Assembly: GCA_048940445.1 (NCBI GenBank)
Contig: JBHLON010000001.1
Coordinates: 64,001 to 128,000 of the forward strand
Length of the DNA stretch: 64,000 nt
Direction of reading: 5' to 3'
From: Promethearchaeota archaeon
GTDB taxonomy: Archaea > Asgardarchaeota > Lokiarchaeia > Sigyniarchaeales > SOKP01
The notes beneath the pieces were generated by a model that was not told where the DNA came from, did not search any database, and was given only the letters and a program-made list of their open reading frames with translations. Numbering within the stretch: position 1 is the first letter of the stretch; the number at the start of each line of letters is the position of its first letter. Below, one piece after another: positions 1 to 64,000 of the stretch. The translations under genes and the position numbers were made by a program.

Positions 1-2353
1 CGAATTTCTCTCCTGGTAATCCTGCTGTATTATAAGCTTGTTCTAATTCAGTAACATCTACTCCTGCAATAAACCATTTCTTTTTAGTAAATCTTTTAGA
101 AAATTTAGCAGAGATTATCCCCCGAGGATTTCTAACATCACATATTAAGTGAGGGATACGACTATGTCCTAAATTCTCTGTAAGAATATATAAAATATTA
201 CTTCCACGTTTTAATGCTTTTCTAAGTTTATATTTTTTCTTTCCCAAAAATGTTGGATCTGGGCCATTTTTAGCTCCTGGAAGTAAATAAATAATACTAT
301 ATGTATTATGTCCCCCAATGAAGTGATCATTTAACCATACAGCAGCTTTATTTCTAATATTCAATTTTAAATTGAGTTTTTTTACTCTTGAGATAACAAA
401 TTCACATTTGTAAAGTATATGTCCACTGGTAAAATGATGATCTATAGGATCATTTTCTTGTTTGATATCAATTTCTTTCCAGATTTCGGGATAAGAACTC
501 CAGTTTGTCCTGATATAATACCATTGCTTCAATTCTATTGCAGGAATTTCTAATTTTGGAACGAATGTTTTTTCTTTTAATCCAGGAATGGGTGAATTTT
601 CAATTCTTTTAAATTCTGAAATATTATTTTTCATAGTTAATAGATGGACAGTTTGAATTCCTAAAGTCTCAATTTTGAGTCTCTTATTCTCAAAAAAAAC
701 TGAATATGTCCCCCATGCTACTTGTAATTCATTATTAGAGAAATCAGCATTTATTGTTAATGCTTCATGAAGAGAGAGAACTATAATATATAAATTTTGA
801 TTTTCTTTATTTGTAATACAAAAATAACCTTCATTTGGGAATAGAAACCGTGTAAATCTACCTTGTTTATGAGTTTCACAATTACCCTTAACTTTAAAAT
901 CAGCACCCTTCAAGATTAATTCTCCACCATTTTGATAACTTGTAATTAACCATCCATCATGATATTTCCCTTTAACTATAATAGGTAAAGAGCAAAATAC
1001 GACAAAAAAAGTCCCTAGTTTATGATCGCCAACTGCTATAAATGAGTCTCGAGATTCTAAGTTATGAAGTCCTTTATAAGGAACTTCAAAATTTTCAATC
1101 ATTCGAACTTTAAAGTTTGGATTTTTATTTTTATTTAAATTTCTAAAAAAGAAAAATCGTGCACCATCTAGACTAATTCTTTCTAGGTGGAAGATTTCCT
1201 TCTCACTACATTCTAGACAAGGAGAGATAACTATATCAGTAGCAACGAGACTTTCATTAAAACTTTTAATGAAGAGATTAAATAATCGTAAATGCCTAAA
1301 TCTATTTGACATATAACCATATTCTCTTATACTTGCAGAATAGTCATAACTAGAATAAACATCCAAGTCTGGTACAGAGCCCCAAGAGGTCCCACCATAG
1401 AACATATACAGAAGCATCATTGTAGAACCTTGTGCAGCTATACTTTGCTCTAATAGTTTCTGGTATGTATGTCCATAATAATTATATAATTCATCATATC
1501 CATACTTAATACTCCAATGGTTAAACCAACCCCCTTGTAATTCTGGTATAAATAATGGAGAGTTAGCTGCATTTTCCCCAAATGATCTTACCTTCTTCTC
1601 AAGCTTATCTACTTTCTTTTTAAATTTTTTAGGTGACCATTCCGGAATGGGTAAAGATTTGGGGAATTTGGGGGCGAAAATTACATATTTATCAAAACCA
1701 TATAAGTCTACTATATCTTCCCATGAGCCTTCTTCACACCTATCATTATGAAAAATAGGCACAGTTATACCTAATTTTCTTGCTATAACTATAAGTTCTT
1801 CTATATACCTTTCAAGGCCTTTAAAGATTACTATTTTTTTATCATATTCATTTTCAACTTGAAACCCTAACACACAACCTTCGGGATCTTTAGTTATTTG
1901 GTGCTTAGAAATGATAGGAATGAATTCTTCATACCATTTTTTGCAAATCTCCATATATGTTGGATCATACTTAGATTTAAATGTTCTCTTAAGATTTCTT
2001 ATTAAAACTTCTCGTTTTGCTAAAAGCCATCCAGGAAAGCCTCCTGCATTTGTTTCAGCACATATATAAGGACCAGGAGCGACAAATACATATAACCCTA
2101 AATCTTCGCAAATGTTTAATAGATATTCTATGTCTCTATTATCAGTAAAATAAAACTTATTTTCATCTGGGTTGTGATAACCCCAATGAAAGTAAATTCT
2201 TACGCAATTTAAACCAGCAATTTTATACATTGTTAAAATATCTTGCCAACGGTCTCTATCTGGGCAACGCCAATAATGAAATTCACCTCCTATTAAGAAA
2301 ATTCTCTTTCCATCTATTTTCAGGCTATATTTATCCCATGTTATTTCTGACAT
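1..2353 (-). CDS. Glycoside hydrolase family 35 beta-galactosidase (3' end runs off window; absent from ORF track)
   Basis: Manual translation from ATG at 2353 gives MSEITWDKYSLKIDGKRIFLIGGEFHYWRCPDRDRWQDIL...GLNCVRIYFHWGYHNP...APGPYICAETNAGGFPGWL, and later FQVENEY. These are GH35 motifs (GEFHYxR, PGPYICAE, QVENE acid/base). Confidence 0.9.
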   Translation of the reverse strand, partial: MSEITWDKYSLKIDGKRIFLIGGEFHYWRCPDRDRWQDILTMYKIAGLNCVRIYFHWGYHNPDENKFYFTDNRDIEYLLNICEDLGLYVFVAPGPYICAETNAGGFPGWLLAKREVLIRNLKRTFKSKYDPTYMEICKKWYEEFIPIISKHQITKDPEGCVLGFQVENEYDKKIVIFKGLERYIEELIVIARKLGITVPIFHNDRCEEGSWEDIVDLYGFDKYVIFAPKFPKSLPIPEWSPKKFKKKVDKLEKKVRSFGENAANSPLFIPELQGGWFNHWSIKYGYDELYNYYGHTYQKLLEQSIAAQGSTMMLLYMFYGGTSWGSVPDLDVYSSYDYSASIREYGYMSNRFRHLRLFNLFIKSFNESLVATDIVISPCLECSEKEIFHLERISLDGARFFFFRNLNKNKNPNFKVRMIENFEVPYKGLHNLESRDSFIAVGDHKLGTFFVVFCSLPIIVKGKYHDGWLITSYQNGGELILKGADFKVKGNCETHKQGRFTRFLFPNEGYFCITNKENQNLYIIVLSLHEALTINADFSNNELQVAWGTYSVFFENKRLKIETLGIQTVHLLTMKNNISEFKRIENSPIPGLKEKTFVPKLEIPAIELKQWYYIRTNWSSYPEIWKEIDIKQENDPIDHHFTSGHILYKCEFVISRVKKLNLKLNIRNKAAVWLNDHFIGGHNTYSIIYLLPGAKNGPDPTFLGKKKYKLRKALKRGSNILYILTENLGHSRIPHLICDVRNPRGIISAKFSKRFTKKKWFIAGVDVTELEQAYNTAGLPGEKF

Positions 2354-2368
2354 AGTTCCAAATTATTT

Positions 2369-3304
2369 TCATTTTATTGATTCTATTTCTGCTTGAAATC
2401 TGCTTAATGAAATAATCGAAATTAATATCAAAATGATTGAAACGAAAAAGAGTAAAGTATTCTCAAATATTTGGTGAAATATAAATAACCCCGCTAAAAC
2501 TGGTACTAATAAAGTAATAGCATTATGAATTGGAACAACCACAACTGCTCTGATTTTTTGAAGTGCCGTTTGAAAAAATACAATACTAACTAAATTAAAT
2601 ATAACCATCCCCCAAAATCCAATAAATAACCAAATGTGCAGATAATCTAACCAAAAAATACCAAATATGATTTCCCAAAAAAATAATGCATTAATATGTG
2701 CATCATTATAGGCTTGCGCTAAAACATTAGTAAAAGTAGCTCCGAGTGAAAATAATAAGGATCCAATTATCATAATAAAAAATCCTTCCCATTTTGTACC
2801 TCGTGTCTTTTTAGAAAGAAAAAAAGAAAGAACACAAATTAGAATAATTATTGTTATGAATAGCAGATAAGGAGTTAAAAATTCAGTGAAACTAATTCTG
2901 ATATCAGAAATAATTGCTAGTCCAATAAGTATTGGTGAAATAACTAACATACCAATCGATATAATTTCAAAAAGAGAAACTTTCTCCTTGAGTATCCTAA
3001 TAGCTGAAATAACAAAAATGATTAAGCCAATGGTAGATACCGGTTGTACGACAACAACTCCTACCATTCCCATCGCAATTACATAAGGAATCAGACCAAT
3101 TAAACCAATGATGGTCCCGGTAAGCCAAGATTTATTTTTACTGAATTCAATAAATGTTTTCAATAAATTTTTAATACCTTTTTCAATTTTTATTTCAGAA
3201 GATTCTTTAAGACCCTTCTTTTGAAGAACCATTGAAAAGTTAAAACAACACGTGGAAATGATGGCTACAAATATTCCCAATGTTGTCGTCAGAATATCAA
3301 TCAT
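2369..3304 (-). CDS. DMT-superfamily (EamA/NIPA-like) membrane transporter
   Basis: About 9 hydrophobic helices; 'MVLQKKGL', 'VVVQPV' and 'ILKEKVS' patterns typical of DMT/NIPA proteins; 15 nt upstream of the GH35 gene on the same strand. Confidence 0.65.
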   Translation of the reverse strand: MIDILTTTLGIFVAIISTCCFNFSMVLQKKGLKESSEIKIEKGIKNLLKTFIEFSKNKSWLTGTIIGLIGLIPYVIAMGMVGVVVVQPVSTIGLIIFVISAIRILKEKVSLFEIISIGMLVISPILIGLAIISDIRISFTEFLTPYLLFITIIILICVLSFFLSKKTRGTKWEGFFIMIIGSLLFSLGATFTNVLAQAYNDAHINALFFWEIIFGIFWLDYLHIWLFIGFWGMVIFNLVSIVFFQTALQKIRAVVVVPIHNAITLLVPVLAGLFIFHQIFENTLLFFVSIILILISIISLSRFQAEIESIK

Positions 3305-3365
3305 ATGTTAATTAAAAGTCATACTTCTAAATAATCTTTTATAATTATTTATCAATAGTAATATT

Positions 3366-4169
3366 ATGGTAAAAAGGAATACAATTGATGCTTCAAAATC
3401 ACTAGAACAAGAAGATAGAAAAGTTGTAAAACTTCCTGCACTAGATTTTTTTAAAATAAATTTCATTAGCTTTTTAATTCCCTTTTATGCATGTCTGGGT
3501 CTTTTTCTCCTATTTGAATATGGATTTATTAACCTAGTTTTTGGTTTCTATAGCATATTCCATATAATCATTTTGCCTGGATATTTATTTCTCCTCTATT
3601 ATATCTATCTTATCCTAATAGTTGAGTTTACTGCTTTATGGGTAAGACATTGGAATAAGAAATCTCCCCCCCAACAAGGTGTGTTTGCACGCATTCTTGA
3701 TGATCATAATAGTCCCGAAGGAAAAATGATAAAATATTATCATAAAAGGGGATTTATAATAAAGTTCCCGATGTGGATAACATCAAAATCACCATTTCCT
3801 TGGTTGGTTAATCGAACTCTTAGAAGAGTTGGTCATAATAAAATTGGGAAGAACGTGATTTACTGTAATGGATATGTGGGTTTAGAATTCACAGATTTAG
3901 AAGACAATGTATTTTTTTATCCATCATCCGGGTTATCTTCTCATGAAGTCAATACCATTTTTGGAAAAATAACCATGATGGAAATAAAGATTGGTAAAAA
4001 TACAACTTTTTATCCAGGAGATATTGCTGGCCCAAATGCTCTTACGACTGATAACAGTGTAATATTTCCAAATACAGTCCTCCATAAAAATTGGAGAGGA
4101 AAACCAAATAAATTTTTTTACCAAGGTAGTCCCGGACATCCAATAGAGATTAAACACTTAAAGAAGTAA
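3366..4169 (+). CDS. Membrane protein with C-terminal left-handed beta-helix (acyltransferase-like) domain
   Basis: Two N-terminal TM segments followed by hexapeptide-like repeats (KIGKNV, KIGKNT) and a terminal 'YQGSPG' as in LbH acyltransferase-like domains. Confidence 0.55.
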   Translation: MVKRNTIDASKSLEQEDRKVVKLPALDFFKINFISFLIPFYACLGLFLLFEYGFINLVFGFYSIFHIIILPGYLFLLYYIYLILIVEFTALWVRHWNKKSPPQQGVFARILDDHNSPEGKMIKYYHKRGFIIKFPMWITSKSPFPWLVNRTLRRVGHNKIGKNVIYCNGYVGLEFTDLEDNVFFYPSSGLSSHEVNTIFGKITMMEIKIGKNTTFYPGDIAGPNALTTDNSVIFPNTVLHKNWRGKPNKFFYQGSPGHPIEIKHLKK

Positions 4170-4174
4170 ATAAA

Positions 4175-5671
4175 TTAATTTCTAGGATACTTTCCATATA
4201 TTTGTAAGAATTCTCTATATTTATTCATACTATCAAGTACTTTTCCAGCAAGATCAAAATTTTCAAAAACAGGAACATTTCTATTAAGTAACCTAAGTTT
4301 AAATTTATAGCGGCTTTTATATTCTTCAAAACCCTCTGATATCTTTAGCATTACACAGATCATAGGTTTTGTACAAATTCTTTTTGCCTTTCCTATATAT
4401 GTAATAAACAATTTATTTAGATCAGTTCCTTTTTCAAAGCCTAATTTCCCGACCAAGGATTCTTCCAAATTTTTAAAACGCTCTGGATCTTTTACAAATA
4501 TTATAGCAGAAATATTTGGATCCTTATCTAATGTTAATATGGTACGATAATAAATATGAGGTAATGCCCCTTGTGCTCCTAGATCTATAGGATTATTAAA
4601 GTTAGTATTTACCTCATTTAAAAAACGCCCCATTTTATTAATTGTTTTTTCTGTCAATTTGGGAATTTTTAGATTATATTTCTCTAAGCTATCTCCCGCC
4701 TCTATAGTTGATCCTCCACCAATCCCAATTAAACCAATGTTTCTTGAACTAGGTAAGTGAGTCAATTTAAATGCAGATGCTAAAGCTGCCAGTTCTACGG
4801 AATTACTAACAAGTAAACAACCAGTTTGCTTTGCAACAGCATTCCATATTTTACTATCTCCTGCTAATCCTCCTGTGTGAGACAAAATTGCTTTTCGTGT
4901 TGCTTCTCCGTAACCAGCTCTCCATAATATTACAGGTTTACGGTTAAGACTACATTCTTTTGAAATTTTCATAAATCGGCGCCCTTGCTCTTGACTTTTA
5001 AGATTTTCAAGATATAATCCTATAATAGCGGTTCGATGGTCATATAAAAAATATTCCAAAAAATCAGGATAAGTTAAATCAATTGCATTCCCAATAGATA
5101 TCATTTTTGAAACTTCAACACCATAAGCATCAGCTAATTGAGCAACATTCACCGCCAAACCTCCTGATTGTAATATAGCACCAAAATTTCCTGCTTTTTT
5201 CGATTGAGCTCGACCAATATATAAACCTGCTTCAGGATTATAGACTCCCAAACAATTAGGTCCAATAATTCTAATTTGATATTTTTCTGCAATATCTAAT
5301 ACTTCCTTCTCAAGGTTTTTATTACCAGCTTCAGAGAACCCCGACGCGAAAATCGTCACAAAAGGTACTCTCTTTTGGCCCACTTCTTTCAAAATGTTAG
5401 GAACAAGATGTGCAGGAACTCCAATAATTACATAATCGATTGGTTTATTTTCTGGAATATCTAAAATTGAACCATAAACGTCTAATCCATAAAGTTTCTG
5501 ACCTTTTAAATGGGGATTAAATAGATAAATGGGATTTTTGAATCGATCGCTCATAATTTCGACAAAATATCCCCCTCCTGCTGGATTATACGATGCTCCT
5601 ATAATTCCTATAGCTCTTGGATAAAATAAAGGTTTAAATCTCTTCAAGATTAGCTCTTTAGATTCTAACAT
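4175..5671 (-). CDS. Acyl-CoA synthetase (NDP-forming) alpha-subunit-like, CoA-binding
   Basis: PRAIGIIGAS, ASGFSEAG, IIGPNCLG, QSGG, SIGNAID and SHTGGLAG (phospho-His) motifs. Confidence 0.88.
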   Translation of the reverse strand: MLESKELILKRFKPLFYPRAIGIIGASYNPAGGGYFVEIMSDRFKNPIYLFNPHLKGQKLYGLDVYGSILDIPENKPIDYVIIGVPAHLVPNILKEVGQKRVPFVTIFASGFSEAGNKNLEKEVLDIAEKYQIRIIGPNCLGVYNPEAGLYIGRAQSKKAGNFGAILQSGGLAVNVAQLADAYGVEVSKMISIGNAIDLTYPDFLEYFLYDHRTAIIGLYLENLKSQEQGRRFMKISKECSLNRKPVILWRAGYGEATRKAILSHTGGLAGDSKIWNAVAKQTGCLLVSNSVELAALASAFKLTHLPSSRNIGLIGIGGGSTIEAGDSLEKYNLKIPKLTEKTINKMGRFLNEVNTNFNNPIDLGAQGALPHIYYRTILTLDKDPNISAIIFVKDPERFKNLEESLVGKLGFEKGTDLNKLFITYIGKAKRICTKPMICVMLKISEGFEEYKSRYKFKLRLLNRNVPVFENFDLAGKVLDSMNKYREFLQIYGKYPRN

Positions 5672-5752
5672 TATGCTAAAAAAAGATTGTATTATAAGGA
5701 TTACAAAGAGATAGTTGTCTACAACTAAAATATTTTGTTAATAGGAAAATTT

Positions 5753-6472
5753 CTAACGCCCTAGTAATTCCTTCGCTAATTGAATGTCATCAGTTATAAT
5801 TCCATCAACTCCAAGAGCAATTAGTCTTTCTATATCATTCATTTCATTTACAGTCCAAACATTTACTTTTAAATCATTACTGTGGGCATAATTTACTAAC
5901 ATTTGATTGACCCCTCTAAAATGAGGATGAACAGCATAGAATTTCTTTTTAATCACTCTTTTTGTTGCCTTTTTTAAGTCTTTAGGGTTTGAAACCCTTT
6001 CAGAAATTAATGCACCTAATTTTAGTTTAGGTTCCAGTTTTTGAATTCTTAACAGTTCATTATGGATAAATGAACTAATAATACTTGATTCAATTAGCTT
6101 GGCATTCCTTAACATCTCTACAACTTTTTTTCCTATATCCTCACATTTTATTTCAATCTGCAATCCAATTTTTCCCATTGCTAATTCAATTACTTCTTGT
6201 AAAGTCGGAATTCTTTCACCATTTCCAATATCTAATTGTTTTAATTCTTCTAAAGTCATTTCTTCAATAGATCCTTCTAAACCAGTGATTCTTAAAATAT
6301 CATAATCATGGAAAACTATGATTTCACCGTCTTTAGATGCTTGAATATCAAATTCGATATAATCCGCTTGGAGCTCTATAGCTTTCTGAAAAGCTATTAA
6401 AGTGTTTTCTGGCTTAATTTTACTTGCTCCTTTATGTCCAATAACTAAGATTTTAGATTTATTTTCTGCCAA
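5753..6472 (-). CDS. Glycerophosphodiester phosphodiesterase
   Basis: GHKGAS..PENTL, IEFDIQ.SKDG..VFHD, IEIK, WTVN and DGIITD motifs. Confidence 0.93.
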   Translation of the reverse strand: MAENKSKILVIGHKGASKIKPENTLIAFQKAIELQADYIEFDIQASKDGEIIVFHDYDILRITGLEGSIEEMTLEELKQLDIGNGERIPTLQEVIELAMGKIGLQIEIKCEDIGKKVVEMLRNAKLIESSIISSFIHNELLRIQKLEPKLKLGALISERVSNPKDLKKATKRVIKKKFYAVHPHFRGVNQMLVNYAHSNDLKVNVWTVNEMNDIERLIALGVDGIITDDIQLAKELLGR

Positions 6473-6771
6473 TCTTTAATGTATCTCCTTAATCCATTAA
6501 GATAGAAAAACTATCAATTGTTAAATAGTTTTACTTAAATAGGTATTTATGATAAATTAGGGCTGTCAAACAGTATTTTTGTGTCTATAGGATTATCAAA
6601 GAATTAATAATACAATCATCTTGTAATCGAGAAATTTATATATCTAATTGAGTCACAATTCTATTGGTTTCCAATAAATTTATAAATCAACATTATTTTC
6701 TATATATTCTGATATTAAAATTCTACTAAAGAGTAAAGTTTTTAAAGCATTAAAAGGTGAAACACTGAGTA

Positions 6772-7026
6772 ATGAGATTTTGCCCCAACTGCGACAATAT
6801 ACTAATCCCCAAAAATAAAAAGCTGTTTTGCAAGGCATGCAACCAAGAGTTTGATTTAGATACAAATTCACCAGAGGATTATAAATTAGTCAAATCGATC
6901 AAACATGATGAGAAAGAAGTCGCACCGATTATAATTAAAGAAGGGCTGAAAGGAGAAAGAATTTCTGAACGAGAACGTAAAGCCTACGAGGACCTTTTCG
7001 ACATTACTGAAGCTGATGGCTATTAG
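6772..7026 (+). CDS. TFS/RpoM-like protein with N-terminal zinc ribbon only
   Basis: MRFCPNCDNILIP...FCKAC matches the N-terminal ribbon of TFS/Rpb9/C11; no C-terminal ribbon; SD-like AGGTGA upstream. Confidence 0.7.
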   Translation: MRFCPNCDNILIPKNKKLFCKACNQEFDLDTNSPEDYKLVKSIKHDEKEVAPIIIKEGLKGERISERERKAYEDLFDITEADGY

Positions 7027-7173
7027 CGCTACAGATTAGGGGATTTGAGTATGCCTAATCCGTAACTTCTTCCTAGTTTTGGTACAAAATATCCAAAAAA
7101 TTAATTAAAATTTAAACCTTTAAATTAATTAATTGAAATTATCATCTAGCTTTATTTTTGCAGGTTGATTATC

Positions 7174-7569
7174 ATGACTGAAGAAAAGAAAAAAAGATTA
7201 AAGGGTTTTGCGGGGATAGTAAGTAAGCAGGTAGAACCTTTAAATAGTATTGAGAAGTTTAAGGAAGATTTTAAGGATAGAGAGCTTAAAATTCTTTTAA
7301 ATGCAAAAGATGGAAAAATAGCTGCGCTATTGATTATTGATAAAGGAAGGATATATGTGGAGGGAATTGAAAATAAACCAAAAGAAAATATAAAGAAAAA
7401 GAATGTTGAATGGGATGGTCTATTGCAAGCAAAAACGCAAGTGTTCGTAGACTTATTAGGAGGAGAAAACGTTTCAATGGGTAATATTATTGGAAAAATC
7501 TTAACAGGTAGAATCAAAATTAGAGGGATTAAGAAAGTCTTAGTTTTGCTTGATTTATTCAAATATTAA
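7174..7569 (+). CDS. SCP2 sterol-carrier-like lipid-binding protein
   Basis: C-terminal 'FVDLLGG...GKILTGRIKIRG' resembles the SCP2 motif; ATG at 7174 preferred to TTG at 7165. Confidence 0.55.
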   Translation: MTEEKKKRLKGFAGIVSKQVEPLNSIEKFKEDFKDRELKILLNAKDGKIAALLIIDKGRIYVEGIENKPKENIKKKNVEWDGLLQAKTQVFVDLLGGENVSMGNIIGKILTGRIKIRGIKKVLVLLDLFKY

Positions 7570-7594
7570 GCAAGCTTATACTTATTTTTTAATA

Positions 7595-8026
7595 TTAAAT
7601 CTCTATTTTAAAAACTTTAATGATTGAGAGTAATTTTTCTTTCAAATCTTCTGGATTTTCATCTTGAATGGATTTTATTATTGCATTTTTATTTTGTTCA
7701 TTGATTTCGTTTTCTGGAAATTTATCGAGAAATGATCGTAAATAAATTATCTTTTTTGACGGACTTTTTTTAATATCTGAAATTAAGTTATCAAGAAATA
7801 GAGAAATTGAATTTGCATCCTCAGTTTCTGTTTCACAAAAATCCTCTTTTGAAAACCCTTCATCTTGCAAAATCTTATGTTTTTTAATTATATCAGTTGT
7901 TATTTCAACGAGCATCTCATTTCGTGTTAAACTTGTTAGTTCTGAAAGATTCTTTTCTATTTCTATATACTTTTGCCTGATTGATTTTATAATTGATAAG
8001 GTTTCTTTGAGCTTATCGTTTTCCAT
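7595..8026 (-). CDS. Hypothetical helical protein
   Basis: 143-aa ATG ORF filling the intergenic space; no recognisable motif. Confidence 0.6.
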   Translation of the reverse strand: MENDKLKETLSIIKSIRQKYIEIEKNLSELTSLTRNEMLVEITTDIIKKHKILQDEGFSKEDFCETETEDANSISLFLDNLISDIKKSPSKKIIYLRSFLDKFPENEINEQNKNAIIKSIQDENPEDLKEKLLSIIKVFKIEI

Positions 8027-8068
8027 ATATTAAATTACTTTTATTTAAATTTTTAAATTTTTCTTAAT

Positions 8069-8803
8069 TTGATTCTAGATAGTGTTATGAATTATCAAAC
8101 TAAACATAAAATAAATGAATTTCAAAAATTCATAGATTATAAATTTAAGGAACCTAAACTTTTGATTCAAGCAATGACTACACCGCAATTTGGAAATGAA
8201 AACAATCTACCAAATTATGAGATTTTGGAAACTTTGGGCGATGCTATTATCAAATTAATTTTTAGTTTAAAACTTTATAATAAAGGTGAACATGAGCCAG
8301 GTAAATTAACCAAGACTAAACAGTGCTTAGAAAGCAATCAAACTTTTTCTAAAATCGCTTCAAGTATGAAGTTAGAAGATTTTATACTTTCTTCAAATAA
8401 TCAAAATATTAAGGGTACCTCTATTCCTGCAGATGTTTTTGAAGCGATATGTGGAGCTATTTACCTTGATTCTGACTATAATTTAAGGGTTGTAGAAGAG
8501 AAAATTATTGATAAGTATATAAAAAGTTGGGATTTATTTATTGATGAATCATCTGACTTTTTAAAAAATGAATTAATGGAATTTTTACAAAATAAATTAA
8601 AATTTACCCCTAATATTGAATATGAATACGAGAAATTTGGGCCCGATCATGACCTTCGATGGCTTGCAAAAAATCCTAAGATTCTAGATTCTAATAATAA
8701 ACAAGCAATTAGGGTCCCAACTAATTTAAAATCTGGTAAATTCAAGACAAAAAAAGATGCTGAAAAAGATTTAAGCGAAAAAATTCTTAAAAAATTAAGA
8801 TAA
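8069..8803 (+). CDS. rnc: Ribonuclease III family protein
   Basis: YEILETLGDAII and ADVFEAICGAIYLDS catalytic signatures; divergent dsRBD-like C-terminus (KNELMEFLQ...GPDH...KTKKDAEK). Start may be ATG 8087. Confidence 0.9.
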   Translation: MILDSVMNYQTKHKINEFQKFIDYKFKEPKLLIQAMTTPQFGNENNLPNYEILETLGDAIIKLIFSLKLYNKGEHEPGKLTKTKQCLESNQTFSKIASSMKLEDFILSSNNQNIKGTSIPADVFEAICGAIYLDSDYNLRVVEEKIIDKYIKSWDLFIDESSDFLKNELMEFLQNKLKFTPNIEYEYEKFGPDHDLRWLAKNPKILDSNNKQAIRVPTNLKSGKFKTKKDAEKDLSEKILKKLR

Positions 8804-9019
8804 GCTTGAGAAAAACATCAAAAAATCAAAAAGCATCGAATTAATAAAACGATTATGTTCGTTAATTATTTGTTTTTTTAAGTTGTATATAATGGTTTAA
8901 TTTTCTAACCAGTTAGAATCTGAATATTTAAAAAATTAAAAGTATTCAGTTTAATCTAAGGATAGAGAAAAAGATAAGATCAAAATTTCATTATAAGATT
9001 AAATAAATATTTATAATTA

Positions 9020-10237
9020 GTGGTATCATCGATATTTAGTAGAATTAGGTATAAAGTTATGTCTGAAAACTCAAATGTTAAAAAAATGGCTGAAATGGAT
9101 GAATATGAAGAAGAAACGGGCAAGTTAGCGATATGGAAAGGAAAGGTAAGCAAAGATTTTAAAAAGTGGTTGGAGAAAAAGCAGAAAGATGAAATCAAAA
9201 GTCAAAAATTGGAAGCCTTATCTATATCTCGTGTAGAAAAAAAGAAACTTAAAGAGGATATCAAACACGGGCGAGAACTTGGGAAGGATTATGACCATCT
9301 AATCGTTGCAGACGGTTTACATAAGACTTATTTACTCGGCCGTACAGCTGTAGCTGCATTAAGAGGTGTAGATCTAACTATTGATAAGGGAGATTTTGTT
9401 GATATTATGGGTCCAAGTGGAAGTGGAAAAACTACATTGCTTAATTTAATCGGAGGTCTTGATACACCAACGAGAGGTAAGATTTTTTTAGAGGGTCGAA
9501 ATATATCTATGTTAAATGATAATGACTTAGCTGAAATTAGGAAAGAAAGGATTGGTTTTGTATTCCAGTTTTATAATCTTTTACCTCAAATGACCGCCTT
9601 GGAAAATGTTATGGTTCCATTGCATTTTTCTGGAAAGTTAAGCAAGAGAGGTAAGAAAAAAAAGGCTCTTGATTTATTAAGATTGGTTGAACTTGAAGAA
9701 AGAGCACATCATGCTCCTTCAGAGCTTTCAGGTGGTGAACAACAAAGAGTTGCTATAGCGAGAGCTTTTGCAAATGATCCAGCTATAGTCATTTTAGATG
9801 AACCCACAGGAGATCTCGATAGCAAAACAGGAGTCATGATCTTAAATCTTCTCAGAGATTTAAATAAAAGAGGGGCGACTTTTGTAGCAGTAAGCCATGA
9901 TGCTGCAGTATCAGAATTCGCTACTAGAGTATTCCATATGAGAGATGGAAAATTAACTCATGAGGGAAAAGTTGGTGGTTTAAAGGAGACTGAGGCAATG
10001 GAGACAAGAAGGAAGCAAGCGGCTGAAATAAATAAAGAAAAATGTAAAAATATGATTTTTAAATATTTATTCGCAAATCAAGGGAAAGTGGAGATAAAGA
10101 TAAATGATATAAAAAATAGTATCCCTATACAAATAATCACAAATTTACCAGAACATTTTAATGATATTTTATCAGAATTATTAGAAGAAAACAATATTAA
10201 CGGAAATTTAGAAGGAGACTTATTAATACTTCAATAA
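9020..10237 (+). CDS. MacB/LolD-type ABC ATPase with N- and C-terminal extensions
   Basis: Walker A GPSGSGKT, GFVFQFYNL, LSGGEQQRVAIARA, LDEPTGDLD and the H-switch. Likely start ATG 9059. Confidence 0.95.
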   Translation: MVSSIFSRIRYKVMSENSNVKKMAEMDEYEEETGKLAIWKGKVSKDFKKWLEKKQKDEIKSQKLEALSISRVEKKKLKEDIKHGRELGKDYDHLIVADGLHKTYLLGRTAVAALRGVDLTIDKGDFVDIMGPSGSGKTTLLNLIGGLDTPTRGKIFLEGRNISMLNDNDLAEIRKERIGFVFQFYNLLPQMTALENVMVPLHFSGKLSKRGKKKKALDLLRLVELEERAHHAPSELSGGEQQRVAIARAFANDPAIVILDEPTGDLDSKTGVMILNLLRDLNKRGATFVAVSHDAAVSEFATRVFHMRDGKLTHEGKVGGLKETEAMETRRKQAAEINKEKCKNMIFKYLFANQGKVEIKINDIKNSIPIQIITNLPEHFNDILSELLEENNINGNLEGDLLILQ

Positions 10238-10278
10238 TAATATATTCTAATATTTTAATCTACAAATTTTTAAGTGAA

Positions 10279-13272
10279 ATGCCAAATATTAAAAACGTTT
10301 TCAAGTATGCATTTAAAGATTTAAGTAAGCAAAAGGTAAGGACTAGCGTTGGTATAATTGGTGTTATGATCTCAGTGGGATTATTAGCGATAGTCTTATT
10401 TTTATCTGATTCTATCTCGGTAACTTATGTTGATTACATGGCGATCGATGCTGGAAATGCTGATATGAAAATTACTGTGAGGCATTATATCGGTGAACCA
10501 GAAGATAGATCTGAATACTTTAAGTACAATCCTCTAATAAGTTCTATTAAAACTAATTTTCAACAAATTGGTAATTATATTCCACGGATGAATCTGTGGG
10601 GGAATACGAATATCTCAGAAAGTGAAGAATCACCCATCCTCACAAACCAGAGAACACAAGTATTTATTTCAGGGATAAACTTTACTCTAGAAAATCAAAT
10701 AAATTTTGGAGCATTTGTAAAACCCGAAACAACCCAACTATTAAATTTGAAAACTTTACCATTAAATCACTGTTTAATTTATTACAAATTTAATGATGTT
10801 ATTAAATATGCAGTAAATGATTCAATTGAAATTCGAATGGGACTACGGTATGGTAATCAATCATTAGATAGGACGCAAAATTTCACTGTTGATGCTATAT
10901 TTGATTTTAACTTAAAATTCCCATTATACTATTCAAATCAACCTTTAATAGTAGTGGATATTGGTACCCTCTATTCCATTTTCGGTTCAGAAATATTTCA
11001 AGGTAGATGTAGCGAATTAATATTAACTTTTAAAAATGGAAATGAATTTTATGATGCGCGGGATCTAAGTGGATCCAAAGATCGCGTTAGAAGTTTAGCA
11101 GGAGATATTCGGTTATTAATAGGAATAAATCCTTATGATATTGAATTACCAAAATTAGAAATTCTTGGATTCTCAGAAATTTTAAGTGTTGGTATTACAA
11201 TCATATTTGTATTTGTATCAATGATTGCAATGCTAATATCTGGAGTATTAATAAATGGTTTACTGCAAACCTCCGTTGAAGAAAGAATTAGAGAATTTGG
11301 AATATTTAGAACGCTTGGAGCCACTAAAAAATATAATTTATCAATTGTATTAGTACAAGGTTTATTATTATGTAATTTTGGAACTATAGCGGGTATTTTA
11401 GGAGCATATCTCGCAACTCAATTTCTCATTGTTCCAATCGCCGAAGGTGTTGCATCAGAAAGTATTCCAGGATTGGCGGGGCATTTTGCTTTTTCTATAA
11501 GTTTTTGGTCAATTTTAATATCTTACTTAATGGGTTTAATTGTTGGACTAGTAGTGAGTTTATCTCCCGCATATAAAGTAATGAAACTTCAACTTATTGA
11601 ATCAATTCATCCTTATCGTCATGAAGACACACTTTATCATTTACAACAGAAGGCATCAATAAATTATAAATTAGTAATAATGGGAATTATACTAGCTGCA
11701 AATGGTGCTTTTGTACTTTTTGTCATTCCAAGAGTATTAATCTTAGCGGATTTAGCTTTAATGTCTGGAATTTTGATAGCTCTTTTAATAGTTTTCCTTA
11801 TTGGAACAACGTTAGCAGGATTAGGATTAATGCCTTTAGTTTTGAGATTATTTATAGTTGTTTTTCGTCTCTTTTCTAAAAAATTAGCCCCAGTTTACAA
11901 AATCTTTATTTTTCGATATGCTAGAAGAAACGCAACTACCACAATTATTTTTGCATTCGCCTTTTCATTTGTAATTTTTACAGCAGCAGCTGTTCAATTC
12001 CTTACTAATCAAGTTGAAATTGGAGCAAATTTATCATATGGATCAGACTTATTTATTGAAACAACTGGTTGGGAAGAAGAATCTGATCAAGGGGGATCTT
12101 TTGGATTTCAATCTAGTGTTCAAGAAAACTTTTTTCCTAGAGATGCTGATTTCAATTTAAAAACAGCTGCATATTCGATCGATCCTAATAGAATCCTAAC
12201 TACTGATTTTGAGGAAAATCTTTTAAGTATTGATGGTATTGAAAAAGTTTCATGCGTTATTGCTAGCCCATCACATTTAACACAAATATATTCAGTGGAA
12301 GGAAAAGAATTCACGGCAGAGATTGGAGATTATGCAGGGTTGTTCACTCAAGAAGTAACCTTATTGGGAATAGATGAGGAATATCCATCTACTATAAACA
12401 CAAACTACATAGAATTTACTCAAGGAAATCTAAATTCCTTTGATCAATTATTTGCATTAAGCATGGGAGATACTTGCATTATATCAGAAGGATTATCAGT
12501 GAATTTAGATTTAGGCATTAATAACATTATAAGAATGGTAATTCAAAGAGGAGATGAGAGTGAGATATATACTTTTCGAATTGTAGGAGTTGCTGCTACT
12601 ATGCCGGGATTTTCTCAATATTTTAGCAGATCAGGTGGATCTGCCAATATGGGAGGAGTTATGATATCACATACAAATTATTTAGATCTTATGAATATCC
12701 CTCCTATTCCTTATGTCGATAAAATTTTTATTAAACTTCATTCTAGCGCTTTAAGTACTTCGCGAGCCATCGGAGAATTCATCGAGGATAATTACGAACC
12801 ATACTATGATTTTGAATTAACTGATCTTAAAAGCACAGTTAGCTTACAGCAATCTTTTTTTTCAATATTAAATACTTTTTTTAGTATTACATTGGATGCA
12901 ACAATTATAATTTCTCTGTTTGGATTGTTATCTTCTTCTTACTCTACTATATTGGAAAGAAAGAAAGAGATTGGAATTATACGGACTTTGGGATTAAAAG
13001 GAAAACAAATCAATCATCTATTTACAATTGAAGCTTTAATAATAATGCTAAGTAGCGGAACTGTGGGGGTAATTGTGGGTTGGTTAACAGGACTTCTATT
13101 GTCTACATCTATAAATGTGCTATCAAATTTACCCAACAACCCAGTATTTCCCTTAAATAACATGATCATTATTTATGTTGTCTCAATTATCGCCACTTTA
13201 ATTGGTATGAAATTATTGTTGAGGAAAGTCCGTAAACAAAAGATAGTTGATATATATAGAGAGACTATGTAG
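10279..13272 (+). CDS. ABC permease, duplicated FtsX/MacB type (permease 1)
   Basis: Two FtsX motifs (SVEERIREFGIFRTLGA; ILERKKEIGIIRTLG) and two large extracytoplasmic domains. Confidence 0.92.
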   Translation: MPNIKNVFKYAFKDLSKQKVRTSVGIIGVMISVGLLAIVLFLSDSISVTYVDYMAIDAGNADMKITVRHYIGEPEDRSEYFKYNPLISSIKTNFQQIGNYIPRMNLWGNTNISESEESPILTNQRTQVFISGINFTLENQINFGAFVKPETTQLLNLKTLPLNHCLIYYKFNDVIKYAVNDSIEIRMGLRYGNQSLDRTQNFTVDAIFDFNLKFPLYYSNQPLIVVDIGTLYSIFGSEIFQGRCSELILTFKNGNEFYDARDLSGSKDRVRSLAGDIRLLIGINPYDIELPKLEILGFSEILSVGITIIFVFVSMIAMLISGVLINGLLQTSVEERIREFGIFRTLGATKKYNLSIVLVQGLLLCNFGTIAGILGAYLATQFLIVPIAEGVASESIPGLAGHFAFSISFWSILISYLMGLIVGLVVSLSPAYKVMKLQLIESIHPYRHEDTLYHLQQKASINYKLVIMGIILAANGAFVLFVIPRVLILADLALMSGILIALLIVFLIGTTLAGLGLMPLVLRLFIVVFRLFSKKLAPVYKIFIFRYARRNATTTIIFAFAFSFVIFTAAAVQFLTNQVEIGANLSYGSDLFIETTGWEEESDQGGSFGFQSSVQENFFPRDADFNLKTAAYSIDPNRILTTDFEENLLSIDGIEKVSCVIASPSHLTQIYSVEGKEFTAEIGDYAGLFTQEVTLLGIDEEYPSTINTNYIEFTQGNLNSFDQLFALSMGDTCIISEGLSVNLDLGINNIIRMVIQRGDESEIYTFRIVGVAATMPGFSQYFSRSGGSANMGGVMISHTNYLDLMNIPPIPYVDKIFIKLHSSALSTSRAIGEFIEDNYEPYYDFELTDLKSTVSLQQSFFSILNTFFSITLDATIIISLFGLLSSSYSTILERKKEIGIIRTLGLKGKQINHLFTIEALIIMLSSGTVGVIVGWLTGLLLSTSINVLSNLPNNPVFPLNNMIIIYVVSIIATLIGMKLLLRKVRKQKIVDIYRETM

Positions 13273-13290
13273 GAGGTATTAAAATAAAAG

Positions 13291-16200
13291 ATGTTAAGAC
13301 ATATTAATCGAAAGGTATGGATCATCTTTATTTCAATATTGTTTATATCTCCGATTTCGATTTTAAATTTTATAGCAATTGACTATGAACAAGTGTCAGA
13401 AGATATCCAAGAAGATATTAATTTAAAGGATTCAGATGTTGCTGGGACAGATCTTTATGCTGAAAAGATAAATGCATATGTAGCTGGTAATCAATCTGTA
13501 ATTAAACAATCACTTTTTACGAATGATACAAATATATTACCAAATTTTGACATTCGTGATCCTGCATTTTATAAATGCAACTTTCTGATAAGTGCATCCA
13601 ATGGAATAACCCCAAAGATTTTTCCAAGGATCTTAAATGAAAATGGCTTTTCTAATCAATATTCAGTCAGTTTTAATGGATTTTCTGGTTTTCTTTATTA
13701 TGATGAAATTCTTTCTGAACAAGAAGCGAAGTTAAGAGCTTCTAGAGCTCTTGAAATTATAAAGAGAAAATTCGCAATTGATTTAATAATGATTAATGTT
13801 TCAAATCCAAATTTCTTCCCTTTTGTAGGATATTATCCTGATTGGGCATTATTTTTTAAAGAAGTTACTGAAAATCTTCCCATGGATGGCTATTGGAAAG
13901 CGTTGGATTTAAACAGATTAACATCAAAAGAATATCTCTTAAATTATCATATTTCTTCCACTATTTTTACTCTAAATTCGTTTGATTTTTTCGAAAAAGA
14001 TATTTTAGCTTCAATTAAACAAGTAAATTTTAATTTAGATTCACTAGATTTATCTTTTGTTTATTCTTTAGAAATTGAAAATTTGTTTGAACAATTAACA
14101 GATTTAATTGTGGATTATGGAAGTATCTATGGCAATATTTCCCAAATTATAGGGAATAATCAAACTGTTACACAAGAAGATTTTGAACAATTTAGCACTT
14201 TTTTTGATATGTTATCATTATCTAATAAATCACAATATACTAGTTTAATGATACAATATGAAGGTAACGAGAGAGCTATTAAGAAGGTCGGCAAAAATCA
14301 ATATGAATTTAATTTGTGGGATGCTCTAAATTACAATGGAATTTCATTACGTCCAAGTGAAAAAATATTTATAGCATTGATAGGAGCTTTTATGAGTGAA
14401 ATTAATATAAATATACTATGTACTGATATAATTGATGTAACACCAAAATACTTCAGTCTATATGAGTTTCTATTAGAACAGGTTGAAACCTTATTATTTT
14501 ACGCTGGGGTGGACTTTGATTTAGATTTGGTAAGAGATTATTCTTTTAATTTATTTTGGGTAGATCAAGGTGGAATTAAACAGAGTTATATCAAACCTGT
14601 CAATTTAAATGATGACACAGATTTCATTAACTTTTTACCTGTTTTAGGGTTTCAAGGACTCCCCGGAATCCCAACCGGTATTTTTAACCCTGTTAAAGAT
14701 TTTAGAGTTAAATATCTTACCAATACTTCTGATTCAAATATGGTCATTAAGAAAGAATTATTAAATGATAATTCCTCCTTTGGAGTATCTAAAGATTTTT
14801 CATTTAACATTACTGCTCAAAATTTAAGCAATCATTCTGTTTGGGGTGTTAAAACATCTTTTCCTTTAAACCTTGGGGATATTTTTACATTTCTTGCTGG
14901 ACCATTCAGTGAAGACCTTATGGATGATATGTGGGAAATAGTGAAGATAGAATATCCAAATCAATACAATTCTTTAGAAGATTTCTTTAATTTTGATGAG
15001 GATCCACGAATCTTCTATTTTGATTCATTAGGGACGGGTTTAATTGATATGTATTATCCTAATATCAATAATATTACAAATCTTTGGCCATATAATAATG
15101 ATGCAGATAATGTTTTAGATATTTTGTTTGATTCATACCCAATCTATTTAACAATTCTCAATCCAGGTGAAACTAAAGATCTTTTTACGAATGAAAATAG
15201 CATTTGGAATAAGAACAATTGGAAATTAAACCCTTATCAAAAAATTTCTTATATCTATTCGAATCTTTCCATAGAAAGTTTTGATTCTTATACTGAATTT
15301 TATCGATTCAACTTTACTATTAAAGAAACGCCTCCTGTACTGCCTGTTATGATTTCAGGTAATTCTATTATGAATACTGATCCCTATATGGCATTATTAA
15401 ATGATAAGGATAGTTGGGTAATTGAATCAGAAGAGCAATATGTAGATCAGTATGATTTAGAACTTATTTTTATGTTTCAAAATCAAACTAATATAGACTT
15501 AAATAATAACTCTATAGAAAGAGTTTCTATTACGATCAATTATACAACTCCCCTCAATGTTATTTCCTTTGAAATATTTGATTATTCAATTGAGGAGTAC
15601 ATCGATATGAGTCCCAATTTAGATTCAAGAGAAAATGAGACTTCAACTTTTTCTTATACAAATGTAAATACAACTTTAAATTGGATGTTTGATCCATATG
15701 ATCAAAATAATTACACTCTTATAATACGCATAAAAGGAATGGATTCAAATCCTTTTAACATTTCTATAAATAATTTTGATGTCTTTTTCTCTTATAGAGA
15801 TATTAATGAATATAAGAGTTCAAGTTCAAGAGTCATTTATTCGTCACTAGCTGGGAACATTCAATATATCCGAAGGTCTAATTCAGTTTCACTTAGCACT
15901 GATAATATGAGCTCTATAATATCTTTTGCATATTTAAATAATTACAACTTAAAAGCAGGTGAAGTAAATACTTATAATCTATATTTCCAAAATATTGGAT
16001 CTGCTACTGCTAATGAGATTAATGTTTCAATTTTGATTCCAGGAATCATTAAGGATGGTAATAAATTCACAATAAGAGATAACTATCTAAATTATTATCT
16101 GCCTAGCCTTGCTCCATTCGAAAAAGAAGAAGTCAATTTCACTTTCTATACTCCCAATTCAGAATCTATTTTTAATGCAATAATTAGTTATGAGAATCCA

Positions 16201-17196
16201 ACATTCATTAATAACCTAAATAGCTCTGAATTAAGTTCAAGACCAAATGAGGTTAATATATTTGCTTTTATTGATTATATAGATTACTTTCCATTTATCC
16301 ATTCTTTAAGTATTTCTTATAATTTTTCAGATTCATATCCTTTAATTGGAGACTTGTTTAATTTATCGATTAACATGAAGAATGTCGGGAGATGGGACAT
16401 TCCTATATCTCAGATGAATATAACATTAGGTGATCAATTTGGAGATTTAATTTACAAGAATCCATCTCCCATCTTATCGTTCAATAATGTAAGCTTTAAT
16501 AGTGTAAAAACAATAAAGTTTGTATTAAAAAAGCTTGATTGGAAAGGTTATTTTTGCCCTTCTATTAACTTTATCACCAATAAAGACTATAGATTATTTC
16601 AAATTGCGAGGTCGTCCCCAATTATTCTTGGAAATATTTCTTTATTTATTTACAAAACTATAAGCAAAAATCAAATGGAAAGTGGAGAAGTAGTTAATGT
16701 AGAAGTAAAAGTCAGGAATATTGGGAATATTTGCATCAAAAATCTTACATTAAGTGATGTTCTCAGCTTTAATCAAATTTATTTTGATCTCGTTGAAGGG
16801 AGTCTTATTAAAAAGATTAGTTGCCTTAAACCTAACGAAACTTTATCAATGTTGTATAAAGTGAAAGCTAAGTCTCAATCTATTATTACATTAAAAGCAG
16901 CGAGTATTGAATACTACTTTTTAAGAAAATCAATTGTCATCTCGAATGAAATTGATGTAAAAGTGATAATTCCTAAGATAATTCAAATGAATTTTGTCCT
17001 CATACCTTTAATAGTTTCTTTGGTTGTTCTGGTTATTTCTTCATGGCAAGTTAGTTCCCAGAGATCAAAGAGACTTGAGCTTCGAAGGCTTGAGGCGTCA
17101 ATTCTCAGAGCTAGTCCAAGAGATTCAATTATTAAAATAAAAGGTTCATTGAAAGAGGAATTCGATAAAATAGGGCAAAGAGAAGAACGTAAATGA
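13291..17196 (+). CDS. Large membrane-anchored surface glycoprotein with C-terminal DUF11/Ig-like repeats
   Basis: N-terminal signal/TM; many N-x-S/T sequons; three modules of the type 'GEVVNVEVKVRNIG...LTLSD...LKPNET'; C-terminal TM and basic tail; AGGAGG upstream. Confidence 0.7.
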   Translation: MLRHINRKVWIIFISILFISPISILNFIAIDYEQVSEDIQEDINLKDSDVAGTDLYAEKINAYVAGNQSVIKQSLFTNDTNILPNFDIRDPAFYKCNFLISASNGITPKIFPRILNENGFSNQYSVSFNGFSGFLYYDEILSEQEAKLRASRALEIIKRKFAIDLIMINVSNPNFFPFVGYYPDWALFFKEVTENLPMDGYWKALDLNRLTSKEYLLNYHISSTIFTLNSFDFFEKDILASIKQVNFNLDSLDLSFVYSLEIENLFEQLTDLIVDYGSIYGNISQIIGNNQTVTQEDFEQFSTFFDMLSLSNKSQYTSLMIQYEGNERAIKKVGKNQYEFNLWDALNYNGISLRPSEKIFIALIGAFMSEININILCTDIIDVTPKYFSLYEFLLEQVETLLFYAGVDFDLDLVRDYSFNLFWVDQGGIKQSYIKPVNLNDDTDFINFLPVLGFQGLPGIPTGIFNPVKDFRVKYLTNTSDSNMVIKKELLNDNSSFGVSKDFSFNITAQNLSNHSVWGVKTSFPLNLGDIFTFLAGPFSEDLMDDMWEIVKIEYPNQYNSLEDFFNFDEDPRIFYFDSLGTGLIDMYYPNINNITNLWPYNNDADNVLDILFDSYPIYLTILNPGETKDLFTNENSIWNKNNWKLNPYQKISYIYSNLSIESFDSYTEFYRFNFTIKETPPVLPVMISGNSIMNTDPYMALLNDKDSWVIESEEQYVDQYDLELIFMFQNQTNIDLNNNSIERVSITINYTTPLNVISFEIFDYSIEEYIDMSPNLDSRENETSTFSYTNVNTTLNWMFDPYDQNNYTLIIRIKGMDSNPFNISINNFDVFFSYRDINEYKSSSSRVIYSSLAGNIQYIRRSNSVSLSTDNMSSIISFAYLNNYNLKAGEVNTYNLYFQNIGSATANEINVSILIPGIIKDGNKFTIRDNYLNYYLPSLAPFEKEEVNFTFYTPNSESIFNAIISYENPTFINNLNSSELSSRPNEVNIFAFIDYIDYFPFIHSLSISYNFSDSYPLIGDLFNLSINMKNVGRWDIPISQMNITLGDQFGDLIYKNPSPILSFNNVSFNSVKTIKFVLKKLDWKGYFCPSINFITNKDYRLFQIARSSPIILGNISLFIYKTISKNQMESGEVVNVEVKVRNIGNICIKNLTLSDVLSFNQIYFDLVEGSLIKKISCLKPNETLSMLYKVKAKSQSIITLKAASIEYYFLRKSIVISNEIDVKVIIPKIIQMNFVLIPLIVSLVVLVISSWQVSSQRSKRLELRRLEASILRASPRDSIIKIKGSLKEEFDKIGQREERK

Positions 17197-17221
17197 AAGT
17201 AGGAAAGAGGTACATAAAAGA

Positions 17222-20200
17222 ATGAAAGTTAAGATAAAATGCATATATCTGTTAATTGTATTATTTATTTCTAATATTGGGCTATTAGCTCTACATTTTA
17301 ATATATATACCCCATCTACTCAGCTTTACTCTAATTCTAGCTCAGATTATCCTCAATTATCCGATACAGATAAAAAACCTGTCATAATTTTCCTTAATCA
17401 ATCATCATATGATCAAAATGCAAAAATTAGATTCCAATCTTATGGAGGAATACTAAAAAATGACAATGATTGGAATAATGTGTTTAATGGGATTTCTGGA
17501 TTTGCTGGTATAATTCCTATTTCAAACTTAACTGCGTTTAGTAGTGAATTTCCAGAAATGAATATTGAAACAGATGAAATTATTGAAACGCAAATGAATT
17601 ATGCCAGCTTTCAATCGGGAGCTAAAAATTCAACTTGGTATCTTAATGGATATAAAGGAAATACAGATTCTTCAATTGCTGTCCTAGATAGCGGTGTAAA
17701 TGCTGAACAAATTTATCTAAAAGATAAGATAGTAGGAGGCCAGAGTTTTGTTGATAAAAACTCATTCTTGGATGAATATGGTCATGGAACATTAATTTCT
17801 TCAATTATTGCAGGAACGGGGTCAGAACATTACAATTCAAATACACCATCAGTTATAAATTTGCATGGAAATTATACCCATGCAGAATTATTCGGTTATG
17901 ATCCAAGTCCCAGAAATTTTACGTTAAAAATTTGTTCATTCAATACCTCAAAATTAAACTCAAAGATAATTCTAAATTCATCATGGAACCTAATAAAGCC
18001 CGGTATTGATAAGTTTTGGTTTGAGTTATACTGTAATAATGACTTAGTAAACATTTCAGAACAAGTAATTCCAGATCAAGAAAATATAATTAGACACCAA
18101 GTTATTGAAAGCGGTTTAGGTGTATATGACTTTTATCTAAAGTATCATCGTCAAACTAACAAATTTCCTGAGTTTTCCTTTAATTCTCAGGCTTCAATCT
18201 TTCCTGAAGTTTATATAAAATATAATAATCATTTTACCGGTATTGCCAATAGTACTCAAATTCTATCTTATAAAGTAATAAATAGAACAGGTATAGGATA
18301 TACTTCTGATTTAATTTCTGCTTTAGGTAGTTTAATTCAGAATCGAAGCAAGTATCATATTGTTAGTGCTTGTTTAAGTATTGGTATGACTGGAAATGAT
18401 TTTGGAGCAATTAGTAAGGCAATCAATGAAGTAATCGATAATGGGATCATTGTTATAATTGCTGCTGGAAACTTAGGCGTAAAAGGTACAGAATCGACGT
18501 TAAATAAACTAGCATTGAAGAACAATGCAATCATTGTTGGAGCTATTAATGATGATGACCAAATTTGTTCGTATAGCGGAACTGGAAATGAATTAGATAT
18601 TGTTGCACCTGGTGGTAGTAGGTTAAAGAACCACAGAACGATTATTGGGGCAGATGCTCAATCCAATTTCTCAACTTCGGCAACTGGAACATCAATTTCT
18701 ACAGCTATTGTAGCAGCAGCAACAAATATTTTAATTGAGGTTTTATGGGGTAATTGGAGTGAGTGGGAGAATCAAAATTTTCAAGAGAGAGTAAAAATTA
18801 TTAAATCAATCCTTTTAATGACTGCAACTGAAACAAATAATCAAAGAGAAGAAGATCCTAGTACAAGTATTAATGAGAGTCAATACTCTCCTACAAGCTT
18901 CTCAGGCATATCAAGTAGTATAAAAGATGAGCATGAAGGTTATGGAAGAGTCAATATTCAAGTCGCAATTGATGCAATAAGTAAATCTTTAGAAGTTAAT
19001 AGTTCCATATATGATTATCTTTATAGTTCTCAAGAAAAACCACTAGGAAAACATGCTTTTGCAAGAAGAGTTAATTTAGTGCCGAATAGACAATATGTCT
19101 TCAATCTCACTAAAATTGATAGGACAGCTAATTTTGATTTATATTTATTTTCAAATCAATCTAAAAAAAATGGAGAACCAATAATTCTTCAAACTTCAAG
19201 GAAATGGTATCGAAATTCACACTATCTTTATTTCACTCCTAAAAATAATCAAACAGAATGTATAATTATAGTTAAAGCCTCTTATGGGTATGGAAATTTT
19301 ACTTTAAAAATTTCTGAAGTGAATAATATTTATTTTCCTCAATTGAAAATACCTGAAATCTCTTATTATGGAGGGTTAAAAAATACGACTGTAATGGGAT
19401 TTCAAGAATTTTTAGGAAGTAATCATCCCAAAAATTATTCAATAGATCGATACAGGTTCTATATTAATTATTATGACAATGATTCTTCTAATATACCTCC
19501 TCAAGAAGTATATGTGAGTATTGTGGAGCTATCAAGGAATTTTACTATGTCTCAACTAAATGAAATGGATACTAATTATACCGATGGAGTTTTATTTGTT
19601 AGTGAATATGTTGAGCTAAAAAAGCCTCGAACCTATCATTATTTTTTTATTGGGAGTGACGGTTCTCATAGAGGGAGATATCCAGAAGTTGATGAATTAT
19701 TTATTTCAATAGAATATCCCTCTGACACTAAAAAATTCCCTTATAGTCATAGCTTTAACAACGGTTTAGACAATTGGATTTATAATGGTACTGGATGGGG
19801 ATTATTATTCCAAAATAATTTTATTGATAATAGATCAGGAATCTATGCAAATAACTGGAGTTCAATGTATTTTGGGGCGTTTCATAATTACCCCTCAAAC
19901 TATTCTTATCAACCAGATTTAATTACAAAACCTTACCCGAATGGAACTCTTTATAGTCCCTTATTCGATCTTACTCAAATAGACAATCAATCGACAATTC
20001 CATTTGCGAGGTTTGGTTTGAGGACTAGTATTAATTCTGGAGATTTTATAATATTGCAGATTAGCCTTAATTGGACGAATTGGATAACTTTGCGGATTTA
20101 TACTAATGAAGAGACCGAATGGCATATTGAAAGTTTTAATTTAACCGAATATTTGGGATTTTTTATCCAATTTAGACTTATATCACTTTTAGATGACAAT

Positions 20201-21970
20201 TTTGATCCTATTAATTATAAAGGTATCATTCTCGATTACTTTGAATTAACAAACTATACAAATTCATATAGTCCCCAAATCAATTTTGATATTAATAGAG
20301 ATATTTCTTCAACAAGTGGATCAAAATTTGATGCTTATAGTATTACATGTACTTATAGTGATAAAGACAATAATTATCCTGAATTTATCTATATCGAGCT
20401 TGATGGAACTAATTATTCTATGATAAACTTGATTGGAAAATGGGATGCAAATTCTAGCATTAAATTTACTAGATCCTTATTATTAGGAAATATAGATAAT
20501 CGTACTTTTAGATTTCATACATCTGATGGACTACATTTGAATACTACTCCATGGTACAACGCAAATAACAATCTTTTTAATTTTATTAACCCTGTGCCCA
20601 ATCAATTTAATACTTATTATTATGAAAAGCAAATTGGATATAATTTTTCAAGCATGTCATTAGCCGAGTTCTATGTTTCAGGAAAACCAAATCCAAAAGA
20701 AAATACTGCTTGGTTTGGTAGTGATAATACTTGGCACCCAGTTTACCGTCTTGGTCAATATTATCTTTACGGTGGTATTGGGGAAAGCTTTGGTAGTTCG
20801 TCTCAAGGTTATGGTCCTAATTGGAATGCTAAATTAATAACCTATCCACTATACTTGAATGGAGAATATGACACTTATTTAAAATTTAATTTTGAAATCT
20901 CCTTACAAAATGAATATGGGATTTCGCAAGAAAATTTAGACAGTTGTATTGTTTCTCTATCTATCGATTATGGAGAAAATTGGATTATATTGAAGAAGTA
21001 TTTTTATGATAGTGAGACTTTGTCTGGAAATGAGTCATTAGATATTTCAGAATATGCAAATAAGGTTATTATGGTAATGTTTAGTTTAAAATCTAACGGT
21101 AATACTGTAGGGTTAGGATATGGATGGTTAATATCAGATATATATATAGGGTATGATAAAAATACAGATTTTATAAATCCAGATATCTATTTTATTAAAC
21201 CATTAGATCAAGAAATAATTAGCTCTATCTATCCCCTAATGGTATACATTTCTGATAATAACAAACTCGACAACTCAAGGATTTATATCTATATTGATGG
21301 AAACTTAATAGATAGACAATTGTATAGTTTTGATATTAATACAGGAATTTTAGGATTTAACTGGGATACTACTTATTACTCTGATGGAAGCCATCAAATA
21401 AAAGTAGTAGCTTTTGACGAGGAAGGCAATAAAGTTGAATCATCCATAGGTATATTCATACAAAATGGATTTTTCAATTGGAGATCGTGGGGCCCATGGA
21501 CATTAATTATTATAAGTATAATTATTATTAGTTTTATTTCCTACAAAATAGTTAAAAAGAGAGTTAGGATTAGAAAGAAAAGAATTATAGATAGACAAAA
21601 ATTAAAAATTGAACAATATGAAGTTGAGCAACTTTCGAAGATAAAACAAATTGATCTAGAGAAAGAAATTAAACTGCCCTTGACGTTACACTGCAAATAT
21701 TGTAAATCATGGTTCGAATCAGACAAATTTGATTATATTTGTCCTATTTGCGAACATGATCAACTATATGTGGCATATTATTGTACTAATTGTAATAATT
21801 GGTATTTTAAAGATGAACCTTCTGGGAATTATTATTGTAAAAATAAAGCGTGTCAAGGAATCAGATTGGTAAGGAGAGAAAGTGAGGAAGTAAAAGATTT
21901 ATTAGCAAAAGAAGGGATTTTATTAAGAAAATTTAAACATAAAAAGAATAGATTTAGTATTTTGGATTGA
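17222..21970 (+). CDS. Membrane-anchored S8 (subtilisin-like) serine protease with cytoplasmic zinc-ribbon tail
   Basis: IAVLDSG (Asp), GHGT (His), AAGN (oxyanion Asn), DIVAPG and GTSIST (Ser); beta-rich extracellular domains and an Ig-like domain; TM helix; CKYC/CPIC/CTNC/CKNKAC tail. Confidence 0.88.
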   Translation: MKVKIKCIYLLIVLFISNIGLLALHFNIYTPSTQLYSNSSSDYPQLSDTDKKPVIIFLNQSSYDQNAKIRFQSYGGILKNDNDWNNVFNGISGFAGIIPISNLTAFSSEFPEMNIETDEIIETQMNYASFQSGAKNSTWYLNGYKGNTDSSIAVLDSGVNAEQIYLKDKIVGGQSFVDKNSFLDEYGHGTLISSIIAGTGSEHYNSNTPSVINLHGNYTHAELFGYDPSPRNFTLKICSFNTSKLNSKIILNSSWNLIKPGIDKFWFELYCNNDLVNISEQVIPDQENIIRHQVIESGLGVYDFYLKYHRQTNKFPEFSFNSQASIFPEVYIKYNNHFTGIANSTQILSYKVINRTGIGYTSDLISALGSLIQNRSKYHIVSACLSIGMTGNDFGAISKAINEVIDNGIIVIIAAGNLGVKGTESTLNKLALKNNAIIVGAINDDDQICSYSGTGNELDIVAPGGSRLKNHRTIIGADAQSNFSTSATGTSISTAIVAAATNILIEVLWGNWSEWENQNFQERVKIIKSILLMTATETNNQREEDPSTSINESQYSPTSFSGISSSIKDEHEGYGRVNIQVAIDAISKSLEVNSSIYDYLYSSQEKPLGKHAFARRVNLVPNRQYVFNLTKIDRTANFDLYLFSNQSKKNGEPIILQTSRKWYRNSHYLYFTPKNNQTECIIIVKASYGYGNFTLKISEVNNIYFPQLKIPEISYYGGLKNTTVMGFQEFLGSNHPKNYSIDRYRFYINYYDNDSSNIPPQEVYVSIVELSRNFTMSQLNEMDTNYTDGVLFVSEYVELKKPRTYHYFFIGSDGSHRGRYPEVDELFISIEYPSDTKKFPYSHSFNNGLDNWIYNGTGWGLLFQNNFIDNRSGIYANNWSSMYFGAFHNYPSNYSYQPDLITKPYPNGTLYSPLFDLTQIDNQSTIPFARFGLRTSINSGDFIILQISLNWTNWITLRIYTNEETEWHIESFNLTEYLGFFIQFRLISLLDDNFDPINYKGIILDYFELTNYTNSYSPQINFDINRDISSTSGSKFDAYSITCTYSDKDNNYPEFIYIELDGTNYSMINLIGKWDANSSIKFTRSLLLGNIDNRTFRFHTSDGLHLNTTPWYNANNNLFNFINPVPNQFNTYYYEKQIGYNFSSMSLAEFYVSGKPNPKENTAWFGSDNTWHPVYRLGQYYLYGGIGESFGSSSQGYGPNWNAKLITYPLYLNGEYDTYLKFNFEISLQNEYGISQENLDSCIVSLSIDYGENWIILKKYFYDSETLSGNESLDISEYANKVIMVMFSLKSNGNTVGLGYGWLISDIYIGYDKNTDFINPDIYFIKPLDQEIISSIYPLMVYISDNNKLDNSRIYIYIDGNLIDRQLYSFDINTGILGFNWDTTYYSDGSHQIKVVAFDEEGNKVESSIGIFIQNGFFNWRSWGPWTLIIISIIIISFISYKIVKKRVRIRKKRIIDRQKLKIEQYEVEQLSKIKQIDLEKEIKLPLTLHCKYCKSWFESDKFDYICPICEHDQLYVAYYCTNCNNWYFKDEPSGNYYCKNKACQGIRLVRRESEEVKDLLAKEGILLRKFKHKKNRFSILD

Positions 21971-21993
21971 GTTTAGAATAAACAGGTGATTTC

Positions 21994-24957
21994 TTGGGAA
22001 TAAAGAAGCTTCTATACATGGTTAAAAGTAGAATTAATTTAAAGTTCATTAAACATACTTGGTTAAGCTTAAAAAGAGACAAGACCAAAGCGGTGTTTGC
22101 TATACTAGGAATTATGATTTCAATTACTCTTTTAACAGCAATAGGTATGGTAAACGATACGATGTCCTATAATTATATGCAGATAATAACTAGCAGTACA
22201 GGAAATGCCGATATTATGATTTCAAAAAGAGTACAATCAGATATTAGTTATGATCCTTTCTTTGATGAAAATCTTATAGATAATGACTTACAAAATATTG
22301 AAGGTGTTCAAGAATTCTTTCCTAGAATAATGATGTTTGTGAGAGTATCAGCTAATAACACAAATACAAATGCAACTTTAGAATTATATGGTTTAGATTT
22401 TTTAAAGGAAGCATATAATGGTCATATGGGAAACTTAGCACTAGTTGATCAATACGGTCTAACAACTGGAAATCTATATTTAGATGAACCAAAAGCAGGG
22501 GAATGTGTGATCTTATGGAAAGTCGCAGAATTATTAAACGTAACTACAGGCGATTATATTCATCTTGAATACATTCAAAATGAAATTGATCTAGAAATTG
22601 TAGCAATTTGCAAGCAAGATCTTAAATTTTCGGAATTTGAAAACTCTTTGATACTAGTTAATATTCAGCAAGCACAATCAATTTTAGATAAACCAAATAG
22701 CATTAACTTCATTTATGGAACTTTAAAAAATCCTGAGTCTATATATGACATACGAGATGTAGCAGCCACACAAAGTAAATTAAGGGTAATTGGAACCAGA
22801 ATTCAATTACGCTTAGATATCAATGAGTTTTCTGTTGCAATGCCGAAGTTAGAAGAAATTGGAGCGCAAGAATTTATGTTAATCGCAATGACAGTAATTT
22901 TTTGGTTTATCACACTTATTGGAATGTTGATAACTGGTATATTGATTAATTCAATATTATCCACTTCATCTGAAGAAAGACAAAGAGAATATGGAATTTT
23001 GAGAGTTGTTGGAGGGAAAAAGACATTTCCAATTAAAGTGGTGTTATTTGAAGGTGTTTTAATCGGAACAATTGGAGCAATTTTAGGGATAATAATTGGA
23101 TTATTACTAACTCCACCAATAGTTAACTTTTTATTTGTTATGACTGGTTTTCGACTTCAAAATGTAGTATATATTATCCAACCTCAAACTGTACTTCTTG
23201 CTTTCGCTATAGGTGCTGGAGGAGCGACGGTTGTTGCATTATTACCCGCTTTTAAAACAGCTAAAATAAATTTAATTAAATCTATTACTCCTTTTCGGGC
23301 AAAAGAAGAAGGATGGGAAGTTAAGAAGGAAGGGAGTATGAATGTCAAAAGCTTTCTTGTAGGAATCTCAATAGCAACAATTGGTATGGTTGTATTTATA
23401 CTTCTACCAAATATAGTGGTTACTGGTGAATTTATGTTAATTGCTGGTTTATTTATTGGTTTGCTTTGTGCAATTTTAATTGGTCTAGTATTCGCTTCCG
23501 TAGGTATTGTACCGCTAATTCAGCAAATTTTTTTAGGAATAATTAAACCATTTATACGCAAGTATGCTAACATAATTAGTATCTCATTAAAACGCAATCG
23601 AAGACGAAATACTAGTACAATTGTTATGTTTGCAATTAGTTTTTCATTTATTTTCTTTATCACGAGCGTCACTCAGATGGAATCGGAAAATACATCTTTA
23701 AATTTGCAGTTTCAATATGGTTCAGACCTAGTTATTGTCAATCAAGGATTAGAAGGAGAGCCTAACGCTATAACATTAGAAATGGCAGAAGAAATAAAGG
23801 ATCTTCAGGGGGTTGAAGATGTTGCTATTACTTTATTTAACATGTTTGATATTACCTCTGCTATATCACTCATCTACAGCTTTAGTGAAGGTGGTGGAAT
23901 GTTTGATGAAGAGTCAATTAATGAAGCATTTCTTAATATCTTTGAGTTCTATAAGGAACAATCAGAAAGAAAGTACAAAGTAGTAGCTTCAGATATCCCT
24001 GAATTTGAACCTCTTGAAGTAGGCTTCATCGGAATTGAAGAAAACTTTATTAATTTGATTGATAAGGACCTAATTATCTGGAATAGTCCTGGGAGTGGGA
24101 CAGAATATTCCTATAATCGACTTTTTAGTCATAATGATACTTGCGTCATTTCAGAAGCAATCGCAACAGTTCTTGGCATTAAAGAAGTAGGAGAAAAAAT
24201 ATTACTTTCGTTCTATGAAAATGAGACTAAGGAAGTCAGAAATCCTTTAATATTTACAGTTTGTGGAATATCTGGTGGAATTCCCGGTTTCTTTAACTTT
24301 AGAAGTTCTGTTTCAATGGCAGAAGGAGGGGGAGTAATGGTTTCTTTGGAGAATTATATTAGATTAATGGGTATAGAAAATCCGGGAAATCCTGAAATGA
24401 CTGTAGACAAAATTTTTTTAAGTTTAATCGACAAATCAGAAGAAAGTATTGAACAAACAAAGGAAGATATTCAAGCTTCATACGAGAATAAAGCCTTTTT
24501 CATTGATGATGCTGTTTCGAAAATAAACTTTCTTAGTGATATGTACAAACGACAAAGTACTTTAATGGAAATTATTAATTGGTTTGCTATTGCAATAGCA
24601 ATTTTTGGATTAATAAGCTCTATGTATGCTGTTATGCTCGAAAGAAAGTTTGAAATTGGAATTTTAAGATCGCTTGGTATGAAAGTTAAAAATGTAAGGA
24701 ATTTATTTTTAATCGAGAGTATGATTTTAATGCTTTCAAGTGGAACTATGGGAACATTAATCGGAACCTTTTGTGCATATATGTTAGAATCTAATTTGGG
24801 ATTAATAACAGAGATGCCAATTGTTTTTGATATTCCATTTGACATTTTATTTCGAGTTTACTTTATTTCAATAATTGTTGGCTTTATAGGGATGTATATT
24901 ATACTAATTCGGTTAAGTAGGCAAACAGTAATGGATATATTTAGACAAACCTTCTAA
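21994..24957 (+). CDS. ABC permease, duplicated FtsX/MacB type (permease 2)
   Basis: SEERQREYGILRVVGG and MLERKFEIGILRSLGM FtsX motifs; collinear paralog of permease 1 (YGSDL; C-termini DIYRETM vs DIFRQTF). Confidence 0.92.
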   Translation: MGIKKLLYMVKSRINLKFIKHTWLSLKRDKTKAVFAILGIMISITLLTAIGMVNDTMSYNYMQIITSSTGNADIMISKRVQSDISYDPFFDENLIDNDLQNIEGVQEFFPRIMMFVRVSANNTNTNATLELYGLDFLKEAYNGHMGNLALVDQYGLTTGNLYLDEPKAGECVILWKVAELLNVTTGDYIHLEYIQNEIDLEIVAICKQDLKFSEFENSLILVNIQQAQSILDKPNSINFIYGTLKNPESIYDIRDVAATQSKLRVIGTRIQLRLDINEFSVAMPKLEEIGAQEFMLIAMTVIFWFITLIGMLITGILINSILSTSSEERQREYGILRVVGGKKTFPIKVVLFEGVLIGTIGAILGIIIGLLLTPPIVNFLFVMTGFRLQNVVYIIQPQTVLLAFAIGAGGATVVALLPAFKTAKINLIKSITPFRAKEEGWEVKKEGSMNVKSFLVGISIATIGMVVFILLPNIVVTGEFMLIAGLFIGLLCAILIGLVFASVGIVPLIQQIFLGIIKPFIRKYANIISISLKRNRRRNTSTIVMFAISFSFIFFITSVTQMESENTSLNLQFQYGSDLVIVNQGLEGEPNAITLEMAEEIKDLQGVEDVAITLFNMFDITSAISLIYSFSEGGGMFDEESINEAFLNIFEFYKEQSERKYKVVASDIPEFEPLEVGFIGIEENFINLIDKDLIIWNSPGSGTEYSYNRLFSHNDTCVISEAIATVLGIKEVGEKILLSFYENETKEVRNPLIFTVCGISGGIPGFFNFRSSVSMAEGGGVMVSLENYIRLMGIENPGNPEMTVDKIFLSLIDKSEESIEQTKEDIQASYENKAFFIDDAVSKINFLSDMYKRQSTLMEIINWFAIAIAIFGLISSMYAVMLERKFEIGILRSLGMKVKNVRNLFLIESMILMLSSGTMGTLIGTFCAYMLESNLGLITEMPIVFDIPFDILFRVYFISIIVGFIGMYIILIRLSRQTVMDIFRQTF

Positions 24958-24965
24958 TAGAGCAT

Positions 24966-25550
24966 TTATATACTTCCCAGGAATTCAATCATTTTTCTCC
25001 AAGCTATACCTCTATGAGAAATATGATTCTTTTCTTTAGTTGTTAGTTCAGCAAACGTTTTATTCTGAATTCCATCGGGAATAAAAATTGGATCGAATCC
25101 AAATCCACTAGCACCCTTTATTGACTCCGAAATTTTTCCATTTATCCTTCCCTCAAAAAAGTAGTCTTTACCTAGAGGTTTGAAAAATAATGCAATAACA
25201 GTTAAAAAATGAGCTTCAGTAAGTTCAAAGTTATCAATCAATCGCAAGATTCCTTGATTTCCAATCGTTTTAAAAACATAAGAAGAATAAACACCAGGGA
25301 ACCCATTAAGAGGTTTATCAACAAAAAAGCCTGCATCCTCTATAAAACAAGAGCCTTTAACAGATAATTTTACGCTATTTAATTTAAAAGAGGCATTTTC
25401 TTTAATTGAATCTGCTTGAATTTCAGTAGTTTTAACCTTTAACTGTTTTAATACAAAGTTTAACTTCTCACTTTCAAACATTTTAGAGATTTCATTAAAT
25501 TTATAATTATTTGTGGTGATAAAATAAATCAGTTTTTCTTCTTTTCCCAT
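24966..25550 (-). CDS. rdgB: Non-canonical purine NTP pyrophosphatase (RdgB/HAM1 family)
   Basis: FITTNNYKFNE, EDAG, GFPGVYS, GFGFDPIF and SHRG motifs. Confidence 0.95.
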   Translation of the reverse strand: MGKEEKLIYFITTNNYKFNEISKMFESEKLNFVLKQLKVKTTEIQADSIKENASFKLNSVKLSVKGSCFIEDAGFFVDKPLNGFPGVYSSYVFKTIGNQGILRLIDNFELTEAHFLTVIALFFKPLGKDYFFEGRINGKISESIKGASGFGFDPIFIPDGIQNKTFAELTTKEKNHISHRGIAWRKMIEFLGSI

Positions 25551-25689
25551 AATTATTATAATTTGTTAGAATTTATTTAGGTATAGGACATATCTCACTT
25601 AAAATAAATTAAAATTCCAAAATTTTATTTTGATAAGTTCATTTAGATTTATATCTAGTTAATAGTTGACTGAATATATCTGTGATATC

Positions 25690-26148
25690 ATGGCTAGAAT
25701 GCATAGTAGGAAAAAAGGAAAATCTGGTTCCACAAGACCAGCAAGACTTGATCCCCCCCCATGGATTGAGTTATCAGGAGAAGAAGTAGAAAATGAAGTA
25801 GTGAAGTTAGCAAGAAGAGGATTTTCTCAATCTAGGATTGGTATTATGCTTCGAGATTCATATGGTGTTCCACTGGTAAAAGTCGTTACAGGCAAATCCA
25901 TCAGCCAAATACTTGAAGAAAATCAAATTGAATCACCATTACCAGAAGATTTATCCAACTTAGTCAAAAAAGCATTAAGTATTAGGAAACATTTGGAAAC
26001 TAATCATAAAGATTTGGAAGCTAAAAAAGGGCTTAATAGAACTGAGTCAAAAGTTTATAGATTGATTAGATATTATAAAAAGAAAGGATATCTCGAACCA
26101 GATTTTAAATATGATCCCGAAAAGATAAGAACAATAGTAATGAGGTAA
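25690..26148 (+). CDS. rps15: 30S ribosomal protein uS15 (S15P/S13e)
   Basis: MARMHSRKKGKSGSTRP start at ATG 25690; PEDL..L..KA..IRKHL..N.KD; ESKVYRL.RYYK. Confidence 0.98.
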   Translation: MARMHSRKKGKSGSTRPARLDPPPWIELSGEEVENEVVKLARRGFSQSRIGIMLRDSYGVPLVKVVTGKSISQILEENQIESPLPEDLSNLVKKALSIRKHLETNHKDLEAKKGLNRTESKVYRLIRYYKKKGYLEPDFKYDPEKIRTIVMR

Positions 26149-26154
26149 AATGTA

Positions 26155-26943
26155 TTGAGTCAGAAGACAAAAAAAAGAAAAGCTAAAGTCAAAAAAGTAA
26201 CTTTCAAAGAAAAGAATTGGTATCCTGTAATTGCTCCCAAAAGTTTCAACTTTAGAGAAATTGGTGAGGTAATAGGATTACCAAATAACTTAATCGGAAG
26301 AACTCTTGAGATATTGCTTTATGATATTACAGATGATTATTCTGATATTAGTCTAAAGTTAAGATTCAAGATATCGGAAGCGAATTCTGAAAAAGGTGTT
26401 TGTAACAGCATATTTTGGGGACATCAATATACCAATGATTATGTACGTTCACTAATAGGAAGAGGAAGTTCTAAAGTTCAAGTAATATTAAATTTGGTCA
26501 CAAAGGATGAGTGGGGGTTTCGATTAACTGTGATATGTACAACAATAAGGAGAGCACGGAGTTCACAGCAGATTGTTATTAGAAAAATTATAATGGAAAT
26601 TTTAAGAGAATTTGCCAAAAATCTTAATCATGAAAAATTCATTAATGGAATTATATATCACGAATTTGAAAATCAAATTAATAGAGTTGCTAAAACAATA
26701 TATCCTTTATCCAATTGCTCGATAATTAAAAGTAAAATAATTTCTATACCTGAAGGAGGGGAAGATAAAGAGTACATATCTAAGGAAGAAGAATTTGATA
26801 TCGTTGAAGTCGAGGTAAAACGTACTCGAAAAAGCGAAATAAGAAGAACTGAAAGGATTAATGTTGCCAAATTAGCAAAAAACAAAACAGCACCTGCAGA
26901 AACAAGCGAATCTGAAACTGAAAATTCAGAAACAGAGGAATAA
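26155..26943 (+). CDS. rps3ae: 30S ribosomal protein eS1 (S3Ae)
   Basis: K.WY.VIAPK.F, GRTLE, DYVRSLI.R.SSK, IYPL; follows uS15; acidic tail. Confidence 0.95.
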   Translation: MSQKTKKRKAKVKKVTFKEKNWYPVIAPKSFNFREIGEVIGLPNNLIGRTLEILLYDITDDYSDISLKLRFKISEANSEKGVCNSIFWGHQYTNDYVRSLIGRGSSKVQVILNLVTKDEWGFRLTVICTTIRRARSSQQIVIRKIIMEILREFAKNLNHEKFINGIIYHEFENQINRVAKTIYPLSNCSIIKSKIISIPEGGEDKEYISKEEEFDIVEVEVKRTRKSEIRRTERINVAKLAKNKTAPAETSESETENSETEE

Positions 26944-27068
26944 CATTAAATATATCTAATTTGTTATAACAATTTTTGAACGAATCATTCTATTTTTTAA
27001 GCATTAATTTTATTACTCTCAAAGTTTAATTATTTAATTGTAATCAATTATTTATTCAAGGTTTTCAG

Positions 27069-28799
27069 ATGTCAAATAAAGAGGGAAATCAGAATAATCC
27101 TTATTCATTTGATGATTATCTCTATGTAAGAAATAACTTTAATTATTATCGAGACGATCCATTTCTACAAGCTCTAGTGAAACATTATTCTCCTAAAACA
27201 GAATATGACACCATTGATCGTGACCTTAACGCTCTCTCTGATTATGTCTCATATAAATGGAGAGATTTAGCTGATAAAGCGGCAGAACTTGAAAATCGAT
27301 TGAAGGTTACTAAAATTAAGCATTATGATGCTCATAACCATCGAATAGATAGAATTGAACGCTGTTGGGAAACAGAGACTTTAGAACGCGAAATTTTTAG
27401 CCTTGGACTTTGGGATCCAAATAGGAATTCTGCTTGGAGTCGCTTCATTAAAATGCTTTTGCTATATGAAAATGGAGAGTTTGGGGTTATGTGCCCTATT
27501 GCCTGTACTCATGGACTTATTTGGATTTTGCAGAAATATGAAAGTGAATTGTCTCCTGAAGCTCATGAGATACTCAATCATTTAAGAGAAGGAAAAAATG
27601 ATGAATATGGAAAAGGAGCTCAATTTGTTAGTGAAATCCAAGGAGGTAGTGACGTACCAGCAAATCTTGTTGAAGCTGTATTTGAAGAGAAAAAAGGTGA
27701 AGATGGATTTTCAAATGTTTGGAGAATTTATGGGAAAAAGTTCTTCTGTTCAGCAGCTCATACAGATTATGCTCTTGTTACTGCTAAACCAAAAAATACC
27801 CCTTCCTCGACTCGAATAGCTGCGTTTGTAGTTCCATCATGGCTTCCAGATAATAAAAAGAGTGAAATAAGAAATTCTTATACTATAGATCGATTAAAAC
27901 CAAAATTGGGGACTGCTGAATTACCTACAGCAGAAATTACTTATAATGGAGCAGTTGCATATCCAATTGGTCCTCTCGAAAAGGGTTTAGCTGATGTAGT
28001 AGGTATTGTTCTTTCATTGTCTAGATTGCACGTAGCATTTGGTATGGCAGCAGGAGCCTTGAGAGTAGCAAGAGAAGCAATTTTATATACTCAATTTCGA
28101 AGCGCGTTTGGAGTACCAATATCATCCTTTCCAATGCTAGTAAATCAAATCAATGAATTAAATCATTTTGCAAAAAGATCTGTTGCAGGTGTATTTAAAA
28201 TTTTTTCAGAATTTATTCAATTTGGGGAAGAATTAATTAGCGGGATAAGAGATCTACAAAAAATTGAAAATATCGAAGAACGTAGGCGTAGATTCCGCTT
28301 AAGAGAATTGATTATGCTCCAAAAGATTGTAGTAGCAGATGAATCCCCTAAAATGATTAGAAGAGCAATCTCATTTTTTGGAGGTCATGGTGTAATAGAA
28401 GATTTTCTCTCGTTATCTCGATTTCATAGGGATTCTATGATTATGGAACTCTGGGAAGGTCCTAGATTAGTTTTACTTACTCAAATTCATCGAGATTTTC
28501 AGAGGGTGAGAGATTGGTATTCACCGGATGAATTTGTTAGAGATCTATTAAAAGGAAGTAATACTGAGTTAATTGAAGATTATGCCAATAGATTTTCACG
28601 AATTATATCCCATGAAAGCTTATTAAGAAATGATGAGAGAACTCTGGAAGTGTGTCAGGAGTGGGAAGATTTTTCAACTAGGCTATTCATCGCCTACCAA
28701 GAACAAGCTCTTACGGAGATAAATTACAAAGAAAAACCTTTTAAGTTTTCTAAATTATTGCGTCAATTTAAGGAAAGAGAAAAGTTAAAAGGATACTAA
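27069..28799 (+). CDS. Acyl-CoA dehydrogenase family protein (AidB-like)
   Basis: CPIACT, SEIQGGSDV, YGKKFFCS, RLKPKLGT, FFGGHGVIED and ELWEG motifs. Confidence 0.9.
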   Translation: MSNKEGNQNNPYSFDDYLYVRNNFNYYRDDPFLQALVKHYSPKTEYDTIDRDLNALSDYVSYKWRDLADKAAELENRLKVTKIKHYDAHNHRIDRIERCWETETLEREIFSLGLWDPNRNSAWSRFIKMLLLYENGEFGVMCPIACTHGLIWILQKYESELSPEAHEILNHLREGKNDEYGKGAQFVSEIQGGSDVPANLVEAVFEEKKGEDGFSNVWRIYGKKFFCSAAHTDYALVTAKPKNTPSSTRIAAFVVPSWLPDNKKSEIRNSYTIDRLKPKLGTAELPTAEITYNGAVAYPIGPLEKGLADVVGIVLSLSRLHVAFGMAAGALRVAREAILYTQFRSAFGVPISSFPMLVNQINELNHFAKRSVAGVFKIFSEFIQFGEELISGIRDLQKIENIEERRRRFRLRELIMLQKIVVADESPKMIRRAISFFGGHGVIEDFLSLSRFHRDSMIMELWEGPRLVLLTQIHRDFQRVRDWYSPDEFVRDLLKGSNTELIEDYANRFSRIISHESLLRNDERTLEVCQEWEDFSTRLFIAYQEQALTEINYKEKPFKFSKLLRQFKEREKLKGY

Positions 28800-28800
28800 T

Positions 28801-30111
28801 TTATTTTGTTTTTTCATTGTAGAAAGGATTTGTTTTTTTTATTAATTTTCCGTTAGAATCTTGATAAAAAAGTGTATTTGATAACAAATTTTCATTTACA
28901 AGAGTATGAGCTCCTATAATAGTATCTTCTCCAATAATTTTTCCACACATTATACTTGAATTAATTCCAGTTTGAGAATTAGGACCAATAATAGCCCCCA
29001 ATTTTCTTCTACCTGAATCTATTAATTGATTATTAATTTTCATCTTGATATTTTTGTTGTCAAATCTTAAATTCGATATCTTTGTCCCAGCACCAAGATT
29101 TACCTTTTCACAAATTATTGAATCACCCACATAATTGAAATGAGGAATAGATGTATTCGAAAAGATTATTGAGTTTTTAATTTCTGACATACCAATATGA
29201 CAAGAATCTCCAATCGATGAATACGGCCTTATAAATGCGTTTGGTCCTATTAAGCAATTAGTTCCAATAAAGCATGGTCCTTGTATATATGTCCCTGAGC
29301 GTACCTTAGTTCCTTCTCCAATAAATACATTCTCTGAAATAAAGACATTTTTTTCTGCGTTACCTAAATTTTTTGCCTCTTGTGTGTCTAATACATGCTT
29401 ATTAGCTTCTAAAAGCTGCCATGGTAATCCAATATCGTTCCAAAATAAATTTTGAAGATTATATCCATAAATTGTGCCTTTCATCTCATTGAGAAGAATT
29501 TTCATAGAATCAGTAAATTCATATTCTCCTCTAACTGATTTTTTCGTTTTTTCAATCGCTTCAAATATATTAGATTTAAATAAATATATTCCAGCATTCG
29601 CTAAATTACCGGCATGTAACTCTTGAGAAGGTTTTTCGATAATGCTTTTTACAAATCCTTTTGAATCAAGTGTAATTACTCCATAATTTTGGGGGTCTCC
29701 CACTTCAACTAAGGAAATTATTCCATCACATTGAATTGATTTAAAATTTTGAATCAATTGACTAAAAAGATTTGAATCTACTAAGATATCTCCATACATA
29801 AAAAGGAAGTCATCATTCTTCACAAATTCTCTGGCATAACTAGCAGCATGAGCAGTACCTAGATATACTTCTTGGGTCACATAATTTATATCGATATTAA
29901 ATTTATCCCTACTTTTTCCAAAATAATCTTTAATCATTTCTTCTTTATATCCTACAATTAGCAGGAGTTGGTCTATTCCTGAATCTATTAAACCCAAAAT
30001 ACTATGTTCTAATATAGGTTTTCCAGCTATAGGTATAAGAGGTTTTGGTCTTGTGGCAGTTATTGGTCTAAGTCTCTTTCCCTTTCCAGCTGCCAAAATA
30101 ACAGCTTTCAT
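28801..30111 (-). CDS. glmU: Bifunctional sugar-1-phosphate nucleotidylyltransferase/acetyltransferase (archaeal GlmU-like)
   Basis: LAAGKGKRLRPIT..RPKPL, GTAHA and EKP, plus an LbH domain with PHFNYVGDS and NLRFD. Confidence 0.9.
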   Translation of the reverse strand: MKAVILAAGKGKRLRPITATRPKPLIPIAGKPILEHSILGLIDSGIDQLLLIVGYKEEMIKDYFGKSRDKFNIDINYVTQEVYLGTAHAASYAREFVKNDDFLFMYGDILVDSNLFSQLIQNFKSIQCDGIISLVEVGDPQNYGVITLDSKGFVKSIIEKPSQELHAGNLANAGIYLFKSNIFEAIEKTKKSVRGEYEFTDSMKILLNEMKGTIYGYNLQNLFWNDIGLPWQLLEANKHVLDTQEAKNLGNAEKNVFISENVFIGEGTKVRSGTYIQGPCFIGTNCLIGPNAFIRPYSSIGDSCHIGMSEIKNSIIFSNTSIPHFNYVGDSIICEKVNLGAGTKISNLRFDNKNIKMKINNQLIDSGRRKLGAIIGPNSQTGINSSIMCGKIIGEDTIIGAHTLVNENLLSNTLFYQDSNGKLIKKTNPFYNEKTK

Positions 30112-30142
30112 ACATATTATAAAAAGAGCATATTATTAGAAA

Positions 30143-31030
30143 TTAATGATCAAATTCATGAATAATTTCAGTTAAATAATTAATTAAGGAACGATAAGGT
30201 TTAAGATCTCCAGAAAATTCTTGTCTTAAAGCTTCTTCTTCAGAAATTTTATCCTTTAATTGAAGAAAAATATCTTTAATTCTATTGAAATCTCCTGAAG
30301 CTACAAAATCAAGGGAATAACCATTAATATCTTCAAATAAAATTAACTTTTTATTTCCATTCTCCGCTAAATCATAAAATTGAATTTCTTTAATATTCAT
30401 ATTTGCTCTAATTTGAGTATTCATTGCTATGGTAGCCAATCGAGCTGATAAATTTGAACTAAATAAATCAATATTTTCGTGAGTCACTTCACGACGAAGA
30501 TCATTTAAAAGAGTAGTATCATATAACTGAGAGATAATGGGCAATCCTTGAGCAGAGATACCGCAATAAATTATTTTATTTTCAATTTGAGCATAAGAAT
30601 TATCTAGCTTTTCATCTTCAAGAGGAAAACGGTACTTCTCCCATAAGTATGCTGTAATTAATTTTATAATCTTTGAAAACTCTGATTTTTTTGAATACTC
30701 ATTATATTTATTTGGATTATTGTAATTTGCGATTACCTTTTCATAAAACTCATTTAACATGTTGTCTGCAGCCTCAGAATTAGATAAAAAATCACCAGTT
30801 ATACAGTAAAACAGATTTTGGAAAGCATCATTGATTTCATGTTTAATAATCATACGTTCCCTTCCTTCCTTCCCCTCAAAAAAGATATTTTTTAGACGCC
30901 AGACATTTTTGGGATTGATACTTCGAATTAATTTCTCTACAAAAAGTACAATTTCAAAAACTGGATATTTATATTCATTCGAAATGTAGAGAATTTCATC
31001 ATCTAAAATAATAGCAAATCCAGTAATCAT
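30143..31030 (-). CDS. Putative tandem longin-like domain protein
   Basis: Two successive beta-beta-alpha-beta-beta-beta-alpha patterns (ITGFAIILDDEILY...; IIYCGISAQGLPIISQLY...). Fold inferred by eye. Confidence 0.5.
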   Translation of the reverse strand: MITGFAIILDDEILYISNEYKYPVFEIVLFVEKLIRSINPKNVWRLKNIFFEGKEGRERMIIKHEINDAFQNLFYCITGDFLSNSEAADNMLNEFYEKVIANYNNPNKYNEYSKKSEFSKIIKLITAYLWEKYRFPLEDEKLDNSYAQIENKIIYCGISAQGLPIISQLYDTTLLNDLRREVTHENIDLFSSNLSARLATIAMNTQIRANMNIKEIQFYDLAENGNKKLILFEDINGYSLDFVASGDFNRIKDIFLQLKDKISEEEALRQEFSGDLKPYRSLINYLTEIIHEFDH

Positions 31031-31288
31031 AAGAAAAATCTTAAAGTTTTAATTCTGCAATAATAATCGTATATCTACAGAAATTTAAAATTATTTAAAT
31101 TTTTAATTTATTATGATATTGGGGTAACAAACGAACTAAAGATTATGTTTTATATATCTAATAGTGAAATTTTAAGGGGTTCTTCGAGGACTCTTATAAC
31201 AATTAACTTTTAATAATTCATAATATAAATATAAAATAATTCATCTATTAGAGATGGTTTTAGTAGAGCTATTCTGTAGAATATATCA

Positions 31289-32089
31289 ATGAAATTAACG
31301 AATTTAGAGGAAAAAAAGAAAATTCAAAAAGCGGCAGCGTTATTAATTGAATCAAAAGAAGCTATTGCCTTAACAGGCGCAGGGATTTCTACAGAGTCAG
31401 GAATCCCAGATTTTAGAGGAGATGGCGGGATATGGGAAAAGTACAAGCCCGAGATTTATGGCAATATTCAAGCATTTTTAAAAAATCCAGCAAAATTTTG
31501 GGAATTAGCTCAGAAGGTTGCTCCAAACTTACTAAAAGCAGAACCTAATCCGGGTCATTATGCTTTAGCAGAACTTGAAAAGATGGATATTATAAAGGCT
31601 GTGATTACTCAAAATATTGATGAACTTCACCAAAAATCAGGTTCTGTAATAGTATATGAAGTACATGGAAATATAAATCGATTTAATTGCTTAGGTTGTA
31701 AATCATCTTACACTAAAGATCAAATAATGAGAAAGCTTAAGAAAGAAAAAAAAGGAGCGCCTTTATGTGATTATTGTGGAGCACCTTTAAAGCCTTCTGT
31801 CGTATTATTTGGGGAATCTTTACCGAATTTCGAAATATATCAATCACGAGCATTATCTAAAAAGGCAGATGTTATGTTAGTTGCAGGATCATCATTAGAA
31901 GTGGCTCCTGCGTGTGACTTACCTTTATACACATTAAGAGACGGAGGTAAATTAATTATTGTAAATGATCAACCTACACCTTTAGATAAAAGAGCTGAAA
32001 TTGTAATTCGAAATAAAACTGGAATCATTCTACCTTTAATTGTTGAGGAAGTAAAGAAAATAAAGCAAGAGAGAAAATTAAATAATTGA
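31289..32089 (+). CDS. cobB: Sir2-family NAD-dependent protein deacylase
   Basis: TGAGISTESGIPDFRG, TQNIDELH, HGN, CxxC..CxxC, VVLFGE and GSSL motifs. Confidence 0.96.
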   Translation: MKLTNLEEKKKIQKAAALLIESKEAIALTGAGISTESGIPDFRGDGGIWEKYKPEIYGNIQAFLKNPAKFWELAQKVAPNLLKAEPNPGHYALAELEKMDIIKAVITQNIDELHQKSGSVIVYEVHGNINRFNCLGCKSSYTKDQIMRKLKKEKKGAPLCDYCGAPLKPSVVLFGESLPNFEIYQSRALSKKADVMLVAGSSLEVAPACDLPLYTLRDGGKLIIVNDQPTPLDKRAEIVIRNKTGIILPLIVEEVKKIKQERKLNN

Positions 32090-32121
32090 TTTTTAGTATT
32101 TATCTATAATTTTGGATTTAT

Positions 32122-33684
32122 TTGATGAATGAACGAAACATAATTAAGAAAGATTGGAGAAATATAGATGTATCTTTTGGTTTAATATTTCCAAACCAAT
32201 ATGAATTAGGGTTATCCTCATACACAATTAGACTCCTTTATTATTTTATTAATTCTCATGAAAATTATGTTTGTGAAAGAATTTTTCTTCCAAAAAAAGT
32301 AAAATATCCTGCTTCTTTAGATTACTCTATTAAAGATATAAGAAGCATGGAGAGTAGTAGATCTCTAATCGATTTTGATATTCTAGGATTTTCTATTCAT
32401 GATGAACATGATTTTAAGAATGTATTATGGATATTAGAAAAGGCAGGCATTCCAATCTATTCAAATGAACGAAAAAGAAGCTATCCTTTATTGATTGGTG
32501 GTGGCCATGTAGTAACTTCAAATCCCCTACTGTTAAATAAAATGTTTGATCTTTTTTTTATTGGAGATTGCGAACCAAATCTCAATAATTTTTTAACCAA
32601 ATTCCTTGAGTTTAAAGCTAAAAGGACTGATTTTAACACATTTCTAAAGGGATTATCATCTATAAGGGGAATTTATATCGCTAGCTTAAAGAATAATGCA
32701 CATAGAGAGATTTTAGAGAATCTAGATAAATCACCTATTCCAATACTTCAATTGATTACTAAAAAGAAAGAGGAAAAGAAAGTATTCGAAGAAAACTTTT
32801 TTCTTGAAATAAATAGAGGTTGTCCTTTTCAATGCAAATTCTGTATATCATCATATCACAATTCTCCATTTCGTAATAGAAGTTATGAAAATATCTTAAA
32901 AACCATAGACGATGCAATTGAAAATTCTTATTTTGAAAAAATTTCTTTAATTGGCTCTTGTGTATCGTCTCATCCGAAATTTTTTGAAATTTGTGAATAT
33001 ATTGTGAATCATGGAAAGAAGTTAAGTATTCCATCAATTAGGATTGATCATATAACACCAAAATTAATTGAGATACTTGAAAAAGTCAACACAAAATCAA
33101 TTACTATCGCACCAGAAACAGCTACTGAATCTTTGAGATTTTCATTAGATAAAAAAATTTCAAATACGAAAATATTAGAAATCCTTACCCTAATTAAGGA
33201 TTCAAAAATCAGAAATATAAAATTTTATTTTTTAATTGGTTTGCCTGAAGAAACTGATGAAGATATTAACCAAATCATCGATTTATTAAAAGATGTTTCT
33301 AACTTTGGATTTGAATTTAATTCACTTAAAGTTAATATTAATCCTTTTGTACCTAAATTTAATACTCCCTTTGAGAACAAAATAGATTTCTATTTATCGC
33401 AAAATTTAAAGTTATTAATTAATAGGTTTCAAAAGATTGAACGCGGATTAAAAAAAATACCTGCAATCAAATTAAAATTTCAAAATCCAAAAGAAATCGT
33501 AAAGAATGCTAGAATCCAAACTATCTTTTCTCTTGGAGATGAGGATATGTCTCAACTATTAATCAAATATTACTCTTATGGAGCCACGCCTGGAGCATTT
33601 AGAAGATCTGAAAAAGAGCTTAAAATTACTCTAGACGATTATTTACTAAAAATAAAAGCCGGATATAAACCTTGGAATATTTAA
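32122..33684 (+). CDS. Radical SAM protein with N-terminal B12-binding-like domain
   Basis: EINRGCPFQCKFC (CxxxCxxC); FPNQYELG, CERIF, IAPET and YFLIGLPEETDED. Confidence 0.88.
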   Translation: MMNERNIIKKDWRNIDVSFGLIFPNQYELGLSSYTIRLLYYFINSHENYVCERIFLPKKVKYPASLDYSIKDIRSMESSRSLIDFDILGFSIHDEHDFKNVLWILEKAGIPIYSNERKRSYPLLIGGGHVVTSNPLLLNKMFDLFFIGDCEPNLNNFLTKFLEFKAKRTDFNTFLKGLSSIRGIYIASLKNNAHREILENLDKSPIPILQLITKKKEEKKVFEENFFLEINRGCPFQCKFCISSYHNSPFRNRSYENILKTIDDAIENSYFEKISLIGSCVSSHPKFFEICEYIVNHGKKLSIPSIRIDHITPKLIEILEKVNTKSITIAPETATESLRFSLDKKISNTKILEILTLIKDSKIRNIKFYFLIGLPEETDEDINQIIDLLKDVSNFGFEFNSLKVNINPFVPKFNTPFENKIDFYLSQNLKLLINRFQKIERGLKKIPAIKLKFQNPKEIVKNARIQTIFSLGDEDMSQLLIKYYSYGATPGAFRRSEKELKITLDDYLLKIKAGYKPWNI

Positions 33685-33699
33685 AAAAAATAAAAAAAA

Positions 33700-34200
33700 T
33701 TATACTTTTTGAAAGGCTTTTTTTGTAGCTCCGCAAACAGGACATTTGTCGGGTGGTGCTCCTTCGTGAGTATAACCACATACTGAACAAATATACATCT
33801 CTTTAACCTTCAAATCTTTTCCTTCTTCAACTAATTTTAATGCTTTTTCGTATAATTTATGATGAATTTTTTCTACTTCATTAGCATAATTAAATGACCT
33901 CTCCGCATCTTTAATTTTTTCTGCTTTGGCATAGTCGATAAATTGTGGATACATCTGAGTAAACTCATAAAATTCGCCGCTGATGGCTTCTTTTAAGTTT
34001 TCTTTTGTAGATTTAATACCACCAAGTGCTTTAAGGTGATTATGAGCGTGAACAGTTTCAGCAGCTGCAGCAGCCCTAAATAGAAGTGCCACGCCAGGAA
34101 ATCCATCTAACTCTGCTTTCTTTGCAAAAGCTAAGTATTTTCTATTTGCTTGCGACTCACCAGCAAAAGCCTCTTTCAATCCATCTTGTGATTTTGTCAT
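33700..34200 (-). CDS. rbr: Rubrerythrin
   Basis: AFAGESQANRKY, ETVHA, EKIH and a C-terminal rubredoxin-like CSVCG...CPVCG. Confidence 0.96.
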   Translation of the reverse strand: MTKSQDGLKEAFAGESQANRKYLAFAKKAELDGFPGVALLFRAAAAAETVHAHNHLKALGGIKSTKENLKEAISGEFYEFTQMYPQFIDYAKAEKIKDAERSFNYANEVEKIHHKLYEKALKLVEEGKDLKVKEMYICSVCGYTHEGAPPDKCPVCGATKKAFQKV

Positions 34201-34326
34201 ATTAGATCTTCTAATATTAGTTAATTAATTTTAAGTTTAGTACTAATATAATTTTAATTTCATTTTTATAATTCATAAATTAATTAATAACTATTTAAAA
34301 TTGTAAAAGAAATGAATATTAAAAAA

Positions 34327-35133
34327 TTAATTTAATAGTGCTCTAATTTTACTAACAATCTTATGTAAATAAAATTCAGCTATCCCAAATTTAGTTTTAG
34401 AATCAAATATCAAAATAATTAGATAATTTTCATTAAAGTATTCTGAAAAGATAAGCTCGTTGTCTTTGGAAGTATAAAACATTTTTAAAATAGAATTATT
34501 ATAGATTTTAATCCTGAAATCTATTTCTTTCAATGCCTTTTTTAATGATCTTTTGTCTTTCGTAGTAGAATAAAGTATTTTTCCTCCATTAGTCAAAAAG
34601 ATAATTTCACTAATTTCATCACTCAATTGAATAGTTTTTATATATTTGATCACTTTATCTTCTTTTTCTAAATTGTATTCCTTGCTTGAAATTTCTTTAA
34701 TAACGTGTTTTATATCATCATCTAATTGGTTATCGTAAATGTATTCTAGCTCTGTTCTAATCTGATTTTTTTTAACATATTTCATGAATTTTATATTTAT
34801 ACGGTTTATGATTCTCTTAAGTATAATCGAATTCTCGTTAATATCACATAATAGAGCATAAAAAAGTGTAGCTTTCTCAAAAATAACAAGCTTTATTCCT
34901 CCACCCATTTCCAAATTTTTTATCTTGTTTCCAATTAATTCTTTTGTAAAAGACATAAGAGCTGTAAAATAAGAAGATATTAATTGTTCTTGTTCTAATC
35001 TAAAAACATCTGTAAAATTAATTCCATAAATGCAAATTCCTGACCTATTAAAGATAAGTAAATTATGAATACTATAAATTTCCGATGATCTTTTAATTTT
35101 TGAGATAAATGGAGAGTTCTCCTGTATTGTCAT
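34327..35133 (-). CDS. Longin-like plus roadblock/LC7-like two-domain protein
   Basis: N-domain IHNLLIFNRSGICIY...EQLISSYFTALMSF (longin/sigma-adaptin-like); C-domain ISEIIFLTNGGKILYST...LIILIFDSKTKFGIA (roadblock-like). Confidence 0.55.
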   Translation of the reverse strand: MTIQENSPFISKIKRSSEIYSIHNLLIFNRSGICIYGINFTDVFRLEQEQLISSYFTALMSFTKELIGNKIKNLEMGGGIKLVIFEKATLFYALLCDINENSIILKRIINRINIKFMKYVKKNQIRTELEYIYDNQLDDDIKHVIKEISSKEYNLEKEDKVIKYIKTIQLSDEISEIIFLTNGGKILYSTTKDKRSLKKALKEIDFRIKIYNNSILKMFYTSKDNELIFSEYFNENYLIILIFDSKTKFGIAEFYLHKIVSKIRALLN

Positions 35134-35509
35134 ATCATTTCTTTAGTACTAAAATATAAAAAGCACTAACTTTTAGACACACCAATTTTTAGATAGAGCT
35201 CGAATTAATTCTAATTAAAATATTAATGGTCCGACACTCAAATAAAAAAATGTTAGAAATTATAATAATGAAACCGTTTAGGGAATTAAACTTCCATTAA
35301 TTCATTTTTTAATAGTTTCCTTTAGACTCTACCAATAGATTTTAAAAGCTTTAAAATAAACTCATCTAGAACTCAATTAAATCAGACTAATTAGCTATTT
35401 TACTGAAAAATTTGTAAATGTTTAAAATTTAATAGTATACCACGTAAAAGATTGATTTTTTTAAAGTAAGGCTAGACTGATAATATTAACCTTCTATGAT
35501 GGTTTTTCA

Positions 35510-35530
35510 ACTAAGTTTAAATATAAGCTA
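35510..35530 (+). promoter_or_regulatory. Putative TATA box of the histone gene
   Basis: TTTAAATA about 75 nt upstream of the ATG; AT-rich context lowers specificity. Confidence 0.35.
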
Positions 35531-35583
35531 AGAGAATTATATTTTAAATACAATTTATTTTAAAAACAATTTAGAATAATAAA

Positions 35584-35590
35584 AGGAGGA
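35584..35590 (+). promoter_or_regulatory. Shine-Dalgarno site of the histone gene
   Basis: AGGAGGA 7 nt before ATG 35598. Confidence 0.7.
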
Positions 35591-35597
35591 ATAAAAA

Positions 35598-35795
35598 ATG
35601 GCTAAAAAACCTGCACAAGATACTCTTTTCGTGAAAAGCAAAGTAAAGGAATACATCAAAGGTAAGGGCTGCAATACCGCATCAGAAGTCCTCGATGGAA
35701 AAAAATTGAATGCCATCTTACTTGATTTATTAGATAAGGCTGTCGAACGCGCTAAGGCAAATAATAGAAAGACTGTTCAAGAGAGAGATCTTTAA
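35598..35795 (+). CDS. Short histone-fold protein (Bd0055/DUF1931-like, truncated alpha3)
   Basis: LFVKSKVKEYIK...AVERAKANNRKTVQERDL; has the histone RKTV..RD clamp and ends right after it; strong SD. Confidence 0.85.
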   Translation: MAKKPAQDTLFVKSKVKEYIKGKGCNTASEVLDGKKLNAILLDLLDKAVERAKANNRKTVQERDL

Positions 35796-35898
35796 ACGGA
35801 ATTGGTTGATTAAGTAATTTATTAAATCAAATTTTTTTTACTTACTTATTAAAAAAAAGAAAGAAATTTAATTTTTAAGTTTAAATCAATATAATATC

Positions 35899-37227
35899 TC
35901 AGTTTTCCTCCAACATCTGCATTAGAATAGCTTCCATCATGATACCAGTTTGTACACCCACGGACATTGATTCCTCGTACTGAGTGTCATCCCATTCATC
36001 TTCTGGAATTATATAGCCTAATTCATCATTACCTAAACCAATTTGAAACTTATATGATGCAGTCATCGCTTCTCGTAGGCGAAAACCTATACTTGGTAAT
36101 ACTTCTCCTGGCATTGTAATTATTTGAGCGTTTCCAATAGTAATAAGATTTACTTCTGTGGTTATAATCCCCAAACCTGGAGAATCAACATACCAAGGTT
36201 GTTCTCTAGAAAGTATACCCATTTGTAAAGCACCAAAAAATTGCATATTTTCTAATGGGACTGAGAATGTTTCTTTTTCCACGTTAAAAGCGATTTTAGG
36301 TAGAGACTTTTTCACAGATCTATGGGGTTTCAGAGCATTAATTGTGGCTTTTGCGAGAGCATAACCTATTTCTTTTGCTTTTTCAAATGTATGTTCTTCT
36401 ACATCTGGTGTAATCATCCCTCCTAAAGCTCCATTGAAGAAGATTGCAACACCACCAAATTTCTTTTCAACTTTATTACGTAAGTACCCCACATAATCTG
36501 AAGATATGGCATAATTATCTGACCAAAGAACCTCTGGATGCCCTGCAAAATTAATTAATGTAGCTATTGTATGACCTCTCTTATCCTCTACTTTCATTAG
36601 GCTTAAGTCGGGATATACGCGTCCTGGATCTCGTGAATTTTTCATCAATCCCGGAACAGAGGCTGAAGCAAATCGAATTCTAGCCTTTTCCAAATTTTTA
36701 TATGATTGACCAATACAATCCATAATTTGATTTTTTATATATCCCATATAAGCTAAATTGACGCCCCAATCTGGGATTGGAGCGGACCAAAGTCCAAGAG
36801 TGTCAGGTCCAGAATGAGTATGAGTACATGCTATAATAATATTATTTGCATTGATACCGTATTCTGCCTCAACTTCTTTTCTTACCTCATCTACTTGATC
36901 AATAAAATAACCAATTAAATCAAGAGCTACAAGTACTATCGATTTTCCTCCATAATTTAAGATTAAACACCGAACAAAAATATCATCATGAACTGCCACT
37001 GCAGGACGATCTCCAATATCGCCAAATCCAGCAAGGAAAACAGGGTATCCATCTGGATATATAGGAACACCCTCCTCTGTAGTCATCGGAGTTATTGGTA
37101 ATGAAAATGCTCCAGCCATTAATTTCAATGTAGGTTTTTTACATGCTGTAGCTCCCACGGGAAAAGCAAAAATTGATAATCCCATGATTAAGACGAGTGT
37201 AAATACTTTTACTTTCGTTTTATTCAT
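35899..37227 (-). CDS. Secreted neutral/alkaline ceramidase-like amidohydrolase
   Basis: Signal peptide; LAGFG, HDDIFVRCL, ACTHTHSGP, NFAGHP, SSDYVG and PGE motifs; GAGGTG SD before ATG 37227. Confidence 0.75.
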   Translation of the reverse strand: MNKTKVKVFTLVLIMGLSIFAFPVGATACKKPTLKLMAGAFSLPITPMTTEEGVPIYPDGYPVFLAGFGDIGDRPAVAVHDDIFVRCLILNYGGKSIVLVALDLIGYFIDQVDEVRKEVEAEYGINANNIIIACTHTHSGPDTLGLWSAPIPDWGVNLAYMGYIKNQIMDCIGQSYKNLEKARIRFASASVPGLMKNSRDPGRVYPDLSLMKVEDKRGHTIATLINFAGHPEVLWSDNYAISSDYVGYLRNKVEKKFGGVAIFFNGALGGMITPDVEEHTFEKAKEIGYALAKATINALKPHRSVKKSLPKIAFNVEKETFSVPLENMQFFGALQMGILSREQPWYVDSPGLGIITTEVNLITIGNAQIITMPGEVLPSIGFRLREAMTASYKFQIGLGNDELGYIIPEDEWDDTQYEESMSVGVQTGIMMEAILMQMLEEN

Positions 37228-37436
37228 TTTAAAGCACCTCAATGATTAGAAGAAAAGTATTTTTCTTAAAATCATTTTAATTGAAACTTAATTAGTTTTT
37301 CTTAGATTTCTATACAATCTATGATAATTAAAAGATATAAAAATCTTACCTATATGTCAAAAAATTAAAAATTTTATACTGTATTCTCATTTAAATTACA
37401 CTTTTTATAATTTATAGTCATTACACACACAATTTA

Positions 37437-37509
37437 TAGAATAAAAAATTCTAAAACAAATCGCCTTATCCGTTAACCCTACCCTTTTTAAGTAGAATTT
37501 TTTATTCTA
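37437..37509. repeat. 17-bp perfect inverted repeat whose arms are each palindromic (TAGAAT-N5-ATTCTA)
   Basis: TAGAATAAAAAATTCTA at 37437-37453 and its exact reverse complement at 37493-37509; 39-nt spacer. Confidence 0.75.
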
Positions 37510-37557
37510 CATTCTCTCCTTTTCCTTGAATCTTTTAGAAAGAAGGATTAGATTATT

Positions 37558-38109
37558 TTAATCTTTTTTTAATTCTTTATCCACTATAAAAAAACCTATT
37601 GATAAAACACTTCTCAATCTCTGTAAATCGTCCTTTAATTTTTTTACACGTTGATAGGGCCCTGAAACGGCTAAAATCTCTAAACATTTTTCATATTCTA
37701 AATGAACATGCAGAGTAGAAATAATAATATCATTAAAATGATGTTGAATATCAGTTTTTAAGATCTCATCAGTTTGGTAAGTACTAGCATAGATAGGTCG
37801 TGAACCAAAATCATGAGTATGATGTGATTCATCGTGGTCAATCACATGAGAATGATCATGTAAATCGTGATCTTTTTCATCATCTTGGTTAGTATTTTTT
37901 TGCTCAAAATGTTTGTGTATCATGACTATTGAAATACAACCAACTACATTTCCAGAAATTATAGGAATGTTTTCTTCGGCCACCATCAAAGCTTTCATGG
38001 CTTTTCTAATAGCATCAGACCTAGATATATTGATAGCCTCTCTAAAGGTTTCAAATTCTTCATAAAGATCTCTAGGGAGAGAGACTGTGAATCGTTTATA
38101 TTCTTCCAT
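37558..38109 (-). CDS. nikR: NikR-family nickel-responsive regulator with His-rich insertion
   Basis: RHH domain (KRFTVSLP...SRSDAIRKA) and a NikR metal site QHH...HVH.....CLE; His/Asp-rich insert. Confidence 0.85.
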   Translation of the reverse strand: MEEYKRFTVSLPRDLYEEFETFREAINISRSDAIRKAMKALMVAEENIPIISGNVVGCISIVMIHKHFEQKNTNQDDEKDHDLHDHSHVIDHDESHHTHDFGSRPIYASTYQTDEILKTDIQHHFNDIIISTLHVHLEYEKCLEILAVSGPYQRVKKLKDDLQRLRSVLSIGFFIVDKELKKD

Positions 38110-38142
38110 ATTTTATAAAATATTATAATTAGATTATGTAAT

Positions 38143-38877
38143 TTATTTCTTTATAACAATCGCAATTGGAACCGATGCTTCACGCCATTGTGCTATCTTA
38201 CCTGAATATTCTAAGTCTAATTTTACACGTCCATGGTCTCCGAGGATAATCATTAAAGAGTTAGGTCTCAATTGCTTATAGTTGCTTAAAATCCATTTAT
38301 CTGTGCGAAGTATCAACTTCTCAATCAAATCTTCAGGTGTTCTTTGCTTCAAAGCCTGTTGTTGTTTATGGAGATTTTCAAAATCTAGATAGTGCATTAA
38401 AGAAATATCAAAATTATTAATAGTTTTGGCACTCTCAATCCAAGTCGCCATATCTGTTTCTTTAGGAACTGAAAGTGTTCCAGCAGCATATCGTTCCACA
38501 TCTTTTTTTCTACCAATTAAACATGACTTTTTTCCTTTTTCATTAAGATATCGTAATAGATGAAAATGGTTGGGTTCCATAGTAAAACCCCCATAAAATA
38601 TTTGGTGAAGTACTCCTAATGTATATGGATTTTTAGTAGATAACAACAACATCATTTCAGATTGGCGTATCATAAATTCGGGTTTATGATAAGTAATTTC
38701 AAAAAGACCAAAATTATCAATAATGTTAATACTAATTCTTTCAACACCGTGATAAGCCTCAATCATAGAATCTACAGGTTCTGGAATGATATCAAGGGGG
38801 GGATCAATATCAAGTAATTTTAAAAAGGTAGCCGGTAATTGGTTTAAATAGCATTTAATTGTTTGAAGTTCACTCAT
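38143..38877 (-). CDS. Compact alkaline-phosphatase-superfamily-like protein
   Basis: IIDNFG (first metal Asp), 'HYLDFENLH' and 'MIILGDHG' motifs; C-terminal VPI. Confidence 0.55.
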   Translation of the reverse strand: MSELQTIKCYLNQLPATFLKLLDIDPPLDIIPEPVDSMIEAYHGVERISINIIDNFGLFEITYHKPEFMIRQSEMMLLLSTKNPYTLGVLHQIFYGGFTMEPNHFHLLRYLNEKGKKSCLIGRKKDVERYAAGTLSVPKETDMATWIESAKTINNFDISLMHYLDFENLHKQQQALKQRTPEDLIEKLILRTDKWILSNYKQLRPNSLMIILGDHGRVKLDLEYSGKIAQWREASVPIAIVIKK

Positions 38878-39039
38878 TCTATAGTCCTAAAATTATTAGT
38901 TTAATTTAATATTATTAGTTCTTAATTATTATAATAATTATCATAAAATAATTAGAATTTATTATTTTTAGTACGAAAATTTTACACCAATTCTCAATGA
39001 GAAAAGTATTATTAAATTTCTTGAAAAGTGAATAAATGA

Positions 39040-40335
39040 ATGAAAATATTATATATTGATACCTCTAATTCTGGAATTTCTGGAGATATGTTCTTAGCTT
39101 CCTTATTAGATATAATACCTAATCCTAAGGAATTATTAGATGAGTTAAAACTAATAAAGAACTATGCTAAAGGAGTGAAAAAACTTGAAATTGCTTGGGA
39201 AAAAGTTAAAAGAACAGGAATTATGGTTAATCACCTTAAAGTGGAGATTGAAGAAAATAAAAATGAAAGATCATCTAAGAACCTAAAAGAATCCTTACAA
39301 GCATTTTTAGATGAAAGAAAGTATTCTGAATTAGCAAAAAAGTATGCTATTAAAGTTTTAGAATCATTATTTCAAGCAGAAGCAGAGGTTCATGATTCTT
39401 TAATAAAAGATATTCATCTGCATGAATTAAGTTCAGTAGACACATTAATTGATATTTTAGGAGTTTCAAAAGCTCTAGATATATTAGGATGTTTTAGCGA
39501 GAGTTTTGAGATATACTGTAGTAAAATTCCATTAGGAGCTGGCAAAATCAAGACTGCTCATGGAATATTAGCTATTCCAGCCCCTGCCACGATAAAAATA
39601 TTAGAAAATTCCAAGTTAATAACTGAATCTGGTCCTATAGAGAGTGAATTAGTTACTCCAACTGGTGCAGCTTTATTAGTTAATCTGAACCCAAAATTCT
39701 TAAGATATTCTGATGAAATGGAACTTAAAAAGGTAGCATATAGCACAGGGGATAAAGAGTTTAAAAGATTCTCAAATATCTTAAGAATTTTCTATGGCAA
39801 AGGTCCTGATATTAACATTCAATCAAATCAAATTTCTTTGAAAAAATATGTAGAAGACATAACTGTTATAGAAACTGATGTCGATGATGTGTCTGGAGAG
39901 CTACTGGGAAATTTAATTAAATGCTTGGAAAATAAACAAATTCTTGATATTCAAGTTATTCCAAGCATCACTAAAAAAAATAGACCAAGTCACATTGTTA
40001 AAGTATTATGTCATCCTGAAAACAGATTTGAAATAATAAAAACTCTGATAGACGAATTAGGAACTCTTGGCGTAAGATTTAATACTATAAAAAGGGTTTG
40101 TATAGATAGAAAGATAATTAATTCAGAATTGCAAATTCTTGATAAGATTTACCAAGTTTCCTTCAAGATAGCTTATTATGAAACTGAAAATAAAAAAAAA
40201 ATTGTTAACATTAAACCAGAATATGATGATCTTAAAAAAATTAGTTCTGAAACAGGAATATCATTAAAAGAAATTCTTACTTATGCGCAAGAGAAGTTAA
40301 AAAGATTAGCAGATGAATTTGAAATTAAATTCTAA
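39040..40335 (+). CDS. larC: Nickel-pincer cofactor biosynthesis protein LarC
   Basis: SGISGDMFL, HLHEL..VDTLID, HG.L.IPAPAT, ELVTPTGAA, ETDVDD.SGE, KKNRP and KPEYDD. Confidence 0.95.
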   Translation: MKILYIDTSNSGISGDMFLASLLDIIPNPKELLDELKLIKNYAKGVKKLEIAWEKVKRTGIMVNHLKVEIEENKNERSSKNLKESLQAFLDERKYSELAKKYAIKVLESLFQAEAEVHDSLIKDIHLHELSSVDTLIDILGVSKALDILGCFSESFEIYCSKIPLGAGKIKTAHGILAIPAPATIKILENSKLITESGPIESELVTPTGAALLVNLNPKFLRYSDEMELKKVAYSTGDKEFKRFSNILRIFYGKGPDINIQSNQISLKKYVEDITVIETDVDDVSGELLGNLIKCLENKQILDIQVIPSITKKNRPSHIVKVLCHPENRFEIIKTLIDELGTLGVRFNTIKRVCIDRKIINSELQILDKIYQVSFKIAYYETENKKKIVNIKPEYDDLKKISSETGISLKEILTYAQEKLKRLADEFEIKF

Positions 40336-40388
40336 TCAATTAAAAAAAAGAAATTTAAATTGATTTTTTCTTTCATCTTTACTTTAAA

Positions 40389-40922
40389 CTAAAATTTATC
40401 AACATTAAATTTGTGTAGAAGATACTCGTCCTCTGTGATTTCCTTCGAAAATTCTTTCAATCGAGAAAGCTCCCTTCTAATATCTTTCTCTTTTCTTAGT
40501 TTACCTAATTCATGATATATTCCTGCAGCTTCATTGAAAGTTTTTATACATTCATCATAATTACCTGAGACTTCAAGATCCTCTGCTAAAAAGACGAGAC
40601 TTTCTGCTATATCTAACTTTTTACCAAGTTTTTTCTGTATCTTTAATGATTGATATGAATATTTTAGACCTAATGGATATTGTTTAAATTTTGTATAAGT
40701 CCGTCCTAAAGCTCTGAGAACCATTGCCTCCTCGGTTTTAAGATTATTTTCTTGACAATACTTCAAAATATTATTCAAGAAATTGATTAACTCCTCTTTC
40801 TGCACTGTTTTGGAGCGTTCTATATGATTAATAGCTTTTTCATAACTCTCAATAGTACTAAGTATATCGCCACTTTCAAAAAATTGTTTTGATTTTTCAA
40901 AATCTTCAATGGTTGCGACCAT
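40389..40922 (-). CDS. Tetratricopeptide-repeat protein
   Basis: TPR-like helical pairs (AMVLRALGRTY...; AESLVFLAEDL...GNYDECIKTFNEA); ATG at 40922. Confidence 0.75.
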   Translation of the reverse strand: MVATIEDFEKSKQFFESGDILSTIESYEKAINHIERSKTVQKEELINFLNNILKYCQENNLKTEEAMVLRALGRTYTKFKQYPLGLKYSYQSLKIQKKLGKKLDIAESLVFLAEDLEVSGNYDECIKTFNEAAGIYHELGKLRKEKDIRRELSRLKEFSKEITEDEYLLHKFNVDKF

Positions 40923-41262
40923 CGGTCTCAACTCTAGTTACAAAATTTTTTTTCTGTAGATTTTATATAGAATTAGTTTCAATATTATCTATATTGATTT
41001 ACCTATTTATACTTTCCTATTATTTGAATGAATGTGTTTTACACCCGAAAACTACCTTTTTAGCTTGGTGATGTGAAAGTTAATAAAATATGGTTTAAAT
41101 CTTAATAAGTTTATAATAAGGTTATATGTAATTTTGTTCAAATAATCGTTTATACAAATCCAACATTATGAAAAAAGAAATAAAAATTAGATATAAAAAT
41201 AATCTTTTTTTAATTAGGATTTAGGGACTGTATTTATAAGAAAAAAAAAAGAAAATTAATAT

Positions 41263-41925
41263 TTATATCAAACCAAGTGGAACGAAAATACATAATGCAA
41301 CTATTCCAATGGCATAAATTATTCCAACTATCTTTATTTTATCCTTTAACTCAGGTTTATCATATACGTAAAACGCACCTACGAAGAAATAGAAGTATCC
41401 AATGAAGAAAATGGGAACTAATGAAATCCCCCACGTCCAATTCCACCAGGGATATTCCCAAATAAGATACCCTCCCAAATTTAGAAATATTTCCACGATT
41501 ACACAAAATAAAGAGAAACCAACTGCCATAGCCCATCTATTTGGTATTCGTCCAAATAATTTTTCATCCTTATCTTTAGGAAGAAATTTCGCAAATACGA
41601 TTCCTGCGATAGAAAACATAAAAGCAATCTCAATATTCCATCCAACCAAAATAATATAGGCACTTGCTCCTGGAGTCGTCCAAACTGCTGAATAATTTGA
41701 AAAAGCGAAAACAAGAGCATTCCAAATTTCATTGATTAAATCTAAGCCCAAAACTGTCAACCCTGCAAATATTGTACTCCAGTCCTTTGTTTCTCTTGCT
41801 TTTTTAATCTCTACACCATAGATGTATAAGACAATAGCAAGGAGAGGGATAATATACCAACCAAATTCAGGGTTAAGAACCCTTAATTTTGACCATGCTT
41901 CTAATGAAGCAGGAGTCGGAACCAT
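41263..41925 (-). CDS. Multi-pass membrane protein of unknown function
   Basis: About 6 TM helices; conserved-looking 'DLINEIWNAL', 'GWNIEI' and 'VEIFLN' with membrane-embedded acidic residues. Confidence 0.7.
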   Translation of the reverse strand: MVPTPASLEAWSKLRVLNPEFGWYIIPLLAIVLYIYGVEIKKARETKDWSTIFAGLTVLGLDLINEIWNALVFAFSNYSAVWTTPGASAYIILVGWNIEIAFMFSIAGIVFAKFLPKDKDEKLFGRIPNRWAMAVGFSLFCVIVEIFLNLGGYLIWEYPWWNWTWGISLVPIFFIGYFYFFVGAFYVYDKPELKDKIKIVGIIYAIGIVALCIFVPLGLI

Positions 41926-42022
41926 ATTAAATCAACCTTTTTTTAAATCTTTTTTGTAATAAATTGTTTATTGAATTCATTTAAGAAGTATTTATAGTTT
42001 TTTATGTGAGTCCTTGAAAAAA

Positions 42023-42808
42023 TTATTTGGCCATTTGATTTGCAATTAAAGCAGCAGAAGCTCCAGCTCCAAAACCATTATCAATATTCACTACTACTAA
42101 ACCTGGAGAACAAGATTGTAACATGGTTGTTAGAGCTCCTAGGCCTTTCTCTCCTAGGCCATAACCACTTGACACTGGAACACCTATAACTGGGACATCT
42201 ACAAGAGCAGCAACCACACCAGGTAAGGTTCCCTCCATTCCAGCACAAACAATAATAATATGAACCCCTTTTTTTATCATATCACTAAGAGGATTAAAAA
42301 TACGATGGATTCCGGCGATGCCTAAATCATAACTGGTGATAACTTTACAACCCATTGATTCGGCGATTACTTTTGCTTCTTCGGCAATCGGAATATCCGA
42401 ACTTCCAGCAGTAATTATTCCAATAATCCCACCTTCTTTTTGGAATTCAAATCCCTTTTCTTTAATAATTATTGTTTTAGCTAATTCATTGAAATTTAAC
42501 ACGTATGTTTCATTATTATCGAACTTATTCTTGATAACTTCCTTTTGATCTTCTGTATATCTTGAGATTATAGCAAATCTTTTCTTTTTTAAGAATGTTT
42601 CAGTAATTTGTAAGATTAATTGAGGATTTTTGCTTTTAGCGTATATTACCTCAACTATTCCAGTTCGAGCTTTTCTATAAATATCTAGTTTAGCGCTATC
42701 TCCTACTTCCTCGATCAAATTGGCTTTTAATAGTTTCTCTGCTTCCTCTATAGAACATTCCTTATTCAGTAATTTTTTTAAGATTTCTCTCATATTTTCC
42801 ATATACAT
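42023..42808 (-). CDS. larB: Nickel-pincer cofactor biosynthesis protein LarB
   Basis: LD..R..RTG..EVIY, TAGSSDIPIAEEA, AGMEGTLP, PVSSGYG and VVNIDNGFGAG. Confidence 0.95.
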   Translation of the reverse strand: MYMENMREILKKLLNKECSIEEAEKLLKANLIEEVGDSAKLDIYRKARTGIVEVIYAKSKNPQLILQITETFLKKKRFAIISRYTEDQKEVIKNKFDNNETYVLNFNELAKTIIIKEKGFEFQKEGGIIGIITAGSSDIPIAEEAKVIAESMGCKVITSYDLGIAGIHRIFNPLSDMIKKGVHIIIVCAGMEGTLPGVVAALVDVPVIGVPVSSGYGLGEKGLGALTTMLQSCSPGLVVVNIDNGFGAGASAALIANQMAK

Positions 42809-43132
42809 TCACTATAAATTAATTATAACTTCTAATTATCTTTATCTATTATTTGTTCTGGATAAGGTTTATACTTTTTATCGAATTTTGTAAAGAAATA
42901 GGATATATTTAGATTTCCTTAAGTAGATTTATCTTATGTCTTTTTCCAAAGGAAAAAAATTAAAAACCATACTAAAGATTTAAAAATTAATAAATTAAGA
43001 AAATTAGGAAATTAATTTAATTACGAATTGGTAATAATTGAGAGATATTATCTTACTTTTTGAGAATCGTTTAAAAACATAAGGCTTAAATACATAGATT
43101 GTATTTCTTATAATGGTCAAAGAGGGTGACCT

Positions 43133-44026
43133 ATGAAAAAAAAAGAATTAAGTTTGCTAATTTTTATTGTTACTACGTTCCTACTGAGTTTTAATATGTT
43201 GATTCCTAACATTAATTGTAATCCTTTACCAGCACCAGAAGATCATTTTGTGGGAGGAATTGTCTCTAATAAAAGTATTTCTCTAAATCTACTTAATGCT
43301 GACGTACTTTTTAATATTGACTCTACAAATTTTTCCAATAATATTGGTATTGATTTCTCTGGAAATTATACTATTTTTAATCCTAATGAAAAAACTAATA
43401 TAACCTTATATGCCCCTTTCTCTTTAGAGACAGATGTTGTAAGTTCAAATTGTGTAGTTCAAGTAAATGAAACAATAGTTCCATTTAAAATAATTAACAT
43501 ATATGACCTTGATTATAATGTTTATTCATATATAGAGGATTATTTATCATCTTCAAGTTCTATTTGGGGTATAGCTTTAATTATATGCAATTTAACAATC
43601 TCAGAGAATAGTACTAATACTATTAAATATCAATTTAGTGGTATTATAGAGAGAAGATCAAATGACTTTTCTATCAATTATGATTTAGGGACAGCAAGAG
43701 CTTGGGAAGGAGATTTAAATGAATTTGTTGAATTTAAAGTGATAGGAAAGATTCCTGACAGCTATAGAGAATATACAAATGGCACTTCTGAAGATCGCTG
43801 TGAAATAACTGACATTGATAATGGTAAAGTATATACATGGGAATGGAATAATGAAAAAACAAATATATTACAAGTAGGAATAATTTATAGGGAAAGACTA
43901 TTCAGTTTTGAATTTATAATCTTAATAATTATTCTCGTAGGTATTTCAGCTATAATAGCTATCCCAGTAACCATAATATTGATAAGAAGAAGGAGAAGAA
44001 CTCAAAAGGAAATATATACTCACTAA
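43133..44026 (+). CDS. Secreted protein with C-terminal membrane anchor
   Basis: Signal peptide, beta-rich body with 'YDLGTARAWEG', C-terminal TM followed by RRRRR. Confidence 0.7.
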   Translation: MKKKELSLLIFIVTTFLLSFNMLIPNINCNPLPAPEDHFVGGIVSNKSISLNLLNADVLFNIDSTNFSNNIGIDFSGNYTIFNPNEKTNITLYAPFSLETDVVSSNCVVQVNETIVPFKIINIYDLDYNVYSYIEDYLSSSSSIWGIALIICNLTISENSTNTIKYQFSGIIERRSNDFSINYDLGTARAWEGDLNEFVEFKVIGKIPDSYREYTNGTSEDRCEITDIDNGKVYTWEWNNEKTNILQVGIIYRERLFSFEFIILIIILVGISAIIAIPVTIILIRRRRRTQKEIYTH

Positions 44027-44303
44027 GAATTAGCTTAAAATTGTGAAAGTTAGTATTAATTGGATAAAGATAGAAAGGAAAATATCTAAAAAGTCTTATT
44101 GGATATATAAAATGAATATCCAACATTAGTTAATCCAGTTTGTAAGATATATCTTTTTAGAGGGATTTATGTTCTTATCCATAATGCATGTGCTTCCTCA
44201 ATCACATTGGCTTTAATTACTGCTCTGGTTTTTCAATAGAAAATGCTTTATTCAATAACTTCTTTAATATATTAGCACATTTTCAGGATTATCTTCCCAC
44301 AAA

Positions 44304-44813
44304 TTAATTATCGTTATGTATTATATGTTCAGGATAAGGCTTAATATTTTTAAGGGAAGTGCGTAAAAATGATGGGTAAACCTCAAACTTTTCAAGATCA
44401 GTTATATTGAACCATCTAAAAATAAGTTTAAGTTCTCTTCCATAAAGTTCATCTTTTTCAAACCTTAATTGAGACTCTTTCCCATAGAAGGTATCTTTCT
44501 CTATAACTTTTTTAGATTCTGGAGGAAATTCCATCAGATAGATAATAGATACTTCATGGTAATCTCGGTTTTCAAATTTAAAAAAACTTTCTACGAAATA
44601 TAAAGGTCTTATAATCTTTATGGCAATCCCGATTTCTTCTTTCATCTCTCTTCTAAGAGTTTCCTTAGAATTTTCCAATAATTCACATCTTCCTCCAGGT
44701 AATGCCCAAAAGTCATCTTGTTCACTTCTGTGTAATAAAACTTTATTATTTAAAATAGCAACCCCCGCAATTCTAAATGCAAATCGTTTTTTTCTCTTTT
44801 CAAAAGTTATCAT
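44304..44813 (-). CDS. NUDIX hydrolase
   Basis: Nudix box LPGGRCELLENSKETLRREMKEEIG. Confidence 0.93.
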   Translation of the reverse strand: MITFEKRKKRFAFRIAGVAILNNKVLLHRSEQDDFWALPGGRCELLENSKETLRREMKEEIGIAIKIIRPLYFVESFFKFENRDYHEVSIIYLMEFPPESKKVIEKDTFYGKESQLRFEKDELYGRELKLIFRWFNITDLEKFEVYPSFLRTSLKNIKPYPEHIIHNDN

Positions 44814-44990
44814 TTAATATATCTTAATGATTAATTCTAATTAAATGAAGTAAATAAGGCTGCTTATAAAAGATATACAAATTAAAATACGATTTTTAAT
44901 TCGAATACAAAAAAAATATTAACTTATCAAGATTTTTTTGTTAGTAAATATTAAAATTATTTAAAATCTACTTTCAAATCCTAAATAAAA

Positions 44991-46223
44991 GTGATAACTA
45001 AAATGAAAATCGATTATACATCCTATAAAGATGTAGATTTAAGAGGAAAAAAAGTAATAATGCGCGTGGATATCAATTCGAATATTGATGTAGAAAAAAT
45101 GGAAATAAGAGACTCTCCTAGAATTCGTGCATTAGTTCCTGCTTTGGAAGAACTAAAAGAAAGCGCAGTAATATTAATGGCACACCAATCACGCCCCGGT
45201 GAAAAAGATTTTATAAACTTAGATCTTCATGCAAAAGAAATTGAAAAAGAATTAGGACGGCCGGTGAAATTTGTACCCGACATTTTTGGTGAAAAAGCAG
45301 TTCAAGCAATTAAAGAGTTAAAACCAGGAGAAATCCTTCTTTTAAATAACGTCCGTATGTGGGAGGGGGAAATGGCAAAATATGAAAGCTTTAAAGATGC
45401 TGAAAACACTGAGATGATCAAGACTTTATACCCACTAGTTGATTATGTTATTGTAGATGCATTTGGAGCCGCTCACCGAGCACATGTTTCTATTATAGGG
45501 TGGCCTAAAATGTTAGCTGGTCCAATTACTACTAATGAATTAAATGCATTAAAAAAAATAATGCATATCCCAGATAAACCCATGGCTATGCTAATTGGGG
45601 GTGCGAAGGCAATTGATAAATTTAAAGCGATGAGATATAATTTTGATAATGAGAAGCTTGATTACGCTCTCTGCTCTGGATTAACTGCTATTTTAATTTT
45701 TGAAGCACTGGGTAAAAATATGGGTGCCCCAAATCATAAGATCATTGCTAAGGATTTAGAGGAAAATAAAAATATGATTAAGGAAACCTATGCAAAGTAT
45801 GAAGATAAAATTGTACTTCCTAAAGACTTAGTAATAGATGATAATGGCAAAAGAAAAGTAATTTCAATTGATGAGGCAGGTATATATAACACTACAACTG
45901 GAGATATAGGCCCTAAAACAGAAGTTGAATTTAAAGATATAATTATGAAATGCAAGACGATTGTAGCCAACGGACCTCCTGGAATTTTCGAGCAAGAAGT
46001 TTTCAGAGAAGCTACCGATGAAATGGTTAAGACAATGGTCAAAGCAACTAAAGAAAATGGAGCACTAACAATAATCGGAGGCGGTGAAATGGGTGCTGCT
46101 GCTTCAATGGCAGGTTTAGCAGATGAAGTTTCTTTTATTTCCACTGCGGGAGGAGCAATGCTGGAAATCCTTTCAGGAAAAGATCTTCCCATGATTAAAG
46201 CTTTAAGAGAAAAGAAGGTCTAA
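44991..46223 (+). CDS. pgk: Phosphoglycerate kinase
   Basis: RVDINS, AHQSRPG, DAFGAAHR, GGAK, NGPPGIFE and ISTAGGAMLE. Start may be ATG 45003. Confidence 0.96.
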   Translation: MITKMKIDYTSYKDVDLRGKKVIMRVDINSNIDVEKMEIRDSPRIRALVPALEELKESAVILMAHQSRPGEKDFINLDLHAKEIEKELGRPVKFVPDIFGEKAVQAIKELKPGEILLLNNVRMWEGEMAKYESFKDAENTEMIKTLYPLVDYVIVDAFGAAHRAHVSIIGWPKMLAGPITTNELNALKKIMHIPDKPMAMLIGGAKAIDKFKAMRYNFDNEKLDYALCSGLTAILIFEALGKNMGAPNHKIIAKDLEENKNMIKETYAKYEDKIVLPKDLVIDDNGKRKVISIDEAGIYNTTTGDIGPKTEVEFKDIIMKCKTIVANGPPGIFEQEVFREATDEMVKTMVKATKENGALTIIGGGEMGAAASMAGLADEVSFISTAGGAMLEILSGKDLPMIKALREKKV

Positions 46224-46403
46224 TTAAATCTAAATTTTATTTTTTAATTTTTTAAGTAATCTAAATGCTCTTTCACATTTATTAAATCGAGTTATGAAGT
46301 TAGATTATTTAAGTAATTAATCCCGAGCTCCAACTTTATTCTTTGTGATAACTTTTATATATCAGTAAATCCAAATAGATTTATCCAATATTTGGTGATT
46401 TAA

Positions 46404-47036
46404 ATGAGTATAACGTTCGATTTCTTTTTACCGTTTGGATTTCTGTATTGGAGTTGGTTAACATGGATTCTTTTTATCATTTTCGTCCTTACATACTTAT
46501 TCCTCATTTTAGGAAGTAGGGATTTAAAAAGGGACAATTTTGCATCTACAAAATTCTTGTTTGTCATTGGGATCTTACTTTTAGTTTGGTATATTCTAGT
46601 ACAACTTTTTATTCCTTCAATGTCCGTTACTTCACCGACTCCAATGGAATTTATCATTTACATTATCTATACTTTGTTTCTAGGATCCGGGATAATCTAT
46701 CAAGTTTTACATATTATATTAGGAATTGGATTTATTAAAGTTGGAAGCAGTAATAGAGACCATGGTGGAACTGTCGCATTGGTTGGTGGTATTTTATATC
46801 TTATAGCATGGATACTTATTATGTTAAGTGACATATTTTTTTCGTTTATTCCAGTATATCTTTCTTCACTACTATTTAGCGTTATTGGTTGGCTTATAAT
46901 TATCACAAGCCTTGCAGCGGCAATTTTAATCTTTATCTTCAGTATCTTTACTAAGAGACCTTTGTTTATAGTATTTGGTGCTTTATTCTTAGCGATTTAC
47001 TCTTTCCAATTCTTATATTTAACTGGAATTATATGA
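46404..47036 (+). CDS. Multi-pass membrane protein
   Basis: About 6 hydrophobic helices; no motif recognised. Confidence 0.7.
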   Translation: MSITFDFFLPFGFLYWSWLTWILFIIFVLTYLFLILGSRDLKRDNFASTKFLFVIGILLLVWYILVQLFIPSMSVTSPTPMEFIIYIIYTLFLGSGIIYQVLHIILGIGFIKVGSSNRDHGGTVALVGGILYLIAWILIMLSDIFFSFIPVYLSSLLFSVIGWLIIITSLAAAILIFIFSIFTKRPLFIVFGALFLAIYSFQFLYLTGII

Positions 47037-47055
47037 CATTAATCAATTTCTTTTT

Positions 47056-47427
47056 TTATTTCTTTATACTTAATTTTTCTCTGTTTTCCTCAGTATCTTC
47101 ATAAATGTGCCACTCAGCGACTAAATCGTTTTCAATAGTTGCTGTCCATATTGCATGATCCTCTTCTAATGAATCTTCTGACCATCTAGCATAACCGATT
47201 AATATCACTAAATTTTCTTGAGATTCCACCTGTGTAAAGGTATTTTTGTAAGTAGGGAAATTCTGGAAGAATTCTTTCCAACCATTTATCATATCTCCAA
47301 AACAATCTCCATGGCGATCGATAAATACATGGTCCTTTGTCATGAGATTAGTAATCCCTTTTATATCTTGATTATTAATGCAATCATTAAATAGTAATGC
47401 GATTAATTTTGGGTCCCTAGAGTTCAT
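47056..47427 (-). CDS. SnoaL/NTF2-like protein
   Basis: 'FNDCINNQD...MTKDHVFID...W..FF..FP.Y...AEWHIYEDT' fits the SnoaL-like pattern. Confidence 0.8.
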   Translation of the reverse strand: MNSRDPKLIALLFNDCINNQDIKGITNLMTKDHVFIDRHGDCFGDMINGWKEFFQNFPTYKNTFTQVESQENLVILIGYARWSEDSLEEDHAIWTATIENDLVAEWHIYEDTEENREKLSIKK

Positions 47428-47561
47428 AAAACCACCTTAGAAAGAAGTATTCTAACGCCTTGTCTCTTTATTCAAAAACTAATAAAATATTTATTTTTTA
47501 ATAAAATAAATTACATATTATTATTTTAAAAATATTATTAATGAAAATAGAAAACATTAAA

Positions 47562-47665
47562 GGGCCCATGGTCTAGAGAATTCGTTATATATAGAAGATT
47601 CGGAAATTTGGTATGACGTCCGCTTGACGTGCGGAAGGTCGGGAGTTCAAGTCTCCCTGGGCCCA
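47562..47665 (+). tRNA. tRNA-Val(GAC) with ~30-nt insertion (probable non-canonical intron) in the D-loop
   Basis: Acceptor GGGCCCA/TGGGCCC-A; anticodon arm TCCGC-TT-GAC-GT-GCGGA; T-arm GGGAG-TTCAAGT-CTCCC; D-arm GTCTAG...TGGTATGAC interrupted at about 47577-47607. Confidence 0.9.
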
Positions 47666-47701
47666 TTAACTTATCAAAAGTTAAGAGGAACACCAAAAGC
47701 T

Positions 47702-48181
47702 ATGCCAATAAGAATTCGTTGGAGATCAAAGGAAAATATCCCTTTTGCTTTAATGATTTTAGGAGGATGTGGTCTTTTCCAAGTATTATTTATTTTTATT
47801 GCTCAATACTTATTAAGAGTTGGAAATTATATAATGATCATTTTAATCCCATTTGGAGCAATAATAGGGTTATACTTTGGAACTACTATGGTTTTTGAAG
47901 CTTTTGCCCAAGAACAACGAAGAAGGAAATTAAAAAGGCAGTTTCAAAAATTAAGATTCGACTTTTCGATTATTCAAAGATTTTTAGACTTTCCTGTAGT
48001 TAAACCATTACTTATTATATTTATGATTTTCACTCCTTTGTTCTTTATTACATATTATGCAACTCTTTATTATTTGGGTAATATAATTTCCTTTTTAGTT
48101 GCTGAAATTTTTTCGACTTTAATCTGTTTACTTATAGCAAATCTCGTTGAAAAGAAATATGGAAAAGTAAAAAGATACTAA
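47702..48181 (+). CDS. Four-TM membrane protein
   Basis: Real start likely ATG 47702 (MPIRIRW), since the track's TTG start lies inside the tRNA; four hydrophobic helices. Confidence 0.7.
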   Translation: MPIRIRWRSKENIPFALMILGGCGLFQVLFIFIAQYLLRVGNYIMIILIPFGAIIGLYFGTTMVFEAFAQEQRRRKLKRQFQKLRFDFSIIQRFLDFPVVKPLLIIFMIFTPLFFITYYATLYYLGNIISFLVAEIFSTLICLLIANLVEKKYGKVKRY

Positions 48182-48314
48182 AAAATCAATTAAATATTTT
48201 TTTTTGATCTCGTAATTATTAAGAAATCATAATAATTTAATACCAAAATAGTTATTATGTATATAACCATAATCGCAATAGGATAAATCTATAATTAAAA
48301 GTTCGATTTCTATC

Positions 48315-49157
48315 ATGGCTAAACTTCAAGTTCGATGCCCTTCTTGTTCAAAGAGTAATTTCATTGAGGTTTCAGATGAAGAAGTTAAAAAAGCGTCAAA
48401 AGGTCTTTTTGCTGTAAATGTTGCAGAAGGGATAGTATGTAACCATTCTTTTGTGGCTTATGTAGATAAAAATTTTACTGTAAGAGATGCTTTCATAGCC
48501 GATTTTCAAGTTGAACTTCCGAGTACTAATACTGAAAAAGTTGTTGAAGTAAAAAAAGATTTTTCTGATTTATTTGACATTGATTTGATTAAATTAAATA
48601 TTACCGCCTCTTTATTAGGATATGTTCTAAGAGCTATGATATTTAAAAAGAAAATTGTACTAATTTCTAATCAACAATATATCTTTAATCAAGTTTCAAA
48701 CTTTTTTCATTACATCACCGAAAATTCTTTTGGGATAGATCTTATCTTAATTGATGAGAATCAATATAACAAGGACTCATTTGGCGATCATTTCGCTTTT
48801 AAAGGTCGAGAAATTGTTACTGATTTTAACGGTAAGCTCGAATCCACAAAGATAAATGTTGAGAAAACTATAATTCAAAAATTCTTAAATGAATATGATC
48901 CTATGACAAGCTTAATCATACTAAAGAATGAAATTCAAAAAGCATTTCAGCTGTCTAAAACAATAGTAGAGATAATTAACAATTTAAAGAAAAATGAAAA
49001 AATCTATTCTAAAAAATTAATAATTGAATTAGAAAAAAGACATAATCTAAAAATAGTAATACCCTATTTAGAGTTTCTTTATGAAATTGTAGAAAATTAT
49101 TTTGACGTAAAAATCCCAAAATCGTCAGGTATTTCCAATTTCCTCGGGACCTTATAA
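48315..49157 (+). CDS. Hypothetical protein with N-terminal CxxC...CxH zinc-binding domain
   Basis: RCPSC...VCNHSFVAYVDKNFTVRD; a pattern I recall from lokiarchaeal hypothetical proteins. Confidence 0.65.
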   Translation: MAKLQVRCPSCSKSNFIEVSDEEVKKASKGLFAVNVAEGIVCNHSFVAYVDKNFTVRDAFIADFQVELPSTNTEKVVEVKKDFSDLFDIDLIKLNITASLLGYVLRAMIFKKKIVLISNQQYIFNQVSNFFHYITENSFGIDLILIDENQYNKDSFGDHFAFKGREIVTDFNGKLESTKINVEKTIIQKFLNEYDPMTSLIILKNEIQKAFQLSKTIVEIINNLKKNEKIYSKKLIIELEKRHNLKIVIPYLEFLYEIVENYFDVKIPKSSGISNFLGTL

Positions 49158-49306
49158 ATTTAGATCAAAAAGCTAATATAATTACTTTGAATACTTACCT
49201 AATAATATTAACTACTTATTCTGATCTAAATATAGGAAATATTAAATTAATTGATTATTATTAGACAATCATATTAATAGGATAAGGAAAACGTGTTATA
49301 AATAAG

Positions 49307-50167
49307 GTGATTGATAAAATGAATGATCTCATATTTTTTAGTTTGATTATGTTAATATTTTTGAGAGCTGTAGGATTAGGAGTTTCTGTGGAATTCTTTT
49401 ATAACACGAGAGATCGGAAATTCATATCTTTCATTTTCTGCTGGATTTTTTGGATGATTGCGAACATCTTTCCAATATTAGCAGATATTGTCTTAAATAT
49501 GAGTTTAAAAGAAATTTTTCTTATAGTTAATATATTATTTTTTATTCTTGGAGTTATTTTTTACTTTTGGGGATTTTGGCAATATTATCTAATAATATCA
49601 TCAAGGATATTGATTGCTTTAATAATTATATCTATTATAACCCCTCTTTTATTGTATATTCTGATCGATTTCAATATTGCTATGACATTTTCGACAATGA
49701 TTATTATGCTTTTATTTCTGAGTGGATATATAATACCACCATTAAAAAAAAGGGAATTTGTAAAATATATGGGTAAAACAATAAGATGGTATTATGCGGC
49801 AACAGTAACATTTGTTCTTTATTTTCCAATTTCAATTATAAGTTACACATTAGGATACAGATATGGCGTGTATTTCGCTGAGGAACCCCTGATTATAATA
49901 TTATACTATATTCCTAGCCTTGGTATTACGCTATTACTCATTGTTTTACTCGTTCACATCGAATACTCTATTTCCTCTCGTCATAAAAATGATTTGAAGG
50001 ATAAATATTCTCATGATTTAGGGAATATAATGCAGGCAATTAGTTCTGCTTATGAACTTTATAGCTTAAAGCTTGAAAATATTAAAGGATCTGCCGAATT
50101 GGATAATATGTTAAAATCAAAGATTACTGAGGCCGGTAAACTAATTAAAGATATACGGGAATTATAA
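49307..50167 (+). CDS. Multi-TM sensor-like protein ending in a HisKA-like phosphoacceptor segment, no HATPase domain
   Basis: About 7 TM helices, then 'DKYSHDLGNIMQAI' (H-box) and a second helix; stops before any ATP-binding domain. Confidence 0.65.
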   Translation: MIDKMNDLIFFSLIMLIFLRAVGLGVSVEFFYNTRDRKFISFIFCWIFWMIANIFPILADIVLNMSLKEIFLIVNILFFILGVIFYFWGFWQYYLIISSRILIALIIISIITPLLLYILIDFNIAMTFSTMIIMLLFLSGYIIPPLKKREFVKYMGKTIRWYYAATVTFVLYFPISIISYTLGYRYGVYFAEEPLIIILYYIPSLGITLLLIVLLVHIEYSISSRHKNDLKDKYSHDLGNIMQAISSAYELYSLKLENIKGSAELDNMLKSKITEAGKLIKDIREL

Positions 50168-50283
50168 ATCAAAATTATTATAATAATAATTATTTCATAG
50201 TTTTCGTAAAATGTCTGTTTCACGAAAATTCATCTAATTAGGATAGCTTATTATAATACTTATATTAAATTAAGTATGTAAAA

Positions 50284-50374
50284 TGCGTCGTCCGGGATTT
50301 GAACCCGGGTCCCGCGCGTTCTGCTTTCAATTAGAAAATGGCAGGCGCGGATTCTACCACTATACTAACGACGC
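50284..50374 (-). tRNA. tRNA-Gly(GCC) with canonical 20-nt intron at 37/38
   Basis: GCGTCGT acceptor; anticodon arm CGCGC-CTGCCA|C-GCGCG; intron 50319-50338 forms a perfect bulge-helix-bulge (CTGC/GCAG helix, CAT and AAC bulges); T-loop TTCAAAT. Confidence 0.97.
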
Positions 50375-50445
50375 TTTATTTAAGATTTAAAAAACTGCTA
50401 AATTATACTAAAATAAATTAGTTTAAAGAAAAAAAACTTTTTTAA

Positions 50446-51309
50446 TTAATCTTTTAAATCAAATATTATTTCAACTGAACTGACAATCCCCAACTTACGG
50501 GCAAATCTTCTAATATATTGAATCCTATGTTTTTTAATTACATCTGAGACAATCAAAGTTGGAATAAAAGGAAGGATCATAAAAAAAGGGAACGGAATGA
50601 AAATTGCCAATAAAATGGAAAATAAACTTGTAAAACTAGCCGTTTCTACTAAAAAGATAGTAATAAATTCAAAATAGGAGAATATTACTGATACACCAGC
50701 GTAACCTTTTAGAAATTGCCCATACCATCTCCCTATAGAACGAACCTCAGGTGGATTAATTGTTTTATCTAATTTATTTCTATTAGAATAGATTATACCA
50801 GAATCACTTAAAAACCATGTAGTAGAGAAAAGTATTGTTGCAAGAAAAAAAGTTAGTACTAATAATACTACAAAGGTAGTAGCATAATCTGCTTGAGTAG
50901 TCGGTATGCTCCCTCTTGAGAAGGTGACAATTTCAGGAGTAAGTAAAAATAATGAGAAATTAATAGCCATTAATGCAGAAAATAAACCAGAAGAAAAATA
51001 TTTAAATTTGGGAAATTCTGGTCTATTGAAAAGTCCATATTCCATTTTGGTTTTAAAGATTTTTTTATGGATATAAAGAAAAAACGGTGAAAATCCATAT
51101 CCACCAACAAATAAACCAATTAAAGAAGATACGGGTAATATGATTATAGAAAGTAATCCTGTTTCTAATCCCATATCAGAAATTGGAATTAATTTAGTTA
51201 AATCATCGGTTCTTCCAATAATTAAAGAAAAAGTAATAGAGATCCCAATCCAAAATAAGCAATAAAATAAAAAGAACAATAAAGCTCGTTTATATTTCCC
51301 AATTTTCAT
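50446..51309 (-). CDS. Multi-pass membrane protein
   Basis: About 6 TM helices; 'WFLSDSGIIY' and 'GRWYGQFLKGYAG' loops; 1 nt downstream of the GTPase gene. Confidence 0.7.
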   Translation of the reverse strand: MKIGKYKRALLFFLFYCLFWIGISITFSLIIGRTDDLTKLIPISDMGLETGLLSIIILPVSSLIGLFVGGYGFSPFFLYIHKKIFKTKMEYGLFNRPEFPKFKYFSSGLFSALMAINFSLFLLTPEIVTFSRGSIPTTQADYATTFVVLLVLTFFLATILFSTTWFLSDSGIIYSNRNKLDKTINPPEVRSIGRWYGQFLKGYAGVSVIFSYFEFITIFLVETASFTSLFSILLAIFIPFPFFMILPFIPTLIVSDVIKKHRIQYIRRFARKLGIVSSVEIIFDLKD

Positions 51310-51310
51310 A

Positions 51311-51829
51311 TTATTTTACCATAATTCTACTAATTATATCAAATACTATATCTATATTTTCTCCAGTTTTGGAAGAACACTCTAAATATTCTAAGAAATT
51401 ATTTTCATTGGTAAAATTTTTAGCTTCTTCCTGGGAGATTGTTCTATTCTCCATAAGATCTAATTTACCACCAACTAAGACTTTAGGAACTTCTTGATTA
51501 TGAGTTTGATTTGAATTATCAAACACCGTTAGCCAATCTGTTAAATTTTTAAAAGTATTATATCGGGTAAGATCATACATAAAGATAGCCCCATGTGTGC
51601 CTACTAGAGTGCTAGATAATAAAAATCTGAACTTATCTTCACCTGCAAAATCCCATATATGAAGAGCAATCTTATTACCATTCAAATGTAGTTTCTTTAC
51701 ATAAAAATCCATGCCTAATGTTAATTTGTATGACTCTTTAAAAACACCAGAAAGATATCGATGCGTTAGAGTAGTCTTTCCAACAGCAGAATCCCCTAAA
51801 ATGCAGACCTTATACTGATTATCTTCCAT
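51311..51829 (-). CDS. Rab-like small GTPase
   Basis: G1 GDSAVGKT, G2 TLGMDF, G3 WDFAGED, G4 GGKLDL, G5 CSSK; no C-terminal prenylation motif. Confidence 0.93.
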   Translation of the reverse strand: MEDNQYKVCILGDSAVGKTTLTHRYLSGVFKESYKLTLGMDFYVKKLHLNGNKIALHIWDFAGEDKFRFLLSSTLVGTHGAIFMYDLTRYNTFKNLTDWLTVFDNSNQTHNQEVPKVLVGGKLDLMENRTISQEEAKNFTNENNFLEYLECSSKTGENIDIVFDIISRIMVK

Positions 51830-52088
51830 GTTTCAGATATGAGATTAAGTATTCGTTTTAATAGTTCGTAATTTCTTTACAATATGATATAAAGCCTACA
51901 ATTTAAGTATTAATTTATCAATAGATTTAAAAAGAAAAAATACATAGCAATTTTTTAAAAAATAGAGGAAACATTGATTCAATTAATAGGAAAATTCAAA
52001 TGAAACACGGGTAATATCATCAATCGTGTAATATTTTTATTAATCTAATAATATTATAAGAAAAAAGTCTATTTGTATTAATATTATC

Positions 52089-53114
52089 CTACACAATTTT
52101 TGAGATTACTTGTTTAATAGGATTACTTTTAACAAAAGTTTCTAATTCATATGAACTATTAGGAAGTCCTTCACGAACACCAATTTCTTTACATTCTAGA
52201 TAGGACATTGCTGTAGCCATTTTTGAAGCCTTTTGTAAATCAAAATTATTTAATTCTGAAATTAGGAGCCCGGAAAGGAACGCATCTCCCGCACCAGTTG
52301 TATCTTCTACAGAACCTGGATAAACAGAACTATTAACAATATGATTACCATCAGAGATAATGGAGCCATTGGGTCCATCTGTTATAGAAATTAATTTTAT
52401 CCCCATATCTAAAAAATGATGGATCATATGGGTTGCATCCTTTTCATTTGTGAATTCTTCAGCTTCTTCTTTATTTAAAGAAACTACATCAGAATTGGAT
52501 ATTAATTCTTTGGCCCATTTCGGGTTATTTTTAATTATTGACATGCTAGGAGCAGCAAAGATTCTGCCATTTTGGTCTATTGTGAGATCTATTGCTTTTT
52601 TAATAGCTTTACAGCCATTTTCAGAAGTTAAAGAAGTCCATGCAAACGCTTTTGCATTGTTAAAAATTTCATCTTTGATATTAGAAGCCTCCAATAAGTT
52701 ATTAGCCCCTTTATAAGCAAGTATACTTCTATCTTTTCCCCATTCTGTCTTTAAGATCACTGAAAATGCTGTATTATCTTTCTCAGTCTGAATAATGTTA
52801 GACATATCGACTCCTCTATTTTTCATATCTTCTAGACATATATTTGCTGAAAAATCTTTACCCATAATACCAATATATGTGCTTTTTAATCCTAGCATAG
52901 CACAATTAGTTGCAATATTTGCTGCAGAACCCCCTGGGACAAATCTAACTTTTTCAACGTTAAGTTTTCGACTATATTCAATAGCAGTGTATTTTTTAAC
53001 TATATCTTTATCTAATAATTCGAATCTAAGAATATCATTTACTTGAATCATGCAATCAAGGGTGCAACTTCCAATTGTAATTACATCAAAATTACTGTTC
53101 ATTTTATACCACAA
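52089..53114 (-). CDS. PfkB/ribokinase-family carbohydrate kinase
   Basis: GGSAAN and DTTGAGDAF signatures. Confidence 0.93.
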   Translation of the reverse strand: MWYKMNSNFDVITIGSCTLDCMIQVNDILRFELLDKDIVKKYTAIEYSRKLNVEKVRFVPGGSAANIATNCAMLGLKSTYIGIMGKDFSANICLEDMKNRGVDMSNIIQTEKDNTAFSVILKTEWGKDRSILAYKGANNLLEASNIKDEIFNNAKAFAWTSLTSENGCKAIKKAIDLTIDQNGRIFAAPSMSIIKNNPKWAKELISNSDVVSLNKEEAEEFTNEKDATHMIHHFLDMGIKLISITDGPNGSIISDGNHIVNSSVYPGSVEDTTGAGDAFLSGLLISELNNFDLQKASKMATAMSYLECKEIGVREGLPNSSYELETFVKSNPIKQVISKIV

Positions 53115-53399
53115 ATATTAAAAAGTTGAAATCGATGAATATGTTAAAAATAAAGCTTTAACTTAAATAGTTTTAGCTAATAAGATAATTGTATTATTAT
53201 TAAATGTTTAAAGAGCTTTCTAAATCAAGAATTAAAGCCTTTAAACATTAATTTTTGATTTTAAACTTAATTTTCATTAATTAGATTCAAACTGTATTTT
53301 AACAGAAACTTTGAATTAGGAATTGAGTAAACCTACGTTTTTAAATATCTTAGACAAGAGAAGAAGTAATAAGTAAATTTCCGGAGATTATTTGGGCCT

Positions 53400-54581
53400 T
53401 TAATTTCTTTCCTCTTCTGGGGGTTTGATATTACGAAATATAAAATAAATTGCTATATCATACACAATTTTAATACTTCCACCAAAAACAAATGGTAAAA
53501 TAAAATTTCCCGTATCAATTAATGATGTAGCTAATGGAGGACTGATAGATGAGGATACTGTTCGAACAGTATTAGTAATTGCTGCAGTTGATGCTCTATC
53601 TTCAGATTTAACTATTGCATTTACATAAGATTGCCTTGTGGGAACATCCATTTGTGAAATTGATTGCCGTAAGAGTAACAGTACTACCGCAAATACCAAT
53701 GTAGGGGCAAAAGGTACGGCTATTAAAAAGATATTAGAAGGAATGTGTGTGATAACCATCGTTTTTAATAGACCAACTCTTTTTGCTAAAATTGGTGCTA
53801 AAACTATAGAGATTGCCGTGATAATATCTGTAAGAGAGAAAATAATTGATAAAGATATTAATTGCACATTGAATCTTAAATAGAACCATGTTGAAAGCAA
53901 GACTTTAACGATGAATCCTCCTCCAAACGCGTCAATTGAAAACAAAGAAGATAATTTTAAAACAATTTTTCTTGAATCGGAATGAAATATTATTTTTTCA
54001 GATTTAGCAAAAATTTCATCAATATTTTTGAAACTCAAATATATGATCATTTGAAATATACCGATAATTAAATATGCATAAAAAGCAAAACTTAAAGATA
54101 AGCCAACTTGTGGTAAAAAATCTGGTAGCCCACTGAATAGAGATCCTAACGACATGGACACGTAACCAACGAAATTGTAAAAGCTAAAAATATGAGTTCT
54201 TTTTGTGTCATCTACAGACCAAGAAATTATTGATTGTTCAATACTTTGAAAAGGTCCTGTTTCTGTTCCATGAGCACTCAATAAACCGATAAGAGCCGCA
54301 ACAATGATCATAGTTGAATTTAAGTTCCATAGGAATAGCGATGCAGAGACAACCATTAAGAATGAGAGAAACACCAATATCCAGCGTTGACCTATTCGTT
54401 TTATTACTAACGTTAATATGATATTAAAGGGGATATTTGATAAGATCATCAAAGAAACAATAATACCTACAAAAGTCAGGTTATAACCTTGACCAAGTAA
54501 ATATAACGGTAAAATGATACTCATAAGTGAACTTCCAAATACTCTTATAAATTTTACTACCATTAATTTTTGAATTAGCAT
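53400..54581 (-). CDS. MFS transporter
   Basis: About 12 TM helices; GPFQSIEQ, DAFGGG and SQMDVPTRQSY motifs. Confidence 0.9.
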   Translation of the reverse strand: MLIQKLMVVKFIRVFGSSLMSIILPLYLLGQGYNLTFVGIIVSLMILSNIPFNIILTLVIKRIGQRWILVFLSFLMVVSASLFLWNLNSTMIIVAALIGLLSAHGTETGPFQSIEQSIISWSVDDTKRTHIFSFYNFVGYVSMSLGSLFSGLPDFLPQVGLSLSFAFYAYLIIGIFQMIIYLSFKNIDEIFAKSEKIIFHSDSRKIVLKLSSLFSIDAFGGGFIVKVLLSTWFYLRFNVQLISLSIIFSLTDIITAISIVLAPILAKRVGLLKTMVITHIPSNIFLIAVPFAPTLVFAVVLLLLRQSISQMDVPTRQSYVNAIVKSEDRASTAAITNTVRTVSSSISPPLATSLIDTGNFILPFVFGGSIKIVYDIAIYFIFRNIKPPEEERN

Positions 54582-54706
54582 AATAAAATTACTAAAAGTA
54601 GAATTAACTAAAAAATCATATTATTTTGAAAATCTATTTAATAAAGGAGAACTGAAAGCTAAATAAATTTAGTTTCAATATAAAATTTTTTAGGAAAAGG
54701 TAAATT

Positions 54707-55333
54707 TTAATCTCTCGATTTTAATTTATTGAGTTCTTCTTCTAATTCCTTAATCTTACCATCGGGTTCTACAGAGGGTAATGCTCCCCCTACTTCAGCT
54801 CCAATTTCTGCATCTATTTCACCTAAAACATCCTTAACATCAGTATCAGTAACTGCAGTATCAATCATTAAATCATTTATTCCATCAGTAGTTATTTCTT
54901 CCGTAACATTAAAGTCTTCGATATCTACTCCAATTTGAGTCATAAGTTCGGTAATTTGTGGAATTGATAATGAATTTTTTAGCGCACCAAGACTCATTGC
55001 TATTCCTCTCATAATTTCAGCAACATCTTTTACAGCACTAGCTTGTTCCAACTTAAAGACCATACCTTCAAGGTTTGTCCTGAATAGGTCTATTGCTCTT
55101 GCTTGTTTCTTAACTTGTAAGTAGTTACGAGCGTGAAATTCCGAACCCTGCATATCACCAGCTTTTCGAAGATTGACAGCTTTGTCCCTTGCAAGTTTTG
55201 CTGACATCTCCATTTTTTTTGTTTGCCTCATTAATCGTTTGTTAAAAACTTTTAATTTTACGGTCGCAGATCGTACAGTATCCTTTTTACGACCTCCGGA
55301 TAACCAACCCGAAAGATCTTTCAAAAATCCCAT
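54707..55333 (-). CDS. ESCRT-III, Vps2/24/46 (CHMP1-3)-like
   Basis: N-terminal amphipathic MGFLKDLSGWL, basic helical hairpin, acidic C-half and terminal MIM1-like IKELEEELNKLK; divergent from vps4. Confidence 0.88.
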   Translation of the reverse strand: MGFLKDLSGWLSGGRKKDTVRSATVKLKVFNKRLMRQTKKMEMSAKLARDKAVNLRKAGDMQGSEFHARNYLQVKKQARAIDLFRTNLEGMVFKLEQASAVKDVAEIMRGIAMSLGALKNSLSIPQITELMTQIGVDIEDFNVTEEITTDGINDLMIDTAVTDTDVKDVLGEIDAEIGAEVGGALPSVEPDGKIKELEEELNKLKSRD

Positions 55334-55562
55334 TTTTCATCAACTTTTAGTTAATTTATATAATATAAAAAAATTCGAGATTATATAATTTTTTGTAGAC
55401 CAATAATTAAGATGATAAATCTCGAGGAGACATCATACCAAAAAGAAAATTTGTATTAACTTTTTTTAATGTTTAATAAAAGTGAAGATTGGTATTAGAT
55501 TAATTTAAATAACAATTGAAATATTATAAAATAAAATAAGCTAAAAATAAGAGGTTTTAATT

Positions 55563-56780
55563 ATCTCATCAGTAGACTCAAAACTATATCAATATGCAGT
55601 CCAAGAAGCTCAAGCTGCTGTAAATTTAGATGAAAAAGGTCATTTACACCAAGCAATGAATAAGTACTTTAGAGCAGCAGAAATACTTATTCAATTTATT
55701 AAGTATAATAAAAATCCAATTATGATCAGAAAGTGTAAAGATCAAATTGAACAATACATGACTAGGGCTCAAGTTCTTAAAGAGCATCTAAGTGGTCCAA
55801 GAGCTAGGAGGCCACATCCAAAGGCAACTCCTAGTGAACCACATGAAGGAGAACCAAATGCAGAGGAAGGAAGTCTATCAGCTGAGGAGCAGGAACTCAT
55901 GGACTCTATTTCAGACACAATCTTAACAGAATCCCCTAATGTTAAGTGGAACGAAATCGCAGGTCTAAGCGATTGTAAGCAAGCAGTAAGAGAAGCTATT
56001 GTATTACCAATCATGAAACCGGATTTATTTACAGGTGCAAGAAAACCATGGTCGGGAATATTGTTATTTGGACCTCCTGGATGCGGAAAAACATTATTAG
56101 CAAAAGCGGCTGCCACGGAATGTAAAGCGACATTTTTTAGTGTCTCATCAGCAGATTTATTAAGCAAATGGTTAGGTGAAAGTGAAAAATTAATCTCATC
56201 GCTTTTTAAGTTAGCCCGAACAAGAGCACCAAGCCTAATTTTTATGGACGAAATTGATTCCGTAACCACGACTAGAGGTAGTGGACATGAAGGAGGAGGA
56301 GAGAGAAGAGTCAAAACTCAGTTATTACAAGAAATTCAAGGCGTTAAATCAACTCATGATAAGCCAATGCTTGTGCTGGGAGCTACAAACCGACCTTGGG
56401 ATATTGATATAGCAATGTTAAGCAGATTTGAAAAGAAAGTATACGTGCCACTTCCAGATCAACCAGCAAGAGCAGGTATTTTTAAGATTCATACTTCAGG
56501 AGTTAATTCTGCCTTAACAGAAGAAGATTATATTGAATTAGCAGTTCGTACTGAGTCTTATTCTGGTAGAGACATATCAAATATTTGCCGTGAAGTCATT
56601 ATGATTCCTGTAAGAGAATTAGATATGGGTGGGTTACTGGAAGATCCGGAAAAAGAAGTTGTTGTGAGAGATATAAACCTAAAAGATTTTTTAAAGACTA
56701 TAAAGAAAGTAAAGCCAATGATGACTAAGGCTGAATTGAAGAAATATCAAGTATGGGCAGAGGAATTCGGAGAATTTTAG
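55563..56780 (+). CDS. vps4: Vps4 AAA+ ATPase with MIT domain (probable non-AUG start at 55563 or 55560)
   Basis: GILLFGPPGCGKT, SKWLGESEK, FMDEID and GATNRPW. MIT helix 1 (LYQYAVQEAQAAVNLDEKG) is encoded in frame upstream of the first ATG (55656). Confidence 0.93.
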   Translation: MSSVDSKLYQYAVQEAQAAVNLDEKGHLHQAMNKYFRAAEILIQFIKYNKNPIMIRKCKDQIEQYMTRAQVLKEHLSGPRARRPHPKATPSEPHEGEPNAEEGSLSAEEQELMDSISDTILTESPNVKWNEIAGLSDCKQAVREAIVLPIMKPDLFTGARKPWSGILLFGPPGCGKTLLAKAAATECKATFFSVSSADLLSKWLGESEKLISSLFKLARTRAPSLIFMDEIDSVTTTRGSGHEGGGERRVKTQLLQEIQGVKSTHDKPMLVLGATNRPWDIDIAMLSRFEKKVYVPLPDQPARAGIFKIHTSGVNSALTEEDYIELAVRTESYSGRDISNICREVIMIPVRELDMGGLLEDPEKEVVVRDINLKDFLKTIKKVKPMMTKAELKKYQVWAEEFGEF

Positions 56781-56781
56781 G

Positions 56782-57666
56782 ATGGAGAAACAAAGAGAAA
56801 AACCAAAAGAAATTCCAAAAAAAGTTGAAGAAAAAGCAACAATAGATCTAGATGAATTAAGAAAGGAGTTAGCACGATTAAAAGAACTGAAGAAACAAAG
56901 AGAGTCAGAGAAGCCTCCGGAAGACATTGTTAAGGAAGAAGAAGTTATTGAAAAACCAATTTCAGAAAACATTGGAACTCGGTTAGATAGAATTGAGGAT
57001 TTCTTGACAAGTAAACTTGGTGATGTAGATTTAGAAGCATATAAGCAACATTCTGCTCAAATAGAAAAAGAACTTAAAAGCATAGAACAAGAATTAGTAG
57101 GTGAAGAAGGTGTTATAGCTAAAGAGATCTCTACCTACGAATTACTACTCAATGATTATCCTTGGCTTGAAGAAAAAAGATATGTATTCATGTATTCTAT
57201 CCCTAATAAAAAAAATAATCTTAAAGATTTCGAATCATGGAAGAATGAATGGTCAAAGGTACTTTTTGATTATGCAAGATATGCAATTCTTCACATTTTA
57301 TATTTAAGAAAATTAGAATCGGAGAAGCCATTCTCTAAATTTGAAAACAGAAATACAGCTTTAGAAATAATTGCGCAGGAATTAGTCGATAGAAACCAGG
57401 CAGAATGGCTTACAAAAAGCAAAGAGAAATTAAGAATATATTGGAAAACTCTTGACAATTGGGCAGAGGAAATTTATGAATGGGCCATGGAAATATCACC
57501 TCTAGAACCCATTTTGATATTTGAAATAAGAGAATCTAATAGAGCTTTCAGTACATTACCAAAAGAGGATTTGCTTGAAATTTTCAAAAGACTTGAGAAA
57601 AATGAACGTGGAAGGATTATTAAGTCAGAGGATGGCCAAATATCTTTCAAAATAAAGGTAGAATAG
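56782..57666 (+). CDS. vps25: ESCRT-II Vps25-like protein with N-terminal coiled-coil extension
   Basis: Tandem winged-helix pattern 'SWKNEWSKVLFDY...AEW...IYWKTLDNWAEEIYEWA' as in Vps25; 1 nt after vps4. Confidence 0.8.
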   Translation: MEKQREKPKEIPKKVEEKATIDLDELRKELARLKELKKQRESEKPPEDIVKEEEVIEKPISENIGTRLDRIEDFLTSKLGDVDLEAYKQHSAQIEKELKSIEQELVGEEGVIAKEISTYELLLNDYPWLEEKRYVFMYSIPNKKNNLKDFESWKNEWSKVLFDYARYAILHILYLRKLESEKPFSKFENRNTALEIIAQELVDRNQAEWLTKSKEKLRIYWKTLDNWAEEIYEWAMEISPLEPILIFEIRESNRAFSTLPKEDLLEIFKRLEKNERGRIIKSEDGQISFKIKVE

Positions 57667-57670
57667 ATTT

Positions 57671-58399
57671 TTATATCGAGGGAAAATACCATTGCTTCCC
57701 CTTTAAAAGGGACTCTCTATATTTTGCAATACCACTTTGCTCAAGAGAATGCAAAGTCTCTAATGCTCGATCCTGAGCCCAATTTAACCCCACACATACA
57801 TCCTCTAAAGACAGAAAACCCTTATCTTTAGCAATTTCTAAAACTTTTACTTGATCACTAGTATATTGTACTGGAAAGAATCTAATCATTATAGTGCCTG
57901 AATCCAATTCAATTAAATCATCAATTACTTGATTTTTCTTTAGTATCTTCAATGCTTTATTTAAGTCTTTAATATCAACGTTTCCTTTTAAAATTCCGGT
58001 ATTTATCATGTCAAAAACTTCTGAAATAGGAATTATTCCGGCTCCAATTTCTTCTTTTTGCATAAGAACTCTTTGATATGCTAACATACCTAACTTCTCA
58101 TGATCTACCTTTGAAGACCTTTTTAAAACATCATGTTCATTAATTTGCTCGGTGATGATTTTAGAAGTAGGAATTTTATATTCTTTTTGTAAATATTTTA
58201 CTTCATCCTTTAATTCTGGTGTTAAAGCTAAAACAACTCCATGTTTCTTAGCTAATTCTCTTAATCTTTCCTTTGTAAACTTTTCTGTTTCTGCTTTAGC
58301 TTGAATGTCTTTTATTCTAAGCTCTGCTGCCTTTTTCTTGATCGCTTCTTTTAAGTCAATTTCATCTTCTATTTTTCGAATACCCATCCTGCCTAACAC
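57671..58399 (-). CDS. ESCRT-II Vps22/Vps36 (EAP30)-like protein
   Basis: MLGRMGI N-terminus, 'GIIPISEV...DIKDLNKALKILK' and 'LNWAQDRALETLHSLEQSG...WYFPS' winged-helix pattern; ESCRT context. Confidence 0.82.
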   Translation of the reverse strand: MLGRMGIRKIEDEIDLKEAIKKKAAELRIKDIQAKAETEKFTKERLRELAKKHGVVLALTPELKDEVKYLQKEYKIPTSKIITEQINEHDVLKRSSKVDHEKLGMLAYQRVLMQKEEIGAGIIPISEVFDMINTGILKGNVDIKDLNKALKILKKNQVIDDLIELDSGTIMIRFFPVQYTSDQVKVLEIAKDKGFLSLEDVCVGLNWAQDRALETLHSLEQSGIAKYRESLLKGKQWYFPSI

Positions 58400-58465
58400 T
58401 ATTTTTTAATATCTTACTTGATTAATATTAATAAATCTACTTATTTCTTTTGATTTTTCTCTGTT

Positions 58466-59041
58466 ATGAATATTTCAAAAAAAGTTAGACGAGTTAATAA
58501 CTTTGAAAAAAAAATTATAACTAATACTTTTAATCAAATTTCACCAAAATTCAATGAATTGTTAGAAGAAGATAAATTTTCTATGTATATAACCTTAAAT
58601 AAAGAACCTGAAAAACAGCAAATTTCAATTTACTTAATTCACAGAAAATTAAATTATTTAGAGCAATTGATTAATTTTGCTGATATACACTCATTTGGTC
58701 TTTATTTTGGTTTCATAAAAAAAGGAAAATTCTTTTTAAGCTTAGAAGGAGCTGATTTTCTGTATAAAGGAAACTTTATTTCTAAAAAAGATGAACTCAT
58801 AGTTAATAAAGAAGGAGAGAAGGCTATTCTTTATGGAAATAACGTACTAAAGAAAATGATATTACATTTTCCCCTAGAAGCAAAAAGTGAAAGTCTAATA
58901 ATGATTTTAAACGAATTAGAAGAATTAATAGGTATTGGGTTTACTAAGATTAAAGGTGATGATTTCAACAAATATTTTCCAGAGGATCTGATTACAGTAA
59001 ATTTAATCGATAAAGGGTATTACCTAAGAAGAGAAAATTAA
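58466..59041 (+). CDS. NIP7-like PUA-domain ribosome biogenesis protein
   Basis: SFGLYFG, LSLEGA, EKAILYG and DKGYYLR; adjacent to the NOP2-like methyltransferase. Confidence 0.8.
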   Translation: MNISKKVRRVNNFEKKIITNTFNQISPKFNELLEEDKFSMYITLNKEPEKQQISIYLIHRKLNYLEQLINFADIHSFGLYFGFIKKGKFFLSLEGADFLYKGNFISKKDELIVNKEGEKAILYGNNVLKKMILHFPLEAKSESLIMILNELEELIGIGFTKIKGDDFNKYFPEDLITVNLIDKGYYLRREN

Positions 59042-59044
59042 TTA

Positions 59045-60031
59045 TTAAGTTATTCTTTTAATCAAGCAAAAAAAGAATCCAATTGTATTATGAAGATGAG
59101 GATATAGCCTCTGAGAATATTTAAGGTCATCCAAAAGGTGTTTTTTATAATAAGATGTTAATCCTTGCATTCCATAATTTTTATTAATTTTTTGAATTTT
59201 AAATTTAGACTGATTTCTCAAAACCTTGTCTATTACTAATTCATTCTCTTCAGGACTTATAGAACAAGTACTATATAATAATAAGCCCTCTTGCTTTAAT
59301 GAATGGAGTCCAGCATTTAATAATTCTTTCTGGACTTTAGCCAATTTTTCTAAGTCATGCATAGTTCTACTCTTTTTTCTACTTGAATCCTCTCTTATTA
59401 AACCCTCACCGGTACAAGGAGCGTCCAATAATATTTTATCAGCTTTAATGTTTAATTCTAATAAATTTCTTGCATCATTTTTTAAAATAATTGAATTGTT
59501 AATTCCCATTCTGCGTATATTCATTTCTAAAGACGAAATTCTCTTAGAATTTTTTTCAATTAGAATAAGAGTTCCTTGATTATTCATAATTTGAGCTAAA
59601 TGGGTTGATTTGCCTCCAGGAGCAGCGCACATATCTATTACAATTTCATTTATTTTGGGATTGAGAATCATTGGCGGAAGCATAGAGGCGGTATTTTGTA
59701 AATAATAATAACCTTGTAAATACTCATGAGTAGAACCAAGATTAAATTTAGTTTTTAAAACCTCGAATCCATAGGGAATCCATTTTATATTTTTTAACTT
59801 TAAACCTTTCTTTGTTAATCTGTATTTTAAGTTCTCTGTAGTTATCCTTAATGTATTAACTCTCAAAGATGGAATCAATGGTATTTCATTTGCTTCTAAT
59901 AGCTTTATAGTATCTTCCAAACCTAAAATTTGGATATATCTCTCAATCATATAGGGGAGATAACCAAACTTTTGGGCAAGTTCTTCGCTTCTTTTTAGGG
60001 GATTAGATATTTTACTGTCAACTCGATCCAT
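59045..60031 (-). CDS. RsmB/NOP2-family RNA m5C methyltransferase
   Basis: DMCAAPGGKS, LLDAPCTGEG, YSTCS..PEENE and GFF motifs. Confidence 0.95.
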   Translation of the reverse strand: MDRVDSKISNPLKRSEELAQKFGYLPYMIERYIQILGLEDTIKLLEANEIPLIPSLRVNTLRITTENLKYRLTKKGLKLKNIKWIPYGFEVLKTKFNLGSTHEYLQGYYYLQNTASMLPPMILNPKINEIVIDMCAAPGGKSTHLAQIMNNQGTLILIEKNSKRISSLEMNIRRMGINNSIILKNDARNLLELNIKADKILLDAPCTGEGLIREDSSRKKSRTMHDLEKLAKVQKELLNAGLHSLKQEGLLLYSTCSISPEENELVIDKVLRNQSKFKIQKINKNYGMQGLTSYYKKHLLDDLKYSQRLYPHLHNTIGFFFCLIKRIT

Positions 60032-60094
60032 TCTATTAATACTTAATAAAAAATAATGAATTATATTTGTTATTAGTAAAGTAAGTTGAAGGAT

Positions 60095-60694
60095 ATGATT
60101 GAAGTCGAAATAAAAGTAGCTATTTCTAATCCAAAGTTGATATTAACAAAAGTAAAAGAACTAAATGGAAAATATATTATGTCGTTGAATCATGAAGATA
60201 CATACTATAATATGCCAAATGGTTTAAGAAATTTCAAAGAAACCGATGAAGCACTCCGAATAAGGAAAGTTATCGAATTTAATAAATATAAAGCTGATAA
60301 ATCTTACTTGATCAAGGGTTATATCACTTATAAAGGACAAAAAATCGACCAAACAACCAAAACTCGTGAAGAAATAGAGATTGAAATAGATGATTTCAAA
60401 AGTATGAAAAGTATGTTATTACATCTTGGATTTAAAGAAATAATTACTGTAAAGAAAGAAAGGGAATTATATGAATTTTGGTTTAAAAATAACAAAATTG
60501 AATTATTACTGGATTTTTTACCCCTTCTAAATCAAAATTTCATAGAAACTGAAATAATAATAAATGATAAGAAAAATATCAATAAAACTAAAGAGATTAT
60601 GTTCGACTTTCTTAAACTATTTGGAGTAACTGAAAAGGAATCAATAAGAGAATCTTATTTAGAGTTAATAACAAAAAAGCTGCATATTCTATAA
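60095..60694 (+). CDS. cyaB: CYTH-domain protein (class IV adenylate cyclase / triphosphatase, CyaB-like)
   Basis: IEVEIK (ExExK), EDTYY, ALRIR, TYKG, REEIE, VKKER and SYLEL. Confidence 0.88.
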   Translation: MIEVEIKVAISNPKLILTKVKELNGKYIMSLNHEDTYYNMPNGLRNFKETDEALRIRKVIEFNKYKADKSYLIKGYITYKGQKIDQTTKTREEIEIEIDDFKSMKSMLLHLGFKEIITVKKERELYEFWFKNNKIELLLDFLPLLNQNFIETEIIINDKKNINKTKEIMFDFLKLFGVTEKESIRESYLELITKKLHIL

Positions 60695-60727
60695 TAAAGA
60701 TTTTTAAGTAGAAAGATGAATGCTTGC

Positions 60728-60904
60728 TTAATTTGATAGCAATTCAGCGAACTTTTGGATCTCCATTTCTAATTCTTTTTTAATGATACATAGATTATAG
60801 TTTTCATAAACGATTTTGGCAGCATCAGTTTGAATTAATTTTGCCTTCTTAGAAATTTTATTTACAAAATCTAAAAATTGATAATAATCGGCATTATTCT
60901 CCAT
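60728..60904 (-). CDS. Small hypothetical protein (58 aa, below ORF-track cutoff)
   Basis: Manual translation MENNADYYQFLDFVNKISKKAKLIQTDAAKIVYENYNLCIIKKELEMEIQKFAELLSN*; helical character; fills an otherwise empty gap. Confidence 0.4.
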   Translation of the reverse strand: MENNADYYQFLDFVNKISKKAKLIQTDAAKIVYENYNLCIIKKELEMEIQKFAELLSN

Positions 60905-61231
60905 TTCTACATTCGTCTCATACTTTTATATTTTCTTAATTCATTATGGTTTAATGTTAATTAATAGATCATCAATAACACTTAATAACAATCTGGAGTC
61001 CAATTATTAAGAAATCATAAGTTTAATTGCTAAGCACCTACGTGATTAAGACTTATTCTAATAAAGAGTGTGGGAATAAGCACCCATTTCTTCTTAAAGT
61101 TATCTCCAATATTTTTAATGAGTTTTTTTTACATTTTAACTATTAATTGGATATAGACTTTCTCTTAAACAAACAAGCTTCAAATAATTGACATCATTAA
61201 ATAATAAAGAATTATGAGATTTAATGATCAA

Positions 61232-62746
61232 TTAGATAATTATTGTAATCTCATCAACAATTTGTTCTTTCTTTTTGGGTTTTATATCTGTTTTAATATC
61301 TTGTAATTGAATTTTAGTTTGAGAAAATTTATTTCCTCTATTTAATCTATTAAATGTATTCTTTTTTTCATTTGAAAATGTTTTAAAATTGAATCCCATG
61401 AGGTTCTCTGCTTCCTTGTTTTTAAATTTCATTAGCCAATTGAAATCATCTAAATATAGAACTATCTCATCTAATAATGTAATCTTTTCCAATTCAGTTG
61501 TAAAATACGTATCTCTGACCTTAATTGGAATGGGTCTGCCCCACTCTTGAAGTTCGTCTATTAGTAATAAGAAAAAAGCTAATGGATGTTTATCAAATGT
61601 ATATTCTTTTAGTTGTGCTTTAAAATTGTGGATCGCCATTGCTTTTGCCACTAAAATATAGCCTGAATATTCATCATTATTTTTAATTTCATCAGGTGTC
61701 CCCAAGCTATTCAATAAAGAAAGAGCAGAAATTACACCATGGTCTAGGTTTATTGGATTTGTATATTCATATTCTGGATGACCTTTTTCTCCTTTAAGGT
61801 AAATTTGCGGTTCTTTAGGAATTAAACTTGGATGATCAATTCCCGTTCCGATTCTTATGAGTGACCGTGCTTCCTTTGAGAGCCCTTCTTCAATTATTTT
61901 TAAGTAAGCTTCTTGAGATCCTTTCCATGATAATCCAATTTCAAGAGGTATAAATTCAAGATCCAGAGTAGGATAACATTTTAGCAATTGATTTACTAAT
62001 GAATAATTAATAGCTGTCGTCATTTTACTTAATGGGTAGCCAATATCATGGATTAACCCTGCAATCCACCAAAATTTATCTTTAATTACATTCTTTTCTA
62101 ATTCAGTCAAATCTGCAATAACACCAGCTAACTCGCCTTGCCCTAAATCTTGCTCTAAAAGAAAATCTCCTAAAACTGCTACTCGAAGCGCATGCTCTGT
62201 ATGATCTCTATAATATTTTTTAACACTAGTACTATATAAGAATGCTTCTAGGTCTGGTAAAGCACGAAGTAAATATAATATTCCTTCTGAATCAATTCCA
62301 CGTTCTTTTGATACATCATAAAGAGCAGATGATAGATTTTTTTGCTTTCCCATTAAAAAGTCAAGATCAAGCTCAGTTTCTAACTGACTCTTAATTTCCT
62401 TATGAACTGAGCTCACAATTTTATTTGCTAAATCTGTACCAAATCCTAAAGCTTTTCTCTCTAAGAATCCTATATTACCCAATTCTTTTTGAATATTAGG
62501 TAATTCTCTTCGGAGAATTGCTAAATTACGATCAATATCTTTAAGAGAAGCTATGTCTCCATTTTGTTTTACTTTTTCAAGACTCTTAGGTGTTATTTCT
62601 TTTACACTTTTTTGGACTGTATCAATTACATTATTTAACCAATCAGTAAAGCTTGAGCTTTGAGAAGAAATTCGATCTAAAACCCATTTATCGTTAATGA
62701 TGTGTTCGCTCAAATTTAACACCAGTATTATTTCAATAAGCAACAA
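61232..62746 (-). CDS. HD-superfamily metal-dependent phosphohydrolase with N-terminal helical region
   Basis: RDHTEHALRV...LIHDIGYP...DHG...AIHN...DELQEWGR; start codon uncertain. Confidence 0.75.
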   Translation of the reverse strand: MLLIEIILVLNLSEHIINDKWVLDRISSQSSSFTDWLNNVIDTVQKSVKEITPKSLEKVKQNGDIASLKDIDRNLAILRRELPNIQKELGNIGFLERKALGFGTDLANKIVSSVHKEIKSQLETELDLDFLMGKQKNLSSALYDVSKERGIDSEGILYLLRALPDLEAFLYSTSVKKYYRDHTEHALRVAVLGDFLLEQDLGQGELAGVIADLTELEKNVIKDKFWWIAGLIHDIGYPLSKMTTAINYSLVNQLLKCYPTLDLEFIPLEIGLSWKGSQEAYLKIIEEGLSKEARSLIRIGTGIDHPSLIPKEPQIYLKGEKGHPEYEYTNPINLDHGVISALSLLNSLGTPDEIKNNDEYSGYILVAKAMAIHNFKAQLKEYTFDKHPLAFFLLLIDELQEWGRPIPIKVRDTYFTTELEKITLLDEIVLYLDDFNWLMKFKNKEAENLMGFNFKTFSNEKKNTFNRLNRGNKFSQTKIQLQDIKTDIKPKKKEQIVDEITIII

Positions 62747-62787
62747 TAGTAAGCATTAAATTTTATCTTTTCTCTATTACATTAAAA

Positions 62788-63093
62788 ATGAAATATGTGG
62801 TATTGATGGAGGATATAAAAAAAAATGCTCTTGTTATTTACGAAGCAATTTTTGAAAGAAAAAAAAAAGTGATTATTGATGAAATTGAATATCCTATCGA
62901 AAAATTCTCAAGCGGTGTTAAATATTTAGATTATTTTGGTTATCGTTATATTCAACAAAACTGGAAAAAAAAGTCAGAATGGGGTAAAAAAGCTCGCGAA
63001 GGACATAAAATTATGTGGATCATTAAAGGAAGACGTTATATAGCTAGAATTATGGATGGAGAATATACAGATTTGTTAAAAAAAGAAAATTGA
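62788..63093 (+). CDS. Small basic hypothetical protein
   Basis: 101-aa ORF with conserved-looking 'IQQN..KKSEWGKKAREGHKIMW'. Confidence 0.65.
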   Translation: MKYVVLMEDIKKNALVIYEAIFERKKKVIIDEIEYPIEKFSSGVKYLDYFGYRYIQQNWKKKSEWGKKAREGHKIMWIIKGRRYIARIMDGEYTDLLKKEN

Positions 63094-63157
63094 GAAAAGT
63101 TGCTTACAATTTCTTTTAATTTATAACGTATAATTATATAATTTGAAGTATCAAAAT

Positions 63158-64000
63158 CTATATTTTCAGCGATTTCAAGGATTTAATTGATTCGGGAATA
63201 TTTTTTATTACATTTCCAGTAAGATCTAAAATTTTGAGATTTTGTAAATTAATTATATGTTCAGGAACACTATTAAGGTTTCCTTGATCCGTTTTCAGAT
63301 AAAAGTATTCTAACTTTTCTAAATTACCTATAGAGGCTGGAATTTCACCGATTTTATTATAATTCAAATTTAAAATCTGTAAGTTGGTTAATTCTCCAAT
63401 ACAATTAGGAATAAATCTAATATTTTGGTTTACCATACATAACTCTACTAATAACTTTAAATTGCAAATCTCTTTCGGGAAAATTCCAATAGGAGAAAGC
63501 TCTGAAGATATATAAAGAGTGTGTATATTACCATTATTATTAATTTTATAATAAAATAATAATGAATGAGAAGCAGAGCTATCTAATTCTAATCTAATAA
63601 AAGCTTGACCAGTTAGAATCTCCAATAATCCTAATATCGAAGCCTCTTTAAAATTTACTCCATCTTTAACATATTTTTTAGTAAAATAATCTTTTGAGGC
63701 TACTTTCAATACCCAATTCGGAATGCTTTCAATCTGATTGTTATTTAATATAAGATTTTTAAGATTAGACAAATAACCAGAATCATCTGGTATGGATTCA
63801 ATTTTACTACGTTTAATTACTAAATTCTCTAATTTAGAGAGGGTGTGAAGAGAATTTGGTATTTTTGCAAGATTTTCTAATACCAATCCCGTGATACATC
63901 CATCTTTTGTCGATTTTATCCTCCCTAAACCTTTAAATCCTATTTCAGAATTCTCCTTAAATAATTTTTTTCTTTCAATTTCAGATATTTTAAATTTATT
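63158..64000 (-). CDS. Leucine-rich repeat protein (5' end beyond window)
   Basis: LxxLxLxxNxIxxIPxxI repeats; the frame stays open upstream of 63886 to the window edge. Confidence 0.9.
   Translation of the reverse strand, partial: NKFKISEIERKKLFKENSEIGFKGLGRIKSTKDGCITGLVLENLAKIPNSLHTLSKLENLVIKRSKIESIPDDSGYLSNLKNLILNNNQIESIPNWVLKVASKDYFTKKYVKDGVNFKEASILGLLEILTGQAFIRLELDSSASHSLLFYYKINNNGNIHTLYISSELSPIGIFPKEICNLKLLVELCMVNQNIRFIPNCIGELTNLQILNLNYNKIGEIPASIGNLEKLEYFYLKTDQGNLNSVPEHIINLQNLKILDLTGNVIKNIPESIKSLKSLKI

Follow-up and report, generated by a model that had tools for sequence, protein, structure and literature searches.

The S8 subtilase encoded at 17222-21970 of the window (the whole stretch of DNA analysed, 64,000 nucleotides) would, in our main reading, be an active ectoprotease paired, as its hydrolase, with a type VII ABC mechanotransmission machine, by analogy with YbbAP-TesA or FtsEX. 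We give this reading a probability of about one half. The evidence comes from the anatomy of the protein, from its conserved cytosolic tail and from the ABC cassette in which its gene lies.

An S8 protease with an intact active site and a modular ectodomain

The open reading frame lies on the forward strand and encodes 1582 aa with zero internal stops. Its features are as follows (residue numbers of the S8 protein in brackets).

17222..17308, +, signal peptide or signal anchor (1-29), with a hydropathy peak at 5-28 after a K-rich N-terminus
17309..17626, +, pro-region-like segment (30-135), conserved in the ortholog alignment
17627..18973, +, S8 catalytic domain (136-584), by Pfam Peptidase_S8 and the match to Tk-SP (E 5.7e-36)
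18974..19732, +, PPC-like beta-sandwich (585-698) and further beta domain (699-837), by AF2 model
19733..20260, +, MAM-like jelly roll (838-1013), by AF2 model
20270..20593, +, Ig-like beta-sandwich linker domain (1017-1124), all-beta in the AF2 model and inside multi-domain structural matches
20618..21169, +, second jelly roll, CBM/Eph-LBD/Reelin-subrepeat-like (1133-1316), by AF2 model
21179..21469, +, membrane-proximal Ig domain, Big_7 (1320-1416), by Pfam and AF2 model
21497..21553, +, single TM helix (1426-1444), hydropathy 2.22, followed by KKRVRIRKKR
21554..21676, +, charged juxtamembrane helix (1445-1485), by AF2 (helix at tail residues 3-39)
21677..21859, +, double zinc ribbon with eight invariant Cys (1486-1546), by alignment and AF2 (pLDDT ~80-85)
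21860..21967, +, post-ribbon helix and C-terminal K-rich ...FS(I/V)LD motif (1547-1582), by ortholog alignment

An earlier note, made by a model from the letters of this DNA, had placed the catalytic Asp, His and Ser at 17687, 17783 and 18692, and these are exactly the positions of Asp156, His188 and Ser491, which fall in the motifs AVLDSGV, GHGT and GTSIS respectively. The tetrad that they form with Asn417 is unchanged in 59 of 59 orthologs, and from this intact active site the protein is predicted to be catalytically competent. Pfam Peptidase_S8 matches with an E-value of 3.6e-32 in two stretches, the catalytic domain being split by ~133 inserted residues (~202-334). Upstream, the hydrophobic segment at residues 5-28 agrees with the N-terminal signal proposed previously, be it a signal peptide or a signal anchor. 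Residues 30-135, the propeptide-like region of the earlier note, show an I9-like residue pattern in a by-eye reading only, and a search of this segment against Pfam gave nothing at E<=1.

The rest of the ectodomain was modelled with AF2 as a single chain (residues 585-1425, pLDDT 89.7), and the best Foldseek matches of this model are Reelin repeats (E ~1e-13, best 2.6e-13). Within it, the PPC-like region resembles 5sv5 (Z 11.2, rmsd 3.0, 100 residues aligned). The two blocks that the earlier note had described as repeated jelly rolls, residues 838-1013 and 1133-1316, do adopt that fold in the model, but the repetition does not extend to their sequences, since BLASTP of one against the other yields only E 1.4. 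The first block is closest to the LAST-MAM domain 8a28 (Z 13.1, rmsd 2.7, 143 aligned) and to the MAM domains of meprin and RPTPmu (Z 12-13). The second matches 8jiy (Z 12.6), a gingipain adhesin and an Eph LBD (both Z ~11), with a weak Pfam match to Reelin_subrepeat-B (E 4e-4). The Ig domain suggested before is recognized as Big_7 when residues 1315-1425 are scanned by themselves (27.2 bits, cutoff 24.1), and its model superposes on 6tn6 with Z 14.1 and rmsd 1.6.

A single membrane span and a cytosolic zinc-ribbon tail

The single TM helix and the basic stop-transfer were found where they had been expected, at ~21497-21553. The ectodomain holds 40 N-x-S/T sequons where 22.5+-4.3 would be expected, 21 of them kept in at least 80% of orthologs, and the tail holds zero. 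Because of this distribution and of the positive-inside flank, the Cys tail is placed inside the cell, in accordance with the receptor-like type-I layout put forward earlier. The ectodomain is predicted to project from the single membrane of the Lokiarchaeial cell, and it is probably N-glycosylated.

The four Cys pairs read from the letters also stand, at residues 1491/1494, 1507/1510, 1521/1524 and 1539/1544 (nt 21692-21853). All eight Cys are retained in each of the 120 homologs listed and in 17 of 17 syntenic loci, even at ~30% identity; the tail, whose conservation had been made one touchstone of the earlier proposal, is conserved in every ortholog examined. Indeed, the zinc-ribbon region tops conservation within the protein (identity 0.69, the catalytic part reaching 0.61), and the spacing from the TM helix to the first Cys is 49 aa in 92 of the 120 homologs listed (range 41-52).

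Domain and fold searches of the tail, which was modelled by AF2 as a single chain, recovered a helix and two zinc ribbons and none of the known effector folds. In Pfam the tail stays below all cutoffs (Zn_ribbon_6 is the best match, E 0.049), and the fold search returned generic zinc ribbons only, including PolD DP2 (Z 5.0). Like DZR (PF12773), DZR_2 (PF18912) and Zn_ribbon_6 (PF07191), it has two four-Cys ribbons in succession, with CxxC knuckles as their building blocks. The standalone protein P0133, which is related, exceeds the DZR and Zn_ribbon_6 cutoffs, whereas the S8 tail itself does not. When 1.84 billion representatives were searched, the approximate signature of the S8 tail, LxC(K)xCxSW(F/Y)...CPxC...(L/I)YxAxxCxxCxxW(Y/F), turned up in Lokiarchaeia-type Asgard sequences only. 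Since homologous tails are also carried by further Asgard type-I proteins and by soluble VWA proteins that do not adjoin ABC genes, the ribbon is not confined to ABC contexts, and its partner in the cytosol may be a general one.

The gene belongs to a syntenic ABC cassette

The S8 gene is flanked by four genes of a cassette.

9020..10237, +, ABC ATPase, 405 aa (Pfam ABC_tran, E 1.2e-36)
10279..13272, +, permease 1, 997 aa, duplicated FtsX/MacB (Pfam FtsX x2 and MacB_PCD)
13291..17196, +, giant type-I surface protein, 1301 aa, with CARDB and DUF11/TRAP_beta-like Ig domains
21994..24957, +, permease 2, 987 aa, 10-TM (Pfam FtsX x2 and MacB_PCD)

The core of the ATPase (residues 93-321) is of the LolD/MJ0796/MacB type, with PDB matches to MJ0796 (6.8e-70) and also to LolD, BceA, MacB and YbbA. 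Its family-specific N-extension (1-92) and C-extension (322-405) had zero matches in the PDB. Hydropathy predicts 10 TM helices for permease 1, with two extracytoplasmic domains of ~260-285 aa each, and the same layout for its paralog permease 2 (~29% identity), which matches YtrF, LolF, MacB and LolC in the PDB; in both permeases the outer domains lie between TM1-2 and TM7-8. Together these traits of the ATPase and the permeases are those of the type VII (MacB/FtsX/YbbP-type) ABC machines. The CARDB and DUF11/TRAP_beta-like Ig domains of the surface protein are located near its C-terminal TM helix.

The order ATPase, permease 1, surface protein, S8, permease 2 is kept on one strand in 17 of 17 genomes, which represent two families of one Lokiarchaeial order and include a closed 4.36-Mb genome. 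The surface protein is syntenic in all 17 loci and permease 1 in 16, the remaining locus (L033) beginning within the surface-protein gene and showing the order from there on. Five genomes of family f1 lack the S8 gene, and neither the surface protein nor permease 2 has an ortholog in them. The cassette is absent from genus g3 and from parts of g6 and g7 and is hence not essential to the family. This operon context, which the earlier note had not used, is the most informative fact on the S8 gene.

The C-terminal FSILD segment of the tail and the N-extension of the ATPase are jointly present or jointly absent across loci, both being missing in genus g4 and family f2, a co-occurrence that amounts to one or two evolutionary events only and is confounded by phylogeny.

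Relation to known systems

The earlier note had likened the protein to the eukaryotic type-I subtilases. These enzymes (furin/kexin, S8B, and site-1 protease) do share its succession of signal, pro-region, S8 domain, beta-sandwich, single TM and cytosolic tail, but their tails are short sorting peptides whereas the Asgard tail consists of zinc ribbons. The kinship itself did not hold: the best-matching solved relative of the catalytic domain is the archaeal Tk-SP (profile E 5.7e-36), subtilisins come next (~1e-15), the top 60 solved relatives contain zero proprotein convertases, and the P_proprotein domain was not found by Pfam. The resemblance is architectural only, and probably convergent. 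Tk-SP (Thermococcus kodakarensis, PDB 3afg and 9ues) also belongs to S8A, comes from an archaeon and has a beta-sandwich following its catalytic domain. In contrast to the 1582-aa, membrane-anchored protein described here, it is small (539-aa chain) and secreted, without the 133-aa insert, the MAM-like, jelly-roll and Ig modules, the TM helix, the cytosolic tail or the ABC cassette.

For the cassette, a close parallel is YbbAP-TesA of E. coli, in which YbbP is reported to have the same 10-TM topology as the cassette permeases and YbbAP hands membrane-extracted molecules to its hydrolase TesA (PMC12646458). The two systems have in common a LolD/MacB-family ATPase, a single-chain duplicated FtsX permease (10 TM, two outer domains) and a hydrolase gene alongside. 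They differ in that the cassette has two paralogous permeases per ATPase gene, a second giant surface protein and an archaeal single-membrane host, and in that TesA is a small soluble SGNH esterase, whereas the S8 protease is anchored by a TM helix of its own and carries zinc ribbons in the cytosol. YbbP was not a significant match among the PDB matches of permease 2. FtsEX with EnvC, PcsB, RipC or CwlO shares the concept that ATP hydrolysis in the cytosol controls a hydrolase outside the cytoplasm via FtsX-type permeases. However, FtsX has 4 TM helices, not 10, and acts at the division site on hydrolases of peptidoglycan, a polymer that Lokiarchaeia do not have, and a membrane-spanning protease is unlike the FtsEX partners.

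Proposed role and alternative readings

By analogy with these machines, the ATPase dimer would drive conformational changes in the 10-TM permeases, whose outer domains could position substrates, gate them or hand them on, both for the protease and for the giant surface protein encoded beside it. The tail, with its helix of near-constant length and its double zinc ribbon, would be a protein-docking module that links the protease with a partner in the cytosol, always at the same distance beneath the membrane. The foremost candidate for this partner is the cassette ATPase with its family-specific extensions. What the data show directly is the anatomy, the topology indicators, the intact active site, the extreme conservation of the tail, the synteny and the loss of the cassette genes as a unit. 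The physical complex, its ATP-dependent control, the identity of the tail partner and the substrate are what we infer. The earlier note had favoured a transmembrane signalling or inside-out regulated device; inside-out regulation is plausible because the gene sits in a type VII ABC cassette, but the signalling output finds no counterpart in a tail without known effector folds.

An ectoprotease acting on its own, in nutrition or surface remodelling, would have its jelly-roll and Ig modules bind substrate and its tail serve only oligomerisation, localisation or stability, the ABC genes being co-regulated yet mechanistically independent. That the nearest characterised relative is a degradative secreted subtilase, that the ectodomain is made up of binding modules of generic kinds (PPC, MAM/CBM-like, Ig) and that paralogous cores of S8, insert and PPC exist elsewhere in the genome and phylum without tail or cassette all speak for this possibility. 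We nonetheless hold it unlikely, since the gene is embedded between the two permease genes of a syntenic cassette and is lost jointly with the surface protein and permease 2, and since a passive anchor has no need of a fixed-length stalk or of a ribbon that out-conserves the catalytic domain. The latter trait, together with the type-I topology, would suit a receptor or regulated-proteolysis device in which the tail either relays ectodomain events or is set free by cleavage, and then recruits or regulates a cytosolic effector, for instance one of transcription, the cytoskeleton or trafficking. It also fits that further Asgard type-I membrane proteins and VWA-RING-like soluble proteins bear the same ribbon type, which suggests a shared cytosolic partner. 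Such signalling appears quite improbable, however, given that the fold searches yield generic ribbons in place of an output domain, that the cassette holds zero conserved regulator or intramembrane protease genes, and that the ABC context is left unaccounted for. We give even less credence to a role in the maturation or anchoring of surface proteins, by analogy with sortase, archaeosortase or GPI-transamidase, in which the permeases would extract a membrane-embedded substrate or lipid and an S8 acyl-enzyme, formed at the catalytic Ser, would cleave or transfer surface proteins with the giant neighbour as scaffold. Pfam Gpi16/PIG-T is not detected in that neighbour even at E<=10, although YbbAP does offer membrane-extracted molecules to its hydrolase (PMC12646458) and two giant single-pass proteins are indeed encoded between the two permeases.

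A conserved five-gene cassette

The S8 protease is the product of the fourth of five co-oriented, closely packed genes, all on the forward strand of the window.

Genes of the cassette
9020-10237, +, ABC ATPase (gene 1)
10279-13272, +, permease 1, with duplicated FtsX/MacB, 997 aa (gene 2)
13291-17196, +, type-I surface protein with CARDB and DUF11/TRAP_beta-like Ig domains, 1301 aa (gene 3, the neighbour protein)
17222-21970, +, S8 protease, 1582 aa (gene 4)
21994-24957, +, permease 2, paralogous to permease 1, 987 aa (gene 5)

All 17 genomes compared, which come from two families (f1 and f2) of one order and include a closed genome of 4.36 Mb, share the same gene order and orientation, and the S8 gene sits between the permease genes in 17 of 17. 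The flanking RNase III, Ham1 and S15 genes, on the other hand, are kept only within the nearer family. When 301 genomes of the phylum were searched, full-length protease orthologs were confined to that order (63 of 68 f1 genomes and 7 of 7 f2 genomes), and only matches to the S8 core were recovered outside it. The five f1 genomes that lack the protease, which are 92-100% complete, likewise have no ortholog of either the surface protein or permease 2. This joint absence indicates that the cassette is retained or lost as a whole, and among the genomes sampled none showed the cassette with the protease missing.

The gene immediately upstream of the cassette encodes an RNase III domain protein (8069-8803, +) with a weak dsRBD match; its position is kept in f1 loci and not in f2. 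Archaea seldom have an RNase III.

The ABC machine encoded around the protease

The ATPase core (residues 93-321) matches MJ0796 at 6.8e-70, LolD at ~1e-59, MacB at ~1e-51 and YbbA at 3.9e-44, and on such matches it groups with MJ0796, LolD, BceA, MacB and YbbA. Both permeases contain two FtsX matches and a MacB_PCD match in Pfam, and hydropathy predicts for each of them 10 TM helices, of which TM1 and TM7 are each followed by a loop of ~260-300 aa. This is the topology of YbbP of E. coli, which has 10 TM helices and two large outer domains (PMC12646458). Against solved chains the permeases match YtrF, LolF, MacB and LolC weakly, at ~1e-6; what they share with YbbP is therefore class and topology rather than close kinship.

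In E. coli, YbbP is part of a 2:1:1 type VII ABC hydrolase complex that also contains two subunits of YbbA and TesA, a hydrolase of the periplasm. The complex works by mechanotransmission and presents molecules extracted from the membrane to the hydrolase (PMC12646458). FtsEX systems, too, have extracellular hydrolases under their control. Our locus combines three features of a type VII ABC transporter-hydrolase system: an ATPase of the LolD/MacB/FtsE family, an FtsX permease and a genetically linked hydrolase. We class the protease with the S8 subtilases and the cassette, as a candidate, with the type VII ABC hydrolase systems, both of them known kinds.

The ATPase carries two extensions with no relative in Pfam or the PDB. 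The C-terminal one (~84 aa, …NLPEHFNDIL.ELIEEN…G.IEGE.LIL) is kept throughout, like the ribbon of the protease tail. The N-terminal one (~92 aa), which has a MEEYEEETGKLAIWKG motif and a Lys-rich helix, occurs in just those lineages in which the tail of the protease ends in a K-rich ...FS(I/V)LD, and both are missing in one genus (g4) and in f2. This co-occurrence is suggestive, but it goes back to one or two evolutionary events.

An intact archaeal subtilase

The protease is encoded by an unbroken frame in a window of ~30% G+C that also holds the archaeal ribosomal protein genes S15/S13 and S3Ae. It matches Peptidase_S8 (PF00082) above the gathering score (112.3 bits, cutoff 21.8; E 3.6e-32), and an insert of ~133 residues divides the match in two. 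The catalytic residues follow each other in canonical order and motifs: Asp156 in LDSG, His188 in GHGT, the oxyanion Asn417 in AAGN and Ser491 in GTSIS. All four are unchanged in 59 of 59 aligned orthologs. The earlier note had located the catalytic Asp, His and Ser at nucleotides 17687, 17783 and 18692, and these positions are exact. As predicted from these features, the protein is an intact archaeal S8A-type enzyme.

A profile of 32 orthologs, compared with solved chains, placed the subtilisin-like serine protease of Thermococcus kodakarensis (Tk-SP, PDB 3afg/9ues) far first, at 5.7e-36 versus ~1e-15 for subtilisins. The 60 best solved relatives comprise Tk-SP, subtilisins, thermitase and proteinase K, with no furin/kexin convertase in the set, and no S1P chain was found among them at E<=1e-10. 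Nor did P_proprotein (PF01483) match the whole protein at E<=0.1 or residues 585-830 at E<=1. Of the eukaryotic enzymes that the earlier note had named for comparison, furin and kexin thus receive no support as relatives, and for site-1 protease no relation showed among the 60 best solved chains. We rejected an ancestry among eukaryotic convertases: the protein has no P-domain and its nearest solved relatives are Tk-SP and the subtilisins. Its likeness to the eukaryotic type-I convertases is one of architecture only.

A paralogous S8 gene of the same genome, at a contig end (G000:C27:12854-14536, locus L002), is 32% identical over residues 47-590. Since the alignment includes the insert region, the split S8 core exists outside the cassette.

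A predicted all-beta ectodomain

The protein begins with a hydrophobic stretch (residues 5-28), followed by a pro-like region (30-135) that is conserved among orthologs. No Pfam match, to the I9 propeptide or to any other family, was obtained for residues 1-143, the insert (202-334) or residues 585-1140. We modelled residues 585-1425 with AF2 from an alignment of 60 rows that included orthologs of ~28% identity. The model is all-beta, with a mean pLDDT of 89.7 and a pTM of 0.74, and divides into six domains.

Predicted domains of the ectodomain (protease residues)
585-698, PPC-like domain, best match 5sv5 (Z 11.2)
699-837, further beta domain, no match of its own
838-1013, MAM-like jelly roll, LAST-MAM 8a28 (Z 13.1, rmsd 2.7) and meprin and RPTPmu MAM (Z 12-13), a fold match without any Pfam MAM match and with CBM and Reelin folds scoring alike
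1017-1124, Ig-like sandwich, no match of its own
1133-1316, second jelly roll, CBM 8jiy (Z 12.6), also gingipain adhesin and Eph LBD
1320-1416, Ig domain, 6tn6 (Z 14.1)

The top Foldseek matches of the whole model are Reelin repeats (2.6e-13), in agreement with a weak Pfam match to Reelin_subrepeat-B. Given the confident model and the fold matches, both jelly-roll blocks that had been proposed from the sequence are real at the level of the fold, as is the proposed Ig domain. The Ig domain is further borne out by the membrane-proximal segment, which passes the Big_7 Ig cutoff when scanned alone. The blocks had been described as repeated, which their sequences do not bear out: BLASTP between them gives an E of 1.4, which is not significant, and their likeness is visible only in the predicted structure. 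The propeptide-like region proposed in the same note stands as a conserved segment, whereas no Pfam family can be put to it.

A predicted cytosolic tail and its highly conserved ribbon

Within the protein there is a single strong hydrophobic segment, residues 1426-1444 (nucleotides 21497-21553), followed by the basic cluster KKRVRIRKKR on the side of the tail (residues 1445-1582). The ectodomain contains 40 N-x-S/T sequons as compared with 22.5±4.3 in shuffles, and 21 of the 40 recur in 80% or more of 32 orthologs. No sequon occurs in the tail, which is 138 residues long. Cysteines are distributed in the opposite way, with 8 in ~1440 ectodomain residues versus 8 in the 54 residues of the ribbon. 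Taken together, sequon bias, basic flank and cysteine distribution place the Cys tail in the cytosol, and we regard them as indicators of topology rather than as proof.

The eight cysteines form four pairs, 1491/1494, 1507/1510, 1521/1524 and 1539/1544 (nucleotides 21692-21853). In each of two putative ribbons, four of them would form a pair of CxxC-type knuckles, with AF2-predicted beta-hairpins between the knuckles. The AF2 model of the tail consists of a long helix, the two hairpin ribbons and a short helix, with a pLDDT of 80-85 over the ribbons and 72.7 overall. All eight cysteines, together with W1497, F1498, P1508, D1513 and Y1519, are unchanged in alignments of 32 and of 52 sequences. 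The eight-Cys pattern recurs in 120 of the 120 database homologs listed and in 17 of 17 syntenic orthologs, including f2 relatives of ~30% identity. Mean identity to the query is 0.69 over the ribbon, the highest of the protein, 0.61 over the catalytic parts and 0.26 over the juxtamembrane helix. Between the TM helix and the first Cys the distance is nearly fixed, at 49 residues in 92 of the 120 homologs listed (range 41-52), and 51-62 in divergent lineages. For a prokaryotic S8 enzyme it is unusual to span the membrane and to be best conserved in a predicted cytosolic zinc module.

On this part of the protein the earlier note fared well. The hydrophobic N-terminus, the TM segment and the basic stop-transfer were found where it had put them, and its four Cys pairs were confirmed exactly. 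Its two wagers, that the tail lies inside and that orthologs conserve it, are consistent with the topology indicators and with the invariance of the cysteines.

The tail matched no known domain in our searches. Its best Pfam scores, for Zn_ribbon_6 (14.1 bits, cutoff 25) and Zn_ribbon_15 (16.4 bits, cutoff 28.9), stay below the cutoffs; a PDB sequence search gave a best E of 0.35, Foldseek with the model returned zero matches at E<=1e-3, and a VIA-align search of 48,161 chains had the PolD DP2 ribbons as its best match (Z 5.0). These searches yield only generic ribbons of the rubredoxin type.

The ribbon on other proteins

A search with a ribbon profile against 1.84 billion database representatives returned 90 matches. 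The best 40 of the 90 are mostly members of the S8 family or pieces collinear with its C-terminus, the exceptions being a few repeat-rich or standalone proteins (for example P0126, P0133 and P0162). Weaker matches share the signature LHCxKCNSWYE...CPKC...VAMWC..C.KWFDVPEPG..NCPKC.

Ribbon-bearing representatives other than the protease
P0185, P0193, P0212, P0191 and P0215, small type-I glycoproteins with the same signature, disordered linkers of 93-148 residues
P0179, soluble VWA, RING-like and ribbon protein, with the RING-like Cys cluster between VWA and ribbon
P0133, soluble protein of 206 aa, two copies of the ribbon module in tandem

One protease ortholog of 1687 aa (P0136) has an extra ribbon copy appended at residues 1596-1667. 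P0179 and the products of L048:4550-6631 and L049:6252-8405 are soluble proteins of ~690-720 aa with an N-terminal, Ssl1-like VWA domain and a C-terminal double zinc ribbon of the protease-tail signature; they come from genomes of the class Lokiarchaeia, in families without the protease cassette. At another locus, an ORF for 2532 aa with no Pfam match (L047:1344-8942, +) lies directly upstream of a small, P0193-like, ribbon-tailed type-I protein (L047:8997-10418), again a giant protein beside a ribbon-tailed one.

The named sources of the ribbon are almost all Promethearchaeota or Helarchaeota MAGs, with the exception of P0191, labelled Candidatus Deferrimicrobium sp. In the protease's own genome there is no second true copy, and the weak matches are PolD DP2, a VWA-RING protein and generic ribbons. 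ABC/FtsX genes are absent beside the other ribbon-bearing genes examined, and we rejected ABC linkage as a general property of the ribbon, three other ribbon genes lying in unrelated neighbourhoods. Its presence on other Asgard proteins outside ABC contexts argues that the ribbon is not private to the protease. It is rather a portable module on the cytosolic side of Lokiarchaeia-type Asgard proteins, several type-I membrane proteins among them, and is apparently restricted to Asgard archaea. Identifying what the ribbon binds might uncover a connection between membrane and cytosol that is specific to the lineage.

Proposed coupling of the protease to the ABC machine

We favour, with a probability of about 0.5, a reading in which the active, surface-exposed protease would be the hydrolase partner of the type VII ABC machine encoded around it. 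The ribbon tail would serve as the docking module, and the helix of near-constant length (~37 residues, by our estimate ~5 nm when helical throughout) would keep it roughly level with the nucleotide-binding domains. A general partner in the cytosol, in place of the ATPase, is a serious alternative for the docking step, since the ribbon is also found on proteins outside ABC contexts. Kinship with Tk-SP and the binding modules of the ectodomain would also fit an autonomous degradative ectoprotease, a view that seems unlikely to us as it leaves unexplained the embedded synteny, the joint loss and the fact that conservation is higher in the tail than at the active site.

The signalling receptor envisaged in the earlier note is more doubtful still, as no output domain speaks for such a role. 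A transamidase-like machine for maturation or anchoring is attractive, and yet very improbable. The neighbour protein gives zero Pfam signal for PIG-T/Gpi16 even at E<=10. If, to return to the hydrolase partner, the tail does couple the protease to the ABC ATPase, the principle of type VII hydrolase control (FtsEX, YbbAP-TesA) would be extended to archaea and to proteases. The boldest form of this, which we offer as a long shot, is an undescribed Asgard surface machine. In it, ATP hydrolysis would be relayed through the two YbbP-like permeases, and through the helix and the ribbon docked on the ATPase, to the membrane-spanning subtilase. The cell would in this way gate from within either the proteolysis outside it or the transpeptidation and anchoring of surface proteins, with the giant neighbour protein as their scaffold.

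A candidate component of the Lokiarchaeial surface

Public annotation knows the protease family as 'S8 family serine peptidase' or hypothetical only, and literature searches on subtilisins, zinc ribbons, FtsX or MacB of Asgard archaea or Lokiarchaea turned up no paper on the system described here. Our analysis adds figures for how well the tail is conserved, a linker of fixed length, the joint occurrence of N-extension and FSILD, a domain map of the ectodomain and the loss of the cassette as a unit. Lokiarchaeia are without an ordered S-layer, and their single membrane bears many unidentified 'complex surface proteins' (PMC9834061). The cassette encodes two conserved giant ectoproteins (~1300 and ~1600 aa) and an ATP-driven motor, and is therefore a concrete candidate for part of this surface.

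For the neighbour protein, no family match was obtained over the first 900 residues. Its residues 1118-1208 match the eukaryotic TRAP_beta above cutoff (E 5e-12 to 3e-13), and also DUF11, DUF7507 and BatD; the TRAP_beta match may be a generic similarity of Ig type. In the ESM Atlas its neighbours are archaeal surface proteins of the NPCBM_assoc/FixG_C type, with scores of at most 0.77 that make them leads only.
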